Assembly (NCBI GenBank): GCA_934130045.1
Contig: CAKOXI010000001.1
Span: 14,900-78,899, forward strand
Origin: an uncultured Bacilli bacterium
GTDB lineage: Bacteria; Bacillota_I; Bacilli_A; RF39; UBA660
DNA: 64,000 nt
Direction: 5' to 3'
Part shown: positions 1 to 64,000 of the stretch, piece after piece
Position numbering within the stretch: position 1 is the stretch's first letter
Layout: each line of letters opens with the position of its first letter
Notes under the pieces: model-generated
Told to the model about the DNA's origin: nothing
Databases searched by the model: none
Seen by the model: the letters and a program-made list of their open reading frames with translations, nothing else
Made by a program: the position numbers and the translations under genes

Positions 1-13
1 ACATTGAGCGCCA
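1..13 (+). tRNA. Probable 3' end of an upstream tRNA, truncated by the window edge. It ends in GAGCGCCA, 6 nt before the next tRNA
   Basis: The sequence acattgagcgCCA ends in a CCA tail and lies directly upstream of tRNA-Asn, so a tRNA array is likely. The identity cannot be determined from 13 nt. Confidence 0.25.
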
Positions 14-19
14 CTTATT

Positions 20-95
20 GCCTGATTAGCTCAGTTGGTAGAGCATCCGGCTGTTAACCGGCAGGTCGTAGGTCCGAGTCCTACATCAGGCGCCA
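20..95 (+). tRNA. tRNA-Asn (anticodon GUU)
   Basis: A 76-nt cloverleaf is readable. The acceptor stem GCCTGAT pairs with ATCAGGC, followed by discriminator G and CCA. The anticodon stem CCGG/CCGG closes a loop CTGTTAA, giving anticodon GTT. The T-arm is GTAGG-TCCGAGT-CCTAC. Confidence 0.9.
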
Positions 96-159
96 TATTT
101 GTTATTTAAATTTCTGAATTTTGTTTTTCAGAAATTTTTTATTTAAAGGAGGATTTTTT

Positions 160-459
160 ATGAGTAGTAAATTTACTAAAGAAATGGTTGATGACTATGC
201 AGATAAATTGCTTATAGGCTTAACTGAGGAAGAAAATAAAATGGTATTAGATGAATTTGAAATCATTGATAAAAATATTGATATAATTAATGAAATACCA
301 AATATTGAAAATGTCGAACCAATGTCATGGTGTTTGGATGATTTTTCTTTTGAACTTAGAGAAGATGAGGTAGAAGAATCTGTACCAATTGAAGATTTAT
401 TACAAAATTGTGATGTTTATAATGATCGTGAAGTAGAAGTGCCAAGGGTGGTGGAATAA
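160..459 (+). CDS. gatC: Asp-tRNA(Asn)/Glu-tRNA(Gln) amidotransferase subunit C
   Basis: The ~99-aa product begins MSSKFTKEMVDDYADKLLIGLTEEE, typical of GatC. The RBS AAGGAGG at 145-151 favours ATG 160 over the upstream start of ORF 121. The gene lies immediately upstream of gatA/gatB. Confidence 0.85.
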   Translation: MSSKFTKEMVDDYADKLLIGLTEEENKMVLDEFEIIDKNIDIINEIPNIENVEPMSWCLDDFSFELREDEVEESVPIEDLLQNCDVYNDREVEVPRVVE

Positions 460-460
460 T

Positions 461-1918
461 ATGAGTTATATGGATAAAACAATAAAAGAAATTCATGAAG
501 CATTAATTAATGGTGATGTTACTAGTGATGAATTAGTTAAAGAATCTTTAGAAAAATCTCACTTAGTACAAGATGAGTGTAATGCTTTTGTTACAATTTT
601 AGATGATGCTAAAGGGTGTGGCGTAACAGAGAATTTATTATCTGGTATTCCATATGGTATTAAAGATAATTATAGTACAAAAGGAATTCTTAGTACTGGT
701 TCATCTAATACACTTAAAGATTATGTGCCTTTTTTTACAGCAACTGCTATTTCAAATCTAGAAGCGTCAGGAGCTGTTCCTGTTAATAAAACTGTACTTG
801 ATGAATTTGGTATGGGTGGAACTGGTACTACAGGGCATACTGGAGTTGTAAAAAATCCTTGGGATAATACTCGTATGTGTGCTGGATCTAGTGCGGGTAG
901 TGCTTGCGCTGTTGCGGCTGGAGTATATCCTTATGCAACTGGATCTGATACAGGGGACTCTATTAGAAAACCTGCTGCATATTGTGGAATTGTAGGTTAT
1001 AAACCAACTTATGGAATGATTTCCCGTTATGGACTTTTTCCATTTGCTAGTAGTCTAGACCACTGCGGGGTGTTATCTAGATCTGTAGAAGATGCAGCAA
1101 TTGTTGTAGATAATATGAAGGGAATCGATAAAAATGATATGACTAGTTGGGATTCAAGTAATATTCATTTATATGATTCTTTAAATTCTGATGTTAAAGG
1201 TAAAAAATTATGTTATGTTAAAGAAATTTGCAATATAGAAAATTATCCTAATGCAAGTAGTGAATTAAGAGAACATTTAGAAAATTTTAAGAAAACACTT
1301 GATAAATGTAAGAGTCTTGGTATGGAAATTGAAGAAGTTTCGATCGATAAAAAACTTCTTAATGCTGTAGCAAGTGTGTATGTAGTTATTTCTTGTGCGG
1401 AAGCAACAAGTAATATGTCAAATTTAACTGGTATTATTTTTGGACCACGTGGAGAGGGTAAAAATTATATTGAGATGATGAAAAATTATCGTACAGTAGG
1501 TTTTTCTCCACTTATTAAAAGAAGATTTGTAATTGGTTCTTATGTATTACAAGCTCAAAACAAAAATCGTTATTTCTTTAATGCACAACGTGTAAGAAGA
1601 TTATTAGTTGATGAATGGAAAAAATTATATGAAAAATATGATGCGGTTATTTTACCAGTTGGAAGCGGTCCTGCAAAACACTTGGATGGTTCACTAGATA
1701 TATTAGATGAAAATACTGCTGTTTTAGAGGAACATTTACAAATTGGAAATTTTGGTGGTTTTCCTTCAATTACTATTCCAAACGGTTTTGTAGATGGATT
1801 GCCTGTTGGTGTTAATATTACTGGTAATTGTTATGATGATATTAATGTTTTGAATATTGCTTATGCATTAGAAAATTCTATGGATTATAAAAATCAAATA
1901 GCAAAGAGGTGTAAATAA
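461..1918 (+). CDS. gatA: Asp-tRNA(Asn)/Glu-tRNA(Gln) amidotransferase subunit A (amidase family)
   Basis: The 485-aa product carries an amidase signature (GGSSAGSA.AVAAG, GSDTGDSIRKPAAYCGIVGYKPTYG). It is translationally coupled to gatC and gatB. Confidence 0.95.
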   Translation: MSYMDKTIKEIHEALINGDVTSDELVKESLEKSHLVQDECNAFVTILDDAKGCGVTENLLSGIPYGIKDNYSTKGILSTGSSNTLKDYVPFFTATAISNLEASGAVPVNKTVLDEFGMGGTGTTGHTGVVKNPWDNTRMCAGSSAGSACAVAAGVYPYATGSDTGDSIRKPAAYCGIVGYKPTYGMISRYGLFPFASSLDHCGVLSRSVEDAAIVVDNMKGIDKNDMTSWDSSNIHLYDSLNSDVKGKKLCYVKEICNIENYPNASSELREHLENFKKTLDKCKSLGMEIEEVSIDKKLLNAVASVYVVISCAEATSNMSNLTGIIFGPRGEGKNYIEMMKNYRTVGFSPLIKRRFVIGSYVLQAQNKNRYFFNAQRVRRLLVDEWKKLYEKYDAVILPVGSGPAKHLDGSLDILDENTAVLEEHLQIGNFGGFPSITIPNGFVDGLPVGVNITGNCYDDINVLNIAYALENSMDYKNQIAKRCK

Positions 1919-3378
1919 TGAATGGATATAAAGTTCTTATTGGACTAGAAATGCACTGTGAAATTAGTGAAACTAATACTAAAGTTTTCTCTGGAGCTAG
2001 AAATAGTTATAGTGATATTCCAAATAGTAATATTAGACCAGTTGATATGGCTTTTCCAGGAACACTTCCAGTTGTAAATAAAGAAGCTATTAAAAAAGCT
2101 TTAATGGCAAGTATTATTTTAAATTGTAAGCAACCTGAATATATTTATTTTGAAAGAAAAAATTATTATTATCCAGATTTACCAAAAGGTTTTCAAATTA
2201 CACAAGAAACAAAACCTGCACCTGTTGGAATTTATGGTGAACTTACTTATGAATGTGGTGATGAGTTAAAAACTGTAAGAATTAATAATATTCACCTTGA
2301 AGAAGATGCCGCAAGTACTGATCACTATGCTACTGTATCAACAATCGATTATAATAGAGCAGGAGTACCTTTACTTGAACTTGTTACTTATCCAGATTTT
2401 CGTTCTGCAAATGAAGCTGTGGCTTTCCTTGAAACAATGAGATCTATTTACCAATATGCTGGTATTAGTGAAGCTGATAGTAAAAAAGGTCAAATTAGAT
2501 GTGATGTTAACGTTTCTATTATGGATGAAAATTTAGATGAAACTAAAGAAGAAAATTGGGGAACTAAGGTTGAAATTAAAAATGTTAACTCATTTGGTGG
2601 AGTAAGGGACGCAATTAACTTTGAAATTGAAAGACAAATTGAATTAAAAGAGTCTGGTGAATATGATTCTATGGAACAACAAACAAGACGTTGGGATGAA
2701 GAATCTGGTACTACTATTTATATGCGTAGTAAAGTTGACGCAATTGATTATAAATATTTTATTGAACCAAATTTACCAAAATTTAAGTTATCTAAAGATT
2801 GGTTAGAGAGTATTAAAGCTTCTATACCATTACTTGCTCCAGAAAGAAAAGAAAAATATATTAATGAGTTTGGTTTAACTAATTATGATGCTAAAATATT
2901 AGTAAAAGAAAAAAATGTTGCTGATTATTTTGAAGAAACTATTAAATTAGGCGCAAATCCAAAATCTGCCTCAAACTGGATTACTAGTATAATATTAGGT
3001 TTCTTAAATAAAAATGAATTAAGTATCGATGAGTTATTTTTTACTCCAAAGATGTTAGTTGAATTAATTAAAATGGTTGAAGATGGTAAAATTTCTTCTA
3101 AACAAAGTAAAGAAGTATTTTATAAATCATTAGAAGACAAAAAAGAACCTAGTGTTATTGTTGAAGAATTAGGCATTAAACAAATTGGTGGAACTGAAGA
3201 AATATTAAATATTGTTACTGAGGTATTAAACGAACATCCAGAAAGTATTGATACATATAAACAAGGTAGAACTAATATTGTTGATTTCCTAGTTGGTCAG
3301 GTAATGAAGAAAACTAAAGGACAAGCTAATCCAGCAATGACAAGAGAAATGATGATTAGTGAAATTGAAAAGAGGTAA
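1918..3378 (+). CDS. gatB: Asp-tRNA(Asn)/Glu-tRNA(Gln) amidotransferase subunit B
   Basis: The 486-aa product has GatB motifs (VLIGLEMHCEI, NRAGVPLLELVT). Its ATG overlaps the gatA stop codon (TAATGA). Confidence 0.95.
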   Translation: MNGYKVLIGLEMHCEISETNTKVFSGARNSYSDIPNSNIRPVDMAFPGTLPVVNKEAIKKALMASIILNCKQPEYIYFERKNYYYPDLPKGFQITQETKPAPVGIYGELTYECGDELKTVRINNIHLEEDAASTDHYATVSTIDYNRAGVPLLELVTYPDFRSANEAVAFLETMRSIYQYAGISEADSKKGQIRCDVNVSIMDENLDETKEENWGTKVEIKNVNSFGGVRDAINFEIERQIELKESGEYDSMEQQTRRWDEESGTTIYMRSKVDAIDYKYFIEPNLPKFKLSKDWLESIKASIPLLAPERKEKYINEFGLTNYDAKILVKEKNVADYFEETIKLGANPKSASNWITSIILGFLNKNELSIDELFFTPKMLVELIKMVEDGKISSKQSKEVFYKSLEDKKEPSVIVEELGIKQIGGTEEILNIVTEVLNEHPESIDTYKQGRTNIVDFLVGQVMKKTKGQANPAMTREMMISEIEKR

Positions 3379-3380
3379 TT

Positions 3381-5129
3381 ATGAAAGAGAATATATACAG
3401 AAATTGTTACTGTGGTGATATTAATAATGATTCAATATGTAAGTCTGTTAAAATTGCTGGTTGGATTGAAAATATTAGAGACCACGGTGGAGTTATATTT
3501 TTAGATATTAGAGATGAACACGGTACTGTTCAAGTTGTAAGTAACGATAATTCTATATTTGAGGGATTAACTCGTGAATCAGCTATCACTTTAACTGGAA
3601 ATGTTAGAAAGCGTAATGAAGAAGATTATAATCCACGTATTGCTAGTGGAGAAGTTGAAGTAGTTGTTGATAATATTGAGGTTTTAGGTAAATGCAAAAA
3701 TGTTTTACCATTTGAAGTAATTACTTCACGTGAAGTAAATGAAGAAACAAGACTTAAATATCGTTATTTGGATTTAAGAAATAAAAAAGTACATGATAAT
3801 ATTATTTTTAGATCTAAAGTTATTAATTTTTTAAGAAATGAAATGGAAAGTATGAATTTTACTGAAATTCAAACACCTATTTTAACAGCTTCTTCTCCAG
3901 AAGGGGCTAGAGATTTTGTTGTTCCATCACGACTTTTTCATGGTAAATTTTATGCACTACCACAGGCACCACAAATTTTTAAACAATTATTAATGGTAAG
4001 TGGATTTGATAGATATTTTCAAGTAGCTCCTTGTTTTAGAGATGAAGATGCAAGAGCGGATAGAGTATATGGAGAATTTTATCAATTAGATTTAGAAATG
4101 GCTTTTGCTACTGAGGAAGATGTTTACTCAGTTGGTGAGAAAATTTTTAAAGATGTTTTCCATAAATTTAGTGATAAAAAAATATCTGAACCTCCTTTTA
4201 GAAGAATACCATTTCGCGAAGCAATGCTTAAATATGGAAGTGATAAACCAGATTTAAGAATTCCATTTGAAATAATTGATTTAAGTGATATTTTTGTTAA
4301 TTCTAGTTTTAAACCATTTAAAGGCGTTACTGTAAGAGGTATTATGGTTCCAGATTTAGCAAGTAAATCTAATAGTTGGTTTAATGAGGTAGTTGATTAT
4401 GCTAAAAGTATTGGTATGCCTGGTATTGGTTATATTACTGTAGAAGATGATATGTCTTTTAAAGGGCCAATCGATAAATTTTTAACAGATGAAGATAGAA
4501 ATAATTTAATTCAAAGGGCTTCATTAAATGTTGGTAGTGTATTATTCTTTATAGCTGATAGAAGTGAATTACAAGCAAGTAAACAAGCTGGTCAAATTCG
4601 TTTAGAATTAGGTCGTAGATTGGATTTATTAGATCCAAATAGATATGAATTTTGTATAATAAATGATTTCCCAATGTTTGAATTTGATGAAGAAGAGAGA
4701 AAATATGTATTTACTCATAATCCATTTAGTATGCCTCAAGGTGGAATGGATAGTTTATTAAATAAAGAACCTGGAGAAGTTTTAGCTTATCAATATGATT
4801 TTGTATGTAATGGTATTGAACTTGTTAGTGGAGCTGTTAGAAATCATGATATAGAAATTATGAAGAAAGCTTTTGAAATTGCTGGATATGATGAAGAAAC
4901 ATTAAAAGACAAATTTAAGTCATTATATACTGCATTTCAATATGGAGCACCTCCACATGCTGGTATGGCAATAGGTATTGACCGTATGTTAATGCTTCTT
5001 AAAGATGAAGTAAGTATTCGTGAAACTATAGCTTTCCCTATGACAGCAAGTGGTACTGATATGTTAATGGGTTCACCTACTGAAATAAGTGAAAAACAAT
5101 TAAGAGAAGTTCATATTAAAGTTAGATAA
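3381..5129 (+). CDS. aspS: Aspartyl-tRNA synthetase, bacterial type (probably non-discriminating given the context)
   Basis: The 582-aa product has class II aaRS motifs (FRDED, GGMAIGIDR-like GMAIGIDRMLML), an OB anticodon-binding N-terminus and a GAD insertion. Confidence 0.95.
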   Translation: MKENIYRNCYCGDINNDSICKSVKIAGWIENIRDHGGVIFLDIRDEHGTVQVVSNDNSIFEGLTRESAITLTGNVRKRNEEDYNPRIASGEVEVVVDNIEVLGKCKNVLPFEVITSREVNEETRLKYRYLDLRNKKVHDNIIFRSKVINFLRNEMESMNFTEIQTPILTASSPEGARDFVVPSRLFHGKFYALPQAPQIFKQLLMVSGFDRYFQVAPCFRDEDARADRVYGEFYQLDLEMAFATEEDVYSVGEKIFKDVFHKFSDKKISEPPFRRIPFREAMLKYGSDKPDLRIPFEIIDLSDIFVNSSFKPFKGVTVRGIMVPDLASKSNSWFNEVVDYAKSIGMPGIGYITVEDDMSFKGPIDKFLTDEDRNNLIQRASLNVGSVLFFIADRSELQASKQAGQIRLELGRRLDLLDPNRYEFCIINDFPMFEFDEEERKYVFTHNPFSMPQGGMDSLLNKEPGEVLAYQYDFVCNGIELVSGAVRNHDIEIMKKAFEIAGYDEETLKDKFKSLYTAFQYGAPPHAGMAIGIDRMLMLLKDEVSIRETIAFPMTASGTDMLMGSPTEISEKQLREVHIKVR

Positions 5130-5157
5130 AATGTAAATTAATTTTTACATTTTTTTG
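5129..5157 (+). terminator. Rho-independent terminator after aspS
   Basis: A hairpin aaatgtaaa-ttaatt-tttacattt is followed by a T-run. Confidence 0.5.
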
Positions 5158-5211
5158 TTTTATGTGCATAATTATTATGTTTCAAACCATTATAAAAAAA
5201 GGAGGGATAAT

Positions 5212-5757
5212 ATGAAAAAATTTTTTGTTTTAGTTTTTATGTCTATTTTAATTTTTACAGGATGTGGTGAAAAAATGAATAATACACCAACAAAACAAGT
5301 TGAAATGTTTTTTATGAATTATCAAACTTTAGATTCAAAAGTTATTAAAGATTTGAATGATACTGTTGCTAAGGATGATTCAATGAATGATAAACAAAAA
5401 GATAGATATAAGGAAATAATGAAAGAACATTATAAAAATTTAGCATATGATATTAAAGATGAAGAAATTAATGGTGATAGTGCTGTAGTTAAAGTTGAAA
5501 TAGAGGTAACAGATTATTCAAAAACAATTTTGCAAGTTAATAATTATTTGAAAACTAACCCAGAGGAATTTTTAGATGATGATAAAAAGTATGATAGTGA
5601 AAAATTTATTGATTATAAGTTGGATGAATTAGAAAAAGTTAAAGATAAAGTAAAATATACTTTAGAATTAAATTTGACTAAAATTGATGATAAATGGGAA
5701 CTTGATAAATTATCTAGTGATGATGAAGATAAAATATTAGGGATATTTGAATATTAA
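5212..5757 (+). CDS. Putative lipoprotein of unknown function
   Basis: The product starts MKKFFVLVFMSILIFTGCGEK, with a lipobox LIFTGC. The RBS GGAGGG lies 7 nt upstream. I moved the start from ORF 5155 to ATG 5212. Confidence 0.6.
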   Translation: MKKFFVLVFMSILIFTGCGEKMNNTPTKQVEMFFMNYQTLDSKVIKDLNDTVAKDDSMNDKQKDRYKEIMKEHYKNLAYDIKDEEINGDSAVVKVEIEVTDYSKTILQVNNYLKTNPEEFLDDDKKYDSEKFIDYKLDELEKVKDKVKYTLELNLTKIDDKWELDKLSSDDEDKILGIFEY

Positions 5758-5781
5758 AAATAGATTATTCTATTTTTTTTA

Positions 5782-5809
5782 TTGATTTTTTTAAATAAAA
5801 TGTTATAAT
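5782..5809 (+). promoter_or_regulatory. Sigma-A-type promoter with an extended -10
   Basis: The -35 TTGATT (5782-5787) and -10 TATAAT (5804-5809) are separated by a 16-nt spacer. A TG is present at -15/-14. Confidence 0.4.
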
Positions 5810-5833
5810 ATTCAGAAAAAAAGGGGAATATAT

Positions 5834-6751
5834 ATGAATAATAGCACAAATGATGATTTAAATTTAATTTTAAAGATGATGAATAAAAATTTAATCAATA
5901 ATATGGATAATCATTCAAAAGCATTAAAATGGGCAAGAAGTAATGATAAGTTTTCAAAAATATCACAATGTTATTTATTTAGTAATGAAAATTTACGAGC
6001 TTATTATCCAAAATTTGATATAAATAATAAAAATGTATTAACTGTTGTTGGGTCTGGTGATCAGGTATTGAGTGCAATATTATATGGTGCTAAAGAAGTT
6101 GATTCCTTTGATTCTAATAAATTTGCATATTATACGTTTATGTTAAAAAAATATGCAATAATGAATTTATCTTATAGTGAATTTAAACGTTTTTATTTTT
6201 TAAATGATAATTATAATAGATTAGAAGATTACAAAAAAATATCTAAAAATATGCATGAAGAAAATGTAAAATATATTTGGGATAATATTTTCTATGCATA
6301 TCCTGAAAATTTTCGTGATTGTTTTTTTGAGGCAAGTGTTCTATATCATTTAGTTGTTGAAAGAATTCCTTATATGGATTATGATAGTTTTTATAAATTA
6401 AAAAATCAATTACATGATGTAAATATTAATTTTATGAATATAGATATTTTAAAAATTGATAAGTTTGATAATCAATACTCATTTATTAATTTATCAAATA
6501 TTTTAAATTATTGTACTAATAAAGAAAAATTTTTAAAGTTAATTAATAATTTAAAAAGTAATAATTTAGATGATAATGGCTCAATTTTATTAAATTATTA
6601 TTGGACTTGTTATCATTTATTTCAAAATGATAAAATAAATGGTGAAATTTATAAAAAATTAGGAGTTACTAATATGAAAATTGATAATCTTGCTATCAAT
6701 GATTCAATTCAAAAAGGAAGTGCTATTATATATACAAAAAAATCCAAGTAA
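5834..6751 (+). CDS. Hypothetical protein, possibly a Rossmann/SAM-methyltransferase-like fold
   Basis: The 305-aa ORF has an RBS AAGGGGAA upstream. A VVGSGDQVLSAILYGAKEVDSFD stretch resembles a nucleotide-binding loop. No family is confidently recognised. Confidence 0.5.
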   Translation: MNNSTNDDLNLILKMMNKNLINNMDNHSKALKWARSNDKFSKISQCYLFSNENLRAYYPKFDINNKNVLTVVGSGDQVLSAILYGAKEVDSFDSNKFAYYTFMLKKYAIMNLSYSEFKRFYFLNDNYNRLEDYKKISKNMHEENVKYIWDNIFYAYPENFRDCFFEASVLYHLVVERIPYMDYDSFYKLKNQLHDVNINFMNIDILKIDKFDNQYSFINLSNILNYCTNKEKFLKLINNLKSNNLDDNGSILLNYYWTCYHLFQNDKINGEIYKKLGVTNMKIDNLAINDSIQKGSAIIYTKKSK

Positions 6752-6760
6752 TTTGGATTT

Positions 6761-7348
6761 TTATTTTGTTTCAATACTAGTCAAAATATAGTCATAATCT
6801 GAGTTATTGTATATTGTTCCACAGTATTTGCATTTTCCAGTATTATTAATATCCATATTTGCTCCACATGAAGGACATTTTCTAATAGCACCTTGTTCTT
6901 TGAAGTTTCTCCTTTTAGTAAATGTTAAGAAATTTTCTTTTTGAACTCTACTTGTATTGTTACCACTTATTAATTTTTTAGTGGTTTTATCAATAACATA
7001 GTCCATATATCTTGATGTTAATTTTACATTTATAATAAAATTTTCATCTGTTATTTCTACATTTTCAATTTCAGTTGATTTTACATTTAATTCATCAAAC
7101 ATTTGAATTTGATTATCTTGATTTAGTTTATTTAATCTTTTATTGAATTCATTATATATATCTTCACTAATAAAATGTTTAACTCTTTCTAGGTTATTCG
7201 TCATTAGTGATATATGTAACATAACAAAAATATTGTCAACTTTTGTTAAAAATTTACTTTCAGAAAAAGTATTATCTAATTTTATTAATTCATTTAACAT
7301 ATCATATTTCCCTTTCATATAGTAATTGTAATTTATTAATTTTGTCAT
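6761..7348 (-). CDS. Tim44-like (NTF2-fold) domain protein with a C-terminal CxxC...CxxC zinc ribbon; paralog 1 of 3
   Basis: The C-terminus reads CPSCGANM...CKYCG. The central region aligns with the two upstream paralogs. The real start may be ATG 7300 (MLNEL, AAGGGA upstream), which would remove the overlap with the 7302 gene. Confidence 0.6.
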   Translation of the reverse strand: MTKLINYNYYMKGKYDMLNELIKLDNTFSESKFLTKVDNIFVMLHISLMTNNLERVKHFISEDIYNEFNKRLNKLNQDNQIQMFDELNVKSTEIENVEITDENFIINVKLTSRYMDYVIDKTTKKLISGNNTSRVQKENFLTFTKRRNFKEQGAIRKCPSCGANMDINNTGKCKYCGTIYNNSDYDYILTSIETK

Positions 7349-7895
7349 TTAAAATTTCAACTTCATATGTTTGTAAAACTTTTTTATTAATATTACCTTT
7401 AATTATTTTAGTTTTATATACTATATAATCATAACATTCAATAATCATTCTTAAATTTATTATTTTTTCATTTTCGTTTGGATTTAAATTTGTAATATAT
7501 GAATTGACATATTTTATATTTTGGACAATATTTTTTTGATTCTTTTCTATTAATGTATTTATTTGTCTTTCATATAAATCATAAACATTATTTGTTGTAA
7601 TATTTTTAATTGTATTTAAATCTAAATTCATTTTTGCTATTTTTAATTCTTTTAATTTATCAAAGGCTTTTTCTTGAATTTCCTTTTTTTCTTCAATATT
7701 ATTGTAATCATGATTTTCTAATAAAGGATCATTTTTTTTGTTATTAATAATATAATTTTTCTTTTTCTTTTTTGCGTTTATTTTAGTGATAAATGTAGAT
7801 ATTACAATAACTAATACCATAACAATTAAAATAATATAATTATCGCTTATTATGTTTTTGATTATTAATAATTTATTTTCTATATTTTGATCCAT
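7302..7895 (-). CDS. Membrane-anchored Tim44-like domain protein; paralog 2 of 3 (no zinc ribbon)
   Basis: An N-terminal TM (IILIVMVLVIVISTFI) is followed by a KKKKK stretch and an NTF2-like region homologous to its neighbours (NIKYVNSYITN / DITYVNNYITN). Confidence 0.55.
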   Translation of the reverse strand: MDQNIENKLLIIKNIISDNYIILIVMVLVIVISTFITKINAKKKKKNYIINNKKNDPLLENHDYNNIEEKKEIQEKAFDKLKELKIAKMNLDLNTIKNITTNNVYDLYERQINTLIEKNQKNIVQNIKYVNSYITNLNPNENEKIINLRMIIECYDYIVYKTKIIKGNINKKVLQTYEVEILNDKINKLQLLYEREI

Positions 7896-7904
7896 TTAAT
7901 CATC

Positions 7905-8762
7905 CTAATTTTGTTTTAACATTTCCTTTTTAGTCATAATCCAATCTGTTTCATTATTTATAATTGTTGATTTACAATAATTACATACTCCACCTGAATT
8001 TATACTTAATTCAGCACCACAATTAGGACAATATTTTAAGTTTGTTTTGCCAATTTTTCTTGTAAAAGTTAATTTGTATGTATAATGTACTTTAATATTT
8101 TTATTACCACGTACTACATTATTTTTGTCATCTACTAAATAATCAAAACAAGATACTTTTAGAATTGTTTCTATTGTTTCAGTATCATTATCTACTATTA
8201 TATTTGTAATATAGTTATTAACATATGTTATATCTGACATAATATTTTTTTGTGATTTTACCTTTAATGTATCTAGTTGCATTGAATACATATTATAAAT
8301 TTCATCGCTTACTAAGTTTCTAATTGTATCAAGGTCAAAATTAGACCATGCCTCTTGTATTTTTTTATAATTGTCGAAAACTTCATTGTTGAATTTTTCA
8401 ATATCTAAATCACTTATATATTCATGTATTTCATCATCGGAAAGTTTTGAATAAGAATCTATTTCAGTTAATTGACCTTCCTTTTTTGAACAAATAATAG
8501 ATATAACAATAATAACTATTACTGTAATTACTATTATTGCAAGCATACCTGAACCACTTAAATCTCCATCTGGATCAGAACTGTCCCAACTGGAGCTATC
8601 CCAATCGGATGAACTACCCCAATCAGATGAACTACCCCAATCAGATGATCCTGAATCCCAACTAGAATCAAATCCGGAATCGGCTTTAATTAGTTTAGGA
8701 CTATAAAGTATCCCAACAAATATTAAAAGCATAGTTGATAAATATAATACAAATTTTTTCAT
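7905..8762 (-). CDS. Secreted/membrane Tim44-like domain protein with an N-terminal SSDWGS repeat region and a C-terminal zinc ribbon; paralog 3 of 3
   Basis: The product has a signal peptide and an S/D/W-rich low-complexity repeat, then a TM, a Tim44-like domain and CPNCG...CNYCK. Confidence 0.65.
   Translation of the reverse strand: MKKFVLYLSTMLLIFVGILYSPKLIKADSGFDSSWDSGSSDWGSSSDWGSSSDWDSSSWDSSDPDGDLSGSGMLAIIVITVIVIIVISIICSKKEGQLTEIDSYSKLSDDEIHEYISDLDIEKFNNEVFDNYKKIQEAWSNFDLDTIRNLVSDEIYNMYSMQLDTLKVKSQKNIMSDITYVNNYITNIIVDNDTETIETILKVSCFDYLVDDKNNVVRGNKNIKVHYTYKLTFTRKIGKTNLKYCPNCGAELSINSGGVCNYCKSTIINNETDWIMTKKEMLKQN
8601..8654. repeat. Three tandem 18-nt repeats (ccaatc[ga]gatgaactacc) inside a CDS, encoding the SSDWGS repeat
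   Basis: The repeat is directly visible in the sequence and is a candidate for slipped-strand length variation. Confidence 0.5.
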
Positions 8763-9175
8763 AATCGCACCTCTATCATATATATATATTTTAACACATC
8801 TTTTATATAAATAAATTATTTTTCATTACAATTTTATATAAATTAATAATTTTTATAAAATTTGTTTATTTTAAAGCAGGTTATTAATTAATTTTAAATA
8901 AATTTATAAAAGATATTTGTATAATGTTCAAATTATTATTTTGAAACTATACCTATATATATTTTATGATTATTTTATAAATAATTTAAAATATGTAAAT
9001 AATTGTTAAAACTTTAACTAACTAATTTGTTTTAAAAAAATTAATTGAATACTACCTAGAACGTGTAATAGAAAATAAAGTTATACAATTTCTTATGACT
9101 ATAGAACTTATATAAATTTTTAACTAAGTAGGACATATTTTGTCCTTTTTTTCATATATTTTTGTAGGTGATAAT

Positions 9176-10261
9176 ATGAAGAAATTTATACCAATAATTT
9201 TAGTTATTTTTTTAATTTTACCGATTAAAACTAAAGCTTTTGATAGTAGTGCTAGTAGCGCAATATTAATGGATATGGATAGTTTAAGAATTCTTTATAG
9301 TAAAGATATTCATAATGTTAGGTCGGTTGCTTCTATATCTAAAATAATGACCTGTATTGTTGCGATTGAAAGTGGAAAATTAGAAGAAAATGTAACTATA
9401 GGTGATGAAATATTATCTGCTTATGGATCAGGTATTTATATTAAACAAGGTGAGCAGTTAAAATTAATTGATTTATTATATGGCTTAATGCTTAGAAGTG
9501 GCAATGATGCTGCTTTAGCGATAGCAAATTATGTTGGTGGAAGTGTTGATAATTTTGTAGTCATGATGAATGAAAAAGCTAAGGAAATTGGTATGAAAAA
9601 TTCTACGTTTAATAATCCAAGTGGACTTGATGCAAAAGAGGGAAATTATTCAACAGCTTATGATATGGCATTATTAACTAGTTATGCTATGAAAAATGAT
9701 ACTTATAGAAAAATTGTGGGAACAAAAAAGTATGTACTAACTACAAATATGAATACTTATGCTTGGTATAATAAAAATAAGCTTTTAAAAACTTATAAAT
9801 ATACAACTGGTGGAAAAACTGGTTTTACAGAAAAAGCTAGAAGAACACTTGTAACTACTGCAAGTAACAATAATTTAAATTTAGTGGTTGTTACATTAAA
9901 TGATGGAAATGATTTTCAGGATCATAAAAATTTGTATGAAGAAGCATTTGAAAATTATTCATCTTATAAAATATTAAAAGAGGGGGTAATCAATATATAT
10001 GATGATAATTATTATATAGATAAGGAGTTGTATATAAAAAATTCTTTTTCTTATCCATTAAAAAATGGTGAAAAAAATAATTTATATTTGAAAATTGAAC
10101 TAAATAGAAATGATGAGGTTAATGATGGTGATATTGTAGGAAATGTAAAAGTAATTAATGAGTCAAAAGAATTGTATGAAACTGAAATATATGTAAAGTC
10201 ATATGAAAAAAAAGAATATAAATGGTATCAAAAAATTGCTAATTGGTGGAAGAATTTATGA
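9176..10261 (+). CDS. dacB: D-alanyl-D-alanine carboxypeptidase (serine-type, PBP5*-like), sporulation-associated
   Basis: The product has a signal peptide and the motifs SISK (SxxK), SGN and KTG. It lies upstream of spmA-spmB, as in the Bacillus dacB operon. The start is ATG 9176 after a GGTG RBS. Confidence 0.8.
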   Translation: MKKFIPIILVIFLILPIKTKAFDSSASSAILMDMDSLRILYSKDIHNVRSVASISKIMTCIVAIESGKLEENVTIGDEILSAYGSGIYIKQGEQLKLIDLLYGLMLRSGNDAALAIANYVGGSVDNFVVMMNEKAKEIGMKNSTFNNPSGLDAKEGNYSTAYDMALLTSYAMKNDTYRKIVGTKKYVLTTNMNTYAWYNKNKLLKTYKYTTGGKTGFTEKARRTLVTTASNNNLNLVVVTLNDGNDFQDHKNLYEEAFENYSSYKILKEGVINIYDDNYYIDKELYIKNSFSYPLKNGEKNNLYLKIELNRNDEVNDGDIVGNVKVINESKELYETEIYVKSYEKKEYKWYQKIANWWKNL

Positions 10262-10839
10262 TAAATAAAATATGGGGTTTTTTTATTATAATTGGTATTA
10301 TGTTTTCTGTTATAAATGGAAATTTAGAACAAATTAATATTGAAATTTTGGATAGTGCTAAAGTGGCATTAGACATGGTTGTTAAAATTTTACCTGTTAT
10401 GGCACTTTGGTTAGGTATTATGAATATTGCTTCTAAATCTGGTTTACTAGAAAAATTTTCTAGGTTATTATCTCCAATTTTAACTAAGATTTTTCCAGAA
10501 ATACCTAAAAATCATGAATCGTTTGGATATATATCATCTAATATAGTTGCTAACATGTTTGGATTAGGTAATGCAGCAACACCTTTTGGAATTAAAGCAA
10601 TGAAATCTTTACAAGAGATTAATCCTAAAAAAGATGAAGCAACGCGTAGTATGATTACTTTTTTAGTTATTAATACCTGTGGATTAACGATTATTCCAAC
10701 CACTGTTATTAGTTTAAGAATGATGTATGGTAGTAGTAATCCCACATTTATAGTTCTTCCTTGTATTATTGTAACGTTTTCTTCATTAATTTTAGGTCTT
10801 ATTATTGATAGAATATTGTTTTATAGGAGTAAAAAATGA
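10258..10839 (+). CDS. spmA: Spore maturation protein A (nucleoside-recognition domain)
   Basis: The product is a membrane protein beginning MINKIWGFFIIIG. Its ATG overlaps the dacB TGA (ATGA). Confidence 0.8.
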   Translation: MINKIWGFFIIIGIMFSVINGNLEQINIEILDSAKVALDMVVKILPVMALWLGIMNIASKSGLLEKFSRLLSPILTKIFPEIPKNHESFGYISSNIVANMFGLGNAATPFGIKAMKSLQEINPKKDEATRSMITFLVINTCGLTIIPTTVISLRMMYGSSNPTFIVLPCIIVTFSSLILGLIIDRILFYRSKK

Positions 10840-11345
10840 TAAAGATAATTTCTAACCTTATAATTCCTATAATAATATTGATAATAATTTTATATGGAGT
10901 TAGAAAAAAAATAAATATATATGATGTATTTATTGATGGGGCTAGGGAAAGTATTGACTTATCTATAAATTTATTTCCATCAATGTTAGCTATGATTTTT
11001 GGTGTAAATATATTTTTAAAGTGTGGAATTATAGAATGGTTTTTGAACATTTTTGGCAATTTTAATTTTCCTCATCAAATATTACCGATGATAATAATGA
11101 GACCTATATCTGGTTCATCAGCATTAGCGATTTTAACAAATATTTTTGAAAACTTTGGACCTGATTCTTATGCTGGTATGTTTGGATCTATTTTACAAGG
11201 ATCAACAGATACAACTTTTTATATTTTGACAATATATTTTGGAACAGTTGGAATTAAAAAAATTCGTTATGCATTAAAAGCTGGAATTTTTACTGATATT
11301 ATTTGTATCATAGTTTCTTTTTTAATTATGTTATTTTTAAGATAA
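10836..11345 (+). CDS. spmB: Spore maturation protein B
   Basis: The polytopic membrane protein overlaps spmA by 4 nt. This is the conserved dacB-spmA-spmB arrangement. Confidence 0.8.
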   Translation: MIKIISNLIIPIIILIIILYGVRKKINIYDVFIDGARESIDLSINLFPSMLAMIFGVNIFLKCGIIEWFLNIFGNFNFPHQILPMIIMRPISGSSALAILTNIFENFGPDSYAGMFGSILQGSTDTTFYILTIYFGTVGIKKIRYALKAGIFTDIICIIVSFLIMLFLR

Positions 11346-11402
11346 TTCTATAGATAATTTGACTATTTTAGATTAAGGGTGTAATATTATTTTGGTGGTA
11401 AA

Positions 11403-11852
11403 ATGAAACAAAAATTTTTTATTATATTTACAATATTTTTTCTGACAGGGTGTAATAAAAATATATTGAAATGTGAAAAAATTGAAAAAAATCCTGGATA
11501 TGTTTATAAAGAAACTTATGAATTAATATATAATGATAATGGAGAAGAAATAAAAAATATTAATATTGATATAGATGCTAGTTTTAATGAAATGTATACT
11601 GATGATGAGATAGATGAACAATTTGAAACTGTTAGTAATTATTGTGCAAGTTTTGATTATGCAGATAAAAATATGATAAGATGTACTTCAAATAGAGATG
11701 GAAATAATTTAAACGTACAAATTTTTATTAATGCTACTGAAATTGATTCAGAAACTTTTGAGCAAATTATGTATGTTTCAAAGGAAGAAATTTTTAAAAA
11801 AAGTGAGACTAAAAAAAGATTAGAAAATGTTGGATATAGTTGTGCATTATAA
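11403..11852 (+). CDS. Putative lipoprotein of unknown function
   Basis: The product begins MKQKFFIIFTIFFLTGCNKN, with a lipobox LTGC. Confidence 0.5.
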   Translation: MKQKFFIIFTIFFLTGCNKNILKCEKIEKNPGYVYKETYELIYNDNGEEIKNINIDIDASFNEMYTDDEIDEQFETVSNYCASFDYADKNMIRCTSNRDGNNLNVQIFINATEIDSETFEQIMYVSKEEIFKKSETKKRLENVGYSCAL

Positions 11853-11877
11853 AAGCAATTTGTTGCTTTTTTTTTTC
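11852..11877 (+). terminator. Rho-independent terminator
   Basis: A hairpin aaagcaa-tttg-ttgcttt is followed by T9. Confidence 0.55.
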
Positions 11878-11907
11878 TTCTAAAGTATAATTAGTAAAGG
11901 TGATTTG

Positions 11908-12624
11908 ATGGAAAGATTACAGAAAGTTATAGCAAATAGTGGATATTGTTCAAGAAGAAAAGCAGAAGAATTAATTAGTAATGGTAGTGTTAAAGTAAAT
12001 GGTAATACAATTACAGAAATGGGTTATAAAATAAATCCAAGTGATGCGGTTGTTGTTGAAGGTAAATCTATAAGTTCTATTGAAAAAGAATATATTTTAC
12101 TTAATAAGCCAAGATCTGTTATTACTTCAACTTCTGATGATAAGGGTAGAAAAACTGTTCTTGATATTATAGAAACTGATAAGAGATTATATCCTGTAGG
12201 AAGACTTGATTATGATACAACGGGCGCTATTATACTTACTAATGATGGTGAACTTGCTAATTTACTTATGCATCCTAAGAATAGGGTTAATAAAGTATAT
12301 ATTGCTAAGGTAAATGGATTTTTTGATAAACAAAGCTTACTAAAAATGTCTAATGGTGTTTATATTGATGATTATAAAACAGCAAAATGTTTTGTAAAAT
12401 TAAAAAAATATGATAAAAAAACAAATACGTCAATTGTAGAAGTAACTATTCATGAGGGACATAATCATCAAGTGAAGAAAATGTTTGAAGCAGTGGGTTT
12501 TAACGTTTTAAAATTAAAGAGAGAGAAAATTGCCTTTCTAGATGTTTCTGACTTAAAATCTGGCGAATATCGTTATTTAAGCATTAAAGAAGTTAAACGA
12601 TTATATTCTGAAACTAAAAAATAA
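11908..12624 (+). CDS. rluB: Pseudouridine synthase, RsuA/RluB family (S4 domain plus catalytic domain)
   Basis: The product has an N-terminal S4 motif (SGYCSRRKAEELI) and a catalytic RLDYDTTG Asp motif. I prefer ATG 11908 over TTG 11905 as the start. Confidence 0.8.
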   Translation: MERLQKVIANSGYCSRRKAEELISNGSVKVNGNTITEMGYKINPSDAVVVEGKSISSIEKEYILLNKPRSVITSTSDDKGRKTVLDIIETDKRLYPVGRLDYDTTGAIILTNDGELANLLMHPKNRVNKVYIAKVNGFFDKQSLLKMSNGVYIDDYKTAKCFVKLKKYDKKTNTSIVEVTIHEGHNHQVKKMFEAVGFNVLKLKREKIAFLDVSDLKSGEYRYLSIKEVKRLYSETKK

Positions 12625-12640
12625 GCATTTCTGCTTATTT
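12621..12640. terminator. Bidirectional hairpin terminator between convergent rluB and the ferredoxin gene
   Basis: The hairpin ataagca-tttc-tgcttat is flanked by T-runs and overlaps the ferredoxin stop codon. Confidence 0.45.
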
Positions 12641-12841
12641 TTCTTCTTCTATAGCGCTTGTAGGACATCCTTCAATTGCTTCTTTTACATCTTCTTTTAA
12701 ATTTTCATCAATGTTTTCAAAATCGATATTTTCTTTTACTTGTGCAAGATCATCATCACCAAATTCAAAAATTTGATCGGCAATACCTACACATGCACCA
12801 CATCCAATACATTTCTCTTTGTCTACGAATACATTTTTCAT
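12635..12841 (-). CDS. 4Fe-4S ferredoxin
   Basis: The 68-aa product contains CIGCGACVG...CPTSAI, i.e. a CxxCxxC plus C-P ferredoxin signature. Confidence 0.8.
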   Translation of the reverse strand: MKNVFVDKEKCIGCGACVGIADQIFEFGDDDLAQVKENIDFENIDENLKEDVKEAIEGCPTSAIEEEK

Positions 12842-12947
12842 ATTATTCCTCCTTTTAAAATTATAAATAATTGACTATAAAAATGCAAGTATATATTTTA
12901 AATTTAAAAAAAATATGGTATTATTATTATAATAAGGTGGGATATTT

Positions 12948-13703
12948 ATGCCAAGTAGAATGGAAAAGTATTATCAGACTAAGAGTAATGTTCCAAGAAG
13001 AACAAGTAAAAACCAAAGCTTGTATAATGATATTTATGCTAATAATGATTATGATGTAGATAAAATTAGTAATGCAAATGAAATTAGTCCAGAAAAATTA
13101 AATGAAATTTTAAATCAATCAAAGAAATCTCAAAAAAGAATTGAACGAAATTATATTTCTGTTGATAATACTGATTTAGATGATGAAAAAAAATATGATA
13201 TTAATGAAGTATTAGCTAAGGCAAAAAGTCAATCAGTAAATAATAATTATAATTATGATAAACTAAAAATTGAAAGGGAAACTTTATTAAAAAAAATAGA
13301 AAATTACAAAGCTAGTAAACAGGAGCAAGATGAAAGTTTGAATGATTTACTTAATACAATTGCTAGTACAAAAATGCTTAGTAATATCAATGATAAAGAT
13401 TTATCTTTGGATTTGCTTAATGATTTAAAATCTAATAATGATAATACTGTTGTGGGTGGTATAAGTTCTATTGATAAAGTTTTAAATGATGTACCTAAAA
13501 AAAATATTCCTGTAGATGAAGATGGTATTGATAAATCTTTTTATACTTCAAGTATGAATTTTAATGAAGATGATTTTGACGAGTTAAATAGTTTAAAAAA
13601 GAGTGTTAAAAAGAATAATTTATTGATAAAGATTCTTGTAATTGCCCTATCTTTAATTGCTTTAATAGTATTAGTGTTAATAATATTTAGTTTAAAAAAA
13701 TAA
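12948..13703 (+). CDS. Hypothetical C-terminally membrane-anchored protein (N/D/K-rich)
   Basis: The 251-aa product has a single C-terminal TM (LLIKILVIALSLIALIVLVLIIF). No family is recognised. Confidence 0.45.
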   Translation: MPSRMEKYYQTKSNVPRRTSKNQSLYNDIYANNDYDVDKISNANEISPEKLNEILNQSKKSQKRIERNYISVDNTDLDDEKKYDINEVLAKAKSQSVNNNYNYDKLKIERETLLKKIENYKASKQEQDESLNDLLNTIASTKMLSNINDKDLSLDLLNDLKSNNDNTVVGGISSIDKVLNDVPKKNIPVDEDGIDKSFYTSSMNFNEDDFDELNSLKKSVKKNNLLIKILVIALSLIALIVLVLIIFSLKK

Positions 13704-13741
13704 AAAATCAATTCACAATTTTGTATGAGTTGATTTTTTTA

Positions 13742-14458
13742 TTATATATTTCCTTTTTTACAAGTTTGACCAGAATTAGTAAGTTTTTCTAATGCTGTAT
13801 CATAGGTATCATTAAATTGTAGTTCAAGTTCACTATCTGAATTTGTTAATTCTGAATAGGTTGTTTTTATAGAAATATAGTATTCATTATCGCTTAATTT
13901 GTAATAATTACTATCTGAATTTAAATAAATTAAGAATGCCTGCATAATACTTACGTATTGATCAAAATATTCTCTACTACTTTCATCTAAAAGTTTAACA
14001 TTTATTTCATTTACAGTATTTTTTAATTGATTATTACTAAAATTTACTGTTGTTTTAGCATTTACTTCTAGATAATATTGAGTATCTACTTCTTCACATA
14101 TTAGCTGTTCTGTGATTGGTGTTTCTTTTATATTTTCTGTATTTTCTTGTGTTTGTTCGTTATTATCTTCTTTTAATTCATTTTTAGCAATTTCTTCATC
14201 TGTTTTATTAATTATTTCATAGTTATCATAATTTTTAGATTCATTGTTGTTTAATTTTTCTTTATCTTTTGTATTAATTATATTAATAAATATAATGAGT
14301 CCTATAATAACCATTATAGCGCCAAGTATTAAAAAGAATTGCTTAAAAGGTTTCTTTTTTGGAGGTTCTTGATATTCAAATTTTTTTAAAGGATCAATTA
14401 TATCAATTTGATCTTCAATTGATTCATCGATTTTAACAAATGATTTGTTTTTTTCCAT
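13742..14458 (-). CDS. Hypothetical single-pass membrane protein
   Basis: I trimmed the start to MEKNK (ATG at 14458, with GGAAGTGA upstream). An N-terminal TM is followed by an acidic extracytoplasmic domain. Confidence 0.45.
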   Translation of the reverse strand: MEKNKSFVKIDESIEDQIDIIDPLKKFEYQEPPKKKPFKQFFLILGAIMVIIGLIIFINIINTKDKEKLNNNESKNYDNYEIINKTDEEIAKNELKEDNNEQTQENTENIKETPITEQLICEEVDTQYYLEVNAKTTVNFSNNQLKNTVNEINVKLLDESSREYFDQYVSIMQAFLIYLNSDSNYYKLSDNEYYISIKTTYSELTNSDSELELQFNDTYDTALEKLTNSGQTCKKGNI

Positions 14459-14552
14459 ATTATCACTTCCATATAAAATTTTATCATAATTAATAAGAAA
14501 AAACAAATTGTGTTGAAGTTTAAAAAATGATAAAATGTTTTTGGTGTTTAAT

Positions 14553-15794
14553 ATGAATGAAATAGAAATAATGAAATTTGATCATGAAGGAAGGGGTATT
14601 GGATATTTAAATGGCAAAACTATTTTTGTTGATAATACAATACCTGGTGATATAGTAAATATTAATATAAGAAAAAATAAAAAAAATTATTGTATTGCTG
14701 ATGTAGCACAATATATAAAATATAGTAGCAATAGAATTAAGCCTAATTGCCCATTTTTTAATAAATGTGGTGGGTGTGATTTACAAAATATTAGTTATGA
14801 TAAACAATTAGTTTTTAAAGAGGAAAAAGTAAAAGAAATACTTGAAAGATTTGCTAAAATAGATAAAGTTAAAGTGAAGCCTATTTTAAATAAGTGTGAA
14901 AATCAATTTTACTATAGAAATAAATTGACTCTTCAAGTTAATAAGAAAATTGGTTTATATGGTAAAAATAGCTATGATTTAGTTCCAATTAATAATTGTT
15001 TAATTTCTAGTAAAAAAATCAATGAAATTTTACCTTTAATTCAGGAAAATATTAATTTAGAAAATATAGGGCAAATTGTTATAAGAAATAGTTTTTATAA
15101 TAATAAAGTTATGATTATCTTTAAAGGAAAAAATATAAATATAAATAATGTTATGAATTTAAAAAATTTTGTTGATTCAATATATGTTGATGAAAATAAT
15201 AATTATAAATTAGTATATGGATTAGAATATTTAGAGGAAAAAATAGGAGATTATATTTTTAAAATTTCTCCCGATTCATTCTTTCAAGTTAATACTGTAA
15301 TGTGTAAAAAATTATATGATAAAATTATTGAATATGGTTCTTTTAATGGTACTCAAAATGTTTTAGATTTATATTGTGGTACGGGTACAATTGGTATATA
15401 TATAAGTAAATATGTGAAAAGTGTTGTTGGATATGAAATAAATAAATATGCGATTATGAATGCCCAAGATAATTTAAAAATAAATGATGTTTACAATGCT
15501 AATTTTTATTGTGGTAGTAGTGAACTATCTTTTGAAAATATTACCAATAATATTGATACTATAATAGTTGACCCGCCAAGAGGTGGATTAAATTTGGAAA
15601 CTATTCAAGGTATTATAAATGTAAAACCATGTAAAGTTATTTACGTTTCTTGTGATCCAGTTACATTAGCTCGGGACTTAAAAATACTTAGTGATTATTA
15701 TGATGTAATCGAGGTTACTCCTGTTGATATGTTTCCTAATACTAAACATGTTGAGTGTGTCGCAGCATTATATCGAGGAGAATCTAAAAAATGA
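14553..15794 (+). CDS. 23S rRNA (uracil-C5)-methyltransferase, RlmD/RumA family (TRAM, 4Fe-4S cluster and SAM-MTase domains)
   Basis: The product has a Cys cluster CPFFNKCGGCDLQ and the SAM motifs LDLYCGTGTIG and DPPRGG. The start could alternatively be ATG 14535. Confidence 0.8.
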   Translation: MNEIEIMKFDHEGRGIGYLNGKTIFVDNTIPGDIVNINIRKNKKNYCIADVAQYIKYSSNRIKPNCPFFNKCGGCDLQNISYDKQLVFKEEKVKEILERFAKIDKVKVKPILNKCENQFYYRNKLTLQVNKKIGLYGKNSYDLVPINNCLISSKKINEILPLIQENINLENIGQIVIRNSFYNNKVMIIFKGKNININNVMNLKNFVDSIYVDENNNYKLVYGLEYLEEKIGDYIFKISPDSFFQVNTVMCKKLYDKIIEYGSFNGTQNVLDLYCGTGTIGIYISKYVKSVVGYEINKYAIMNAQDNLKINDVYNANFYCGSSELSFENITNNIDTIIVDPPRGGLNLETIQGIINVKPCKVIYVSCDPVTLARDLKILSDYYDVIEVTPVDMFPNTKHVECVAALYRGESKK

Positions 15795-15849
15795 TATTAA
15801 ATTAATAAAATGAAAAAATAAATATTTTTTTATTAAGTAGGTGATAAGG

Positions 15850-16713
15850 ATGATTAGTAAAAAGAAAATTGATGAAGCATTTGAATTTTATAATATAGAA
15901 AAATCATATAAAGAAAAATGTTATAGGTGTGCTGAAAAGATAAATCAAAGTGAATATTATGGAAAGTTATTTAATGATGTATATAATACTTTATATTGTG
16001 ATGATTTTATTAAAATAAAAGAATTATGGAAGGTAAAAGATATTAATGAATTATTCGGAAATAATGTAAATCCATTTGTAACAAATTTAATGATAATACT
16101 AGGTTATGAATTACATAGAAATAATATTGATAAATATAGATTAGATATAAATCAAGTTAATATTCATAAAAATAGGTTAAAAGAATGTTTTGAGAGTGAC
16201 TTAATATATAGAAATTATGATGGAGTAAGAATATCACAAATGTTATGGGCAGTATATTTTATTAGAGTTAGAATTATAGAAATAGGAAGATTACAATTTG
16301 AATATGAGAGTACAGAAAAAAATATTTCTATAATAAAAATTCATATACCAAAAGGCAAAAAATTAGATTTAATCGAAGTAAAGGATTCAATAAAAGAATC
16401 CCAAAATAAAATAAAACAAATATATGGTTTAGATAAAATTAAATATATCTGTAATTCATGGTTATTAAGTAATCAAATTTATAATATAGTTGAAAAAAAT
16501 TCGAATATTTTCCTTTTTCACAATTTATTTGATATTAGGGATGGAGAAGATTGTATTAATGATATTATGAATTTTGTATATGGAGTAAACCAGTGTAGTG
16601 ATTATAAAGAATTATATGAAAATACAACATTGCAAAAGAAAATAAAAGAAAGTTTAATAAATAATCAGAAGTTTTATTTAGGCTTAGGTGTTTTAAGAAA
16701 AGAGATTTATTAA
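15850..16713 (+). CDS. Hypothetical protein
   Basis: The ORF is ~288 aa. ATG 15850 lies 5 nt after an AGGTGA RBS, whereas the ORF track began at GTG 15841. No family is confidently recognised. Confidence 0.45.
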   Translation: MISKKKIDEAFEFYNIEKSYKEKCYRCAEKINQSEYYGKLFNDVYNTLYCDDFIKIKELWKVKDINELFGNNVNPFVTNLMIILGYELHRNNIDKYRLDINQVNIHKNRLKECFESDLIYRNYDGVRISQMLWAVYFIRVRIIEIGRLQFEYESTEKNISIIKIHIPKGKKLDLIEVKDSIKESQNKIKQIYGLDKIKYICNSWLLSNQIYNIVEKNSNIFLFHNLFDIRDGEDCINDIMNFVYGVNQCSDYKELYENTTLQKKIKESLINNQKFYLGLGVLRKEIY

Positions 16714-16858
16714 AACCAAAGAATATTATAAATATAGATGTTAGATTAAAAATTGATATAGTTGTAAAAAGAACACATTATGTAATGGAAAAAAAGTAAT
16801 TTCTTTTATATTGTTAAAAATGTTTAGTATAATATATGTATATTTGATAAGGCAATTT

Positions 16859-16975
16859 ATGAGTAAAAATTTAATTAAAAATGAAAATAATATTATTTTT
16901 TATGAAGATGAAAATGGTAAAATGCATAAAGAATTAAAAAACAAGGTAAGAGTAAGAGTAGAAGTAGAAAATTGA
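16859..16975 (+). CDS. Candidate 38-aa small ORF (MSKNLIKNENNIIFYEDENGKMHKELKNKVRVRVEVEN) in a 660-bp gene-free region
   Basis: It follows a promoter-like TTGTTA...TAGTATAAT and a weak AAGG RBS. It falls below the ORF-track size cutoff and is speculative. Confidence 0.2.
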   Translation: MSKNLIKNENNIIFYEDENGKMHKELKNKVRVRVEVEN

Positions 16976-17373
16976 TATATACATAATAAACATTCATCCA
17001 TTAAGAGTGCTTATTATGTAGTAGTCAGTTATACTTAAACATATAAAAAGCAACTATTCATAATTAACGAACATGGCACGTGGAGTGTGTATGTTTGTTA
17101 AAATGTAAACAAATTCTTGAAATATAAAAAAATCAATTATAAATTAGGTGTAAAAAAAAGTAATTTTTAAAATCTGATAAAAGTATTTAATAATTTTATA
17201 TTAAAGTATTGTTGATTTAAATAAAAATTAATTTTTAATAAATATAATTTTTTATTATATATAATAGAGCAAAGCACTTATTTAATTTGATGATACAGAA
17301 TAAAATAAAATAGATAATATATATAAATATTTAGTAAAGTTTATAAAATAATAATTTAAAATGAGGAGAATAT

Positions 17374-17811
17374 ATGAAATATATTGTAGAAAATGCTACC
17401 AATGATGATATAGATTTTTTGATTGAATCTAAATTATATAGTATATTTAATTATGCTAATAATTTATCTAATGATGAAATAGAGAAAATTAATAACTATG
17501 TTTTTTGTCATGTTCATGATGCAGTAAATAATTATAAAATAGTTAAATGTAATGATAAAAAAATCGGTTGTTATTTAGTTGCTTTAAAAGATGATGGTGT
17601 TATATTAGATGAAATATATTTGTTGGATGACTATAGAAATAAAGGAATCGGATCAAGCATAATAAAAAATATATTAGAAAATAACCGTATAGTATATTTA
17701 TGGGTTTATAAAGAAAATAAAAAAGCTTTTTCTTTGTATAAAAAATTTGGTTTTGAAATATGTGAAGAAACTAATACAAGATATTATATGAAATATAGTA
17801 TTTTAGTGTAA
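17374..17811 (+). CDS. GNAT family N-acetyltransferase
   Basis: The 145-aa product has the RNKGIGSSII motif (Q/RxxGxG/A acetyl-CoA loop). A strong GAGGAG RBS lies upstream. Confidence 0.75.
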   Translation: MKYIVENATNDDIDFLIESKLYSIFNYANNLSNDEIEKINNYVFCHVHDAVNNYKIVKCNDKKIGCYLVALKDDGVILDEIYLLDDYRNKGIGSSIIKNILENNRIVYLWVYKENKKAFSLYKKFGFEICEETNTRYYMKYSILV

Positions 17812-17822
17812 AGAGGTTTTTA

Positions 17823-18788
17823 GTGAAAAGAAATAATTGTTTAAATTTATTAAAATTTGTGGCATGTTTTGGAGTAGTATTTATACATGTACCTTTCCCA
17901 GGAATTTTTGGAGAAATTATTAAGTATTTATCTGGTTTTTCTGTTCCATTATTTTTTATGATTTCTGGTTATTATTCATATGGTTGTGATTATAAAAAGA
18001 TAAAAAGTAAATTGATTAAAATATTAAAAATTTTATTATTTACTTATATTTTATATCTTTTTTATAACATTATTATGTCTATTAAAAATTCTGATTTTCC
18101 AGGTTGGCTTATAAGATATTATAATTTTCATAATATAATTTTATCTATTGTATTTTGTACAATATGGTGGGCAATTCCTTTATGGTATCTTATTGCAATG
18201 TCAGAAGTTTATTTAGTTTGGATGATAGTTGTTAAAAAAGGCTTGCAAAGTAAATTCACTTCTTTTACTTTTGTTTTACTATTGTTAGAATTAATACTTA
18301 CTATTTATGTGGATTCCGTGGGAATTAATTGGTATTATAAGACTAATTTTATATGTCGAGCTATGTCTTGGTTTATGCTTGGATATTTAATAAAAGAAAA
18401 ATATGAAAACAAACTTGATAAAATTAGTAATATAAAATTACTGTGTGTTGTATTTTTAGGAAGTTTTATTATTCTATCATTTATATTTTTTAAACCAACC
18501 ATCAATTATAGTTGTCTAGGTTTATTATTTATATCACCTGCATTGTTTTTAATTGGTATTAAAAATCCAGATATAAAAATAAATAAATTTATTGAATTTA
18601 TTGGGGATAAATTATCAATGTATATTTATATTTTTCATTTAATTATTTCTTGGTTAATTATATCTAGGATTAAGTTATTTGGAATAAACATTGATGGTAT
18701 TTATTCATATATTCATCCTATTTTTACTTTAATTGCCACAATTTTAATTTCATCAATTTTTTATTTTATTTTAAAAAAAAGAAAATGA
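17823..18788 (+). CDS. Acyltransferase family 3 (membrane O-acyl/acetyltransferase)
   Basis: The polytopic membrane protein begins NLLKFVACFGVVFIHV, which is typical of Acyl_transf_3. It starts with GTG. Confidence 0.7.
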   Translation: MKRNNCLNLLKFVACFGVVFIHVPFPGIFGEIIKYLSGFSVPLFFMISGYYSYGCDYKKIKSKLIKILKILLFTYILYLFYNIIMSIKNSDFPGWLIRYYNFHNIILSIVFCTIWWAIPLWYLIAMSEVYLVWMIVVKKGLQSKFTSFTFVLLLLELILTIYVDSVGINWYYKTNFICRAMSWFMLGYLIKEKYENKLDKISNIKLLCVVFLGSFIILSFIFFKPTINYSCLGLLFISPALFLIGIKNPDIKINKFIEFIGDKLSMYIYIFHLIISWLIISRIKLFGINIDGIYSYIHPIFTLIATILISSIFYFILKKRK

Positions 18789-18881
18789 ATTTTTAATTTG
18801 TATTTTATTGTGATAATATTATTTTTTCTATTATAAATTATATGTTATAATTTATATAGTTATTAAAAAGGCAGTGATTTA

Positions 18882-19850
18882 ATGAATAATAAAACATTAT
18901 ATATTATCGTTCCCTGTTATAATGAAGAAGAGGTTTTAATTGATACATCAAATAAGTTAAAAAATAAAATTAATTCTTTAATTTTAAGTAAAAGAATATC
19001 TAATAAAAGTAAAATAATGTTTGTAGATGATGGATCTAGTGATAAAACTTGGGAATATATAAAAGAAATTAGTTCTTGTGAAAAAATTTTTACGGGTATT
19101 TCTTTATCTAGAAATTTTGGTCATCAAAATGCTTTGGTAGCTGGACTTTTAAGTGCTAAAGAATATGCTGATGTTGTTATAACAATAGATGCAGATTTAC
19201 AAGATGATATAAATGCGATTGACTTGATGCTTGATAAATATTATAGTGGTAGTGATATTGTTTATGGGGTTAGAAATAAAAGAAAAAATGATTCTTATTT
19301 TAAACGTATGAGTGCTCAATTTTTTTATAAATTTATGAATTTTTTAGGAGCTGAATGTATTTATAATCATGCTGATTATAGATTAACCTCAAAAAAAGTT
19401 TTGAATGTTTTTTCTGATTATAAAGAGGTAAATTTATTTTTACGTGGAATATTTCCCTTAATTGGTTTTAATTCATCTTGTGTTTATTATGAAAGACTTG
19501 AACGTACGGGCGGTAAATCTAAATATTCATTTAAAAAAATGTTTCATTTTGCTTGTGATGGTATAACGTCTTTTAGCATTAAACCTCTTAGGTTTATTTG
19601 TTTAATTGGATTTTTAATTTTAATTATTAGTATATTTATAATGGTATATTCTTTAATTAGAAAGTTAAGTGGAAATACGGTTGATGGTTGGACTTTTTTA
19701 GCTATTTCAATTTGGTTTATTGGTGGATTACAAATGATTAGTATTGGAATTATTGGTGAATATATTGGAAAAATTTATGGTGAATCAAAATCTAGACCAA
19801 GATTCATTGTGGCAGAGGATTTAAATAAAAAAAATGAGGTGGAAGTATAA
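18882..19850 (+). CDS. GT2 glycosyltransferase, GtrB/DPM1-like bactoprenol-phosphate sugar transferase
   Basis: The product has YIIVPCYNEEE, VDDGSSD and DADLQDD motifs plus C-terminal TMs. Confidence 0.8.
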   Translation: MNNKTLYIIVPCYNEEEVLIDTSNKLKNKINSLILSKRISNKSKIMFVDDGSSDKTWEYIKEISSCEKIFTGISLSRNFGHQNALVAGLLSAKEYADVVITIDADLQDDINAIDLMLDKYYSGSDIVYGVRNKRKNDSYFKRMSAQFFYKFMNFLGAECIYNHADYRLTSKKVLNVFSDYKEVNLFLRGIFPLIGFNSSCVYYERLERTGGKSKYSFKKMFHFACDGITSFSIKPLRFICLIGFLILIISIFIMVYSLIRKLSGNTVDGWTFLAISIWFIGGLQMISIGIIGEYIGKIYGESKSRPRFIVAEDLNKKNEVEV

Positions 19851-19851
19851 A

Positions 19852-20235
19852 ATGAAAATTTTAATTGTAGATGATGATATGCATAAAATAAACCATATTT
19901 TATTTGCTTTTCAGAATGATAATATTGATATAAGTAACAATTTTTTTAATGGACTAAAGAAAATTCAATCAAATAGTTATGATTTATTAATTTTAGATAT
20001 GAATTTTCCGATTAGTGAAGGTGGGAAACTTCATGAATTAGGTTTTAAATTTTTAGATGAATTAAAAAGAGAAAAAATTAGTATGCCGACTATTATTTAT
20101 TCTAGTGAATTATATGATGTTGCTAATTATAAGAATGTAATAGATTATATTAAATATAACATTTTATCTGATGAAAGAGAACATATAAATAATATTAAAT
20201 CTAAAGTCTTATCATTAAATAAATGCAAGAATTAA
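19852..20235 (+). CDS. Stand-alone response-regulator receiver (CheY-like) domain protein
   Basis: The product begins MKILIVDDD, contains LLILDMNFP (phospho-acceptor Asp region) and has no output domain. The RBS is GAGGTGGAAG. Confidence 0.65.
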   Translation: MKILIVDDDMHKINHILFAFQNDNIDISNNFFNGLKKIQSNSYDLLILDMNFPISEGGKLHELGFKFLDELKREKISMPTIIYSSELYDVANYKNVIDYIKYNILSDEREHINNIKSKVLSLNKCKN

Positions 20236-20262
20236 TATTGTTTTATTTAATTTGTTAATTTA

Positions 20263-20291
20263 CATATTAATATATACATGTTATAATTGTT
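20263..20291 (+). promoter_or_regulatory. Sigma-A-type promoter with an extended -10
   Basis: The -35 TTTACA (20263-20268) is 17 nt from a TG-n-TATAAT (20283-20291). A second TGTTATAAT lies immediately downstream. Confidence 0.4.
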
Positions 20292-20311
20292 ATAATAAGT
20301 GAGGGATTGTT

Positions 20312-20692
20312 ATGAATGAAGAAAAGAATAATAATGAATTGAACTATAATTTTGATTTTGAGAGTCAAGTTAATAATAACAACACTAAAGAATCAAAAGA
20401 AACTGTTGAGGTATTAGATGATGAAACTTTGGAAGATAAACCAGTTTTAAATAATTTAGATACTGCTAATATTGTAGACAGCGAAAATAAAGTAAATACT
20501 GTTGATGACAATATAGAAATATTAGAAGAAAATGCTGATGAGCAAAAAGAAGAAGTAAAAGATAATAATGTAAAAAAAATAAAAATTCTTAATAAAGAGT
20601 TCAATTATGAAGATGTTATTTTAGTTGCTATGGGTATTATAATATTAGTTTCAATATTTTTATTACCAACTATAATGCGTATATTTAAATAG
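20312..20692 (+). CDS. Hypothetical acidic protein with a C-terminal TM anchor
   Basis: The 126-aa product is E/D/N-rich and ends with the TM VILVAMGIIILVSIFLLPTI. The RBS is GAGGGA. Confidence 0.45.
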   Translation: MNEEKNNNELNYNFDFESQVNNNNTKESKETVEVLDDETLEDKPVLNNLDTANIVDSENKVNTVDDNIEILEENADEQKEEVKDNNVKKIKILNKEFNYEDVILVAMGIIILVSIFLLPTIMRIFK

Positions 20693-20815
20693 AAAAGGTT
20701 TAATTGATATGAACCCCGTTTCTTGGACAAAGAAGCGAGGTTTTTATATCCATAAAAAAACCAATCTATAGATTGGCTATGTATAAAAAACTTGATTTAC
20801 AAGTTTAAGCACTTT

Positions 20816-20900
20816 GGTACCAGCCAAGGGACTTGAACCCTCATGATATTGCTATCGGTGGATTTTGAGTCCACTGCGTCTACCATTCCGCCAGGCTGGC
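20816..20900 (-). tRNA. tRNA-Leu (anticodon CAA), type II with a long variable arm
   Basis: The reverse complement gives GCCAGCC acceptor, a D-arm, anticodon stem GTGGA/TCCAC with loop CTCAAAA, a 16-nt variable arm, a T-arm and ACCA at the 3' end. Confidence 0.85.
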
Positions 20901-20946
20901 AAGTACAAATAGATTATATCAAACCTATTTTAAATAATCAATAATT

Positions 20947-21510
20947 TTATTGATTTTCTTTATATCTTGTCTCAAATAAATTTTCTTCTTTTTCGTTTTG
21001 TTCTATATTCATATTAATTGGTGGTAATTCTGTTAAACTTGATAATCCAAAGTAATCAAGAAAATGTGGAGTTGTTGAATATAATATTGGTCTACCTGGT
21101 AATTCTGATTTACCGCAATCTTGTATTAAATTTTTTATTAATAATTTTCTTATTACGTGGGTACTACTAACTCCTCTTATTTCTTCTATTTGATTTCTAG
21201 TAATTGGTTGATTATATGCGATTATTGCTAGTGTTTCTAATGCTGATTCACTTAATTCACCATTTGCTTCATTTTTTGCCATTTTTTCAAAATAATTCTT
21301 GTGTTCTTTTTTTGTAGTAAGCTTAAATGCTCCACCAAGTAATTCTAGCTTAATTCCTCTATTTGGTTTTTTATATGTTTCGTTAAGAGCTCTTATTACT
21401 TCTTTTCCTGTATTATCATCAACGTTTAAAATATCTTTAATTTGTTCAAATGTTAAACCATCACTACCTGCTAAAAAAAGTAGTCCTTCTAATACGGCTT
21501 CTAAATTCAT
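20947..21510 (-). CDS. scpB: Segregation and condensation protein B
   Basis: The 187-aa product begins LEGLLFLAG...LTFEQI. It is coupled to scpA upstream. Confidence 0.85.
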   Translation of the reverse strand: MNLEAVLEGLLFLAGSDGLTFEQIKDILNVDDNTGKEVIRALNETYKKPNRGIKLELLGGAFKLTTKKEHKNYFEKMAKNEANGELSESALETLAIIAYNQPITRNQIEEIRGVSSTHVIRKLLIKNLIQDCGKSELPGRPILYSTTPHFLDYFGLSSLTELPPINMNIEQNEKEENLFETRYKENQ

Positions 21511-21511
21511 T

Positions 21512-22237
21512 TTAATTCACCTCAATATTACGTAAAATTATTTGATCTAAATTATTTTCTTGTTCTATTATTATTTCTTTCTTTTTAGCTAAATCAAGTA
21601 TAGATAAAAATGTTACAATTATGTATTCTTTAGTTATTATATCAAATAATTCTATAAAGTTTATATATTTTTTCTTTTTCAAAATATTTTTTATTTCAAC
21701 ATTTCTTTTTTCTATGGAATATTCTTTTTTTGTTATTGTTGTGTTTAATGGTTTTTTTAGTTCTTTATTATTTAAAAAATTATTAAATGCTTCTGTTAAT
21801 TTAGATATATCACTTGTTTCATTATTTATTATATCATCATTTATGACTTGTAAATTTTCTGGCTCTTTAGTATATATGTTATTTCTTTCTAATTTTAATT
21901 CTTTTAATTGAGGAATGACATTTTTATAGTTATTATATTCTATAAGTTTGTTTATTAAATTTTCAGTGGGATTAATTTCATCTTCTTCAATATTTGTGTT
22001 TTTAGGGAGTAGTGAATATGATTTTATTTCCATTAATTCAGCTGCTACACTTAAGTATTCACTTGCTATATTTAAATTTAGTTTTTCACTTTCGTTTATT
22101 ATATTTAAATATTGTGTTGCTAATTCTGTAATATTAACATCATAAATATTTATGTTTGATTTTTTTATTAAGTGCAATAATAAATCTAGTGGTCCTTCAA
22201 AATCATTAATAGTAAATTTATATTCCATAAAACTCAC
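21512..22237 (-). CDS. scpA: Segregation and condensation protein A
   Basis: The 241-aa product begins FEGPLDLLLHLIKK, the ScpA N-terminus. Confidence 0.85.
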   Translation of the reverse strand: MSFMEYKFTINDFEGPLDLLLHLIKKSNINIYDVNITELATQYLNIINESEKLNLNIASEYLSVAAELMEIKSYSLLPKNTNIEEDEINPTENLINKLIEYNNYKNVIPQLKELKLERNNIYTKEPENLQVINDDIINNETSDISKLTEAFNNFLNNKELKKPLNTTITKKEYSIEKRNVEIKNILKKKKYINFIELFDIITKEYIIVTFLSILDLAKKKEIIIEQENNLDQIILRNIEVN

Positions 22238-22363
22238 TCCAAGTAGAATTATTATATCAATTTTTTTATATTTTGTAAATTTAAATTTTTAGTGTTAGGT
22301 TTGCTAAAATTGACTTTTATGTTTTAAATTTATATAATATATTCATAATAGTTAGGTGGATTT

Positions 22364-22666
22364 ATGAAACAGTTTTTTAAAAAAGATGAAGAATTTATTT
22401 GTGATAATTGTGGTAAAAGTGTAGGAAAATTATTATATACTACTAGGGATCATTGTCCATATTGTTTATATTCAAAACATGTTGATATAAACCCAGGTGA
22501 TAGAGCTAATAAATGTTTAGGACTTTTAGTACCTATTGATATTGAAAAATTTAAAAGTAGTTATAAAATAATTTATAAATGTAATAGATGTGGTATAATT
22601 CATAAAAATATTATGGCCAGTGATGATGATTTTGAAAAAATAATTGTATTAAGTAAGAAAAGATAA
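22364..22666 (+). CDS. RNHCP-domain zinc-ribbon protein
   Basis: The product contains CDNCGK...RDHCPYCLYSKH...CNRCG, the literal RNHCP-like (RDHCP) motif. Confidence 0.6.
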   Translation: MKQFFKKDEEFICDNCGKSVGKLLYTTRDHCPYCLYSKHVDINPGDRANKCLGLLVPIDIEKFKSSYKIIYKCNRCGIIHKNIMASDDDFEKIIVLSKKR

Positions 22667-22730
22667 ATTTTCCTTTTTTTTTTTATATTTTTAGTATATA
22701 CTAAATATAGAATAAAAAGTAGGTGTTTGG

Positions 22731-24335
22731 ATGATTTTAAAAAAACCTTATAAATTTTTAATTAAAAATTTTAAGTTAATACATTTAATATTAACTATTT
22801 TAATGGTATATGTTATTTACAAATTTAATTTTATTTTTTCATTTTTTAATATGTCCGTTAGTGATTATGGTGGTGTTATTACAACTGATGCAACAGGTAC
22901 TTTATATAATCTCTATATATATTTAGCAATTATGTTGATTATAATTGTTTCTTTAGTATTGATTGGTGTATTGTATTTTAAGAAAAAACCGATTAAATTA
23001 TATATTTTAAATATTATATTTTATATTTTTGTTGCAATACTAATTGCTTATTCTTATAGTGTTGTTAGCACTATGCAACTAAAAATAGTTGATGTGAAAA
23101 TTATAAGAAATGTTAGAGATTTTTTGATTTTAGGATATTTATTACAGGTAATTTCTATTATTTTATTTGGCATTAGATCTTTAGGCTTTGATATAAAAAA
23201 GTTTGATTTTAAAAAAGATTTAGAAGAATTTGATATTACTGCCGAAGATAATGAGGAATTTGAGTTTCAATTTGAAATTGATACTAATAAGGTTCATAGA
23301 AAATATAATAAAGGCAAAAGATATTTAGGATATTTTTATAAAGAAAATAGATATTTATTTTTTATAATAAGCAGTATATGTGTTGTAATTTTAAGTTTTA
23401 CTATATATTTAGGATTTAATGTTTATACAAAGGAATTTAAACAAAATGAATATTTTAAAACAACAGAATTTATGATAGGAATTAATAACAGTTACAAAAC
23501 GATTAATGATTATAGGGGAAATGTTGTTTCTGAAAATTCTACTTTTATTATTTTGGAAATTAGTATTAAAACTAATTATTCAAAGGACCTTGACTTAAAT
23601 TTAGCACGACCAGAACTTATTGTTGGAAACAATAAATATTATCACAATACTACCTATAATGACAAATTTATTGATTTAGGCAACACTTATCTTGATCAAA
23701 CTATATCTAACAAATTTGCTAAATATTTGCTGGTTTATGAAATACCAAATAATTTAATGAGTGATGATATAACTTTTAGATATGTTGATAAAAATGCAAA
23801 TATTACTAAACTTGAATCAAAGACAATTAATGTAAAGATAAATGTTAGAAATTTAGATGAAAATAAAAAAATTACCGAATATAAATTAGGTGATACTATA
23901 GATTTTTCTGGTAGTATTTTGGGTAAAACAGATTTTAATTTAAGTAGCTGCTTTATTAGTAATAAGTTTGATATTTATTATGACTTTTGTATTGAGGATA
24001 AATGTTATAATTCAATAGAAAGGTTAAAACCATCTATTTTAAATAATTATGACAAAGTTTTATTGAGAACAATTGGTAAAATTAATTGGGATGAAAATAT
24101 CGCGGCTAATAAAAAAGATAATTTGTTTAGATTTTTATCTATGTTTGGAACTTTTAGATATGAAATTGATGGTGTTGAAAAGGAAGATTTTACCACATTA
24201 AAAAATGTTGTTTCAAATAGAAAACAGGAAACAGATACTTATTATTTGGAAGCTATTAATGAAATAATTAATGCTTCAAAAATTGATTTGATTATTAAAG
24301 TTAGAGATTATACTTACATTTATAATATAAAATAA
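22731..24335 (+). CDS. Hypothetical polytopic membrane protein with a large C-terminal extracytoplasmic domain
   Basis: The 534-aa product has about 5 N-terminal TMs followed by a ~300-aa soluble domain. It sits at the proximal boundary of the accessory island. Confidence 0.45.
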   Translation: MILKKPYKFLIKNFKLIHLILTILMVYVIYKFNFIFSFFNMSVSDYGGVITTDATGTLYNLYIYLAIMLIIIVSLVLIGVLYFKKKPIKLYILNIIFYIFVAILIAYSYSVVSTMQLKIVDVKIIRNVRDFLILGYLLQVISIILFGIRSLGFDIKKFDFKKDLEEFDITAEDNEEFEFQFEIDTNKVHRKYNKGKRYLGYFYKENRYLFFIISSICVVILSFTIYLGFNVYTKEFKQNEYFKTTEFMIGINNSYKTINDYRGNVVSENSTFIILEISIKTNYSKDLDLNLARPELIVGNNKYYHNTTYNDKFIDLGNTYLDQTISNKFAKYLLVYEIPNNLMSDDITFRYVDKNANITKLESKTINVKINVRNLDENKKITEYKLGDTIDFSGSILGKTDFNLSSCFISNKFDIYYDFCIEDKCYNSIERLKPSILNNYDKVLLRTIGKINWDENIAANKKDNLFRFLSMFGTFRYEIDGVEKEDFTTLKNVVSNRKQETDTYYLEAINEIINASKIDLIIKVRDYTYIYNIK

Positions 24336-24407
24336 TGTAAATAGATACCTTAATTTATTGATTTTTAAAAAAAAGTATATTATAATTAGAATGCGAGGTA
24401 GTATATA

Positions 24408-25064
24408 GTGATAAAAAAAATATTGAAAATTTCATTTTTGTACTTTTTTTTGAGTTTATTACCTATTAGTGCTAAAGCCTTTTGTAGAGAAAGCAGTATG
24501 TCTTCACTCAAAGAACTTGCTAGCAATATAAATGTAAGCTATTCATATAAAATTCAGAATGATTATGCTTTATTTGATGTTACTTTGGACAATGTATTTG
24601 GTGAAGTTTATGTACTAGATGAAAATCAAAATAGATATGATTATAATAAATATAATAAAGGCGTTTTAGTTTTTACAAACCTTTCACAGGGAAAAAATTA
24701 TGCTTTTCAAATTTATGCTAATGGTGGTGAATGTGGTGATGCATATTTGACCACTGTTTATGCTACTACACCTACATATAATAGATATTATAATTCAAAT
24801 ATATGTAGTAATGCTAAAGAATATGAATTATGTGGAAGATGGGTTAGTCATAATTTGAATTATCATGATTTTGTTAATAAAGTTAAAGAATATGTAGAAA
24901 AAAAAGATAATGATAAAACAATCGAAGATAATAAAAGTATACCTACAATATCTTATGTACTAAATTTTATTGAAATGTATTATGTGTATATAATTATTAC
25001 CATTGTTATTGTTATTTTACTAATTAAATATATAAAATATAAACGCGATACATTTGGATTTTAG
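24408..25064 (+). CDS. Hypothetical secreted protein with a C-terminal TM anchor
   Basis: It starts with GTG and has a signal peptide LLPISAKA and a C-terminal TM YVYIIITIVIVILLI. It is the first gene of the co-directional island block. Confidence 0.4.
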   Translation: MIKKILKISFLYFFLSLLPISAKAFCRESSMSSLKELASNINVSYSYKIQNDYALFDVTLDNVFGEVYVLDENQNRYDYNKYNKGVLVFTNLSQGKNYAFQIYANGGECGDAYLTTVYATTPTYNRYYNSNICSNAKEYELCGRWVSHNLNYHDFVNKVKEYVEKKDNDKTIEDNKSIPTISYVLNFIEMYYVYIIITIVIVILLIKYIKYKRDTFGF

Positions 25065-25078
25065 AAAAAGGTGAATTT

Positions 25079-25459
25079 ATGAAAAAAATATTGATTGTCG
25101 TTAATTTAATGATAATTGCATTTGCCATGAGTGGGTGTGGATGCAGCAAGAAAAATAAAATATTACAGTGTACTAGTGAACTAGATGAATATAATGAAAA
25201 AAAATATGTTGAAGCAAAATTTGAAGATGATTATTTAGTAAGTCAATCTATTGAAACTACAACAGTTTTTGATAGTGAAATAAATGCGACAAGATTTTAT
25301 GAAATGTACAAAGATTCTGACATGTATGAAACATCAATAAATGGATTAGAAGTTACTTTGAAACAAAATGCTGACAATTCCTCGACTGATGATATATTTA
25401 AATATGATAATTTCTATAATTCAATGATTGAAAATAATTTTAAATGTAAAAAAAAGTAA
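25079..25459 (+). CDS. Putative small lipoprotein
   Basis: The product begins MKKILIVVNLMIIAFAMSGCGCSK, with a lipobox. Confidence 0.5.
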   Translation: MKKILIVVNLMIIAFAMSGCGCSKKNKILQCTSELDEYNEKKYVEAKFEDDYLVSQSIETTTVFDSEINATRFYEMYKDSDMYETSINGLEVTLKQNADNSSTDDIFKYDNFYNSMIENNFKCKKK

Positions 25460-25474
25460 CAAGGTGGTGATATA

Positions 25475-28400
25475 ATGAAGAAAAAAAGATTTTTATTATT
25501 AATGATTATGTTTATTACCAACTTTTTAATAGTTACAAATGTAAGTGCCGCGGTTGGAGAGTGGATTGGTGATTATTGTGATTCATGTGGTACTTATGGA
25601 ACTGCGGGAAAATGTGATCAGGTTAAGTATACTAATGTTGGCTTATTTCGAGTAACATTTTATTTGAATGGTGAAAAAATCGGCTCTAGTGTTAATGTTA
25701 GCAGCAACGAAACGTATAAAGATTTAGCAAAAAATGCAAAGTGGCATTGGGGTGATGGAAAAACTGATATTGTATCATATGCATCAGGTCAAACTTTAGG
25801 TACTCCTGTTTCTGGCGGACTTGATACAATTGTTATTAATGGTATAAATGTAAGTAATGTTCAAAACAAATTAAGCCCATCAAAAAATTCAAAAAATGTT
25901 CAGAAAATTTTAACTGAAGCTGGTATTACAAAATTTAAATTTAAAAATGGAAAAATATATTATACACCAGATGATGGAGTGTGCGAGGAAGATTATCAAA
26001 TTCAAATGGTTGTTGAATCTATGCAAGTCATTAATTGGCTATGTACTACAGATGGACTTGATAATCATAGGTGGATTGGGACACCTTATGAATTAAATAA
26101 TGGTTTGTTGCAACAAGGTTATGATAGTCATGTTGGCGGAAACGGTTATATGAGTGGCTCAATTGTTGATAAAACATTATTAAGCTCTCTTAGAATAGAT
26201 AAAGATGTTAAAATTGGTAATGTTGCTTTTACTTCAGTTGATGATTGCTTGAAAATACATATTAGAGGGTACAAACCAACGGAAGGGTATGGATTTAATG
26301 TTTATGATTTAACAGGAGAGATAAAAATTGATTGTGAACCAGAATGTTGTGTTCCATGTAATACATCAAATCCAAATTTAATCACTGCAATAAATTCTGG
26401 TAAATTTGCATGTGATCCAAATAACTGTGATGGTGAAGACGAAATAGCAACTGACATTGATTCAGAAGGAAAGCTTGTTTGTGAACCTTATATTCCTGAT
26501 GATTGTTGTAATCCAACAATAGAAGATTGCTGTGAGATTGGAACTAAATTATGTGGTGGTGGTATTGTTACTAAATCATATTATGACAAATATTGTACTA
26601 GCACATGTGAATATCAAATTGATCCCCCTACAGCGACTACTGGAGTGTGTACAACTGAAAAGTTACATTCTGAGTCTAAATTTACAGATGGTCATTTTAG
26701 TGAAAATTACTGGGTTTACCTAAATTTATTTTATCAAAACAAAGGTGCAATTTATCAAGAAGAAATGTCATCAACGTATTGTGAAACATATTGTCAAGAA
26801 AAAACTATAATAGAATTACCTGAAAATTATCCATATGTAAATGCAGGAAGGTATTTTACTTGGACAATAGCCGATTCAAAGGATTCTTTAATAAAAGAAA
26901 CTGTTTATAAAAACTGTGCTACTAATATTGAACTTGATAAATGGCGTAAAGATTATAAAAATGCATTAGATGATATAAATGGAAACTTTTATTATGTAAA
27001 GAACGATACATCTCCTAGCGGAATAGAAAATAGGGCTTATGAATTGATTGATGCATACAATAAATGTATGGGTGATGCAAGTTCTCCATCTGATGAGCAA
27101 AAACAAGCATACAGAGATGGACTAAATATAGATGATATAAGAGATGGTGTAATTCAAGATATTAATGATTGGAATAGTAACTTGCAAAATGCAAAAGATG
27201 ATTATGGTGATGGGTCATATGGTAGTCATTGGGATAATGATTTTGGATGTGATGCACATCATCCAGGATGTTTTAATGATATGTCACCAAAACCAACTGA
27301 TGATGCCTCTATTGATGCTGCTACTGAAGAAAAAATTAATGAAATGTTTAAACAATCCCGCGAAAGCGTTTGCATTACTATGTTTTCAGATGGTACGAGA
27401 AGGCTAACTATTTTGGCAAATGCTAGGGGTGATTCAATAAGTATTGATGCTAAAAGCCGTAATGTAACTTATATTGAAAAAAGCTTGGAACCTACTTTAC
27501 ATAATTTGATTTCTCAATTAAAAAATTGCCAGTATGAAGATAATCCGGAAGACGGGCCAGAACTTTCACTTTCTGAATATTTTGAGAAATATTTAAGCAA
27601 TTTAAATTCCACAGATTTGAAACTAAATTTAAATTATCAAACTTATTTATCAGAAAGAGAATACTCAAATGATGATATGATTAAAAACTCAAACATTATT
27701 GAACCATCAAAAAATGGTGGCTGTAATCAAAAAGATAAAAATAAATGCAATCCGAAAGATATTTTTGAAAGCAATGTTTGTGAGAATAAAATTATAAAAG
27801 CTAATTCTAATGATGGTGAAGGTATTAATGAATATGGAATTGGTTTTATTCCATCAGTGCTTGGTGAAGATTCAGTTTACTCAAAAAAACAAGATATATC
27901 AGGGAATTGGAAATCTTATGTATTCCTTAAAACTACTTCGGAAAATGATTTTAAATTAAAAAATAATATTAATGCTTGTATTTGCAAAGACGGTACGATT
28001 ATTGATGCGGCTGAAGATGGAAGTTGTGAATGTCCTGATATGAATTCTGTAACAGAAATAATTGCTGATATTTCTGATCAATATTCTTGTTATTTTGAAT
28101 GGAAAACAACGTATTATTATACAACTGTAGAAGATGGAAATTTAAGTGTTGAATATATGACTCCTACAGGATTATATCCGTTACAGCTTGATTACTCTAA
28201 TATTGGTACAAATAACGGACATTTTAGCAATTTTATGAGAAATGGAATTCTTGGAAGTGTTCCACATTGTCAAGGTGGTGTATGCCATTATTCTGATGAA
28301 GATGGGAAATGTTATTTTATAGTTAATAATGAAGTTATTACTGATGGTGGAAAAATTTATGACAATATTTGCCCAAATGGTAATTGCGGTGATGATGATA

Positions 28401-28921
28401 AATGTACTGAAGGGGATTGCTCTAATTATTGTGAAGTAGGCCATTGTTCTAATGATTCTAGTATTGGTGGAATGGAAATTATTTATAGGCAAGTTGATTT
28501 AAATAATCCATTTCCAGATAGAGAAGCTGGCAAAAATTGGCAAGGACATGAGAGTATAATAACACTTAATCGTGAAGTGGAAGGCTCAAATTTGTATAGT
28601 AGTAAACTTGAACCAGTTTATTCAATTACAATGACACCTGCAACTATAAAAGAAATTAGAAAGGTTAATGAAGCATTAAATTATGATTATTCATCAATTG
28701 GTACTATGATTTTTGATAAAGAAAAAATAACTGGTGGAGTAAGTTATATATTACGTGGAAGTTTAAAAAATATTGCTGAAAGTACTGGTGGAACATTTAC
28801 TATTAATTTAAATGATGCTAATACCGATGGAAGATTTGATGAAATTATGAATAATCCAAGTATAGACAGTTCTGGTAATTTAACAACTTGTCGTGAAATA
28901 GCAAGTGAGGTGATAGGATGA
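25475..28921 (+). CDS. Very large (1148 aa) secreted, extremely cysteine-rich protein; candidate pilus- or T4SS-associated adhesin or substrate
   Basis: The product has a signal peptide (FLIVTNVSAA). Dense CxxC and CC clusters occur throughout (DYCDSCGTYGTAGKCD, CCVPCNTS, DDCCNPTIEDCCEIG, CSNYCEVGHCSND). There is no LPxTG motif and no TM. Confidence 0.55.
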   Translation: MKKKRFLLLMIMFITNFLIVTNVSAAVGEWIGDYCDSCGTYGTAGKCDQVKYTNVGLFRVTFYLNGEKIGSSVNVSSNETYKDLAKNAKWHWGDGKTDIVSYASGQTLGTPVSGGLDTIVINGINVSNVQNKLSPSKNSKNVQKILTEAGITKFKFKNGKIYYTPDDGVCEEDYQIQMVVESMQVINWLCTTDGLDNHRWIGTPYELNNGLLQQGYDSHVGGNGYMSGSIVDKTLLSSLRIDKDVKIGNVAFTSVDDCLKIHIRGYKPTEGYGFNVYDLTGEIKIDCEPECCVPCNTSNPNLITAINSGKFACDPNNCDGEDEIATDIDSEGKLVCEPYIPDDCCNPTIEDCCEIGTKLCGGGIVTKSYYDKYCTSTCEYQIDPPTATTGVCTTEKLHSESKFTDGHFSENYWVYLNLFYQNKGAIYQEEMSSTYCETYCQEKTIIELPENYPYVNAGRYFTWTIADSKDSLIKETVYKNCATNIELDKWRKDYKNALDDINGNFYYVKNDTSPSGIENRAYELIDAYNKCMGDASSPSDEQKQAYRDGLNIDDIRDGVIQDINDWNSNLQNAKDDYGDGSYGSHWDNDFGCDAHHPGCFNDMSPKPTDDASIDAATEEKINEMFKQSRESVCITMFSDGTRRLTILANARGDSISIDAKSRNVTYIEKSLEPTLHNLISQLKNCQYEDNPEDGPELSLSEYFEKYLSNLNSTDLKLNLNYQTYLSEREYSNDDMIKNSNIIEPSKNGGCNQKDKNKCNPKDIFESNVCENKIIKANSNDGEGINEYGIGFIPSVLGEDSVYSKKQDISGNWKSYVFLKTTSENDFKLKNNINACICKDGTIIDAAEDGSCECPDMNSVTEIIADISDQYSCYFEWKTTYYYTTVEDGNLSVEYMTPTGLYPLQLDYSNIGTNNGHFSNFMRNGILGSVPHCQGGVCHYSDEDGKCYFIVNNEVITDGGKIYDNICPNGNCGDDDKCTEGDCSNYCEVGHCSNDSSIGGMEIIYRQVDLNNPFPDREAGKNWQGHESIITLNREVEGSNLYSSKLEPVYSITMTPATIKEIRKVNEALNYDYSSIGTMIFDKEKITGGVSYILRGSLKNIAESTGGTFTINLNDANTDGRFDEIMNNPSIDSSGNLTTCREIASEVIG

Positions 28922-29319
28922 AGGAATCACTTTGGAGTATATTTATTGTTGGGGTTGGAGTTACAATGATATTCTTTATATATTTTTTTCAATCTTTAAC
29001 TAATACAGATGAACAAAATTATGCAATGTTAAAAGAAACTGTTGAAGCTTCAATGTATGATTCCTTTGATCTTGCATCATATCATGCAAGTGGGGTATAT
29101 AGAATTGATGCTGAAAAGTTTGTCGAAAGTTTTTACAGGAGATTTGCTGAAAATGCAAATTTGGCTAGAACTTATGAAATAAAAATAATGGACATCAATG
29201 AGACTCCACCTAAAGTAAGTGTAAAGGTTTCTTCCAGTCAAAGCAGTAGCTTTACTGGTGAAATAATAAATTTTGATATTTCTAATACTATTGATGCAAT
29301 ATTAGAAACGCCATATTAA
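28918..29319 (+). CDS. Small N-terminally anchored membrane protein (pilin- or pseudopilin-like topology)
   Basis: Its ATG overlaps the stop of the giant upstream gene (ATGA). An N-terminal TM (IFIVGVGVTMIFFIYFF) is followed by a ~100-aa domain. Confidence 0.4.
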   Translation: MKESLWSIFIVGVGVTMIFFIYFFQSLTNTDEQNYAMLKETVEASMYDSFDLASYHASGVYRIDAEKFVESFYRRFAENANLARTYEIKIMDINETPPKVSVKVSSSQSSSFTGEIINFDISNTIDAILETPY

Positions 29320-29336
29320 AAAGAAGGAGAGAAAAT

Positions 29337-30152
29337 ATGAATAATGTAATTATTTCAGTAAAAAAATTTTTTACAAATAAGAATACTGTAACAATTCTTG
29401 GTGTAATTGTAATTATTTTAATTATTTATTTTGGTTACAATTCACAAATTAAAAAAGCAACTAACCCTATACAGGTTCCAGTTGCAAGTAAAACAATACA
29501 ACCTAGAACATTAATTACTGATGATATGATAAAATTAACAAGTATACCATCTGTATCAGTATCTACTAATGTAATACGTAGTAAGGCAAGTGTTGTTGGA
29601 AAATATACTGCTGTTAATACTGTAATACCAAGTGGTAGTATGTTTTATCAAGAAGCAGTTGTCAGTAAAAGACCTGATGCTGTTTTTGAAAATGTCAATG
29701 ATGGAGAAGTTTTATATAATTTTCCAGTTACTATGGCTTCAACTTATGGTAATTTGATTTTGCCTGGTAGTTATATTGATATTTATATGAAGGCTGTTAA
29801 TGGAACAAATGGATTAATGGTTGGCAAATTATTAGAAAATGTTAAAGTCTTAGCTGTTAAGGATAGTAGTGGTAATGATGTTTTTGAAGATACTTCAACA
29901 AATAGAACTCCTGCTTATATCTATTTTGGTGTAACAGAAGATATTAATATTTTATTACGTAAGGCTCAATATATGACAAGTAATTCTGTTGTGTTATTCC
30001 CTGTTCCACATGGTACAATTGTATCTGATGAGGATTTAGTAACTGAAGTTAGTACTCAGTATTTAAGAGATTTTATTAATGCTAATACAATTGTTATTGA
30101 TTCTACAAAAACTGATAATGTATCTAATACTACTACAAATGGTGAACAATAA
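29337..30152 (+). CDS. CpaB/RcpC-like pilus assembly protein (N-terminal TM plus SAF domain)
   Basis: An N-terminal TM is followed by a SAF-like segment (IQPRTLITDDMIKLTSIP...ASVVGKYTAVNTVIPSGSMF), matching the architecture of Flp-pilus CpaB. Confidence 0.5.
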   Translation: MNNVIISVKKFFTNKNTVTILGVIVIILIIYFGYNSQIKKATNPIQVPVASKTIQPRTLITDDMIKLTSIPSVSVSTNVIRSKASVVGKYTAVNTVIPSGSMFYQEAVVSKRPDAVFENVNDGEVLYNFPVTMASTYGNLILPGSYIDIYMKAVNGTNGLMVGKLLENVKVLAVKDSSGNDVFEDTSTNRTPAYIYFGVTEDINILLRKAQYMTSNSVVLFPVPHGTIVSDEDLVTEVSTQYLRDFINANTIVIDSTKTDNVSNTTTNGEQ

Positions 30153-31297
30153 TGAATGATAATATGTTTCAATCAATCGACTTTGGACCTTTAAAGGAGT
30201 ATCTTGATACTGATGATATCACCGATATTTCTTATAGTAATGGTGGACAAGTATGGTTGAAAACATTGTCAAGAGGAAATTATAGGGTAGAAAATCCTGC
30301 TATAAATAATCAGTTTATGGAAAAACTAGCATTTCAGTGTTCAAATGTTATGGGTAAAACATTTAATATGGCTCATCCGTTTTTGGATGCTGAAAGTGCT
30401 GAGTTACGTCTTAATTTTGTTCATGAATCTATTGCTAGAAATGGTATAGCTGTCGTAGTTCGTAAAACTCCAGCTAAAATTAGGCTTGAAAAAGAAAAAA
30501 TATTAAGAGAAAATTATATTACTCTTGATATACATAATTTTTTAGAATACTGTGTTTTAGGTCATTGCAACATAATTGTTTGTGGTGAAACTGGTTCTGG
30601 TAAAACTGAATTTGTTAAATATCTTGCTTCAAAAATTCGTGAAAATGAAAAGATAATAACAATTGAGGATACATTGGAACTTCACCTTGATAGAATATTT
30701 CCACATCGTGATATTGTTGCGATGAAAACGAATAATATTGCTTCATATACTGATGTATTGGTAACATGTATGCGCCAAAATCCTAAATGGATTTTATTAT
30801 CAGAGGTACGTAGTGCTGAAGCTGTTTTGGCGGTTCGTAACTCAATATCTTCAGGACACTATATTTTATCTACTATTCATGCTGATAAAGCTGCTTCAAT
30901 ACCAAGCCGTATGTATAGTTTGCTTGAGACTAATCAAGATATTGATCAATTTTTAAAGTCTATTCATAGATATGTTCAAATTGGTGTATATATACGTGGT
31001 TATCAAGATAAGAAAACAGGGCATTTTATTCGTGAAATAGCTGAAGTAACTGAATTTTATGTATCAAAAGATAATAAAGCTGAGTCAAATACAATTTATA
31101 GAAAAACTCCTGAGGGAAGTGTACATCGTAATAATCCAAGTCCATATTTAATTGATTATTTAGAGGCACAGGGAGTAATTTTACCTAAAGATATTATTGA
31201 TGTTGATAAAAATCAAAATGTAGTAGTTAATAATGATAATTTAAAAAACATTACAAATGAAAATAATACAGAAAATATAGAAGTTTTATTTGAATAG
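30152..31297 (+). CDS. TadA/CpaF-family secretion ATPase (VirB11/GspE superfamily)
   Basis: The product has Walker A IIVCGETGSGKTEF, an Asp box/Walker B IITIEDTLEL and a His box LSTIHAD. It is coupled to upstream and downstream genes. Confidence 0.75.
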   Translation: MNDNMFQSIDFGPLKEYLDTDDITDISYSNGGQVWLKTLSRGNYRVENPAINNQFMEKLAFQCSNVMGKTFNMAHPFLDAESAELRLNFVHESIARNGIAVVVRKTPAKIRLEKEKILRENYITLDIHNFLEYCVLGHCNIIVCGETGSGKTEFVKYLASKIRENEKIITIEDTLELHLDRIFPHRDIVAMKTNNIASYTDVLVTCMRQNPKWILLSEVRSAEAVLAVRNSISSGHYILSTIHADKAASIPSRMYSLLETNQDIDQFLKSIHRYVQIGVYIRGYQDKKTGHFIREIAEVTEFYVSKDNKAESNTIYRKTPEGSVHRNNPSPYLIDYLEAQGVILPKDIIDVDKNQNVVVNNDNLKNITNENNTENIEVLFE

Positions 31298-31308
31298 GAG
31301 GAGTTTGC

Positions 31309-32211
31309 ATGAATTTTCTAATGTTAATAATTATATCAGCTATTATAATATTTATTACTGTATACCGTAGAAATATTGGAACTGATGTTTATAAATTTTT
31401 TACAAATAAAGCTGGTTTAATTTATGATAAATTTGCCCCATATTCTTTTAAAATTATAAGAGAAAAGGTAAAAGATTTAGGTCAGGAATATACTCCAAGA
31501 CAATATGCAATTCAAATAGTTACTTTTGCAGTTTTTGGCTTTATGGTTTCATATATGTATTTTTACAGTATAATTATTTCTATTATGTATGCGTTAATAG
31601 CAATTGCTGTAATACCATATTTAACATACTTGCGTTGTAAAAGAGTATATAGTGAATTTATTTTTGAACAAATTCAGGTTTATACTACAAATACTATTAT
31701 GGAGTTTGCTACTACTCAATCCTTTGTTAAAGCTTTGGAAGGAGTAGTACAGTCAGGTGTACTTGAAGATCCTGTTAAGTCTGATGTTGAGTTGATGATC
31801 AGTATGGCCTATGAAAATGGTACAATTGAACAATCCTTAGTATATATGAATGAAAAATATGATTATTATGTTGTAAAAAATATGCATCAGTTGTTTTTAC
31901 AAATAACTAATGAAGGTAGTAAAGATTCTAGTGAAGCATTAGAGAATATGTCTCTTGATATAGATATGCTTGTAGAGGGAGTATATCGTGATAGGATGGA
32001 TCGTGCTAATTTCCATAAAAAATTTTTACAATTTGGTATAATTTTATATTTATTAGTTATGTTAGTTCAGTTTATGCTTGGAGTTGATTCCTATATTTCA
32101 TTATTAAGTAATTGGATGGTACAAGCAATACTTCATTTGATAATAGTTATTAATTCTTTATTTTTACTAAATGGAGAAAAATATTATAATGAGAATGTGG
32201 GTGGTGAATAA
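31309..32211 (+). CDS. TadB-like inner-membrane platform protein (T2SSF-type)
   Basis: It has an N-terminal TM plus two C-terminal TMs. The cytoplasmic segment carries T2SSF-like LEGVVQSGVL and GTIEQSLVYMNEKY elements. Confidence 0.5.
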   Translation: MNFLMLIIISAIIIFITVYRRNIGTDVYKFFTNKAGLIYDKFAPYSFKIIREKVKDLGQEYTPRQYAIQIVTFAVFGFMVSYMYFYSIIISIMYALIAIAVIPYLTYLRCKRVYSEFIFEQIQVYTTNTIMEFATTQSFVKALEGVVQSGVLEDPVKSDVELMISMAYENGTIEQSLVYMNEKYDYYVVKNMHQLFLQITNEGSKDSSEALENMSLDIDMLVEGVYRDRMDRANFHKKFLQFGIILYLLVMLVQFMLGVDSYISLLSNWMVQAILHLIIVINSLFLLNGEKYYNENVGGE

Positions 32212-32993
32212 TGAATTTTATAATAATTGCGGTAATTATTTTGTTTATATTAGAATATAACAAACAAATTGATACAAAAAAATTTATTAATGACATTGAC
32301 CCTTATTTTCGATTTTTAATGGAAGATGATTATAAATTTTTGTTAACCGTTAAATATGGTAATGATGTTGATTTGGACAAAATGTTTTCAAAAAGAATCA
32401 GAGATGGATTGGTAGTAATTGTTTTTATAATATTTTTGTTTTTATATAAATTAAATTTTTTATATGTTATTTTTTCCATAGTTGTTGGTTTTTTAGCATT
32501 CAAATTACCATACAATCAGTTAAAAAATTTTTATAAAAAAAATTTGTATAAAATTAATTTGATGTTACCTTATTATTTAAAAGGATTAGAAATTTTAATT
32601 CAACATTATACTGTTCCTGTTGCTTTGAGTCGTTCAGTGGAAACAGCTCCAGAAATTTTTCAACCTGGTTTACAAAGACTTGTAGCAAGAATTGAAGAAG
32701 GTGATTCATCTGTTGATCCATATATGGATTTTGCAAAAGAATATCCTGTTAGAGATTCGATGAGAATGATGAGACTATTATATCGTTTAGGACTTGGTAG
32801 TCAGGAAAATAAGCAAGAACAGTTAATAATGTTTTCTAAAACAGTTTCTACGTTACAAAATAAGTCTCGTGAACAAAAATATAAGGATCGTTTGGATCAT
32901 ATGGAAAATAAAACAATGCAGATGTTATTTGCAACAGGTGGTGGAATACTACTTTTGATGTTATTTGCAATGATGATGATGATGAAATTTTAG
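32211..32993 (+). CDS. TadC-like inner-membrane platform protein (T2SSF-type)
   Basis: Its start overlaps the TadB-like stop. The topology is TMs, a cytoplasmic helical domain (LQRLVARIEEGDS) and C-terminal TMs. It ends in an (ATG)5 repeat encoding MMMMM. Confidence 0.45.
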   Translation: MNFIIIAVIILFILEYNKQIDTKKFINDIDPYFRFLMEDDYKFLLTVKYGNDVDLDKMFSKRIRDGLVVIVFIIFLFLYKLNFLYVIFSIVVGFLAFKLPYNQLKNFYKKNLYKINLMLPYYLKGLEILIQHYTVPVALSRSVETAPEIFQPGLQRLVARIEEGDSSVDPYMDFAKEYPVRDSMRMMRLLYRLGLGSQENKQEQLIMFSKTVSTLQNKSREQKYKDRLDHMENKTMQMLFATGGGILLLMLFAMMMMMKF

Positions 32994-33066
32994 AGGAATT
33001 TGTTTATTTTATTTAGTTTATGATATAATATATACGTAATTAATTTTAAGTAAAGGTGGTGAGATA

Positions 33067-33285
33067 ATGAAAGAAGCTGCAAGTGAGGCAAATTTAACTG
33101 TTATTGCTATTGTATTAATAGGTGTTGTAGCTGCAGTAGTAACTCCACTTATTAGCGGGTTATTAAATGGCCAAGCAAAAAGATCATGTTGTAATTCTTT
33201 AGGTGGAGTTTATAGTGGTGGAAAATGTGAAGGTGTTGAAGAAGCCGAACTAAATACATGTATGGAAGGTCAAAAGAACGAATAA
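33067..33285 (+). CDS. Small (72 aa) Flp-pilin-sized membrane protein; candidate major pilin
   Basis: The product begins MKEAASEANLTVIAIVLIGVVAAVV, i.e. a short charged leader then a hydrophobic helix. Its position after tadC matches the flp position in Tad loci. A canonical G/XXXXEY motif is not evident. The tail has Cys pairs (SCCNS, GKCEG, NTCMEG). Confidence 0.35.
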   Translation: MKEAASEANLTVIAIVLIGVVAAVVTPLISGLLNGQAKRSCCNSLGGVYSGGKCEGVEEAELNTCMEGQKNE

Positions 33286-33308
33286 TATTTATTTGAAGGG
33301 AGTAACTT

Positions 33309-34028
33309 ATGAGGGAAGGTATTGGAAGTGTAGCATTATATAATATAATTATAGTATTTATTTTTGTAACTTTTTCTGTTTTAGCTGGAACCATGAGTTA
33401 CTCTAAAGCCTTTAAAACAAATAATAGAATTATAAATGCTATTGAAAAATATGAAGGATATAATGTTAATTCAAGCAACGAAATTGATGAAATCTTAGGT
33501 AATATTGGGTATAGATTAAGTGCATCAAAAAAATGTTCTAAAAAAAGAGGTTATGAAGCATTGAGTACTTTAAATAGTTCATATGATTTTTGTGTTTATG
33601 AAATACCAGAAGAAACACGTGAATGGAATGGTAGATATAGTACATATGGTGTTATTACCTATATCTATTTAGATATGCCAGTAGTTGGTGATTTTTTCAA
33701 AATACCTGTATATGGTCAAAGTAAACCAGTGTTTAGTTTTAATGCTAAAAATGCTCCATCGAGAGATGATTTGACTGTTACATATGATGTTGAGGTTGAG
33801 CCTGAATATTTGGCAAATCGTACTGATTGTTATATTATCTTTTCAAGAAGTAATCTACCTAAAACCTTTGATGATGTTTTTAATGTTATAAAAAGATTTT
33901 CTGATGGGGAAAGTGTTTCGGCTTTATTTAGCATTGAGGGCTTTAATATAAATGTATCTAATGGAAGATTAAATATAAGAGCCGATGGAGAATTAATTGA
34001 GTCTTTTTCGTACTGTATGATTGATTAA
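33309..34028 (+). CDS. TadE-like pseudopilin (N-terminal TM)
   Basis: An N-terminal hydrophobic segment (ALYNIIIVFIFVTFSVLAGTMSYSKAF) is followed by a domain paralogous to the next gene (YDFCVYEIPE...YGVITYIYLDMPVVG). Confidence 0.45.
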   Translation: MREGIGSVALYNIIIVFIFVTFSVLAGTMSYSKAFKTNNRIINAIEKYEGYNVNSSNEIDEILGNIGYRLSASKKCSKKRGYEALSTLNSSYDFCVYEIPEETREWNGRYSTYGVITYIYLDMPVVGDFFKIPVYGQSKPVFSFNAKNAPSRDDLTVTYDVEVEPEYLANRTDCYIIFSRSNLPKTFDDVFNVIKRFSDGESVSALFSIEGFNINVSNGRLNIRADGELIESFSYCMID

Positions 34029-34058
34029 TTTTATATTTTTAGTGATTGAGGTGATTAG

Positions 34059-34541
34059 ATGAAAGAGTCATTGGGTAATGCATTTGTTTTTGGATTTTTT
34101 ACAATTTTTGCTTTTTTAACTTTGTTTATTTTAATTACTGCAATCAATTATTCTAGGGCAGTAAAGATAAAAGATAGATTATTAACTTATGTTCAGTCAT
34201 ATGCTGAAAATCATGCTAATGTTGATAGTGATGGTGCTGTAGAAATTATAAATTTTGATGATCCTGAATTTAGGGATATGATTGATCATGAACTATCTGT
34301 TTTAGGATATAGAAGAAATGTTAATGTAACTAATACGACAGAATGTCCAAATCGTGAAGGGGCAATTATTGCAAATACTAGTAGTACTTATAAATACTGT
34401 ATTTATGCAAGGGAAACAAGCAGAGGATACTATTATGGGGTGATGACTTATATGTATTTTGATATACCTATAATTGGTACTACTTTAGAATTTCCAATAT
34501 ATGGTGAATCTAAAATAATTTATAATTTAGGTGATAAATAG
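34059..34541 (+). CDS. TadE/TadF-like pseudopilin, paralog of the preceding gene
   Basis: The product begins FVFGFFTIFAFLTLFILITAINYSRAV and contains YKYCIYARE...YGVMTYMYFDIPIIG. Confidence 0.45.
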   Translation: MKESLGNAFVFGFFTIFAFLTLFILITAINYSRAVKIKDRLLTYVQSYAENHANVDSDGAVEIINFDDPEFRDMIDHELSVLGYRRNVNVTNTTECPNREGAIIANTSSTYKYCIYARETSRGYYYGVMTYMYFDIPIIGTTLEFPIYGESKIIYNLGDK

Positions 34542-34553
34542 GAAGGTGTTAAA

Positions 34554-35564
34554 ATGAATGTAATTATTACTAATAAATATGCATCAATGTTGCAAGGACT
34601 TGATATAGATATTATCAAATCTTTAAATGGGGAATTTGATGCGGAAGAAATAATATCTACTTTTCAAAATTTTTATTTTCAAAGAATGATATTGGATATT
34701 ACTGCAATAAAAAATTATAGAGATATTAGGAATTTACAAAAACTTTCTATTGCCTTAGATATGGAAAAAGTAATTTTATTACTTGATGATTCTATTGAAA
34801 GTTCTTCAACAGAATATTTATCTAAGTTAATTTCGATGGGAATTTATAATTTTACTAAAAATGCTGAAGGAATTATGTATTTATATAATAATCCTAATTC
34901 ATATAGAGATGTTGCTCATATTCATCAACTTGAAATCGAAAAGGATGAAAAAGTTTCTGATGATTCTGGGGATACTTATGTGCGTGGTCGTGGAACTACT
35001 ATAATTGGTATAAAAAATATGACTAAGCATGCTGGAGCAACAAGTTTGATATATATGATGAAAAAGCAATTGTCTAAAAATTATTCTGTAATTGCAATTG
35101 AAGTTGATAAACGTGATTTCATGTATTATGGTGATAAGGAAATGGTTAATACTACAAGTGTTGAGGTTGGTAATACTATTGCTAAATATAGTGATAGAGA
35201 TATAGCACTTGTTGATATAAATGACAGTAAACAAGCTGAAAGTATTTGTAATACAGTAATTTGTTTATTAGAACCATCTATTATTAAACTTAATAAATTA
35301 ATGATGTTAGATAGACATGCTTTTTCTAAACTAAAAGGAAAAGATGAAAAATATAAAATAGTTTTAAATAAGAGTTTATTAAGTTCTAAGGATGTATTAG
35401 AATTTGCCTATGAGGCAAAAACAAAAGTTGTTTATAATTTGCCACCACTTGATGATCGTGAAAGAAATATTCATGCATTGAATGGATTTTTAATTAAACT
35501 TGGATTTGAAGTGGAAGAAGATTTTGAAGAACAAAAAAAGAATAAAATATTAGGACTTTTTTAA
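34554..35564 (+). CDS. Possible TadZ/CpaE-like (ParA/MinD-fold) protein with a degenerate P-loop
   Basis: Its position after the pseudopilins is suggestive. The segment GRGTTIIGIKNMTKHAGATSLIYMMKKQL resembles a deviant Walker A in which the GKGGxGKT consensus has been lost. Confidence 0.3.
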   Translation: MNVIITNKYASMLQGLDIDIIKSLNGEFDAEEIISTFQNFYFQRMILDITAIKNYRDIRNLQKLSIALDMEKVILLLDDSIESSSTEYLSKLISMGIYNFTKNAEGIMYLYNNPNSYRDVAHIHQLEIEKDEKVSDDSGDTYVRGRGTTIIGIKNMTKHAGATSLIYMMKKQLSKNYSVIAIEVDKRDFMYYGDKEMVNTTSVEVGNTIAKYSDRDIALVDINDSKQAESICNTVICLLEPSIIKLNKLMMLDRHAFSKLKGKDEKYKIVLNKSLLSSKDVLEFAYEAKTKVVYNLPPLDDRERNIHALNGFLIKLGFEVEEDFEEQKKNKILGLF

Positions 35565-35659
35565 AAAAATGATATAAATTGTAAATAAACCGTTTGTTTT
35601 ATTGATATTTGTTGACTTTTGTAGTATTTTATTGTATTATTTTTTTAGGAGGAATTATT

Positions 35660-36004
35660 ATGATGAATTTATTTAATGTATTGGCATCTTGTGCTGGTGG
35701 TACAATTTCTTTTGATGCTGTTTTACCATCAACAATTAGTGCGATTGTTAATATTTTAAAAATTGCTATTCCAATTATGGTTATTATATTTGGACTTATT
35801 GATTTGGGAAAAGCAGTTATGGCTCAAAAAGAAGATGATATTAAGAAAAATCAAGGATTACTTATCAAAAGAGTTATAGTTGCAGTATTTGTTTTCTTTG
35901 TTGTTGCAATTGTTCAATTTGTTATTGGAATTGTTGGTGGATCTGATAGTGAAAATATTACATCTTGTATTAATTGTTTTATCAATAATGATTGTGGCAA
36001 TTAG
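35660..36004 (+). CDS. Small two-TM hairpin membrane protein, family member 1 of 5 (KAVMAQKEDDIKK loop); VirB2/TrbC-like topology
   Basis: Its start is MMNLF after the RBS TAGGAGG. The product reads TM1 (IPIMVIIFGLIDLGKAV), a polar loop, TM2 (VIVAVFVFFVVAIVQFV) and a Cys-containing tail CINCFINNDCGN. Confidence 0.5.
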   Translation: MMNLFNVLASCAGGTISFDAVLPSTISAIVNILKIAIPIMVIIFGLIDLGKAVMAQKEDDIKKNQGLLIKRVIVAVFVFFVVAIVQFVIGIVGGSDSENITSCINCFINNDCGN

Positions 36005-36014
36005 TATAAATTAT

Positions 36015-36037
36015 AGAAGCAATTTGCTTCTTTTTTC
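36015..36037 (+). terminator. Rho-independent terminator
   Basis: A hairpin agaagcaa-tt-tgcttct is followed by T6. Confidence 0.55.
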
Positions 36038-36058
36038 TTTTTATAAATTATTGTTGTA

Positions 36059-36087
36059 TTGTTAAAAATTTATATATATGTTATAAT
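36059..36087 (+). promoter_or_regulatory. Sigma-A-type promoter with an extended -10, upstream of the small-pilin-like gene and the T4SS genes
   Basis: The -35 TTGTTA (36059-36064) is 17 nt from a TG-n-TATAAT (36079-36087). Confidence 0.45.
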
Positions 36088-36128
36088 TTATCTATGGATA
36101 TGTATGAATATAAAAATGGAGGATTTTT

Positions 36129-36476
36129 ATGGAAAAAATAAAAAAAGTTTTATTTATTTGTTGTTTTTTTAGTATTTTATTTATTCCTACAGTCTTTGCA
36201 GAAAGCTGTAAGGAATTATTAGGTACTAATGCAGCTCGAATGATCAAGGATTTTTATTATATGGTTGGATATGTTGTTGCTGCGGTAGCAGTAATATTAG
36301 GAATACTTGATTTTTTTAAAGTATTTACTGGCGGAGATAAAAGTGAATTAAAGGGCGTTGCACAAAAATTTGCAAAGAGAATTATAGCACTTGCTATATT
36401 CTTGATGTTACCAGGTTTAGTTGAATGGATTTTAGAAATTGCTGGAATAACTAACCATGGAGGAACTTGTTTATAA
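36129..36476 (+). CDS. Small secreted two-TM membrane protein, divergent member of the same hairpin family
   Basis: The product has a signal peptide (FIPTVFAES) and two hydrophobic helices (VVAAVAVILGILDFFKVF, IIALAIFLMLPGLVEWI) around a polar loop, and ends GGTCL. Confidence 0.45.
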   Translation: MEKIKKVLFICCFFSILFIPTVFAESCKELLGTNAARMIKDFYYMVGYVVAAVAVILGILDFFKVFTGGDKSELKGVAQKFAKRIIALAIFLMLPGLVEWILEIAGITNHGGTCL

Positions 36477-36510
36477 ATTGTTTGTATAATTATTGCGGGG
36501 AAGTGATTGA

Positions 36511-38658
36511 ATGGATACTGTCGGAGTAAGAGGTTTTTTTGCATCTGTTGATGTTTTTATTGCGTCAATGATAGAAAAAGTATATGGCTTAATTCTTTTA
36601 ATTGCTGACGTAGACATTTGGTCTAAGGTTGGAAATAAAATATTTAACAAAGTTTTTTCATTGATTGCTGTTTTTATGTTATTTAAAGCAGCTATAATTG
36701 TAATACAATATGTTATTAATCCAGATGAGTTAATATCATCTAAAAAGGGTGGTGTGAAATTTTTAAAAAATATTGTTATTTCTTTATTTATGCTTACAAT
36801 GGCTACAACTGTTTTTGAAAAATTATATCAATTACAGGGCATTGTTTTAAATGAAAATGTACTTGGTAGAATTTTTTTGGAAGATTCGAAAGAAAATGCA
36901 ACTGAACAATCTAAAGATTTTAATAATATTGGAAAAGAAGTCGCATATTACATCTTTAGTTCTTTTCTTGATTATAGTAGAGATGGTGCTTTAGCTCCTG
37001 TTTTTCCTGATTATTGTAAAAATATTTTTGTGGAAGAGGATTATGAGTTAAATAAAGAAACATATTATGTTTCTTATATTAATCCATATAATGGCTTTGT
37101 AATTAATGTTGCAAGACCGGTTTATACATGTGCATCGTATGTTACTCATGGGCAAAATGTTGGAATGTCAAACTTAGTTTATGATTCGAGGATTGATTCA
37201 AGATTTAATAGACTTGATGATGGTACAGCTATAAATTGGTCTGGTAGCATTTTGGGTAGTTGTGGTTCTCAAACTGGTGGATATTATACTTGTAAATCAT
37301 ATTTGTGTCAGTCATATAATTGTGGCTCTAAAAATGGAGTTTATCTTGTTAATTTAATTAATAATGCAAGGGAAAATAAGGACGTAAAATTAATGCTTTC
37401 CGATGATATTTTGTCATCGACTGAGAGTGATTATATATTTGCACCTGGTATTATGTCTGGCTCAAATTATTCATCTTCTTTATCGGATTCTATTCAAATT
37501 TGCAAATGTTATAGTTGTTTTGCTCCATATGTAAAAGATTCTTATGATTGTAATACATCAGATGGAGATTTTATTTTCGAATATAAATTTGGTGTTTCAT
37601 CATTAGTAGGTTTTATTATATTAATTATGATAATTGTTCTTGCTGTTGATGTTGCAATAAGAACTGTAAAGTTAGCATTTTTGGAAATTATTGCCCCAAT
37701 TCCAATTGTTTCTTTTATGGATATTAAAGAAAGCGGTTTATTTAAAAGTTGGGTAAAATTATTTATTAATGTATATTTAGAATTATTTTTAAAGTTGGGG
37801 TCTATATATTTTGGTTTTTTCTTTATTAAATTACTTATGAATGGAAGTTTTTCTGATATTCCTGCTTTTCAAAATGTTTTCGGAAGATTTTTTATGATTT
37901 TTGGTTGTTTACTTTTTGGAAAAAAATTTCCAGATTTTGTTAGCCAGATGATTGGACTTGGTGGAGATACTGGTGTAGGCAGTTTCTTTAAAACGTCTTT
38001 AAAATTTGTTACTGGAGCAGGAGCTATGGCTGTTGCAGGTATTGGTGGTGCTACTTCAAATTTGGCTTCAGGTGTAGAAAAGATTAGCAGTGCTAATGGT
38101 ACTAAAGCAAAATTGTTACAAACTGGTAAAACTGTTGCTAGTGTCTTTGGCGGTGCTGGTAGTGCTGCAGTTAGAACAATGGCTAATCAAATTTCATCTA
38201 AAGGTAGTGGAACTAAAAATAATATTATGCGTGGAATATATGGTAGCTCATATGCGAGAAAACAAAATGAAATGGGAAATCATATTGGTAATCGTGCTTT
38301 AGATAGTGCTAGGGATTTATTTCAAATAAATAATAAAGAAAAATTATCTACTGAAGATATGAAAAAAGAACTAGAAAATATTAAAAAAGAAAAACTAGAA
38401 AATGATAATATGATTAATTCTTTACTTAATAATGAAAGTAATGCAACTAGCATAAGAAATGCTTTTGAATTAGATGATAAAAATAATAGATTGTATAAAA
38501 ATTATGAGGAATATTCAAATAATGTTTCAAATTCTATAAGTGAAGAGTTATATAATTCTTATGATTATTATTATAATTTAAGGGATGAACATAATAAAAG
38601 AATTAAAGAATTGACTGAAGAAATTGAACATAACGAAGCGAATGATTCTTATAAATAA
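36511..38658 (+). CDS. VirB6-like polytopic channel protein (ConG/TcpH/Orf15-type), copy 1
   Basis: The 715-aa product has multiple TMs in two clusters, a Cys-rich periplasmic loop and a long hydrophilic coiled-coil C-tail. Its N-terminal ~100 aa are paralogous to the next gene. Confidence 0.5.
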   Translation: MDTVGVRGFFASVDVFIASMIEKVYGLILLIADVDIWSKVGNKIFNKVFSLIAVFMLFKAAIIVIQYVINPDELISSKKGGVKFLKNIVISLFMLTMATTVFEKLYQLQGIVLNENVLGRIFLEDSKENATEQSKDFNNIGKEVAYYIFSSFLDYSRDGALAPVFPDYCKNIFVEEDYELNKETYYVSYINPYNGFVINVARPVYTCASYVTHGQNVGMSNLVYDSRIDSRFNRLDDGTAINWSGSILGSCGSQTGGYYTCKSYLCQSYNCGSKNGVYLVNLINNARENKDVKLMLSDDILSSTESDYIFAPGIMSGSNYSSSLSDSIQICKCYSCFAPYVKDSYDCNTSDGDFIFEYKFGVSSLVGFIILIMIIVLAVDVAIRTVKLAFLEIIAPIPIVSFMDIKESGLFKSWVKLFINVYLELFLKLGSIYFGFFFIKLLMNGSFSDIPAFQNVFGRFFMIFGCLLFGKKFPDFVSQMIGLGGDTGVGSFFKTSLKFVTGAGAMAVAGIGGATSNLASGVEKISSANGTKAKLLQTGKTVASVFGGAGSAAVRTMANQISSKGSGTKNNIMRGIYGSSYARKQNEMGNHIGNRALDSARDLFQINNKEKLSTEDMKKELENIKKEKLENDNMINSLLNNESNATSIRNAFELDDKNNRLYKNYEEYSNNVSNSISEELYNSYDYYYNLRDEHNKRIKELTEEIEHNEANDSYK

Positions 38659-38757
38659 GTTTCAATGATTGTTAAGTAATTTATTTATATTGATTGTATT
38701 TTGTTTCATATTTATGTTATAATTATATAATATGTTAAAGATTTGGAGATGATTTGA

Positions 38758-40887
38758 GTGGGTGCTTGGTTTCATGGTATTATAAACATGCTTATGTCTG
38801 GTATTATTACTTTTTTGTGCTGGGTAGTCAATAATGTTTACAATTTAATATTACTATTGGCGGATATAAATATTTTTAGTAATGATGCAATATCAGCTAT
38901 GAAAGATAAAGTTTTTTCACTTATAGCATTATTTATGGTATTTAAGTTAGCTTTTTCTATAATACAATATATTGTTGATCCTGATAAATTAACAGATAGT
39001 ACAAGTGGTGCACAAAAATTACTTGTTCGTATTGTTATTTCTCTTGCATTATTAACTGTTGTTGATACTGCATTTGAAAAAGCTATGGAGTTTCAAAATA
39101 TTATTTTACAAGAAGGAATTTTAAATAAAATTATTTTTGGAACATCATCTGGTGATGATTCTCCTACACTGGAAGATTCAAATACTTCAATTGATGAACT
39201 TGAAAAAAAGAAACAAACTCCATCGTGGTTTATATCATATACATTAGTTTCGGCATTTGTTGATTGGAATGATGATGCATTTGATGATAAATTAAATGGT
39301 GATACATGTGAGGTTTCTCCATTTATTAAGGTTATTGGTAAATACAAGGAGGCTGATATTAGTAAGTTAACTGGTGGAAAATGTTATGAGTTATTTGTAA
39401 AAGAAATAGGTAATAGTGTAAATAAGGATTTTAAAAGTTATTTAAAGTCTTATGATATAGGAAGAGCTATTTCGAAGGTTGCAAGGGCAAAACGTAACAG
39501 TGAACTTATGATTAGTTTAAATTTTTTTACCCCATTGTTTCTTATAATTTTTATTGTTGTTTTAGTAATTATTGCAGTTAATGTGGCAGTTAGGGCAGTT
39601 AAGTTATCTGCACTTATGATTATTGCACCTTTGCCTATTATTTCTTATATTGATCCTAAAGAAAAAGATGGTTTATTTAAAAAATGGTATAAATTAGTAT
39701 TTAAAACATATTTAGACCTATTTATACAGCTTGTATCATTTTATTTTGCAGTATTTTTAATAACTAATATTATAGGGCAAAATTCTTTGACAGGTTATTC
39801 TGGTACAACATATGAAATTGCTAAACATCCATTATTATATATATTTATAATTATTGGTATATTTCTGTTTGCAATGCAATTACCAAAATTAATTTCTGAT
39901 TTAACTGGTGCTAAAACTGATGGCATTGCTAAGGGAATTAAATCTGGTATGGGGATTCTTGGAACTACTGCTGTTGCGGGAGTTGGCGGTGCCGTTGGTG
40001 GTATGGTAGCTGGTTGGCAACATGGAACTGGATTTGGAAAAGTTGGACATGCTTTAGCTTCTGGTGTTACTGGTGGACTTGGTGCACAGGTACGAGGTAT
40101 ATGGAATGGTAGAAACGGTGGAAATGTTTTTGCTAATGCTGGAAAAGCTATAACTGCATCTGGTGTTGCTAGAAATGCAAATTGGGTTCGTGATTCAAAT
40201 GGTAACCGTGTTAGAAGTCGTATTCCATTTGTTTCATCTGCCGCTAATTCTTTTGGAAAAATGGCAGGTTTAAAAAATCCAACTGTTGGTGTTGGTAGGT
40301 TAAAGGCAGATAAAAAATATGCTGATGAAGCATTGAAGAGTGCTCAAACAGCTTTACAGGATCAAATGACTGCTAGAAATGATGCTTTTACGCGTCAAGT
40401 TAATGCTGAAAATGAAATGAATCGTTTACGTGGTCAATTAAATAGTAAACTTAATAACTTGGATGGAATTGAGGGAGGATTTAATAACTCTACAGGTGAT
40501 TTTGAATTAAAATATAATAATCAAAATATGAGTATACGTAATTTGGATTATGGACAATTTAGAAGTGCAATGTATGAAAATAGAAATCGTATTAACAGTA
40601 AGAGAGCAAATGGAGAATTGGATGATCAAAACTATAATAGAATTATGAGTAATATTGATTCATTATCTCGTATGTCTGAAAGTGAATTTAATTCATATAG
40701 AGGTGAAATATCTGATTTATCTAGTAGACTTTCAAGTAGTAGAGAGGTTTATGATAATGCTACAACTGCTTTAAATAATGCTAATAATCAAATAAGTTCA
40801 ATTCGTTCATTTATTGATTCTGCTCAAAAACAAAGTGATAGTTCCTCAAAAAGCCTTGATACTTTAAATAAGTCGCTTGGTAAATAA
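38758..40887 (+). CDS. VirB6-like polytopic channel protein, copy 2
   Basis: The 709-aa product starts with GTG and has the same architecture as copy 1. Its C-terminal half is Gly-rich and S/N-rich with coiled coil. Confidence 0.5.
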   Translation: MGAWFHGIINMLMSGIITFLCWVVNNVYNLILLLADINIFSNDAISAMKDKVFSLIALFMVFKLAFSIIQYIVDPDKLTDSTSGAQKLLVRIVISLALLTVVDTAFEKAMEFQNIILQEGILNKIIFGTSSGDDSPTLEDSNTSIDELEKKKQTPSWFISYTLVSAFVDWNDDAFDDKLNGDTCEVSPFIKVIGKYKEADISKLTGGKCYELFVKEIGNSVNKDFKSYLKSYDIGRAISKVARAKRNSELMISLNFFTPLFLIIFIVVLVIIAVNVAVRAVKLSALMIIAPLPIISYIDPKEKDGLFKKWYKLVFKTYLDLFIQLVSFYFAVFLITNIIGQNSLTGYSGTTYEIAKHPLLYIFIIIGIFLFAMQLPKLISDLTGAKTDGIAKGIKSGMGILGTTAVAGVGGAVGGMVAGWQHGTGFGKVGHALASGVTGGLGAQVRGIWNGRNGGNVFANAGKAITASGVARNANWVRDSNGNRVRSRIPFVSSAANSFGKMAGLKNPTVGVGRLKADKKYADEALKSAQTALQDQMTARNDAFTRQVNAENEMNRLRGQLNSKLNNLDGIEGGFNNSTGDFELKYNNQNMSIRNLDYGQFRSAMYENRNRINSKRANGELDDQNYNRIMSNIDSLSRMSESEFNSYRGEISDLSSRLSSSREVYDNATTALNNANNQISSIRSFIDSAQKQSDSSSKSLDTLNKSLGK

Positions 40888-40916
40888 AAAATTATGAATA
40901 AAAAGGAGGTTTATAT

Positions 40917-41240
40917 ATGTATGGAAGATTTTTAATTCCTGCAAACTCGAAAAAATCGGCATTGATACTTGGTTTATTTAAGCCTGCCGATTTAGTTATA
41001 ATATCGATAGGTGTGATTTTGTCATTTATTTTATTACTTACATTACCTATTGAACAAATGACATATACGATAATTGCTATTTTTCCTGCTTCATTTGCTG
41101 CTTTCTTAGTTTTTCCAATGGCATATTATCACAATGTAAGAACATTCATTGTTATACTTTTTAAGTATTTAACATCTAGACAAAAATTTGTATGGAAGGG
41201 TTGGTGTTATATAGATGAAGTCAACAAATTCAAAAAGTAA
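40917..41240 (+). CDS. VirB3-like small membrane protein (PrgI/ConD/Orf17-type)
   Basis: The 107-aa product has two TMs and lies immediately upstream of, and overlapping, the VirB4 ATPase, the conserved position for VirB3-like proteins. The RBS is AAGGAGG. Confidence 0.5.
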   Translation: MYGRFLIPANSKKSALILGLFKPADLVIISIGVILSFILLLTLPIEQMTYTIIAIFPASFAAFLVFPMAYYHNVRTFIVILFKYLTSRQKFVWKGWCYIDEVNKFKK

Positions 41241-41775
41241 ATATACTAATGATGTATTTGTTCCAATTAAAAGCATAACAAATGGTATGATTATTTTGGA
41301 TAATAATTTAAAAGTTTCTGGTGTTAAGATTAGACCAAGAAATATATTTATTCTTGAACAAGAAGCGCAAGATATTATTATTTCAAATCTAAAAAATGTT
41401 TATAATATGATTGATTATGAATTTTGGATAATTGCAGCTGATAGACCAGTTGATATTCATGTATATTTATCTCAATTGCAACTTCTTTATAATTCTGTAA
41501 CAAGTCAAGCAAAAAGAAAATTAATAACGCAAGATATTCAAAAAGCAAATATGTTTATGAATAATAATGTTGTTGATACTGAGTATTATTTGCTTTTCAA
41601 ACATAAAGATATTGATGTTATACAAAAGAGAATTCGTAATTTAATTAATAATTTTGCAAATGCTGGTTTAACTACTGCGCAGACATCCAATGATGATTTA
41701 AGAATGGTATTAGATAACTTTTTAAATGGTGGTCAAACCACTACGTTTGGGACGGTGATGAGTGATGGATATTAA
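41215..41775 (+). CDS. VirB4-family T4SS ATPase, N-terminal fragment (frame 1)
   Basis: The 186-aa fragment ends 14 nt inside the next ORF. Together the two parts reconstitute a ~780-aa VirB4/TraE/ConE-like protein. Confidence 0.55.
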   Translation: MKSTNSKSKYTNDVFVPIKSITNGMIILDNNLKVSGVKIRPRNIFILEQEAQDIIISNLKNVYNMIDYEFWIIAADRPVDIHVYLSQLQLLYNSVTSQAKRKLITQDIQKANMFMNNNVVDTEYYLLFKHKDIDVIQKRIRNLINNFANAGLTTAQTSNDDLRMVLDNFLNGGQTTTFGTVMSDGY

Positions 41776-43549
41776 GAGTCAAATAGCTCCAAAAGGGCTT
41801 GAATTTAAAGCTGCAGATTTTGTTATAAGTGATAAATATGCTTGTATATTAACAGTAGTTTCTTATCCTAAATATATAGAACCTGGTTATTTATCAAATT
41901 TAACTAGTATGTCAGGTATTAAGGTTGTTATTAAACATTTACCATTACCTTTTGATATCTTAAGAAGAATGCTTAATAAAGAAATTGCTGACTTGAAACA
42001 AAGATATCATGAAGAAAATGATAAAACAATTCAAGAAAGAATTAGACAGGATTATGAATCATTGGAACAATTTATTTCTCAAATTGCTGCAAGTCAGTCA
42101 AAAATATATGATTTCCAAATGCATATTATGGTTACTGCTGATTCACAAGAAGAATTAGCAGGAAAAAAATTCCAAATAAAAAACTATTTGGAAGCAATGG
42201 AAATGAAAGCATTTCCACTTAGATTTGAACAAGAAAAAGTTTTAAAATCGATGATTCCAATATTTCCTAAACAAGATATTGAAGAAAGAATTGGTACACC
42301 AATGCCTACACCAACAATGGCGGCAATGTATCCATTTATTTTCGATAGTATAAAAGATCCAGGGTTAGCTACTTTACTCGGAGTTGATTTTTCTGGTGGT
42401 GTAATATTATTTAATCAATTTTTATATCAAATAAAAAAAGAACACAATAGAAATAATGCTAATTTAATTATTTTAGGTACATCTGGTTCTGGTAAATCAA
42501 CTGCTGCTAAATTAATGCTTCGTTCTCATATTAGAAATAATTGCAAAATTATTTATATAGATCCAGAGGGCGAATTAGAGGAAATGGCTAAAATGTATGA
42601 TGGTGATTTTATGGATTTAGGTAAGGGTGGAGAATATGGTATGATTAATCCACTTGAGGTTGTAATGGATGCAGATGAAGATGAAATTAAAGAGGGATTG
42701 GGATATACTGTATTAACAAGAACTTTACAAACTATAAAAGCTTTTTTAAAGTATTATGATCCTTCAATTGAAGAAGATGTTTTAACAATGTTTAGTGAAG
42801 TTGTTCAGGACACATATAGACGTTTTGGTATGAATTTTGATACTGATTTTTCTAAATTTAAATCTGAAGATTATCCAACATTTAGGGATGTATATGCGAC
42901 TATAAAGGGACGTATTTTATCAATGCCTGAGCAAAGCCATGAAAAAGATATATTGGAAAAACTTGAAATTAAGATTAGACCAATTACAAAAGAATTAAAG
43001 TATTACTTTGATGGTCATACAACTATATCTCCTAATAGTGATTTTATTGTATTTAATATAAGAGAACTTATGAATGCTGATACAAATATTAGAAATGCAT
43101 TATTCTTTAATATTTTGAAATATGCATGGGGATTAACTTTGGATAAAAGTGTAAATTCAGTTCTAACTGTTGATGAAGCTCACGTACTTTTAAGTGGAAA
43201 TAATACATTAGGGGCTGACTTCTTAGCTCAAATTCAAAGACGTGCTAGAAAATATAATACTGGTACAATAATTATTACACAACAACCAAGTGATTTTAGT
43301 GATCCAAATGTTATTACACAGGGAAAAGCTATATTTGATAATGCTTCATATTATTTAATAATGGGATTAAAAAAACAAGCAGTAGAAGATTTAGCAAAAT
43401 TAATTGATTTAAATGAAAATGAAAAGGAAAGTATTAAACGTTACAATCAAGGAGAAGCACTATTTGTTTGTGGTAGTAGACGTATGAGAATAAATGTTGT
43501 TGTTACCGAACAAGAATTAGATTCGTTTGGTAGCGGTGGAGGTTTGTAG
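41762..43549 (+). CDS. VirB4-family T4SS ATPase, C-terminal fragment (frame 2) carrying the Walker A/B motifs
   Basis: The product has Walker A LIILGTSGSGKST, Walker B LTVDEAH and a CagE/TrbE/VirB4 C-domain. It overlaps the upstream fragment at 41762-41775 in the +1 frame. Confidence 0.75.
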   Translation: MMDIKSQIAPKGLEFKAADFVISDKYACILTVVSYPKYIEPGYLSNLTSMSGIKVVIKHLPLPFDILRRMLNKEIADLKQRYHEENDKTIQERIRQDYESLEQFISQIAASQSKIYDFQMHIMVTADSQEELAGKKFQIKNYLEAMEMKAFPLRFEQEKVLKSMIPIFPKQDIEERIGTPMPTPTMAAMYPFIFDSIKDPGLATLLGVDFSGGVILFNQFLYQIKKEHNRNNANLIILGTSGSGKSTAAKLMLRSHIRNNCKIIYIDPEGELEEMAKMYDGDFMDLGKGGEYGMINPLEVVMDADEDEIKEGLGYTVLTRTLQTIKAFLKYYDPSIEEDVLTMFSEVVQDTYRRFGMNFDTDFSKFKSEDYPTFRDVYATIKGRILSMPEQSHEKDILEKLEIKIRPITKELKYYFDGHTTISPNSDFIVFNIRELMNADTNIRNALFFNILKYAWGLTLDKSVNSVLTVDEAHVLLSGNNTLGADFLAQIQRRARKYNTGTIIITQQPSDFSDPNVITQGKAIFDNASYYLIMGLKKQAVEDLAKLIDLNENEKESIKRYNQGEALFVCGSRRMRINVVVTEQELDSFGSGGGL

Positions 43550-43562
43550 TTTTATTTATTAG

Positions 43563-45281
43563 GTGGTGAGGTTAATGGATAATGAAAATAATAAAAATAA
43601 TGATTTAGTAAAGCAAACATCTAAAGTTGCATTAAATGCAGCCTTATCACCTATAAAAAAGAGTATATTATTAAGTCTTTTGCCTATAATACCGTATTTA
43701 ATTGGTGCATTTTTAATTATCATATTATTTTGCGGAATTTATATGTCCATTGATGAACAAGCAGATGCTGTTACAAACCTTGGTCAAAAGGTTGGAAATG
43801 CAGTTCAGCTTTATGGGTTTAAAACTGAGGCAGAAGTTGAACAACAAGAAGAAGATAGATTTTATAATACTCTTGAATTTTACAAGGGTGTTTATGATTT
43901 AGATCGTTATGACATTCTTTTGATATCTAATACATTACTTTTTGAAGGAATGTATGAAGATAAACTAGAATTTGTTGAGGATAGTCGTGATGAAATTGAA
44001 ATCACTATACCTAGTAAGGATGGTAATATTTTAGTTGAATTTTTTGATATGATTAATTCTATTTATAAAAGTTTTTATAGTGGTTTTTCAAGTGCATTTA
44101 TGAGCTCTAGTCAATATAAGAAGGCTAATAAAATTTTATCTGAACCTGTTATAGTAATAAAAAAATGTCACAGTTTAACTAGTAATATGGAAGATTTTAA
44201 GCAATGTTATCGTGGATATTTAGTAGCTGAATATGATGAATTTTTAGATCAACTTATTGAATCTGATAAGATAGAAACAGAAGTTAAACCAGGATATTTA
44301 ATTCTTGACGATATATTTAATCTTAAGGATTTAAATATAGATTTAAATGATGAAATTGAAGATAGTTTGTTTAATTTAAATAATTTTATTTTTAAATTTA
44401 ATCCCGTTGCTTGGCTTTTAAATGCTATTCGTATACATTTGGGTGTTGAATTTAAACGTTTTAATGACCAATTAAGAACCGCTATTACTATTTTAATATT
44501 TGGAAAATTAGCAGGTCCACCAATTGATAGAAGTTGGTGGAATAATAAGCATTTTTTCTATAATGGATATATTGTTAAATACTTGAGGGAATATTATAAA
44601 ATTTCAAAGGATGAATATTCAGATGGTAATTTGAATGATATTTATACAGATAGGAAAAATAAGTTAGAAATTGCTAATTTGATTATTGAAACAACTGATG
44701 CATATATGGATATGGATTCTGATACTAAAAATAATAATCCTAGTAAAGGCGATTCTGGATATGCAACTGGTTCAAGTTGTAAACCGATAAGTTCAAATGA
44801 TTTAGAAAGTTTTTCATCTCCTACAAATGGTGTATCATGTTCAGTTAATTCATGTTTTGGAGTTTATGCTGGAAAATGGGCATGTACTGCACATAAGGGT
44901 GTTGATGTTAATGCTTCTAGCGGAATATATGGTGTTTGCGATGGTGTTGTTACATTTGCTGGTATGTATAATAATGGTTCAGCTAGTGCCATAGAAACGG
45001 ATTGTAATATAAATGGTAAAGTGTACCATGTTAGATATCTTCATATGCCACTGGATGATGTTTATAGATTTAAAGTTGGAGATGTAATAAGTAGTGGACA
45101 ACGACTTGGTAATCAAGGAGCAGTTGGTAATGGTGTAACAGGTGCTCATTTGCATTTGGATGTTTCTTTAAATGGGGTGTATGTTAATCCTGAATCAATA
45201 GTTTCTGGATGTAGTTTTTCTTATGATTGCGAAGGAACGCGTAATAGTTGTCAATCTACTGGACAGTATTTTTGTAAATAG
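43563..45281 (+). CDS. Membrane-anchored peptidoglycan hydrolase with a C-terminal M23 (LytM-type) peptidase domain; T4SS cell-wall-remodelling enzyme (VirB1 functional analog)
   Basis: An N-terminal TM is followed by a C-terminal M23 domain with HxxxD (AHKGVD) and HxH (AHLHLD) motifs. It lies between virB4 and virD4. Confidence 0.7.
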   Translation: MVRLMDNENNKNNDLVKQTSKVALNAALSPIKKSILLSLLPIIPYLIGAFLIIILFCGIYMSIDEQADAVTNLGQKVGNAVQLYGFKTEAEVEQQEEDRFYNTLEFYKGVYDLDRYDILLISNTLLFEGMYEDKLEFVEDSRDEIEITIPSKDGNILVEFFDMINSIYKSFYSGFSSAFMSSSQYKKANKILSEPVIVIKKCHSLTSNMEDFKQCYRGYLVAEYDEFLDQLIESDKIETEVKPGYLILDDIFNLKDLNIDLNDEIEDSLFNLNNFIFKFNPVAWLLNAIRIHLGVEFKRFNDQLRTAITILIFGKLAGPPIDRSWWNNKHFFYNGYIVKYLREYYKISKDEYSDGNLNDIYTDRKNKLEIANLIIETTDAYMDMDSDTKNNNPSKGDSGYATGSSCKPISSNDLESFSSPTNGVSCSVNSCFGVYAGKWACTAHKGVDVNASSGIYGVCDGVVTFAGMYNNGSASAIETDCNINGKVYHVRYLHMPLDDVYRFKVGDVISSGQRLGNQGAVGNGVTGAHLHLDVSLNGVYVNPESIVSGCSFSYDCEGTRNSCQSTGQYFCK

Positions 45282-45295
45282 AAAATGGTGGTTTT

Positions 45296-45994
45296 ATGAA
45301 ATATAAATTTGTTTTAATTCTTTTTTCATTATTATTTTGTTGTACTGCCTGTTCTATTAACTATAATATTGAATTAAATGAAAGTAATTATTATGAAAAA
45401 ATATATGCCATTGAGAATCATATCGATTATTTTAAAAAGAATAATAATTCATATAAAAATTTAGTTGGATATAACAAATTAAACGTCGAGACTGAACTTG
45501 ATCAACCACAGGATTTAGATTATTTAAAACTTTATAATTATTTTAATGTAATAGAATCTGGTGCTTATTTGGATGGAGAAATTAGAAGCTTTGCTGAATA
45601 CAGCTTTGGATTATATAAATGTTATGATGATTATATTTTAGAAAATAATGATAATATCATAACTTTAAAAACTAGTGGTAATTTTCTTTGTGATAATATT
45701 TTAAGTCAAACAGATAATTTTTATGTTAATATTAAAAGTGATTATAAATTGATTGAAACTAATGCAAATACAGTTAAAAATAATATTTATACTTGGAATT
45801 TAAAAGAAAATGTTGATAAAAATATAATTTTGAAATTGAAAGTTGAAAATTTAAATAATAAAATAAATGAAAGCTCGAAAAGTAAATTTTTAGATTTTAA
45901 ATTTTTAACAGTAACTTTATTTGGAACTGTATTATTAATAACATTTATATCTTTGTTTATATATATTAAAAATAAGAATTCAAATAAAATTTGA
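45296..45994 (+). CDS. Hypothetical lipoprotein with a C-terminal TM anchor (T4SS accessory)
   Basis: The product has a signal peptide/lipobox LLFCCTAC and a C-terminal TM FLTVTLFGTVLLITFISLFIYI. Its stop overlaps the virD4 start. Confidence 0.4.
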   Translation: MKYKFVLILFSLLFCCTACSINYNIELNESNYYEKIYAIENHIDYFKKNNNSYKNLVGYNKLNVETELDQPQDLDYLKLYNYFNVIESGAYLDGEIRSFAEYSFGLYKCYDDYILENNDNIITLKTSGNFLCDNILSQTDNFYVNIKSDYKLIETNANTVKNNIYTWNLKENVDKNIILKLKVENLNNKINESSKSKFLDFKFLTVTLFGTVLLITFISLFIYIKNKNSNKI

Positions 45995-48117
45995 ATGGAG
46001 TGATACTAATGAAATTAAAATTTAGAGCTACACCAAAGGATATGTTAGCATTTGCTGGTTTTTCTGTTGTTCTTTTGTATTTTGTTGCAATTGCAATTTT
46101 AAATATATCAACATTTGTAAAAACTGGTGAATTATCTGGTTTTAATCCATTTCCAGCATTTGTTGGTGAAAATTTACCTAAAACAATGATTGCATTTTTA
46201 CTTATTATCATTTTTGTTATAACTAGTGTTTCTTCAACTATATTTAATAGGGAAAAGGGTATTGGATTTGAAATAAAAGATAAGGCTGATAAAGGATATT
46301 CTCGTTGGGCAAAAGAAAAAGAAATGAAAAAAGAATTAAAAATGGTTTTACCTGGTGAGGAACATTCGCAATATGGCGGAATACCTTTAATTAATAATGG
46401 TAAAGAAATATGGGTCGATGATGGTGAGTATCATAATTTAATTATTGGTTCTACTGGTAGTGGTAAAACCCAAATGACTGTTCAACCAATGGTTAAGTGT
46501 TTAGCTAAAAGTAATCAGTCAATGATTATTACAGACCCAAAAGGTGAAATATATGAAAATAATGCTACGGAATTAAGAGAACGTGGTTATAAAATTGTTT
46601 TACTTAATTTTCGTGATCCACAAAAAGGAAATTGTTGGAATCCATTAGCACTCCCTTATTCACTTTATAAATCAGGAAATTCTGATAAAGCTAATGAGTT
46701 GCTTGATGACCTTGCTATGAATATCTTGTATGATGAGAAATCCCAAAATTCTGATCCATTCTGGGAAAAAACTTCTGCTGATTATTTTGCAGGACTGGCT
46801 TTAGCTCTATTTGATGATGCTAAAGAGGAAGAAATAAATTTAAATACAATAAATTTAATGACTACTGTTGGTGAAGAAAAATTTAGAAATACAACATATA
46901 TGAAAGAATACTTTAGCTATAAAGATCAAGCATCTCCTGCTTATGTTAATGTTTCTAGTACTTTATTAGCACCATCTGATACAAAAGGGTCAATTTTATC
47001 AGTATTTAAGCAAAAAATAAAGTTGTTTTCTTCTCGTGAAAATTTATCAGAAATGTTATCACATAGTGATTTTGATATGAAAGATATCGGTAGAGAAAAA
47101 ACTGCAGTATTTATTGTTGTTCAAGATGAAAAAAAGACATACCATTCTTTAGTAACAATATTTATAAAGCAAGTATATGAAACTTTAATTGATGTTGCAC
47201 AAGAATCTGGTGGAAAACTTCCATTTAGAACTAATTTTATTCTTGATGAATTTGCTAATATGCCACCATTAAAGGATGTTACTACAATGGTTACTGCAGC
47301 TCGTAGTAGGGCAATTAGATTTAGTTTTATTATTCAAAATTTTGCACAATTATATCAAGTGTATGGAAAAGAAAATGGTGAAACTATAAAAGGTAACTGT
47401 GGTAATATTGTTTATTTAATAAGTAGTGAACTTGCTGCATTAGAAGAATTGAGTAAAATGTGTGGTGAAGAAAAATCAAAAGAAAAAGATAAAACAGCAT
47501 CTACACCACTTGTTACTGTCAGTGATTTACAAAGACTTCCACAATGGAGTATGGTTGTTTTAAGAATTAGAATGATGCCATTTAAAACGAAATTGACACC
47601 TAATTGGAAAATGGAAAAAGAAAATTTGTGGGGTAAAAAGTACGAAAAAGCTGAATATCCTACACGTGAAAAAGAGCCATTACATTTATTTGATTTAAAG
47701 AAATTTGTTGAAGAAAAAAATGAAGAAAAAATGAGACAAATGATGAATGGCAATAATGATAACACTATTCCTGGAATGATGGGTGGAAATCCTTTTGGTT
47801 TTGGTGGAGGTATTCCTCCAATGTTTGGTGGTATGAGTTCAAATAATAATGCAGGAAATAATTCTCAAGGTGGATTTAATGTTGAAGATATAATTAAAAA
47901 GATTGATGAAAAAATTGCTGCAATAGAGGAAGAAGAAAGACAACAATCATTGCAATCTGAAAGTAAAAAAGATATACTTGATAATAATGATGATAAAATT
48001 ATTCAACAAAATACAGAATTTGATAACAATATTATTCAAGAAAAATCAGAACCTGATAATAATTCAGAAGTTTCAGATGATCAGTTTTTTGATGATTTCT
48101 TCAGTGATGAAGATTAA
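45991..48117 (+). CDS. VirD4/TraG/TcpA-type coupling protein (T4CP)
   Basis: The product has N-terminal TMs, Walker A LIIGSTGSGKTQ and Walker B NFILDEFAN. Its tail is G/N-rich low-complexity with an acidic C-terminus (DDQFFDDFFSDED). Confidence 0.8.
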   Translation: MNGVILMKLKFRATPKDMLAFAGFSVVLLYFVAIAILNISTFVKTGELSGFNPFPAFVGENLPKTMIAFLLIIIFVITSVSSTIFNREKGIGFEIKDKADKGYSRWAKEKEMKKELKMVLPGEEHSQYGGIPLINNGKEIWVDDGEYHNLIIGSTGSGKTQMTVQPMVKCLAKSNQSMIITDPKGEIYENNATELRERGYKIVLLNFRDPQKGNCWNPLALPYSLYKSGNSDKANELLDDLAMNILYDEKSQNSDPFWEKTSADYFAGLALALFDDAKEEEINLNTINLMTTVGEEKFRNTTYMKEYFSYKDQASPAYVNVSSTLLAPSDTKGSILSVFKQKIKLFSSRENLSEMLSHSDFDMKDIGREKTAVFIVVQDEKKTYHSLVTIFIKQVYETLIDVAQESGGKLPFRTNFILDEFANMPPLKDVTTMVTAARSRAIRFSFIIQNFAQLYQVYGKENGETIKGNCGNIVYLISSELAALEELSKMCGEEKSKEKDKTASTPLVTVSDLQRLPQWSMVVLRIRMMPFKTKLTPNWKMEKENLWGKKYEKAEYPTREKEPLHLFDLKKFVEEKNEEKMRQMMNGNNDNTIPGMMGGNPFGFGGGIPPMFGGMSSNNNAGNNSQGGFNVEDIIKKIDEKIAAIEEEERQQSLQSESKKDILDNNDDKIIQQNTEFDNNIIQEKSEPDNNSEVSDDQFFDDFFSDED

Positions 48118-48168
48118 TATGGTTTAATGTAATTACTATATTAATCTTTTTTCATATATTATATTAGG

Positions 48169-48468
48169 GTGATTATATTTATGCAAAGGATATCAATTAA
48201 TGATTTAATACCAATAATTAATAGTATAAAAATAATTGATATTAGAAGTATTCAAAGTTTTAATAATAATCATATTCCTAATTCAGTAAATATACCTGTT
48301 GAAAAATTACTTTATAATCCAGAACAATATATTAATAAAAATGATATATATTATATTTATTGTCAAAAAGGCATATCTAGTTATAATGTATGTAATATAT
48401 TAAATAAATTAGGTTATAGGACAATAAGTATTGATGGTGGGTATGAAGCTTGGATATTAAAAAATTAA
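48169..48468 (+). CDS. Rhodanese-like domain protein
   Basis: The 99-aa product has an active-site loop YIYCQKGISS. Confidence 0.65.
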   Translation: MIIFMQRISINDLIPIINSIKIIDIRSIQSFNNNHIPNSVNIPVEKLLYNPEQYINKNDIYYIYCQKGISSYNVCNILNKLGYRTISIDGGYEAWILKN

Positions 48469-48508
48469 AAAAATCAACATGAAAAAAATGTTAAAAAAGT
48501 AGTTAAAT

Positions 48509-48553
48509 AAAAAACTGATATTTAGAATTATATTTCTATTTATCAGTTTTTTA
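48509..48553. terminator. Bidirectional rho-independent terminator between convergent genes
   Basis: The structure aaaaaactgata-(22-nt loop)-tatcagtttttt is an 11-bp perfect inverted repeat flanked by A/T runs. Confidence 0.55.
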
Positions 48554-48766
48554 TTGATGAATATATGATTTTTTTATTCAATCATATCAGTTAATTGTTT
48601 CCAAAAATTATCTTTTTTAATTACAATATTTGAGCATTTATTAGAATTTTAATCATTTTGTTTTGATATTAATATTATTATCTTCATTTAATAATAATAT
48701 AATAAAAAAACTATTGATATATGTTACAGAAACTCTGTATATCTTTTCAATAGTCTCTCTATTTTT

Positions 48767-49585
48767 TTATTTTCTGCGACCTTTATTATAATCATTATGA
48801 TGATACATATCTACATCATTACTATTATTATATTTTGCCGCTATAATCCTCGCTAAAGAACTTGGATCATTACTTCCATTTAAAACTTCTTGATACATTT
48901 TTGCTTCTTTTGATTCAATATCAAATTTTTGATCGGCTTTTTCTTGAGTAATTCTCATGTCTTGTTCATGATTTTTTTCTTTTATTGTTCTTTGTGCTTC
49001 TGAATTAGTTTTATCGGCTTCTATATGTCTTATGTGTGGAACAATAATGCTATTTGAATTAATTGCTGTAATTTCAACACCATATTTGCTTAAAAAATTT
49101 TTAAAAAATGTATTATCAAAATCTATTTTTGAGATATTTGTTTTATGTGAAATTTCATCGGCATTATATTTTTTTAAATATGAGCTTATTAATGTTTCAC
49201 AATCTTCTCTTATAGTTGTTTTTATATCTTGCGTTGTGTCGACCATTTTTTTTGAATCTCTTATAATATATTTTATATACCAATCAATTTGAACAATTTG
49301 CTCATCTTTTGAATTATATGATTGAACTGGAATATCAAATGTTGTTTCTCTTTTATCTGTTATTTGATGTATTGTTCTCCAAGGAAATTTAACAAAAAAT
49401 GGTCCATTTGCAACTTTTGTTTGTCCACCTTCTGAGTATACAACATCAATATTATTATTTAAAATATTGATTCCACTGTGTAATTGTAAGTTTGATATTG
49501 AATTTTTTTCTTTATTTTGATCTGTTTTTTTATCTGAATTATTTGAAAATTCTGGATATTTTTTACTTAATTCTTCATATGTCAT
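48767..49585 (-). CDS. SPFH/band-7 domain protein
   Basis: I trimmed the start to MTYEEL (ATG at 49585, with an AAAGGGGGA RBS). The SPFH-like core is VVYSEGGQTKVANGPFFVKFPW...QIDWYIKY. Confidence 0.55.
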   Translation of the reverse strand: MTYEELSKKYPEFSNNSDKKTDQNKEKNSISNLQLHSGINILNNNIDVVYSEGGQTKVANGPFFVKFPWRTIHQITDKRETTFDIPVQSYNSKDEQIVQIDWYIKYIIRDSKKMVDTTQDIKTTIREDCETLISSYLKKYNADEISHKTNISKIDFDNTFFKNFLSKYGVEITAINSNSIIVPHIRHIEADKTNSEAQRTIKEKNHEQDMRITQEKADQKFDIESKEAKMYQEVLNGSNDPSSLARIIAAKYNNSNDVDMYHHNDYNKGRRK

Positions 49586-49691
49586 ATGATATTCCCCCTT
49601 TGTATGCCTATATATTAGCACATTCAAATTTTTTTGTCAATTTATATTGTAAAACATAATGTAAATATATTATAATTATTATGGTGATAAA

Positions 49692-50756
49692 ATGGAATTT
49701 ATAATAATATTTTTGTTAATTATAATTTTAATTATATCTGTAATCTCATTATTTAAAAATATTAATGAATCTAATATAACTGAAAGATTAGGTAAATTAG
49801 AAAATAGTATGATTAAAGAAATTTCTGATTTTAAATTTGATTTGAATAAAAATATGAATGATGATTTTAATAACTTGACTGATAGAATGGATAATCGTTT
49901 AAATCTTATTAATCAAAAAGTTAATGAGAGATTGGATGAAAATTTTGAAAAAACAAATAAAGCTTTTACTTCTGTTTTAGAAAGAATTTCTAAAATAGAT
50001 GAAGCTCAAAAGAAAATAGATAGTTTATCAACAGATATAGTGTCTTTACAAAGTGTTTTGACTGATAAAAAAACAAGAGGAATATTTGGAGAAGTCAATC
50101 TTGCACATTTGATGAGTAGTGTTTTTGGCGAAAAAAATGACAGAATTTATCAATTACAATATAGTTTTAATAATGGCACAATTGCTGATTGCGTTCTATT
50201 TGCGCCAGAGCCACTTGGAACTGTTGCAATTGATTCAAAATTTCCTTTAGAAAACTATCAAAATATGGTTGATAAATCCATAAGTTTGGAAGAAAGAAAT
50301 AATTATTCTAAAAAATTTAAAAATGATTTAAAAAAGCATATTGATGATATAAGTAATAAATATATAATACCAAATGTTACCTCAAATCAAGCAATAATGT
50401 TTTTACCTGCTGAGGCAATTTTTGCTGAAGTTAATGCCTATCATACTGACGTAATAGAGTATGCATATAAAAAAAGAGTTTGGATTACTTCTCCAACTAC
50501 TTTAATTAGTACAATGACAACTATAGAGGTTATTATAAAAAATATCGAAAGAGATAAATATGCAACTATAATACATAAAGAACTTAACTTATTATCAGAT
50601 GAATTTAGAAAATATAAAGAACGTTGGGATAAATTATCTAGAAGTATTGAGACAGTTAATAAAGATATTAAAGATATTTATAACACTACTGAAAAAATAA
50701 CGAAAAGATTTGATTCAATAAATCAAGTTGAAATAGATAAAGTAAATGAAAAATAA
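49692..50756 (+). CDS. rmuC: DNA recombination protein RmuC
   Basis: An N-terminal TM is followed by a long coiled coil and a RmuC C-terminal nuclease-like region (CVLFAPEPLGTVAIDSKFPLENY). Confidence 0.75.
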   Translation: MEFIIIFLLIIILIISVISLFKNINESNITERLGKLENSMIKEISDFKFDLNKNMNDDFNNLTDRMDNRLNLINQKVNERLDENFEKTNKAFTSVLERISKIDEAQKKIDSLSTDIVSLQSVLTDKKTRGIFGEVNLAHLMSSVFGEKNDRIYQLQYSFNNGTIADCVLFAPEPLGTVAIDSKFPLENYQNMVDKSISLEERNNYSKKFKNDLKKHIDDISNKYIIPNVTSNQAIMFLPAEAIFAEVNAYHTDVIEYAYKKRVWITSPTTLISTMTTIEVIIKNIERDKYATIIHKELNLLSDEFRKYKERWDKLSRSIETVNKDIKDIYNTTEKITKRFDSINQVEIDKVNEK

Positions 50757-50940
50757 TGAAATAATTTTATATAATATTTAGTATTAGTAAGTTATATTTT
50801 ACTAATATTTTTTTGCATAAAATAAAAAAATTTTCTTTCTTTAAAAAATAAATAATTAAATTAATATATAAATGCAGAATATATATTTTTTTATTTTGAA
50901 ATAATGTTTAAACTATATTAAAGAAAACTAAAAGAATGGA

Positions 50941-51754
50941 TGTTTCTGTTTCTGTCATTGATCGTATACTAAATGAAATATCATCTAATACTGTTTTAAG
51001 GCATCCTACTTTACCAAAATCAATGAATTGGGATGAATTTAAAGCACTAAAGGTAAAATTACTTTTATTATTACTAATAATGTTAGTTTATTTGATATAA
51101 ATTATTCTAGAAAATCTAGAGATTTAGAAAAAAATTTACAGATATTATAAAAAAGAACGTGGCAAAGTAAAACATATATAAATTGATTTTTATTCAGGCT
51201 ATGTCTATTTGGCTAAAAAATTATTAATATATCTATTGATAGATTTCATATTGTAGTTCAAGCTTATAATGCTTTGAATAGTACTAGGGTTAGTTTATGT
51301 AAAAAAGATAATACTAATTATAATAAATTAAAAGACTATTGGAAATTAATCGTTAAAAATAAAAATGATTTATCTGAAGTAATATAATACTCTAAACAAT
51401 TTTCACAAAGATATAGTTAAAGTCAATATTTGATTAATACAAAGCCAATTTTAAAAGCCACTTATGAATGTTATCAATATTTAATCAATTCTTTAAAAAA
51501 AGATTTTAACAAGTTTAAAGCAATGACATTAAATCAAAATAAAAATTTATCTTCAAAAATTGAAACAAGCATTAATGTTATATAAAGAAAATATTAAATA
51601 CATTGAAAACTCATTTAAATATGATATTAATAATGGAATTATAGAAAGCATTGATAATTTAATTAAATTTATTAAAAGAATTACTTTTGACTATAGAAAA
51701 TATAACCATTTTCTATTTTGTATTTTCTTAATTAAAGTCATTATAAAAGGATGA
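50941..51754 (+). pseudogene. Decayed ISL3-family transposase remnant, with multiple frameshifts and stops
   Basis: Fragmentary translations match ISL3 transposase hallmarks. An N-terminal fragment reads HPTLPKSMNWDEFKALK (ISL3 ...DEFK... motif). The C-terminal ORF 51560-51754 reads NGIIESIDNLIKFIKRITFDYRKYNHFLFCIFL, comparable to the consensus N-IEG-NN-IK-IKR-A-GYRNF-NF--RIL. No intact reading frame remains. Confidence 0.5.
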
Positions 51755-51923
51755 ATTTCATCATCCCTTATAATCATACTTCATTTATCAAATTTATTGT
51801 TTGCCAACACTATTTGACAAGAAATCTAAACTTTATATCAATTTTCAGCATTATTGGAACTAATTTTTAAGAATTATATTTATTTATAATATTAAAATTA
51901 TAGATATTTATTAAATAATATAT

Positions 51924-52739
51924 TTATTGATCGCATTCGTTTATACATATATTTACTATGTTATTTTTTAGATATGTTTCTGCATATTCTTCACATATTT
52001 CACTTGGATTATCAACATACTCAGTATTATATTTTTCTTTATACTCTATATATTTATTATATTGATTTGAGCAATTTTTTTTATCAACGTCATCTTTGGT
52101 TATATCTTCACATGCTTCAGCACCATCAAAGCAATCTTCTAATTCTCTGCATGCCATGCCAAACTCTCCATTATCATAATCAAAGGCTTTTTTACAGTTG
52201 TCTATAATTATTCCTCGATCTGTAAATTTTGGAATGTAGGTTCCCAATTTATAATTTTCTACACATGTGTCAACGCATTTAGTTACATCTGGAGTAGTAT
52301 ATTTTAAAGTGTAAGTTGACGAAGAAGTGGTAGAGTTTGAATTGTCATCATTGTTATGACCACCACTAGGTGTAAAATAATTTTTATCATGTTGCCTATA
52401 GCCACCATTTAACATTAAATCTAAACATGTAAAGGTATTACCTGCAGTTGTTTCCCCGTTTGTATCAAGATCTGATATTAATTTTACAACCCAACCAACT
52501 ATGACTGCAACAAAAAATACTAATGCACCAGCAACAAGTTTTTGTAAAAAAGAACTTTGTGCTTTTTTTATTTGATCTTCTTGTTGTGCCATAACGGCTT
52601 TAAGAAAGTCAATACTTCCCATTATAATTATTAATAATGGGACCAAAAATTTAATTATTGTATAAATATTTGCTATAAGTTGAACTGTTTGATCAGGAAG
52701 CCAGCCACAATCTCTATTTACTGTATCTAATATAAGCAT
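51924..52739 (-). CDS. Two-TM hairpin family member 3 with a long Cys-rich C-terminal extension
   Basis: Its N-terminal ~100 aa align to the 35660 protein (LLIIIMGSIDFLKAVMAQQEDQIKKAQSSFLQKLVAGALVFFVAVIVGWV). The 170-aa tail has about 12 Cys. Confidence 0.5.
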   Translation of the reverse strand: MLILDTVNRDCGWLPDQTVQLIANIYTIIKFLVPLLIIIMGSIDFLKAVMAQQEDQIKKAQSSFLQKLVAGALVFFVAVIVGWVVKLISDLDTNGETTAGNTFTCLDLMLNGGYRQHDKNYFTPSGGHNNDDNSNSTTSSSTYTLKYTTPDVTKCVDTCVENYKLGTYIPKFTDRGIIIDNCKKAFDYDNGEFGMACRELEDCFDGAEACEDITKDDVDKKNCSNQYNKYIEYKEKYNTEYVDNPSEICEEYAETYLKNNIVNICINECDQ

Positions 52740-52741
52740 AA

Positions 52742-53077
52742 TTATTCTCCACTATTATTATTTCCAAGTATTGAATTTACGCAACTTAAGGCATCATTTG
52801 CACCACTTACATTTTTTCCAATAACATTCATGCCAAATTTTACAATGGCAAGAACAAAAAATGCTAAAAAACCAGTAAGTAATCTTTTTAAAAAAACACT
52901 TGTATTTTTCTTTATTTCATCTTCTTTACCCGATATAACAGCTTTTACGAAGTCTATTAATCCAAATATTATAATAGCAATTGGAATTGCCATCAATAAT
53001 ATATTATATATTATTCCTATTGTATTTGTTATTTCTGATGGTATTGAGCCACAATCTAATATAAACATTTTTAACAT
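52742..53077 (-). CDS. Two-TM hairpin family member 4 (short form)
   Basis: The product contains IPIAIIIFGLIDFVKAVISGKEDEIKKNTSVFLKRLLTGFLAFFVLAIVKF. Confidence 0.5.
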   Translation of the reverse strand: MLKMFILDCGSIPSEITNTIGIIYNILLMAIPIAIIIFGLIDFVKAVISGKEDEIKKNTSVFLKRLLTGFLAFFVLAIVKFGMNVIGKNVSGANDALSCVNSILGNNNSGE

Positions 53078-53122
53078 CTCCTTTAAACAAATTTTATAAT
53101 AAAACTATATATATGTATTTAA

Positions 53123-53803
53123 TTATTGATTCTTACAATCTTTCATACAAGTGTAATCTCTATCTTGACCAGAAAGTATACATGTTTCTAGACACTCTTT
53201 ATATGTTATATTATTTTCAGTTTTACATATTTCGTTAGTATATAATGGCGAATTGAATTTTTGATAGTTTTCAATACATTTTTTATAAGCAGCATTTGTT
53301 GTAGTAGTTGTTGTTGTCGCATTAACACTAGAACAACTTGAGTTACATTTATTTTGAGCTTCTTTAAGACAATCTTGTTCTTTATTAGTACCGTTTTGAT
53401 TTTTTGATAAGCAAATATTATAGTTTTGATTACAGCACTCTGTATTATTTTCATATTTTCCTGGTTGAATAACTGTACCGCTATTTCCACCTAAAATATC
53501 ACTTGCACATTTAAATGCACTAGATGCATCACCAACTCCTGCATTGCCTAATATTGTAAATACCCATTTTACAAGTGAAAAAACAAAGAAGGCTAAAAGT
53601 CCATATAATAGTCTTTTTACAAATAACCTTGAATTTATATCTTTTTCATCTTTACCCATTATTGCTTTTAAAAAATCAAGTGTTCCAAACAGAACAATGC
53701 CAACTGGGATTAGATACCTTATAATGTTGTATGCTTCATGCAATATGGCAACAATTATACTTGGTAAACTACAAGACCCTTTAATTGTTACTAAAAAATA
53801 CAT
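53123..53803 (-). CDS. Two-TM hairpin family member 5 with a Cys-rich, Thr-run C-terminal extension
   Basis: The product contains IPVGIVLFGTLDFLKAIMGKDEKDINSRLFVKRLLYGLLAFFVFSLVKWV. Its tail has a TTTTTTT run and many Cys. Confidence 0.5.
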   Translation of the reverse strand: MYFLVTIKGSCSLPSIIVAILHEAYNIIRYLIPVGIVLFGTLDFLKAIMGKDEKDINSRLFVKRLLYGLLAFFVFSLVKWVFTILGNAGVGDASSAFKCASDILGGNSGTVIQPGKYENNTECCNQNYNICLSKNQNGTNKEQDCLKEAQNKCNSSCSSVNATTTTTTTNAAYKKCIENYQKFNSPLYTNEICKTENNITYKECLETCILSGQDRDYTCMKDCKNQ

Positions 53804-53910
53804 ATTATCTAGTCCTTTCCTAAATTTATTATAGCATACAACTTTATTTATATCAAATAAAAATGTTATTTTTGTATATATTATTTTTATTTTGTAAAAA
53901 ATAAATTAGG

Positions 53911-54804
53911 GTGATAACTATGTTCTTGGTATATATTGAAAATAATAGTTTCTTAAGTAAAATTGTTACATATTTAGATTATGGTAAAATAGATTATACA
54001 TTTGATATAAATTCTAAATATGATAAAATTATAATTGCTCAAAATAGTTCTAAAACATTAGAATTAATGAAGAAAGCTAAAAAAATTATATATGTTATGT
54101 ATTTAGATGAGTTAAAATATTATAATAATTATTATAGAAATAATAAGCGTAGTAATGTATATATAAGTAATATGAAGAAATTTTTTAGTTATTGTAATAT
54201 TATAATAACAAGTTTACCTTTTTTTAAAAAAATAGTAGCTTCAAAAAAAGTATATATATTACCTTTAGAAAATATTTATTTTTCAGTATGTAAAAATAAG
54301 TTATTAAATTTTGGAAAAAAAACAATTACTATTATTGATAGTAATTATAAATATTTAAATAATTCTATAGAACTTATTAATAAATATCCTAATTATCAAT
54401 TTAATTTAATTGGTTTTAATAGTAATTTAAAAAAATCTGATTTAAAAATTTTAAGTGATATACCAAGTAATGTAACTTTATATAAATATTGTAATGATAT
54501 TCTTTTAAATAATTATATAGTTAATAGTATGATTATAGTTTCTTTTGATAGTATTTTGGATAATAATTATATAAATATTTGTTTAAATATGAAAAAAAAT
54601 ATTTTGCTTTTAAACAGTAAATTATATTCAGATTATTTTGTAGATAATAAGAATATATATTTATTTGATAGTAATGATATTTTAAAGAAATTTAATAAAA
54701 TAATAAGTAATAGAGTTAGTAATTTAGGTGGTGAAGGTTATAATTTAATATGCAACAATAATTTTAAAGAAATTGCTGACAAGTTTTGTAAACTTATTAA
54801 ATAA
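53911..54804 (+). CDS. Hypothetical protein
   Basis: The 297-aa product is N/K/I-rich. No family is recognised. Confidence 0.35.
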   Translation: MITMFLVYIENNSFLSKIVTYLDYGKIDYTFDINSKYDKIIIAQNSSKTLELMKKAKKIIYVMYLDELKYYNNYYRNNKRSNVYISNMKKFFSYCNIIITSLPFFKKIVASKKVYILPLENIYFSVCKNKLLNFGKKTITIIDSNYKYLNNSIELINKYPNYQFNLIGFNSNLKKSDLKILSDIPSNVTLYKYCNDILLNNYIVNSMIIVSFDSILDNNYINICLNMKKNILLLNSKLYSDYFVDNKNIYLFDSNDILKKFNKIISNRVSNLGGEGYNLICNNNFKEIADKFCKLIK

Positions 54805-54854
54805 TTATATCATTTTGTTTTTTTTTAATTTATAATTACATTAGAGGTGTTTAT

Positions 54855-56978
54855 ATGAAAGAGTCAATTTTAGAACTTTTAAAAAATTCAGATAAAGCTT
54901 TAAGTGTTTATGAAATAGAAGATAAACTTGGATTAAGTGGTGTTGAAGATTTAAAACAATTATTAAAAGAATTGAATGAACTTGAAGATAATTTATCTAT
55001 TTATAGAACAAACAAAAATAATTATATGCCTTTTACTAATAGTCATTTGAAGGTTGGTAAAATGATTGGCAATAAAAAAGGATTTGGATTTGTTGATATT
55101 GAAGGTGATGAGGATGTATTTATTTCTTCATCTAATATGAATGGCGCAATTCATGGAGATAAGGTAATTGTTGAAATTATTTCTAAAAAAGGACTTGATT
55201 TAGAAGGAAGAATTGTAAAAATAGTTGACCGAAAATTTAAACAAATGGTAGGAGAATTTTATTATGATCATGGAGTTGGTCATGTTAAATTAGATGAAGA
55301 AAAAGTAAAGATTGAATTGATTATTGATAAAAATAAAACTATGGGCGCTATGAATGGTCATAAAGTACTTGTTAAAGTTGGCTCAAAATTACAAGGAAAT
55401 GTTTATAAGGCTGAAGTAATTAAAATTTTGGGACATAAAAATGATCCAGGTGTAGATATTTTATCAATTGTTAATAAATATTCAATAAATGATGTTTTTA
55501 GTGATGAAGTAATGTCAGAAGTAAGTCAATTACCTAATGAAGTTAGTGAAGAAGAAATGAAAGGTAGAAGGGATTTAAGAGAAAAGGAAATATTTACTAT
55601 TGATGGCGATGATACAAAAGATATTGATGATGCTATTTCTATTGATGTATTAGAAAATGGAAATTATAAATTAGGTGTGCATATAGCTGATGTTAGTTAT
55701 TATGTAAAGGAAAATAGTAAATTAGATTGTGAAGCCTATGATAGAGGTACGAGTGTTTATTTAGCTGATAGAGTAATTCCAATGTTACCTCATAAATTGT
55801 CTAATGGTATTTGCTCTTTAAATCCAAATGTTTCAAGACTTGCAATATCATGTGAAATGGAAATAAATAAAAAAGGTGATATTGTATCATATGATATATT
55901 TGAAAGTGTAATATGTTCTAAGAAGCAAATGACTTATAAGTGTGTTAATAAAATATTAGAAGAAAATATTGTTACACCAGGGTATGAACCTTTTGTTGAT
56001 AGTTTATTAAAAATGCAAGAATTAGCTCATATTTTAAGGCAAAATAAAATAAGACGAGGTTATATCGATTTCGATATCGATGAAGCGAAAATTATTGTTA
56101 ATGATAAGGGCGAAGCTATTGATGTTAAGATTCGTGAACGTGGAACTGGTGAAGCTTTAATTGAGGACTTTATGATAGCTGCTAATGAAACAGTTGCAAC
56201 TTGTATTAATTATATGGAGTTACCTTTTGTATATCGTATACATGGTGAACCAAGTGAGGAAAAAATAAATAATTTTTTAAGATTTGTTAATATTTTAGGA
56301 TATAAAGTTAATGGAAAAATAAAGGGTAATATAACTCCTTATAGTATGCAAAATATATTGGCACAGTTAAAAGATAAAAAAGAATTTTCTATTTTATCTA
56401 AACTACTTTTAAGAAGTATGCAAAAAGCTGTTTATGATAAAAATAATATAGGACATTTTGGTCTTGCAAGTAAATGTTATACACATTTTACTTCACCTAT
56501 TAGAAGATATCCAGATACTACAGTACATAGATTATTAAGAAAATATTTATTTGAACATAAATTAGATAGTGATACATTAGAGTATTGGGATAATAAACTG
56601 CCATTTTTAACTGAACATGCATCAAATAAAGAAAGAGATTCTATTGAATGTGAAAGAGAAGTAGATGATATGAAAAAGGCAGAATATATGTCTAAACATA
56701 TTGGCGAAGAATTTGATGGCATGATAAATAGTATTATGAGTTTTGGAATGTTTGTTGAACTACCGAATTTGGTAGAGGGTTTAGTTAAAATAGATGATTT
56801 GACTGATGATACATATATATATGATGAAGAAACTTTTAGTTTAAGAGGAGTTAAAAATAAACGTGGTTATAGACTTGGTGATAATGTAAGAGTTAAAGTT
56901 AAGGCAGCTAATAAGGAAACTAAAACAGTTGATTTTTTAATTGTTAAACCTAATAGTTCAGATATCAAAGAAAATTAG
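54855..56978 (+). CDS. rnr: Ribonuclease R (RNB catalytic domain plus C-terminal S1)
   Basis: The 707-aa product has the RNB motif EIFTIDGDDTKDIDDAISI and a C-terminal S1 domain. A terminator follows. Confidence 0.9.
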   Translation: MKESILELLKNSDKALSVYEIEDKLGLSGVEDLKQLLKELNELEDNLSIYRTNKNNYMPFTNSHLKVGKMIGNKKGFGFVDIEGDEDVFISSSNMNGAIHGDKVIVEIISKKGLDLEGRIVKIVDRKFKQMVGEFYYDHGVGHVKLDEEKVKIELIIDKNKTMGAMNGHKVLVKVGSKLQGNVYKAEVIKILGHKNDPGVDILSIVNKYSINDVFSDEVMSEVSQLPNEVSEEEMKGRRDLREKEIFTIDGDDTKDIDDAISIDVLENGNYKLGVHIADVSYYVKENSKLDCEAYDRGTSVYLADRVIPMLPHKLSNGICSLNPNVSRLAISCEMEINKKGDIVSYDIFESVICSKKQMTYKCVNKILEENIVTPGYEPFVDSLLKMQELAHILRQNKIRRGYIDFDIDEAKIIVNDKGEAIDVKIRERGTGEALIEDFMIAANETVATCINYMELPFVYRIHGEPSEEKINNFLRFVNILGYKVNGKIKGNITPYSMQNILAQLKDKKEFSILSKLLLRSMQKAVYDKNNIGHFGLASKCYTHFTSPIRRYPDTTVHRLLRKYLFEHKLDSDTLEYWDNKLPFLTEHASNKERDSIECEREVDDMKKAEYMSKHIGEEFDGMINSIMSFGMFVELPNLVEGLVKIDDLTDDTYIYDEETFSLRGVKNKRGYRLGDNVRVKVKAANKETKTVDFLIVKPNSSDIKEN

Positions 56979-57206
56979 AATATAATACCTTTAAGGTTAA
57001 TACTAAATAAAAATATTAAATTATTTAGAAATAACTTTAGAGGTTTTTTTTATAAATATAAAATAGCAATTTAATTAATAAAATAACAAAAATAAAATTA
57101 AATGAAAAATAAAAAATACGTTAATTGTTATATCAATTAACATATTCAAAATAAGTCGCACTGTTTATCATATATTTTTTAAGTATTAACTATACTTATA
57201 TTACCA

Positions 57207-57241
57207 TAAAACAAGACTTTTTTCAAGTCTTGTATATTTTT
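57207..57241 (+). terminator. Rho-independent terminator
   Basis: A hairpin caagactt-ttttc-aagtcttg is followed by a T-run. Confidence 0.5.
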
Positions 57242-57274
57242 TTATTCAAGTGTATTAAATATATGAGGTGATTT

Positions 57275-57718
57275 TTGATGAATCTTAATATAGATAATTT
57301 TTCACTTACTAATAGAAATTTAACTTTAAAAAAAATATCAGAATTAAATGAATTAACTTTAAAATATGGATTAAAATTAACTGACAAAGAAATAAATAAT
57401 TTAATTGATCATAAGAATAATATTTTAAAAGAAATAGGAAGAGTTGAAATTCTTGATAATACATTAGAAAATTTAATTTATGAATTTTGTGATTCAAATT
57501 ATATAGATAGTGAAAACTATTATCAAATTTTATATGAATTAACTAATATATTTTATATATACCAAAATGAATTTTGTCATAAATTAACTGATGAACAAAT
57601 TATAAAATATTTAAAATTTAATTTTGAAAATAATTGTGCTTCATCAATAGAACTTTTAGAAAGTGTATATTTTGAAGATTTAAAAAACAAATTATCAAAT
57701 GGATTAAATGATGAATAA
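57275..57718 (+). CDS. Hypothetical protein
   Basis: The 147-aa product overlaps the next gene by 11 nt, so the two are probably co-translated. Confidence 0.4.
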   Translation: MMNLNIDNFSLTNRNLTLKKISELNELTLKYGLKLTDKEINNLIDHKNNILKEIGRVEILDNTLENLIYEFCDSNYIDSENYYQILYELTNIFYIYQNEFCHKLTDEQIIKYLKFNFENNCASSIELLESVYFEDLKNKLSNGLNDE

Positions 57719-59021
57719 AATAACTCATAAAGAAGATTTTATAAAAAATGAACTAGATTATAATAATTTAATTGAAAGTATAATTAATACATCTTTAAAA
57801 TATAAATATATATCACATTCTGAATATCAGCAAATCACTTTAAAAGTTATGGATTTATTATTATTTACAACAAAAAGGTATACGGGTTGTTTAACAAATT
57901 CTGTTACTATTCAAACTTTAAAAAATATTAATGAATCAAATTTATTTATAATAGGTTTATATTTAAAAGAAAAAAGTATAAAAGAAATAATTAATATATT
58001 ATTACTATATGATATAAAAGAAATTTACGATTATAGTAAAAAAAATATTAGTATTATTTTTGAAAAGACGAAATTATTTTATAAAACAATATTTATAAAT
58101 AATTTAATTACGACTGAAAATTATTTTTATAATTCTACGTTAAAAGAGGGAATTTTAAGTTTTTTTAAAATGTATAACTATGATTATGATTCAAAGAATA
58201 TTTTTATTACAGCTGATTATGAACCGTATTTAGAAAGACCAAAATTATGTGGAATTGAATTTATAAAGCAATATCTAGAATATATCAATTATGAAAATAT
58301 TTTTTGCAATAAGTTTTCAAAAGAAAAAATAGAAAACTTATTAAATAATATTTTTGACAATTATATTGATTTACCTATTAATATATTTGAAGTAGTTTTA
58401 ACTACTGCTATTATCTTAAAATATTTAGATAAAGATATTTTTTCTTTAAATATATTAGATATTAATGTTAATACATTGTATAATGATTATAATTTAGATG
58501 ATAAAACATATATTGAAAATTTAGAATATTCCTTAAATGAGATAAAATCAATATTAAACTTGAATAGTAGTGTTAACAATTATATTGATAATAGTTTTAA
58601 TAAAATTTTAAAAAAACTACTTTATTATACAAAAGAAAATCATTTAGATATATTGTTTAGGAAAAATTTAAAAAATGTAATAAACTATGAGGCAAATACA
58701 AGATTAAGTGATAAAGAATATGTAAAGATTTTAGAAAACTTGAAAATGGCAAATAGTTGTGAAAAAGTGTATATATTTAAAAATTACATAACTTCATTAT
58801 ATGATTTTGTAGATATTTTAGATTTAATAGAATTAACAAAAAAAGAATTATTCCAAATTTTTAGTAATTTAAAACTAATTGAATTAATAGTTTTAAAAAA
58901 ATATTTGACTGAATTTGAAAGTAAATATTTAGAAATTTTAAATGAATATATTAGTAGTATGGATATAAGAAAACAAAGTGTTATAAATAATAATTATGAG
59001 TTAGTTATTTTTAAACCATAA
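57708..59021 (+). CDS. Hypothetical protein
   Basis: The 437-aa soluble protein has no recognised motifs. Confidence 0.4.
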   Translation: MMNKITHKEDFIKNELDYNNLIESIINTSLKYKYISHSEYQQITLKVMDLLLFTTKRYTGCLTNSVTIQTLKNINESNLFIIGLYLKEKSIKEIINILLLYDIKEIYDYSKKNISIIFEKTKLFYKTIFINNLITTENYFYNSTLKEGILSFFKMYNYDYDSKNIFITADYEPYLERPKLCGIEFIKQYLEYINYENIFCNKFSKEKIENLLNNIFDNYIDLPINIFEVVLTTAIILKYLDKDIFSLNILDINVNTLYNDYNLDDKTYIENLEYSLNEIKSILNLNSSVNNYIDNSFNKILKKLLYYTKENHLDILFRKNLKNVINYEANTRLSDKEYVKILENLKMANSCEKVYIFKNYITSLYDFVDILDLIELTKKELFQIFSNLKLIELIVLKKYLTEFESKYLEILNEYISSMDIRKQSVINNNYELVIFKP

Positions 59022-59097
59022 CATTAAAATTAAATATAAATATTTTTAAATTACATAAAAATATAGTATAATATCATAGAGTTTATGAGGAGGTAGT

Positions 59098-59403
59098 ATG
59101 AATAATTCGTATTTTGATGGTAGTTTATTACAATTGATATGTGTAAAAATAATAGGATTTTTAGTAACTGTATGTACATTAGGAATTTGTTATCCTTGGG
59201 CTTTATGCAAAGTGTATAATTGGGAGATAAAGCATACAGTTATAGAAGGAAAAAGATTAAGATTTGATGGAAGCGCTGTTGGATTATTTGCTAATTGGAT
59301 AAAATGGCTTTTGTTAATTATTATTACATTAGGTATTTATTCATTTTGGGTTGGAATCGCTTTAAAGAAATGGAAAGCAAAACATACTTTTTTTGAGTGT
59401 TAG
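59098..59403 (+). CDS. Small membrane protein (YjgN/DUF898-like)
   Basis: The product has two hydrophobic hairpins, with TLGICYPWA and TLGIYSFWVG repeats. The RBS is GGAGG. Confidence 0.45.
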   Translation: MNNSYFDGSLLQLICVKIIGFLVTVCTLGICYPWALCKVYNWEIKHTVIEGKRLRFDGSAVGLFANWIKWLLLIIITLGIYSFWVGIALKKWKAKHTFFEC

Positions 59404-59415
59404 TGATTAATTTTT

Positions 59416-59447
59416 ATAGGAATTAAAAGTTCCTATTTTTATTTTTT
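59416..59447 (+). terminator. Rho-independent terminator
   Basis: A hairpin ataggaa-ttaaaag-ttcctat is followed by a T-run. Confidence 0.5.
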
Positions 59448-59540
59448 AATAAATGTGAAATGTTTTTCATATTGTATTGATTTTATGAATAAACTATGAT
59501 AGTATTAATATGAAAAAAATTTCATATAAAAGGAGGAGTT

Positions 59541-60251
59541 ATGAAAAATTTTATTGAATTTAAAAATGTCGTTAAAACTTATAATGTTGGTGAAAAAAGT
59601 TTTAATGCTTTAGACGGAATGAGTTTTACTATTCCAAAAGGAGAATTTGTAGTAATTTTAGGACCATCTGGTGCCGGAAAATCTACATTATTAAATTTAT
59701 TAGGTGGTATGGATAGTGCTACAAGTGGAAGTATTATAATAGATTCAGAAAATATCGAAAATTTTGACAAAAATCAAATGACTGAATATAGGGCAGAAAA
59801 TGTTGGGTTTATTTTTCAATTTTACAATATTTTGCCTACATTAACAGTTTTAGAAAATGTTGAAATAGTAAAAGATATTGTAAAACAACCAAAAAGTGCT
59901 AGAAAAATTTTAAAAGAGGTAGGACTTTCTAATCATTTAGATAAATTTCCAAATCAATTATCAGGTGGAGAACAACAAAGAGTTTCAATTGCGCGTGCAA
60001 TAGCTAAAAATCCAAAATTATTGTTATGTGATGAACCAACTGGAGCTCTTGATTCAAAAACTGGTGTTGAAGTTTTAAAATTGTTAAAAAAATGCTGTGA
60101 TGCTAATAATGGTGAAAATACAGTTGTAGTTGTTACTCATAATGCTTTAATTGCTGAAATTGCTGATAGAGTAATTAGAGTTAAAAATGGTAAAGTAGAT
60201 AGTATTACTGAAAACAAAAAACCTAAAGATATTGATGAGGTGAAGTGGTAA
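59541..60251 (+). CDS. ABC transporter ATP-binding protein (MacB/LolD/FtsE-like)
   Basis: The product has Walker [10 protein letters not shown], an ABC signature [14 protein letters not shown] and a Walker B LLLCDEPT. Confidence 0.9.
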
Positions 60252-62626
60252 TGCTTAACAAAAAAATGTTTAGAGATATAAAGAAAAATTTATCTCAATT
60301 TATTACTATATTTTTAATGGTATTTTTAGGAGTTTTTGTATATGCTGGTGTTCATTCTTATATGGATGGAATGGATGTAAGTGGTAAAAATTATTATGAA
60401 GAAAATAATTTGCAAGATTTGTGGCTTGTAAAACAAAATTTTACTTTAGATGATTTAAATACTATAAAAAGTATTGATAATGTAAAAAATGCTGAAAGAC
60501 AACTTTCAATTAATACATCATTAAAAGATTATGATGACGTTACATTAGAAACAATATTTATTGAATCTAATGATATTTCAAAAATGTATGTAGTAGAGGG
60601 AACTGGTTTTGATAGTGACAAAAAAGGTGTTTGGTTTGATAGTTATTTAGCTCGTTATCTAAATTTAAAAGTAGGAGATAAAATTACATTAAACTATCAA
60701 GGATATGAATTAACTGAAGAAATATTAGGATTGATTAATACACCTGATCATGTTTATTTTGTAAAGGATTCTACAGAACTTTTTCCAAATCATAAAGACT
60801 ATGGATATGTCTATCTTTCAATTAATGAATTTCCAACAAGTATAATTGATGATGAATTAAAGGAAAAAACGGGAATTGATGATATTGATAAAATAAAAGA
60901 AAATATAGAAAATTTTGATTATAAAGATTACTATGTTTTTAACAATATTATAGTTGATGTAAATAATATAGATAATGTAGATGCTACAAAACTTGAAATC
61001 GAAGCAGAAATTAATGGTATTATAGCTGCAACAGATAGAAGTGCTAGTCCATCTTATGAAGTTTATAATTCAGAAATTGAGGAAGGTGCAACTTACTCTA
61101 CAGTATTTACTGCCTTATTCTTATTTATCGCTATTTTATCTGTAGTAACAACTATGAATCGTTTTGTAAAGAAACAAAGAATGCAAATTGGTACATTAAA
61201 AGCATTAGGATTCCGTGAAAGCAAAATTGTAAAACACTATATAAGTTATGGATTTTATATTAGTTTACTTGCTTCTATTATGGGATTATTACTAGGAAGT
61301 TTAATAATTGGTAATTTCTTTTTAAATATGGAAATATCATATTTTGAAGTTCCAATATATCACACAGTAATTATTGATAAAGTTTATATTTTAGCTATAG
61401 CAGTTGTTATAATTATAACATTTGTAACATATTTTTCTTGCAAAAAAGTTTTAAAAGAACCTGCTAGTGAATCATTAAGATTACAATTACCTAAGGTAAA
61501 AACTGCTAAATTTAATTTAACAACTAAAGGTATATTTAAAAAATCTTCTTTAACTACAAGATGGAATTTAAGAGACATTTTTAGAAATAAAGGAAGAAGT
61601 ATTATGGCCATAGTTGGAATAGTAGGATCTTGTATGCTAATAGTTTGTGCTTTTGGTCTTTTGGATAGTATGAATGGTTATCTTGATTGGGAATTTGAAA
61701 AAATTTCAAAATTCAAATATAAAATAACATTAGATGGTAGTTATACTGATTCTGAGTTTTCCGATTTAACAGAAAAATATAGTAATGCAACTAGTGAAAG
61801 TATTGGTATAGAAGTTAAAGATAGTGATGGAGTAAAACTAGTTAATACTCTAACTGTTAATGATGCTAAAGACTATTTAAAATATACAGATTATAATAAA
61901 AATTACATTGATCTAAATAGTGATGGCGTATATATTACCGAAAAATTATCAAAAATTTTAAATCTAAAATTAAATGATACAATAAGTTTTCGTATTTTTG
62001 GTAGTGATAAATGGTATGATGTAAAAATATCAGGAATTAATAGAGATCCACAATCACAACAATTAAATATGACAAAGGAATTTTATGAATCATTAGATTT
62101 AGAATATAGGCCAGATACTATATATACTAATCTTGATTTAAGTAGTGTTAAAGAATTACCTGGTGTAAGTCAAATTCAAGGAATAGAAGTATTAAGAAAA
62201 AGTATGGAAAGTATGTTAAATACTATGAAGACTATGTTAGTTATCTTAATTTTAGTAGCGTCTATTTTAGGATTTGTTATTATATATAATTTAGGTATTT
62301 TATCATTTACTGAAAAAAATTATCAATTTTCTACTTTAAAAGTTTTAGGTTTTAAAGATAAACAAATTAGAAAAATATTTGTAAGACAAAATACTTGGTT
62401 AACAATAATCGCAATTATAATTGGATTACCATTAGGATTTTTAATGACTGATTATATTTTTAAATCTGCATTAGGAGACTCTTACGATTTTAATGCAAGT
62501 ATAAAACTTATTTCTTATGTTTTTGCTGCATTTGGAGCATTTATAGTTTCATTTGTAGTAAATAAAATTTTATCTAAAAAGGTAGATAAAATTGATATGG
62601 TAACAAGTTTAAAAGGTAATGAATAA
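60245..62626 (+). CDS. ABC transporter permease with two FtsX-type domains (MacB-like)
   Basis: The 793-aa product has a TM, a large extracytoplasmic domain and 3 TMs, repeated twice. It overlaps the ATPase gene. Confidence 0.8.
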   Translation: MVMLNKKMFRDIKKNLSQFITIFLMVFLGVFVYAGVHSYMDGMDVSGKNYYEENNLQDLWLVKQNFTLDDLNTIKSIDNVKNAERQLSINTSLKDYDDVTLETIFIESNDISKMYVVEGTGFDSDKKGVWFDSYLARYLNLKVGDKITLNYQGYELTEEILGLINTPDHVYFVKDSTELFPNHKDYGYVYLSINEFPTSIIDDELKEKTGIDDIDKIKENIENFDYKDYYVFNNIIVDVNNIDNVDATKLEIEAEINGIIAATDRSASPSYEVYNSEIEEGATYSTVFTALFLFIAILSVVTTMNRFVKKQRMQIGTLKALGFRESKIVKHYISYGFYISLLASIMGLLLGSLIIGNFFLNMEISYFEVPIYHTVIIDKVYILAIAVVIIITFVTYFSCKKVLKEPASESLRLQLPKVKTAKFNLTTKGIFKKSSLTTRWNLRDIFRNKGRSIMAIVGIVGSCMLIVCAFGLLDSMNGYLDWEFEKISKFKYKITLDGSYTDSEFSDLTEKYSNATSESIGIEVKDSDGVKLVNTLTVNDAKDYLKYTDYNKNYIDLNSDGVYITEKLSKILNLKLNDTISFRIFGSDKWYDVKISGINRDPQSQQLNMTKEFYESLDLEYRPDTIYTNLDLSSVKELPGVSQIQGIEVLRKSMESMLNTMKTMLVILILVASILGFVIIYNLGILSFTEKNYQFSTLKVLGFKDKQIRKIFVRQNTWLTIIAIIIGLPLGFLMTDYIFKSALGDSYDFNASIKLISYVFAAFGAFIVSFVVNKILSKKVDKIDMVTSLKGNE

Positions 62627-62683
62627 TTTTTAAAATTTAAAGTAATGTGTTAAAATAGTATTAATTATTAATAGGAGGCATAT

Positions 62684-63286
62684 ATGGGTGAAATAAGAGA
62701 ACCAATAAAAAAATCATCAATTGAGAAAAAAAATAAAATTATTGAAAAAGGTTTTGAATTAATCTGTAATAATGGATATTATAATGTTAATTGTTGTGAT
62801 ATAGCAAAATATGCAGGTGTTTCAACAGGAATTATCTATCAATATTTTAAAGATAAAAAAGACATATTTATTTTAGGTGTAAAAAATTATGCCAATAATA
62901 TAATGTTTCCTATGATTGATATTTTAGATAATACTCATATAGATATTGATAATTTAGAAAATATTTTAAATAAAATGCTTGATAGTTTTATTAAAACACA
63001 TAAAATCAGTAAGAAGGCTCACGAAGAATTAATGGCTATGAGTCATATTGATAAAGAAATCGGCGAAATTTTTGCTGATGGTGAAATCAAAATGGCTAAT
63101 AAAATTGTAGAGGTCTTAAAGTATAATAATTTTAATGAAAAAGACATAAATGAAAATGTTCATATTATTATTGGATTAATTGATAAATTTTGCCATGAGG
63201 TTGTATATCACCAACATAAAAATATAAACTATGATGTAATGAAAAAAAAGATAATTGAAATAACATTATCTTTGTTAGAAAATTAA
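62684..63286 (+). CDS. TetR/AcrR family transcriptional regulator
   Basis: The product has an N-terminal HTH (YNVNCCDIAKYAGVSTGIIYQYFKDKKDIF). Confidence 0.8.
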   Translation: MGEIREPIKKSSIEKKNKIIEKGFELICNNGYYNVNCCDIAKYAGVSTGIIYQYFKDKKDIFILGVKNYANNIMFPMIDILDNTHIDIDNLENILNKMLDSFIKTHKISKKAHEELMAMSHIDKEIGEIFADGEIKMANKIVEVLKYNNFNEKDINENVHIIIGLIDKFCHEVVYHQHKNINYDVMKKKIIEITLSLLEN

Positions 63287-63315
63287 ATATATGTTAATGA
63301 TTTAATAATTAAGTA

Positions 63316-63366
63316 AAAAACTATAAAGTTAGTACTAAAATTATGATGCTAACTTTATAGTTTTTA
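63316..63366. terminator. Bidirectional rho-independent terminator between convergent genes
   Basis: A 13-bp inverted repeat actataaagttag...ctaactttatagt is flanked by an A-run and a T-run. Confidence 0.55.
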
Positions 63367-63945
63367 TTCTTCAATTATTTTTATGTTTTCTTTAAAATAC
63401 TTAGTTAAATTTTTAATATTTCTTTTTAACACAATCATATTTATTATGTCAGAAATCGCATAAACAATGATTACTATTCCTATAAATAATGTAATCGCAA
63501 CTGATGAATCAATTGGATTTAAGATTAAAATAAATCCACATACTATTGATAAAATAGAAATTAACATTAATAATATCCAAGGAGTATTTTTTATTTTGCT
63601 TAAATATAATGTTAAGCGAATTTTAAAAATACTTGTCATTATAAACCATGTACCTAGTATTAATGGAATAATTATGCTTAATATATTAGGATATATTAGT
63701 ATCATAATTCCAAGTAGAATAGATAACATACTTGCTGGTAGTATATCAACAGGAATAAAATTATTATTTAATTTTATATCTGTAATCATTAAAATAATGC
63801 CATTTATAATTAGTATGACTGATAATATAACTCCTAAAATTTCTAAAGACATCTTAGGCATTATTACCATAATAATTCCAATAATTATAAACATAATAGA
63901 TATACAAATTGAAGAATTAATAAATGAATTTAATTTCTTTATCAT
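63364..63945 (-). CDS. Polytopic membrane protein (HdeD/DUF308-like)
   Basis: The 193-aa product has about 6 TM helices. No other motifs are present. Confidence 0.45.
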   Translation of the reverse strand: MIKKLNSFINSSICISIMFIIIGIIMVIMPKMSLEILGVILSVILIINGIILMITDIKLNNNFIPVDILPASMLSILLGIMILIYPNILSIIIPLILGTWFIMTSIFKIRLTLYLSKIKNTPWILLMLISILSIVCGFILILNPIDSSVAITLFIGIVIIVYAISDIINMIVLKRNIKNLTKYFKENIKIIEE

Positions 63946-64000
63946 AACTCACCACCTTTCTTAACTGTTTAATTAATTTATTTTGTGTTATAATAATTAA

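Follow-up and report, generated by a model that had tools for sequence, protein, structure and literature searches.

The closest known parallel to the locus described here is the essential VirB2-like pilin array of the Patescibacteria (CPR) T4SS. This array comprises six genes in Southlakia epibionticum ML1, and arrays of 2–11 genes are reported from 383 assemblies (PMC10633639, PMC12102498, PMC12857230). According to a 2025 review of T4SSs, Gram-positive T4SSs lack VirB2-type subunits; the sole exception is Patescibacteria, which cannot grow epibiotically without the pilin array (PMC12857230). Bartonella and Anaplasma are cited in PMC12102498 for expanded sets of VirB2 paralogs whose exposed parts vary.

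In mycoplasma ICEs, a small hairpin membrane protein, Mbov_0395 (PF18895; NCBIfam 'pilin-like conjugal transfer protein'), is encoded directly upstream of the VirB6-like Mbov_0396 and the VirB4 protein Mbov_0397. The VirB2/TrbC/TraA pilins of Gram-negative T4SSs are hydrophobic helix-loop-helix proteins with a basic loop and both termini outside; TrbC and VirB2 are joined head-to-tail by cyclisation. Neisseria pilE/pilS combine a conserved N-terminal assembly domain with a hypervariable exposed C-terminus, which is exchanged at conserved junctions. These are type IV (not T4SS) pilins, and their variation is intragenomic, from silent cassettes.

The locus belongs to an uncultured gut bacterium of the Bacilli and was studied within a 64 kb stretch of DNA (the window; Table 1). 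A preliminary description had placed three tandem genes at 51924–53803, sharing an N-terminal hairpin and convergent to an island. Each of these points was confirmed: the minus-strand ORFs lie at 53123–53803, 52742–53077 and 51924–52739 (genes 1, 2 and 3), and the island is the plus-strand T4SS cluster. Genes 1 and 3 match one another in BLASTP over residues 1–112 (E 6e-19), and gene 2 matches the two paralogs inside the island (copy 1, E 2e-17, 45% identity; copy 2, E 5e-05). Judged by these scores, the similarity of the hairpins exceeds chance by far. In the alignment of the five paralogs, whose mutual identity is 19–46%, the residues Cys, G, D, K and Cys are invariant.

The mechanically called ORF of gene 2 (111 aa) is probably too long: the ribosome-binding site points to ATG 53068, which suggests a true start there and a protein of 108 aa, the length used by gene callers in other contigs. 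Gene 2 comes 45 nt after gene 1, and the 2 nt between the stop of gene 2 and the start of gene 3 are consistent with a single operon. Ribosome-binding sites in the array are good, genes 2 and 3 each having their own. The best promoter-like site of the region precedes gene 1; it is a match to the consensus alone, and such matches are common (28 found versus 23.6 expected) because the genome is AT-rich. The three ORFs remain intact across all strains and related species examined, and gene 2 is the most conserved of them (89–96% amino acid identity in other contigs). For island copy 1, ATG 35661 is the most probable start, since AGGAGG lies 7 nt upstream and the protein is called as 113 aa elsewhere. 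With this start, four of the five paralogs (genes 1–3 and island copy 1) begin 8–10 residues before the conserved Cys and have no signal peptide.

Table 1. Features of the locus (positions in the window; starts, domains and sites as predicted from the sequence).
Feature	Position	Strand	Remarks
Tad/Flp-type pilus genes	29337..35564	+	Immediately upstream of the T4SS; RcpC/CpaB-like, TadA/CpaF ATPase, membrane proteins, TadE-like proteins
Flp-like pilin	33067–33285	+	72 aa
p336 (TadZ-like)	34554–35564	+	
Island paralog 1	35661..36004	+	113 aa; bare hairpin, between TadZ-like p336 and the VirB6-like genes
Island paralog 2	36129..36476	+	115 aa; only paralog with a classical Sec signal peptide (…TVFA/ESC…)
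Gram-positive-type T4SS genes	36511..48117	+	
Two VirB6/TrbL_4-like genes	36511–38658, 38758–40887	+	
VirB3/VirB4	40917–41240, 41215–41775, 41762–43549	+	Split in three ORFs
M23 peptidase	43563–45281	+	
232-aa protein	45296–45994	+	
VirD4 coupling protein	45991–48117	+	CD1115 family, above cut-off
ISL3-family transposase remnant	50936..51870	+	Degraded; directly 3' of gene 3; broken short ORFs
Gene 3	51924..52739	-	271 aa; hairpin residues 1–116 (nt 52739–52392); low-complexity linker ~117–150; helical domain with 10 Cys ~151–271 (tail class A)
Gene 2	52742..53068	-	108 aa; bare hairpin, no tail
Gene 1	53123..53803	-	226 aa; VirB2-like hairpin residues 1–110 (nt 53803–53474); Cys-rich tail with 12 Cys
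Trinucleotide tract	53296..53317	- (coding)	(TTG)7.3 on the plus strand (TRF); ACA/ACT Thr codons on the coding strand
Promoter-like site	53828..53856	-	TTGATA-17 nt-TGnTATAAT, 11/12; ~25 nt upstream of the gene 1 ribosome-binding site
p297	53911..54804	+	294–297 aa; divergent from gene 1

At the profile level, the hairpin is assigned to a divergent branch of Pfam PF18895 (T4SS_pilin, VirB2-like), and the earlier guess of a pilin was right in kind. A family-wide scan was needed for this link, because Pfam and NCBIfam searches with the three proteins alone gave sub-threshold matches only. Gene 3 reached 19.6 bits (E 1e-3; gathering score 26.6 bits), and genes 1 and 2 searched alone did not match PF18895; island copy 2 reached 16.5 bits (E 0.0088). 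NF045849 was barely matched by the window proteins (E 0.67), which, unlike Mbov_0395, stay under the PF18895 cut-off. Among the aligned relatives, 60 of 98 match PF18895 at E ≤ 0.01 (best 1.8e-6), far above any other family, and proteins 62–65% identical to gene 2 bear a precomputed PF18895 domain. The family amounts to ~9,700 cluster representatives at 50% identity, none of them named in any source. A tblastn search of 72,556 plasmids with gene 2 gave no match, while VirB4 matched 2,079 Firmicutes plasmids at ~30% identity; at this sensitivity the family is therefore not found in ordinary Gram-positive plasmid T4SSs.

All five paralogs have the two hydropathy peaks of a hairpin, with 4–6 Lys/Arg in the loop. 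The AlphaFold model of gene 2, based on the 98-sequence alignment (pLDDT 78), contains helices at residues 14–49 and 52–89 and a short helix at 94–103. The predicted hydrophobic helix-loop-helix with a basic loop and outside termini resembles VirB2/TrbC/TraA. Unlike these, the proteins belong to a monoderm organism, large folded domains are appended to them, and a leader is confined to island copy 2 with its Sec signal, the other four copies lacking a long leader peptide. A PDB sequence profile search with the hairpin found nothing, and Foldseek gave no significant match to solved pilins. The two hairpin-flanking cysteines covary (205 members have both, 11 have neither and 6 have one only; Fisher p 4e-14). 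This pair could tie the N- and C-ends, as cyclisation does in TrbC and VirB2, and may stand in for it. The organism is an anaerobe, which is counted against the predicted disulfides. The conserved N-terminal Cys was also considered as a lipoprotein site; this was rejected, as a lipobox-like triplet precedes it in merely 17 of 210 members (Gly follows it in 120 of 210).

VirB4 and VirD4 of the window are of the Firmicutes/Tenericutes type, and VirB4 matches Mbov_0397 with E 2e-106. In a genome scan that used an alignment of four closer sequences as the query, the family was found in 79 species-level uncultured gut Bacilli genomes in arrays of 1–8 copies, usually within a Tad-pilus and T4SS cluster. 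Tad genes are co-located with the pilin array in most related genomes, and in most loci that reach far enough the array lies between a p336 homolog and VirB6-VirB3-VirB4. Genes 1–3 form a satellite array 3.8 kb beyond VirD4 on the opposite strand, at the same position in every strain and also in related species. Members with extensions occur within the T4SS array itself in most species. No relaxase, integrase or replication Pfam domain was detected in the annotated ORFs of the window, several of which (534, 1148, 251, 254 aa and others) are matchless. The T4SS has housekeeping flanks and keeps its position in strains and related species; a location on a mobile element is not obvious. A related complete chromosome measures 1.49 Mb.

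As in Patescibacteria, PF18895 detects pilin-like two-helix proteins of divergent sequence whose genes stand in tandem. In both cases the bacteria are uncultured or host-dependent and have reduced genomes, the array stands beside a chromosomal T4SS of the monoderm (MPF-FATA-like) kind that includes VirB3/VirB4/VirB6, and a type IV-filament pilus is encoded or required together with this T4SS. The Patescibacteria T4SS has no relaxase nearby; here none was detected among the annotated ORFs of the window, several of which match nothing. In contrast to Patescibacteria, the lineage is gut Bacilli (Firmicutes), a VirD4 coupling protein is encoded, none being recognisable in Southlakia epibionticum, and the accompanying pilus is of the Tad/Flp type. 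Large Cys-rich ectodomains on about a third of the members, and a satellite array with wholesale tail replacement, are further differences; neither fused ectodomains nor strain-level tail replacement is described for the CPR arrays in PMC12102498, PMC10633639 and PMC12857230. With mycoplasma ICEs the locus has in common the small hairpin membrane proteins directly upstream of VirB6-like and VirB4 genes, and it is precisely the Mbov_0396 and Mbov_0397 families that the window VirB6-like and VirB4 proteins resemble most. The multi-copy arrays, ectodomain fusions, housekeeping flanks and constant position distinguish it from these elements, as does the lack of a detected integrase or relaxase in the window.

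The tails of genes 2, 1 and 3 had been estimated at 0, about 110 and about 170 aa; they measure ~2, 117 and 156 aa. The accompanying claim that they are unrelated to each other stood, since BLASTP between them gave no significant similarity. Their richness in Cys, Asn and Thr was likewise recovered (gene 1: N 15.5%, T 12.1%, C 10.3%; gene 3: D 11%, N 11%, C 6.5%), and the reported TTTTTTT run was located at residues 163–169 of gene 1, in ACA/ACT codons. The run is 6, 7 or 10 Thr long depending on the strain. In the gene 1 tail, the part proximal to this poly-Thr linker is a conserved module and the distal part a strain-variable one: alleles P0018–P0022 are alike before the linker and unlike after it. 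The gene 3 tail is all helical in the predicted structure (tail pLDDT 74–93). Searches of Pfam, PDB and BFVD with the tails gave no match to any toxin fold, and no relative of the tail fold is known. In tail-A alleles all 10 Cys and many Tyr are invariant down to 48% identity. The number of Cys in gene 3 alleles is always even (0, 10, 12, 14, 16 or 18). One allele, P0009, has only a low-complexity, Cys-free tail.

Large Cys-rich extensions are carried by about one third of the family members and are fused at either end of the hairpin, N-terminally in most species. Nearly all N-terminal extensions of at least 60 aa (67 of 70) open with a signal-peptide-like stretch, and 15 of 20 proteins with C-terminal extensions of at least 40 aa have no room for a signal peptide. 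The Cys content of the extensions is 2.8–4.4% versus a background of 1.0%, and 19 of the 20 C-terminal extensions have an even number of Cys. Because the extensions occur at either end, are rich in Cys and nearly always have an even number of them, the data fit a topology with both hairpin termini outside the cell and with disulfide-bonded domains.

Comparison of strains, which the preliminary description had proposed as a test of cassette shuffling, revealed a cassette-like replacement of the tails. In strains of the same species the hairpins of genes 1 and 3 are 86–100% identical, and the tails fall into at least five unrelated classes (A–E) without mutual BLASTP similarity, as defined by default BLASTP on set head/tail splits. 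BLASTP clustering without composition correction chained nearly all tails via low-complexity or Cys-rich matches and was dropped. Nucleotide alignments of 96–97% identical strains stop at 53297 in the poly-Thr tract, where the gene 1 alignment to strain L007 ends, and at 52341–52373 in the linker, and they restart at the stop codon or flank. In gene 1, the trinucleotide tract is the site of the recombination breakpoint. The genealogies of head and tail disagree: the heads of L004 and L007 have a dS of 0.03, yet their tails are of classes A and B, respectively, and the window and L004 both have tail A, yet their heads have a dS of 0.40. Some modules are common to gene 1 and gene 3 alleles.

The dS of the array genes is 0.15–0.40 versus 0.06–0.08 for flanking genes. 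The N- and C-terminal parts, the comparison of which had also been suggested earlier, differ in dN/dS: estimates from few substitutions and non-independent pairs are 0.05–0.17 for the hairpins (wherever a comparison offered more than a handful of substitutions), 0.24–2.05 for the gene 3 tail, some pairs being close to 1, and 0.17–0.37 for the gene 1 tail. The hairpin values indicate purifying selection and strong constraint. Other exposed T4SS proteins are likewise hypervariable among the same strains, and so is a neighbouring SPFH-like gene, which is no T4SS part.

An ISL3 remnant does adjoin gene 3, as described before (51560–51754 matches the C-terminus of PF01610 DDE_Tnp_ISL3, E 2.2e-08). 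That it caused the rearrangements is not demonstrable from the comparison of strains: it is linked to a single tail haplotype, class A (the window, L004, L005 and partly L094), is missing from strains with tail B (L007) or D (L092), and the swaps of tails B, C and D occurred in strains that lack the remnant at that position. The earlier reading as variable surface proteins holds in part. A conserved anchor with variable, probably exposed domains is supported, but an intragenomic antigenic-variation system is not visible in the 64 kb window and was rejected for it, as tblastn with all alternative tail classes found no silent tail copies there, the sole match being gene 1 itself. The exchange at conserved junctions behind a conserved N-terminus resembles pilE/pilS, but the variation here is between strains.

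Genes 1–3 are proposed to form a satellite operon of VirB2-like (T4SS_pilin) subunits of the chromosomal Tad-pilus and T4SS, which display exchangeable contact domains; the chances for and against this explanation are judged to be about equal. Each protein would insert into the membrane as a helical hairpin, with the Lys/Arg-rich loop in the cytoplasm and both termini outside, where the two nearly invariant flanking cysteines probably tie the ends by a disulfide. Gene 2 would be a plain structural subunit. Genes 1 and 3 would add disulfide-rich helical ectodomains after a poly-Thr or low-complexity linker, displayed on a surface structure of hairpin and T4SS proteins, either a pilus-like filament or a cell-wall-spanning stalk, and acting as exchangeable contact or recognition modules. 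Whole ectodomain cassettes could be replaced between strains by homologous recombination anchored in the hairpin/linker and the 3' flank, diversification being driven by targets, phages or host immunity. A domain of 117–156 aa per subunit is hard to pack in a VirB2-type filament, so the tailed proteins could be minor subunits at most. Several points are counted against this proposal: the window proteins score under the PF18895 gathering score, genes 1–3 are located outside the T4SS operon on the opposite strand, nothing positively indicates adhesion given a tail fold with no known relative, and Gram-positive T4SSs are commonly regarded as not producing pili (PMC12857230).

The tails could instead belong to T4SS-independent variable surface antigens or adhesins, for which the hairpin is a mere anchor and whose tails vary to evade host IgA or phages that have these proteins as receptors. 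This is rather unlikely, though the location outside the T4SS operon on the opposite strand with a promoter-like site of its own, the hypervariable tails with raised dN/dS and the hypervariability of the non-T4SS SPFH-like neighbour all agree with it. A mere anchor would not need the family-invariant Cys pair and G..D..K, which are kept as in the VirB6-adjacent copies at a hairpin dN/dS of 0.05–0.17. The array is moreover always near the T4SS (in the more distant species L062 family members again lie between RNase R, RmuC and VirD4), and the occurrence of extended members inside the T4SS array in most species points the same way. Discrete tail classes on near-identical heads, together with the variation of other exposed T4SS proteins between the same strains, would also be expected of exclusion or kin-discrimination determinants, whose variable ectodomains mark 'self' and block or license T4SS contact. 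F TraS/TraT and SXT Eex exemplify exclusion determinants, which as a rule are small membrane-anchored proteins with genes next to those of the T4SS and with polymorphism in discrete specificity classes. Such a function is nevertheless improbable here: in Pfam and NCBIfam searches no known exclusion protein was matched by sequence or profile, and exclusion proteins are not known to be pilin homologs. Two variable genes with independently assorting tails and one invariant gene depart from the usual one-gene layout. There is no indication of DNA transfer, and the window yielded no relaxase.

A conserved N-terminus followed by sharply bounded, unrelated C-termini swapped between strains is also the hallmark of polymorphic toxins or bacteriocin-like effectors (CDI, Rhs, LXG, MafB), in which a trafficking or anchor domain bears interchangeable toxic C-termini. 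Gene content and the absence of a fold match led to the rejection of this toxin/immunity reading, which is very improbable. There is no candidate immunity gene, gene 1 being followed by gene 2 and gene 3 directly by the IS remnant or RmuC, and the tails match no toxin fold in Pfam, PDB or BFVD. The P0009 tail is only low-complexity and Cys-free, Cys-paired helical modules with Thr/Asn-rich linkers are typical of structural surface domains, and N-terminal extensions in most species are at odds with C-terminal toxin logic. The degraded ISL3 element beside the array and a gene 3 tail dN/dS near 1 in some pairs would suit decaying, non-functional duplicates, the drifting leftover of a duplicated pilin array beside an IS insertion. 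Decay is already largely refuted and has a negligible chance of being correct: the ORFs are intact in all strains and related species examined, the hairpins are under purifying selection, Cys counts are even in every tail class, with the 10 Cys and many Tyr of tail A invariant, ribosome-binding sites and a near-consensus promoter are present, and the array persists in many strains without the IS.

A large unnamed VirB2-like family thus exists in uncultured small-genome gut Bacilli within a conserved Tad and T4SS cluster, and at this locus Cys-rich ectodomains are exchanged as cassettes between human-gut strains. No prior description of such a system in RF39 or gut Bacilli was found in the literature. 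If the tails are contact determinants, they could serve as a sequence-readable marker of the interaction partners of uncultivated bacteria, as a possible handle for cultivation with the right partner, and as a natural scaffold on which a T4SS-type filament could present folded domains. A more speculative and unlikely extension is that reduced-genome RF39-like gut Bacilli have a vertically inherited, relaxase-less Tad and T4SS that builds a VirB2-type filament for obligate contact with partner bacteria or the host rather than for plasmid conjugation, with the swappable ectodomains as partner-range determinants. It would represent a second independent episymbiont toolkit with built-in modular specificity, and the VirB2-type filament would be a feature now thought, among monoderms, to be unique to Patescibacteria. 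Even read conservatively, the locus offers a clear and well-delimited example of how surface proteins diversify by modules in a gut lineage that is prevalent but unstudied.

A role as glycosyltransferase of the poly-Thr linkers had been considered for the divergently transcribed neighbour p297; this was set aside, as p297 has no Pfam or PDB sequence match. The gene always adjoins the three-gene array, both in the same species and in related species (L001–L013, L090, L092).

The first ~110 residues encoded by genes 1-3, the minus-strand satellite array, align with one another and with two plus-strand paralogs, island copies 1 and 2, situated in the Tad + T4SS cluster (BLASTP E-values among the paralogs 6e-19, 2e-17 and 5e-05), as expected from the preliminary description of three tandem paralogs with a shared N-terminal hairpin (head). 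A Cys before helix 1, the G..D..K motif ending helix 1 and a Cys after helix 2 are invariant in this alignment. The C-terminal extensions (tails) of the array genes are unrelated to one another and enriched in Cys, Asn and Thr, as described earlier, and also in Asp. Their lengths are ~2 (gene 2), 117 (gene 1) and 156 aa (gene 3); the earlier figures of 0, about 110 and about 170 aa were thus right in pattern and slightly off in exact length. The T7 run of gene 1, previously attributed to a trinucleotide tract, is encoded by a (TTG)7.3 tract (plus strand, 53296-53317).

Features of the window and of the related locus L062 (L062 positions refer to its own contig)
Feature	Position	Strand	Remarks
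Three tandem Tim44-like domain genes	6761-8762	-	195, 197, 285 aa; unrelated small paralog array
Four ORFs, head of Tad-like cluster	22731-28921	+	534, 218, 126, 1148 aa; no Pfam match
DUF5411 ORF	right after the four ORFs		133 aa
Flp-like pilin	33067-33285	+
Island copy 1	35661-36004	+
Island copy 2	36129-36476	+
VirB6/TrbL_4-like proteins, two	first at 36511-38658	+	
VirB3/VirB4, three ORFs	40917-43549	+	107, 186, 595 aa; consecutive, overlapping
M23 peptidase	43563-45281	+
232-aa protein	between M23 peptidase and VirD4	+
VirD4 coupling protein	end of T4SS	+	CD1115 family, above cut-off
SPFH/Band-7-like gene	48767-49627	-	between rhodanese and RmuC
ISL3 transposase match within broken ORFs	51560-51754		PF01610 match, E 2.2e-08; beyond the gene 3 end of the array
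Gene 3	52739-51924	-	271 aa
Gene 2	53077-52742	-	mechanical ORF; probable start ATG 53068, 108 aa
Gene 1	53803-53123	-	226 aa
p297	53911-54804	+	294-297 aa; divergent from gene 1
L062 member	9659-11899		746 aa; hairpin residues 108-203; 543-aa C-terminal extension
L062 member	14091-15542		483 aa; 391-aa N-terminal extension

The later start of gene 2 is the more likely one because AAAGGAG directly precedes its first ATG; gene callers give the same length on other contigs. A 2-nt gap separates the stop of gene 2 from the start of gene 3, GGAGAA of gene 3 is located within the end of gene 2, and AGGAAAGGA stands in front of gene 1. Upstream of gene 1 there is also the site that, of all in the region, most resembles a promoter (TTGATA-17-TGnTATAAT, 11/12, a consensus match only, in AT-rich DNA). 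Judged from these signals, the layout is that of a putative single operon; no terminator-like hairpin was found at the array. The array is convergent with the plus-strand cluster ending at 48117 and adjoins an IS remnant, both as reported before. The neighbour protein p297 always adjoins the satellite array, in the same and in related species, and sequence searches of Pfam, NCBIfam and PDB gave no match for it; a role in modification or regulation of the array is possible, though unsupported.

Matches of single proteins to PF18895 (T4SS_pilin, VirB2-like) are sub-threshold: E 1e-3 and 19.6 bits for gene 3 (cut-off 26.6), E 9e-3 for island copy 2. The assignment is based on family-level evidence, which is much stronger. 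A nine-hairpin profile retrieves 9,704 cluster representatives among 1.84 billion at E<=1e-3 (5,471 at E<=1e-10), 60 of 98 aligned relatives match PF18895 at E<=0.01 (best 1.8e-6), twice the figure for any other family, and proteins sharing 62-65% identity with gene 2 carry a precomputed PF18895 domain. The AlphaFold model of gene 2 (98-sequence alignment, pLDDT 78) is a confident helix(14-49)-turn-helix(52-89) hairpin with the second Cys on a short third helix. From profiles and model we conclude that the hairpin probably represents a divergent, unannotated branch of the VirB2-like T4SS_pilin family, no member of which is named in any source examined. Many members lacking a signal peptide start with M-F/Y-I/L-L-D/N…C-G, 5-12 residues before the invariant Cys (for example, at window 53068 and 52739 and in loci L083, L037 and L047); this N-terminus was rejected as a lipobox and may be a recognition or processing motif.

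Island copies 1 and 2 are located immediately upstream of a Gram-positive-type T4SS, and a Tad/Flp-type pilus cluster (RcpC/CpaB, TadA ATPase, Flp-like pilin, TadE-like proteins) lies directly upstream of this T4SS. The VirB3/VirB4 ORFs jointly span the mycoplasma-ICE VirB4 model Mbov_0397 (positions 2-95, 96-276 and 295-891; E 2e-106 for the ATPase part). Recurrence in most related loci marks the three-ORF layout as a trait of the lineage rather than a frameshift error. The surroundings of the cluster are all housekeeping (gatA/gatB, aspS, D-Ala-D-Ala carboxypeptidase, ScpA/B, RmuC, RNase R), and the window gave no hit to a relaxase, integrase or replication domain, though several of its ORFs match nothing.

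A scan of species-representative genomes gave 79 loci, all from uncultured gut MAGs ('Bacilli', 'Tenericutes', 'Mollicutes' or 'Firmicutes CAG:884') and one of them on a 1.49 Mb complete chromosome; the comparison contigs are mostly short metagenome assemblies. Arrays of 1-8 paralogs were found with a hairpin HMM on their ORFs. In most loci long enough, the order is TadA … p336 – array – VirB6 – VirB3-like – p186 – VirB4 (p336 and p186 being named by aa length); a Tad + T4SS supercluster that includes a pilin-like array therefore characterises the lineage as a whole. The three-gene satellite array is additionally present in the window's species and relatives (L004-L014), constantly between p297/RNase R and RmuC. 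In the more distant MAG SIG204 (L062), the position bounded by RNase R, RmuC and VirD4 is occupied by other family members; hence the satellite position is old and its content fluid. VirB4 homologs, about 30% identical, reside on 2,079 Firmicutes plasmids, but the hairpin search against 72,556 plasmids found nothing, which at that sensitivity places the hairpin outside the ordinary Gram-positive conjugation kit.

Of the 251 different members of the family that were compared (longest-ORF calling, which inflates some N-terminal extensions), 162 are bare hairpins. N-terminal extensions of at least 60 aa (maximum about 585 aa) occur in 70, and 67 of these open with a hydrophobic stretch resembling a signal peptide; 20 members have a C-terminal extension of 40 aa or more, and in 15 of them fewer than 15 residues precede the hairpin, leaving no space for a signal peptide. 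Cys makes up 2.8-4.4% of the extensions vs 1.0% of other ORFs of the same loci, and its number is even in 19/20 C-terminal extensions, as it is in all alleles of gene 3 (0, 10, 12, 14, 16 or 18). Conserved K/R residues sit in the hairpin loop. The VirB2 topology has the loop inside and both termini outside; extensions at either end, a signal peptide only with N-terminal ones and paired Cys fit this topology and point to disulfide-bonded ectodomains. Both hairpin-flanking Cys are present in 205 members, neither in 11 and one only in 6 (Fisher p 4e-14, members counted regardless of phylogeny). These Cys were rejected as lipoboxes; the pair could form a disulfide stapling the two outer ends of the hairpin, functionally like the cyclisation that TrbC/VirB2 pilins undergo. 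The model of the gene 3 tail, of fair confidence (pLDDT 74-93), is a bundle of helices bearing CX3C pairs on the first and last helices, with no relative in PDB or BFVD. The Flp-like pilin C-terminus, the first VirB6-like ectodomain and the M23 C-terminus are unusually Cys-rich too, and these predicted extracellular parts hint at wide reliance of the organism on extracellular disulfides.

Cassette shuffling between strains, anticipated in the preliminary description, is borne out: tails are replaced wholesale on conserved heads. Gene 3 homologs are 86-100% identical over the first ~114 residues, and their tails fall into five classes without BLASTP similarity to each other: A (window, P0001, P0002), B (P0005, P0006), C (P0007, triple twin-CX3C repeat), D (P0008, P0011, P0012) and E (P0009, low-complexity, Cys-free). 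The heads of P0002, P0005 and P0011 are 99-100% identical, yet P0002 carries tail A, P0005 tail B and P0011 tail D. Alleles of gene 1 agree as far as the poly-Thr run and differ beyond it, and some of their distal modules reappear in gene 3 alleles: 'VNDYI.TDDCK…' in P0020 and P0011, 'HGSSGGHNAGGGGSGGHR' in P0022 and P0009, 'C..HCDTE.NGG' in P0021 and P0007 (gene 1 and gene 3, respectively). Between strains 96-97% identical in RNase R, p297 and RmuC, nucleotide alignment breaks at 53297 (gene 1, within its (TTG)n tract) and at 52341-52373 (gene 3, linker), and is restored at the stop codon or 3' flank. Alleles of the two genes assort independently, window-type gene 1 being found with tails A, C and D and P0019 with B and D.

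Head and tail genealogies conflict: L004 and L007 have a head dS of 0.03 but tails A vs B, and the window and L004 share tail A (dS 0.11) with a head dS of 0.40. In the array genes dS is 0.15-0.40, several-fold above flanking genes (0.06-0.08). The dN/dS comparison of N- and C-terminal parts, proposed earlier, gave 0.05-0.17 for the hairpin (all comparisons having more than a handful of substitutions), 0.17-0.37 for the gene 1 tail and 0.24, 0.95 and 2.05 for the gene 3 tail. Because these values come from three or four strains, small counts and non-independent pairs, tail evolution is described as relaxed or diversifying relative to the head, and positive selection is not claimed as proven. 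Other tail classes have no silent copies within the window; the documented variation takes place at population level, by replacement of cassettes, and not by switching inside a genome. The ISL3 remnant, formerly taken as a rearrangement clue, accompanies tail A only (window, L004, L005, L094) and is lacking in strains with tail B or D; it therefore belongs to one haplotype and is not the general mechanism. L094 is a contig of 1.8x coverage with a different, possibly chimeric upstream flank: at its positions 1-1005, gene 1 is in frame with a 3-methyladenine glycosylase fragment (PF03352), and the usual p297/RNase R flank is absent upstream of window position 53857. Either the promoter region was truly rearranged or the assembly is chimeric here.

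We give an even chance to the proposal that the T4SS builds a surface structure with the hairpins as its VirB2-like subunits. Plain subunits would come from gene 2 and the island copies, and genes 1 and 3 would supply minor subunits displaying folded, disulfide-stabilised domains on flexible Thr/Asn-rich stalks for contact or recognition, possibly adhesive. Strains could exchange these domains by homologous recombination anchored in the conserved head/linker and the 3' flank. The data document paralogy, family assignment, genomic association, tail replacement and the Cys statistics, from which topology, disulfides, T4SS assembly and the adhesive role are inferred. Against the subunit proposal, the array lies outside the T4SS operon, Gram-positive T4SSs are, to our knowledge, not known to make pili, and a VirB2-type filament could not, as far as can be judged, bear large domains on every subunit. 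That the products are variable antigens acting independently of the T4SS is an unlikely alternative, and their being exclusion or kin-recognition determinants is more doubtful still. Polymorphic toxins would be a quite improbable reading, and decaying duplicates the least probable of all.

The closest functional parallel is provided by the VirB2-like pilin arrays of Patescibacteria, in which 2-11 divergent genes lie beside a monoderm-type T4SS that is chromosomal and has no relaxase; both the array and type IV pili are essential to Southlakia epibionticum (PMC12102498, PMC10633639). According to a 2025 review, no monoderm systems other than those of Patescibacteria have VirB2-like subunits (PMC12857230). 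In sequence, the machine of the window is most closely related to the mycoplasma ICE T4SS (Mbov_0395/0396/0397 families), whose small hairpin protein is already labelled 'pilin-like' by NCBI curators. The present system differs from those known in its lineage (small-genome gut Bacilli), the size of the unnamed hairpin family, the Cys-rich ectodomains frequently fused to either end, and the satellite array with documented cassette-like tail replacement; a search of the accessible literature found no publication describing such a system.

The SPFH/Band-7-like gene is a second hypervariable gene: its versions of 286, 410 and 478 aa barely align, flanking genes of those strains being 96% identical, and no nucleotide alignment was found across 48468-49550. 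Same-species divergence within the T4SS (41707-45964, plus strand) differs greatly from part to part. Identity is 96% for VirD4 and rhodanese but just 80-83% for VirB4 and the M23 N-terminal part, and the M23 C-terminal part with the 232-aa protein (44601-45964) does not align at all, which suggests allelic replacement of exposed T4SS parts.
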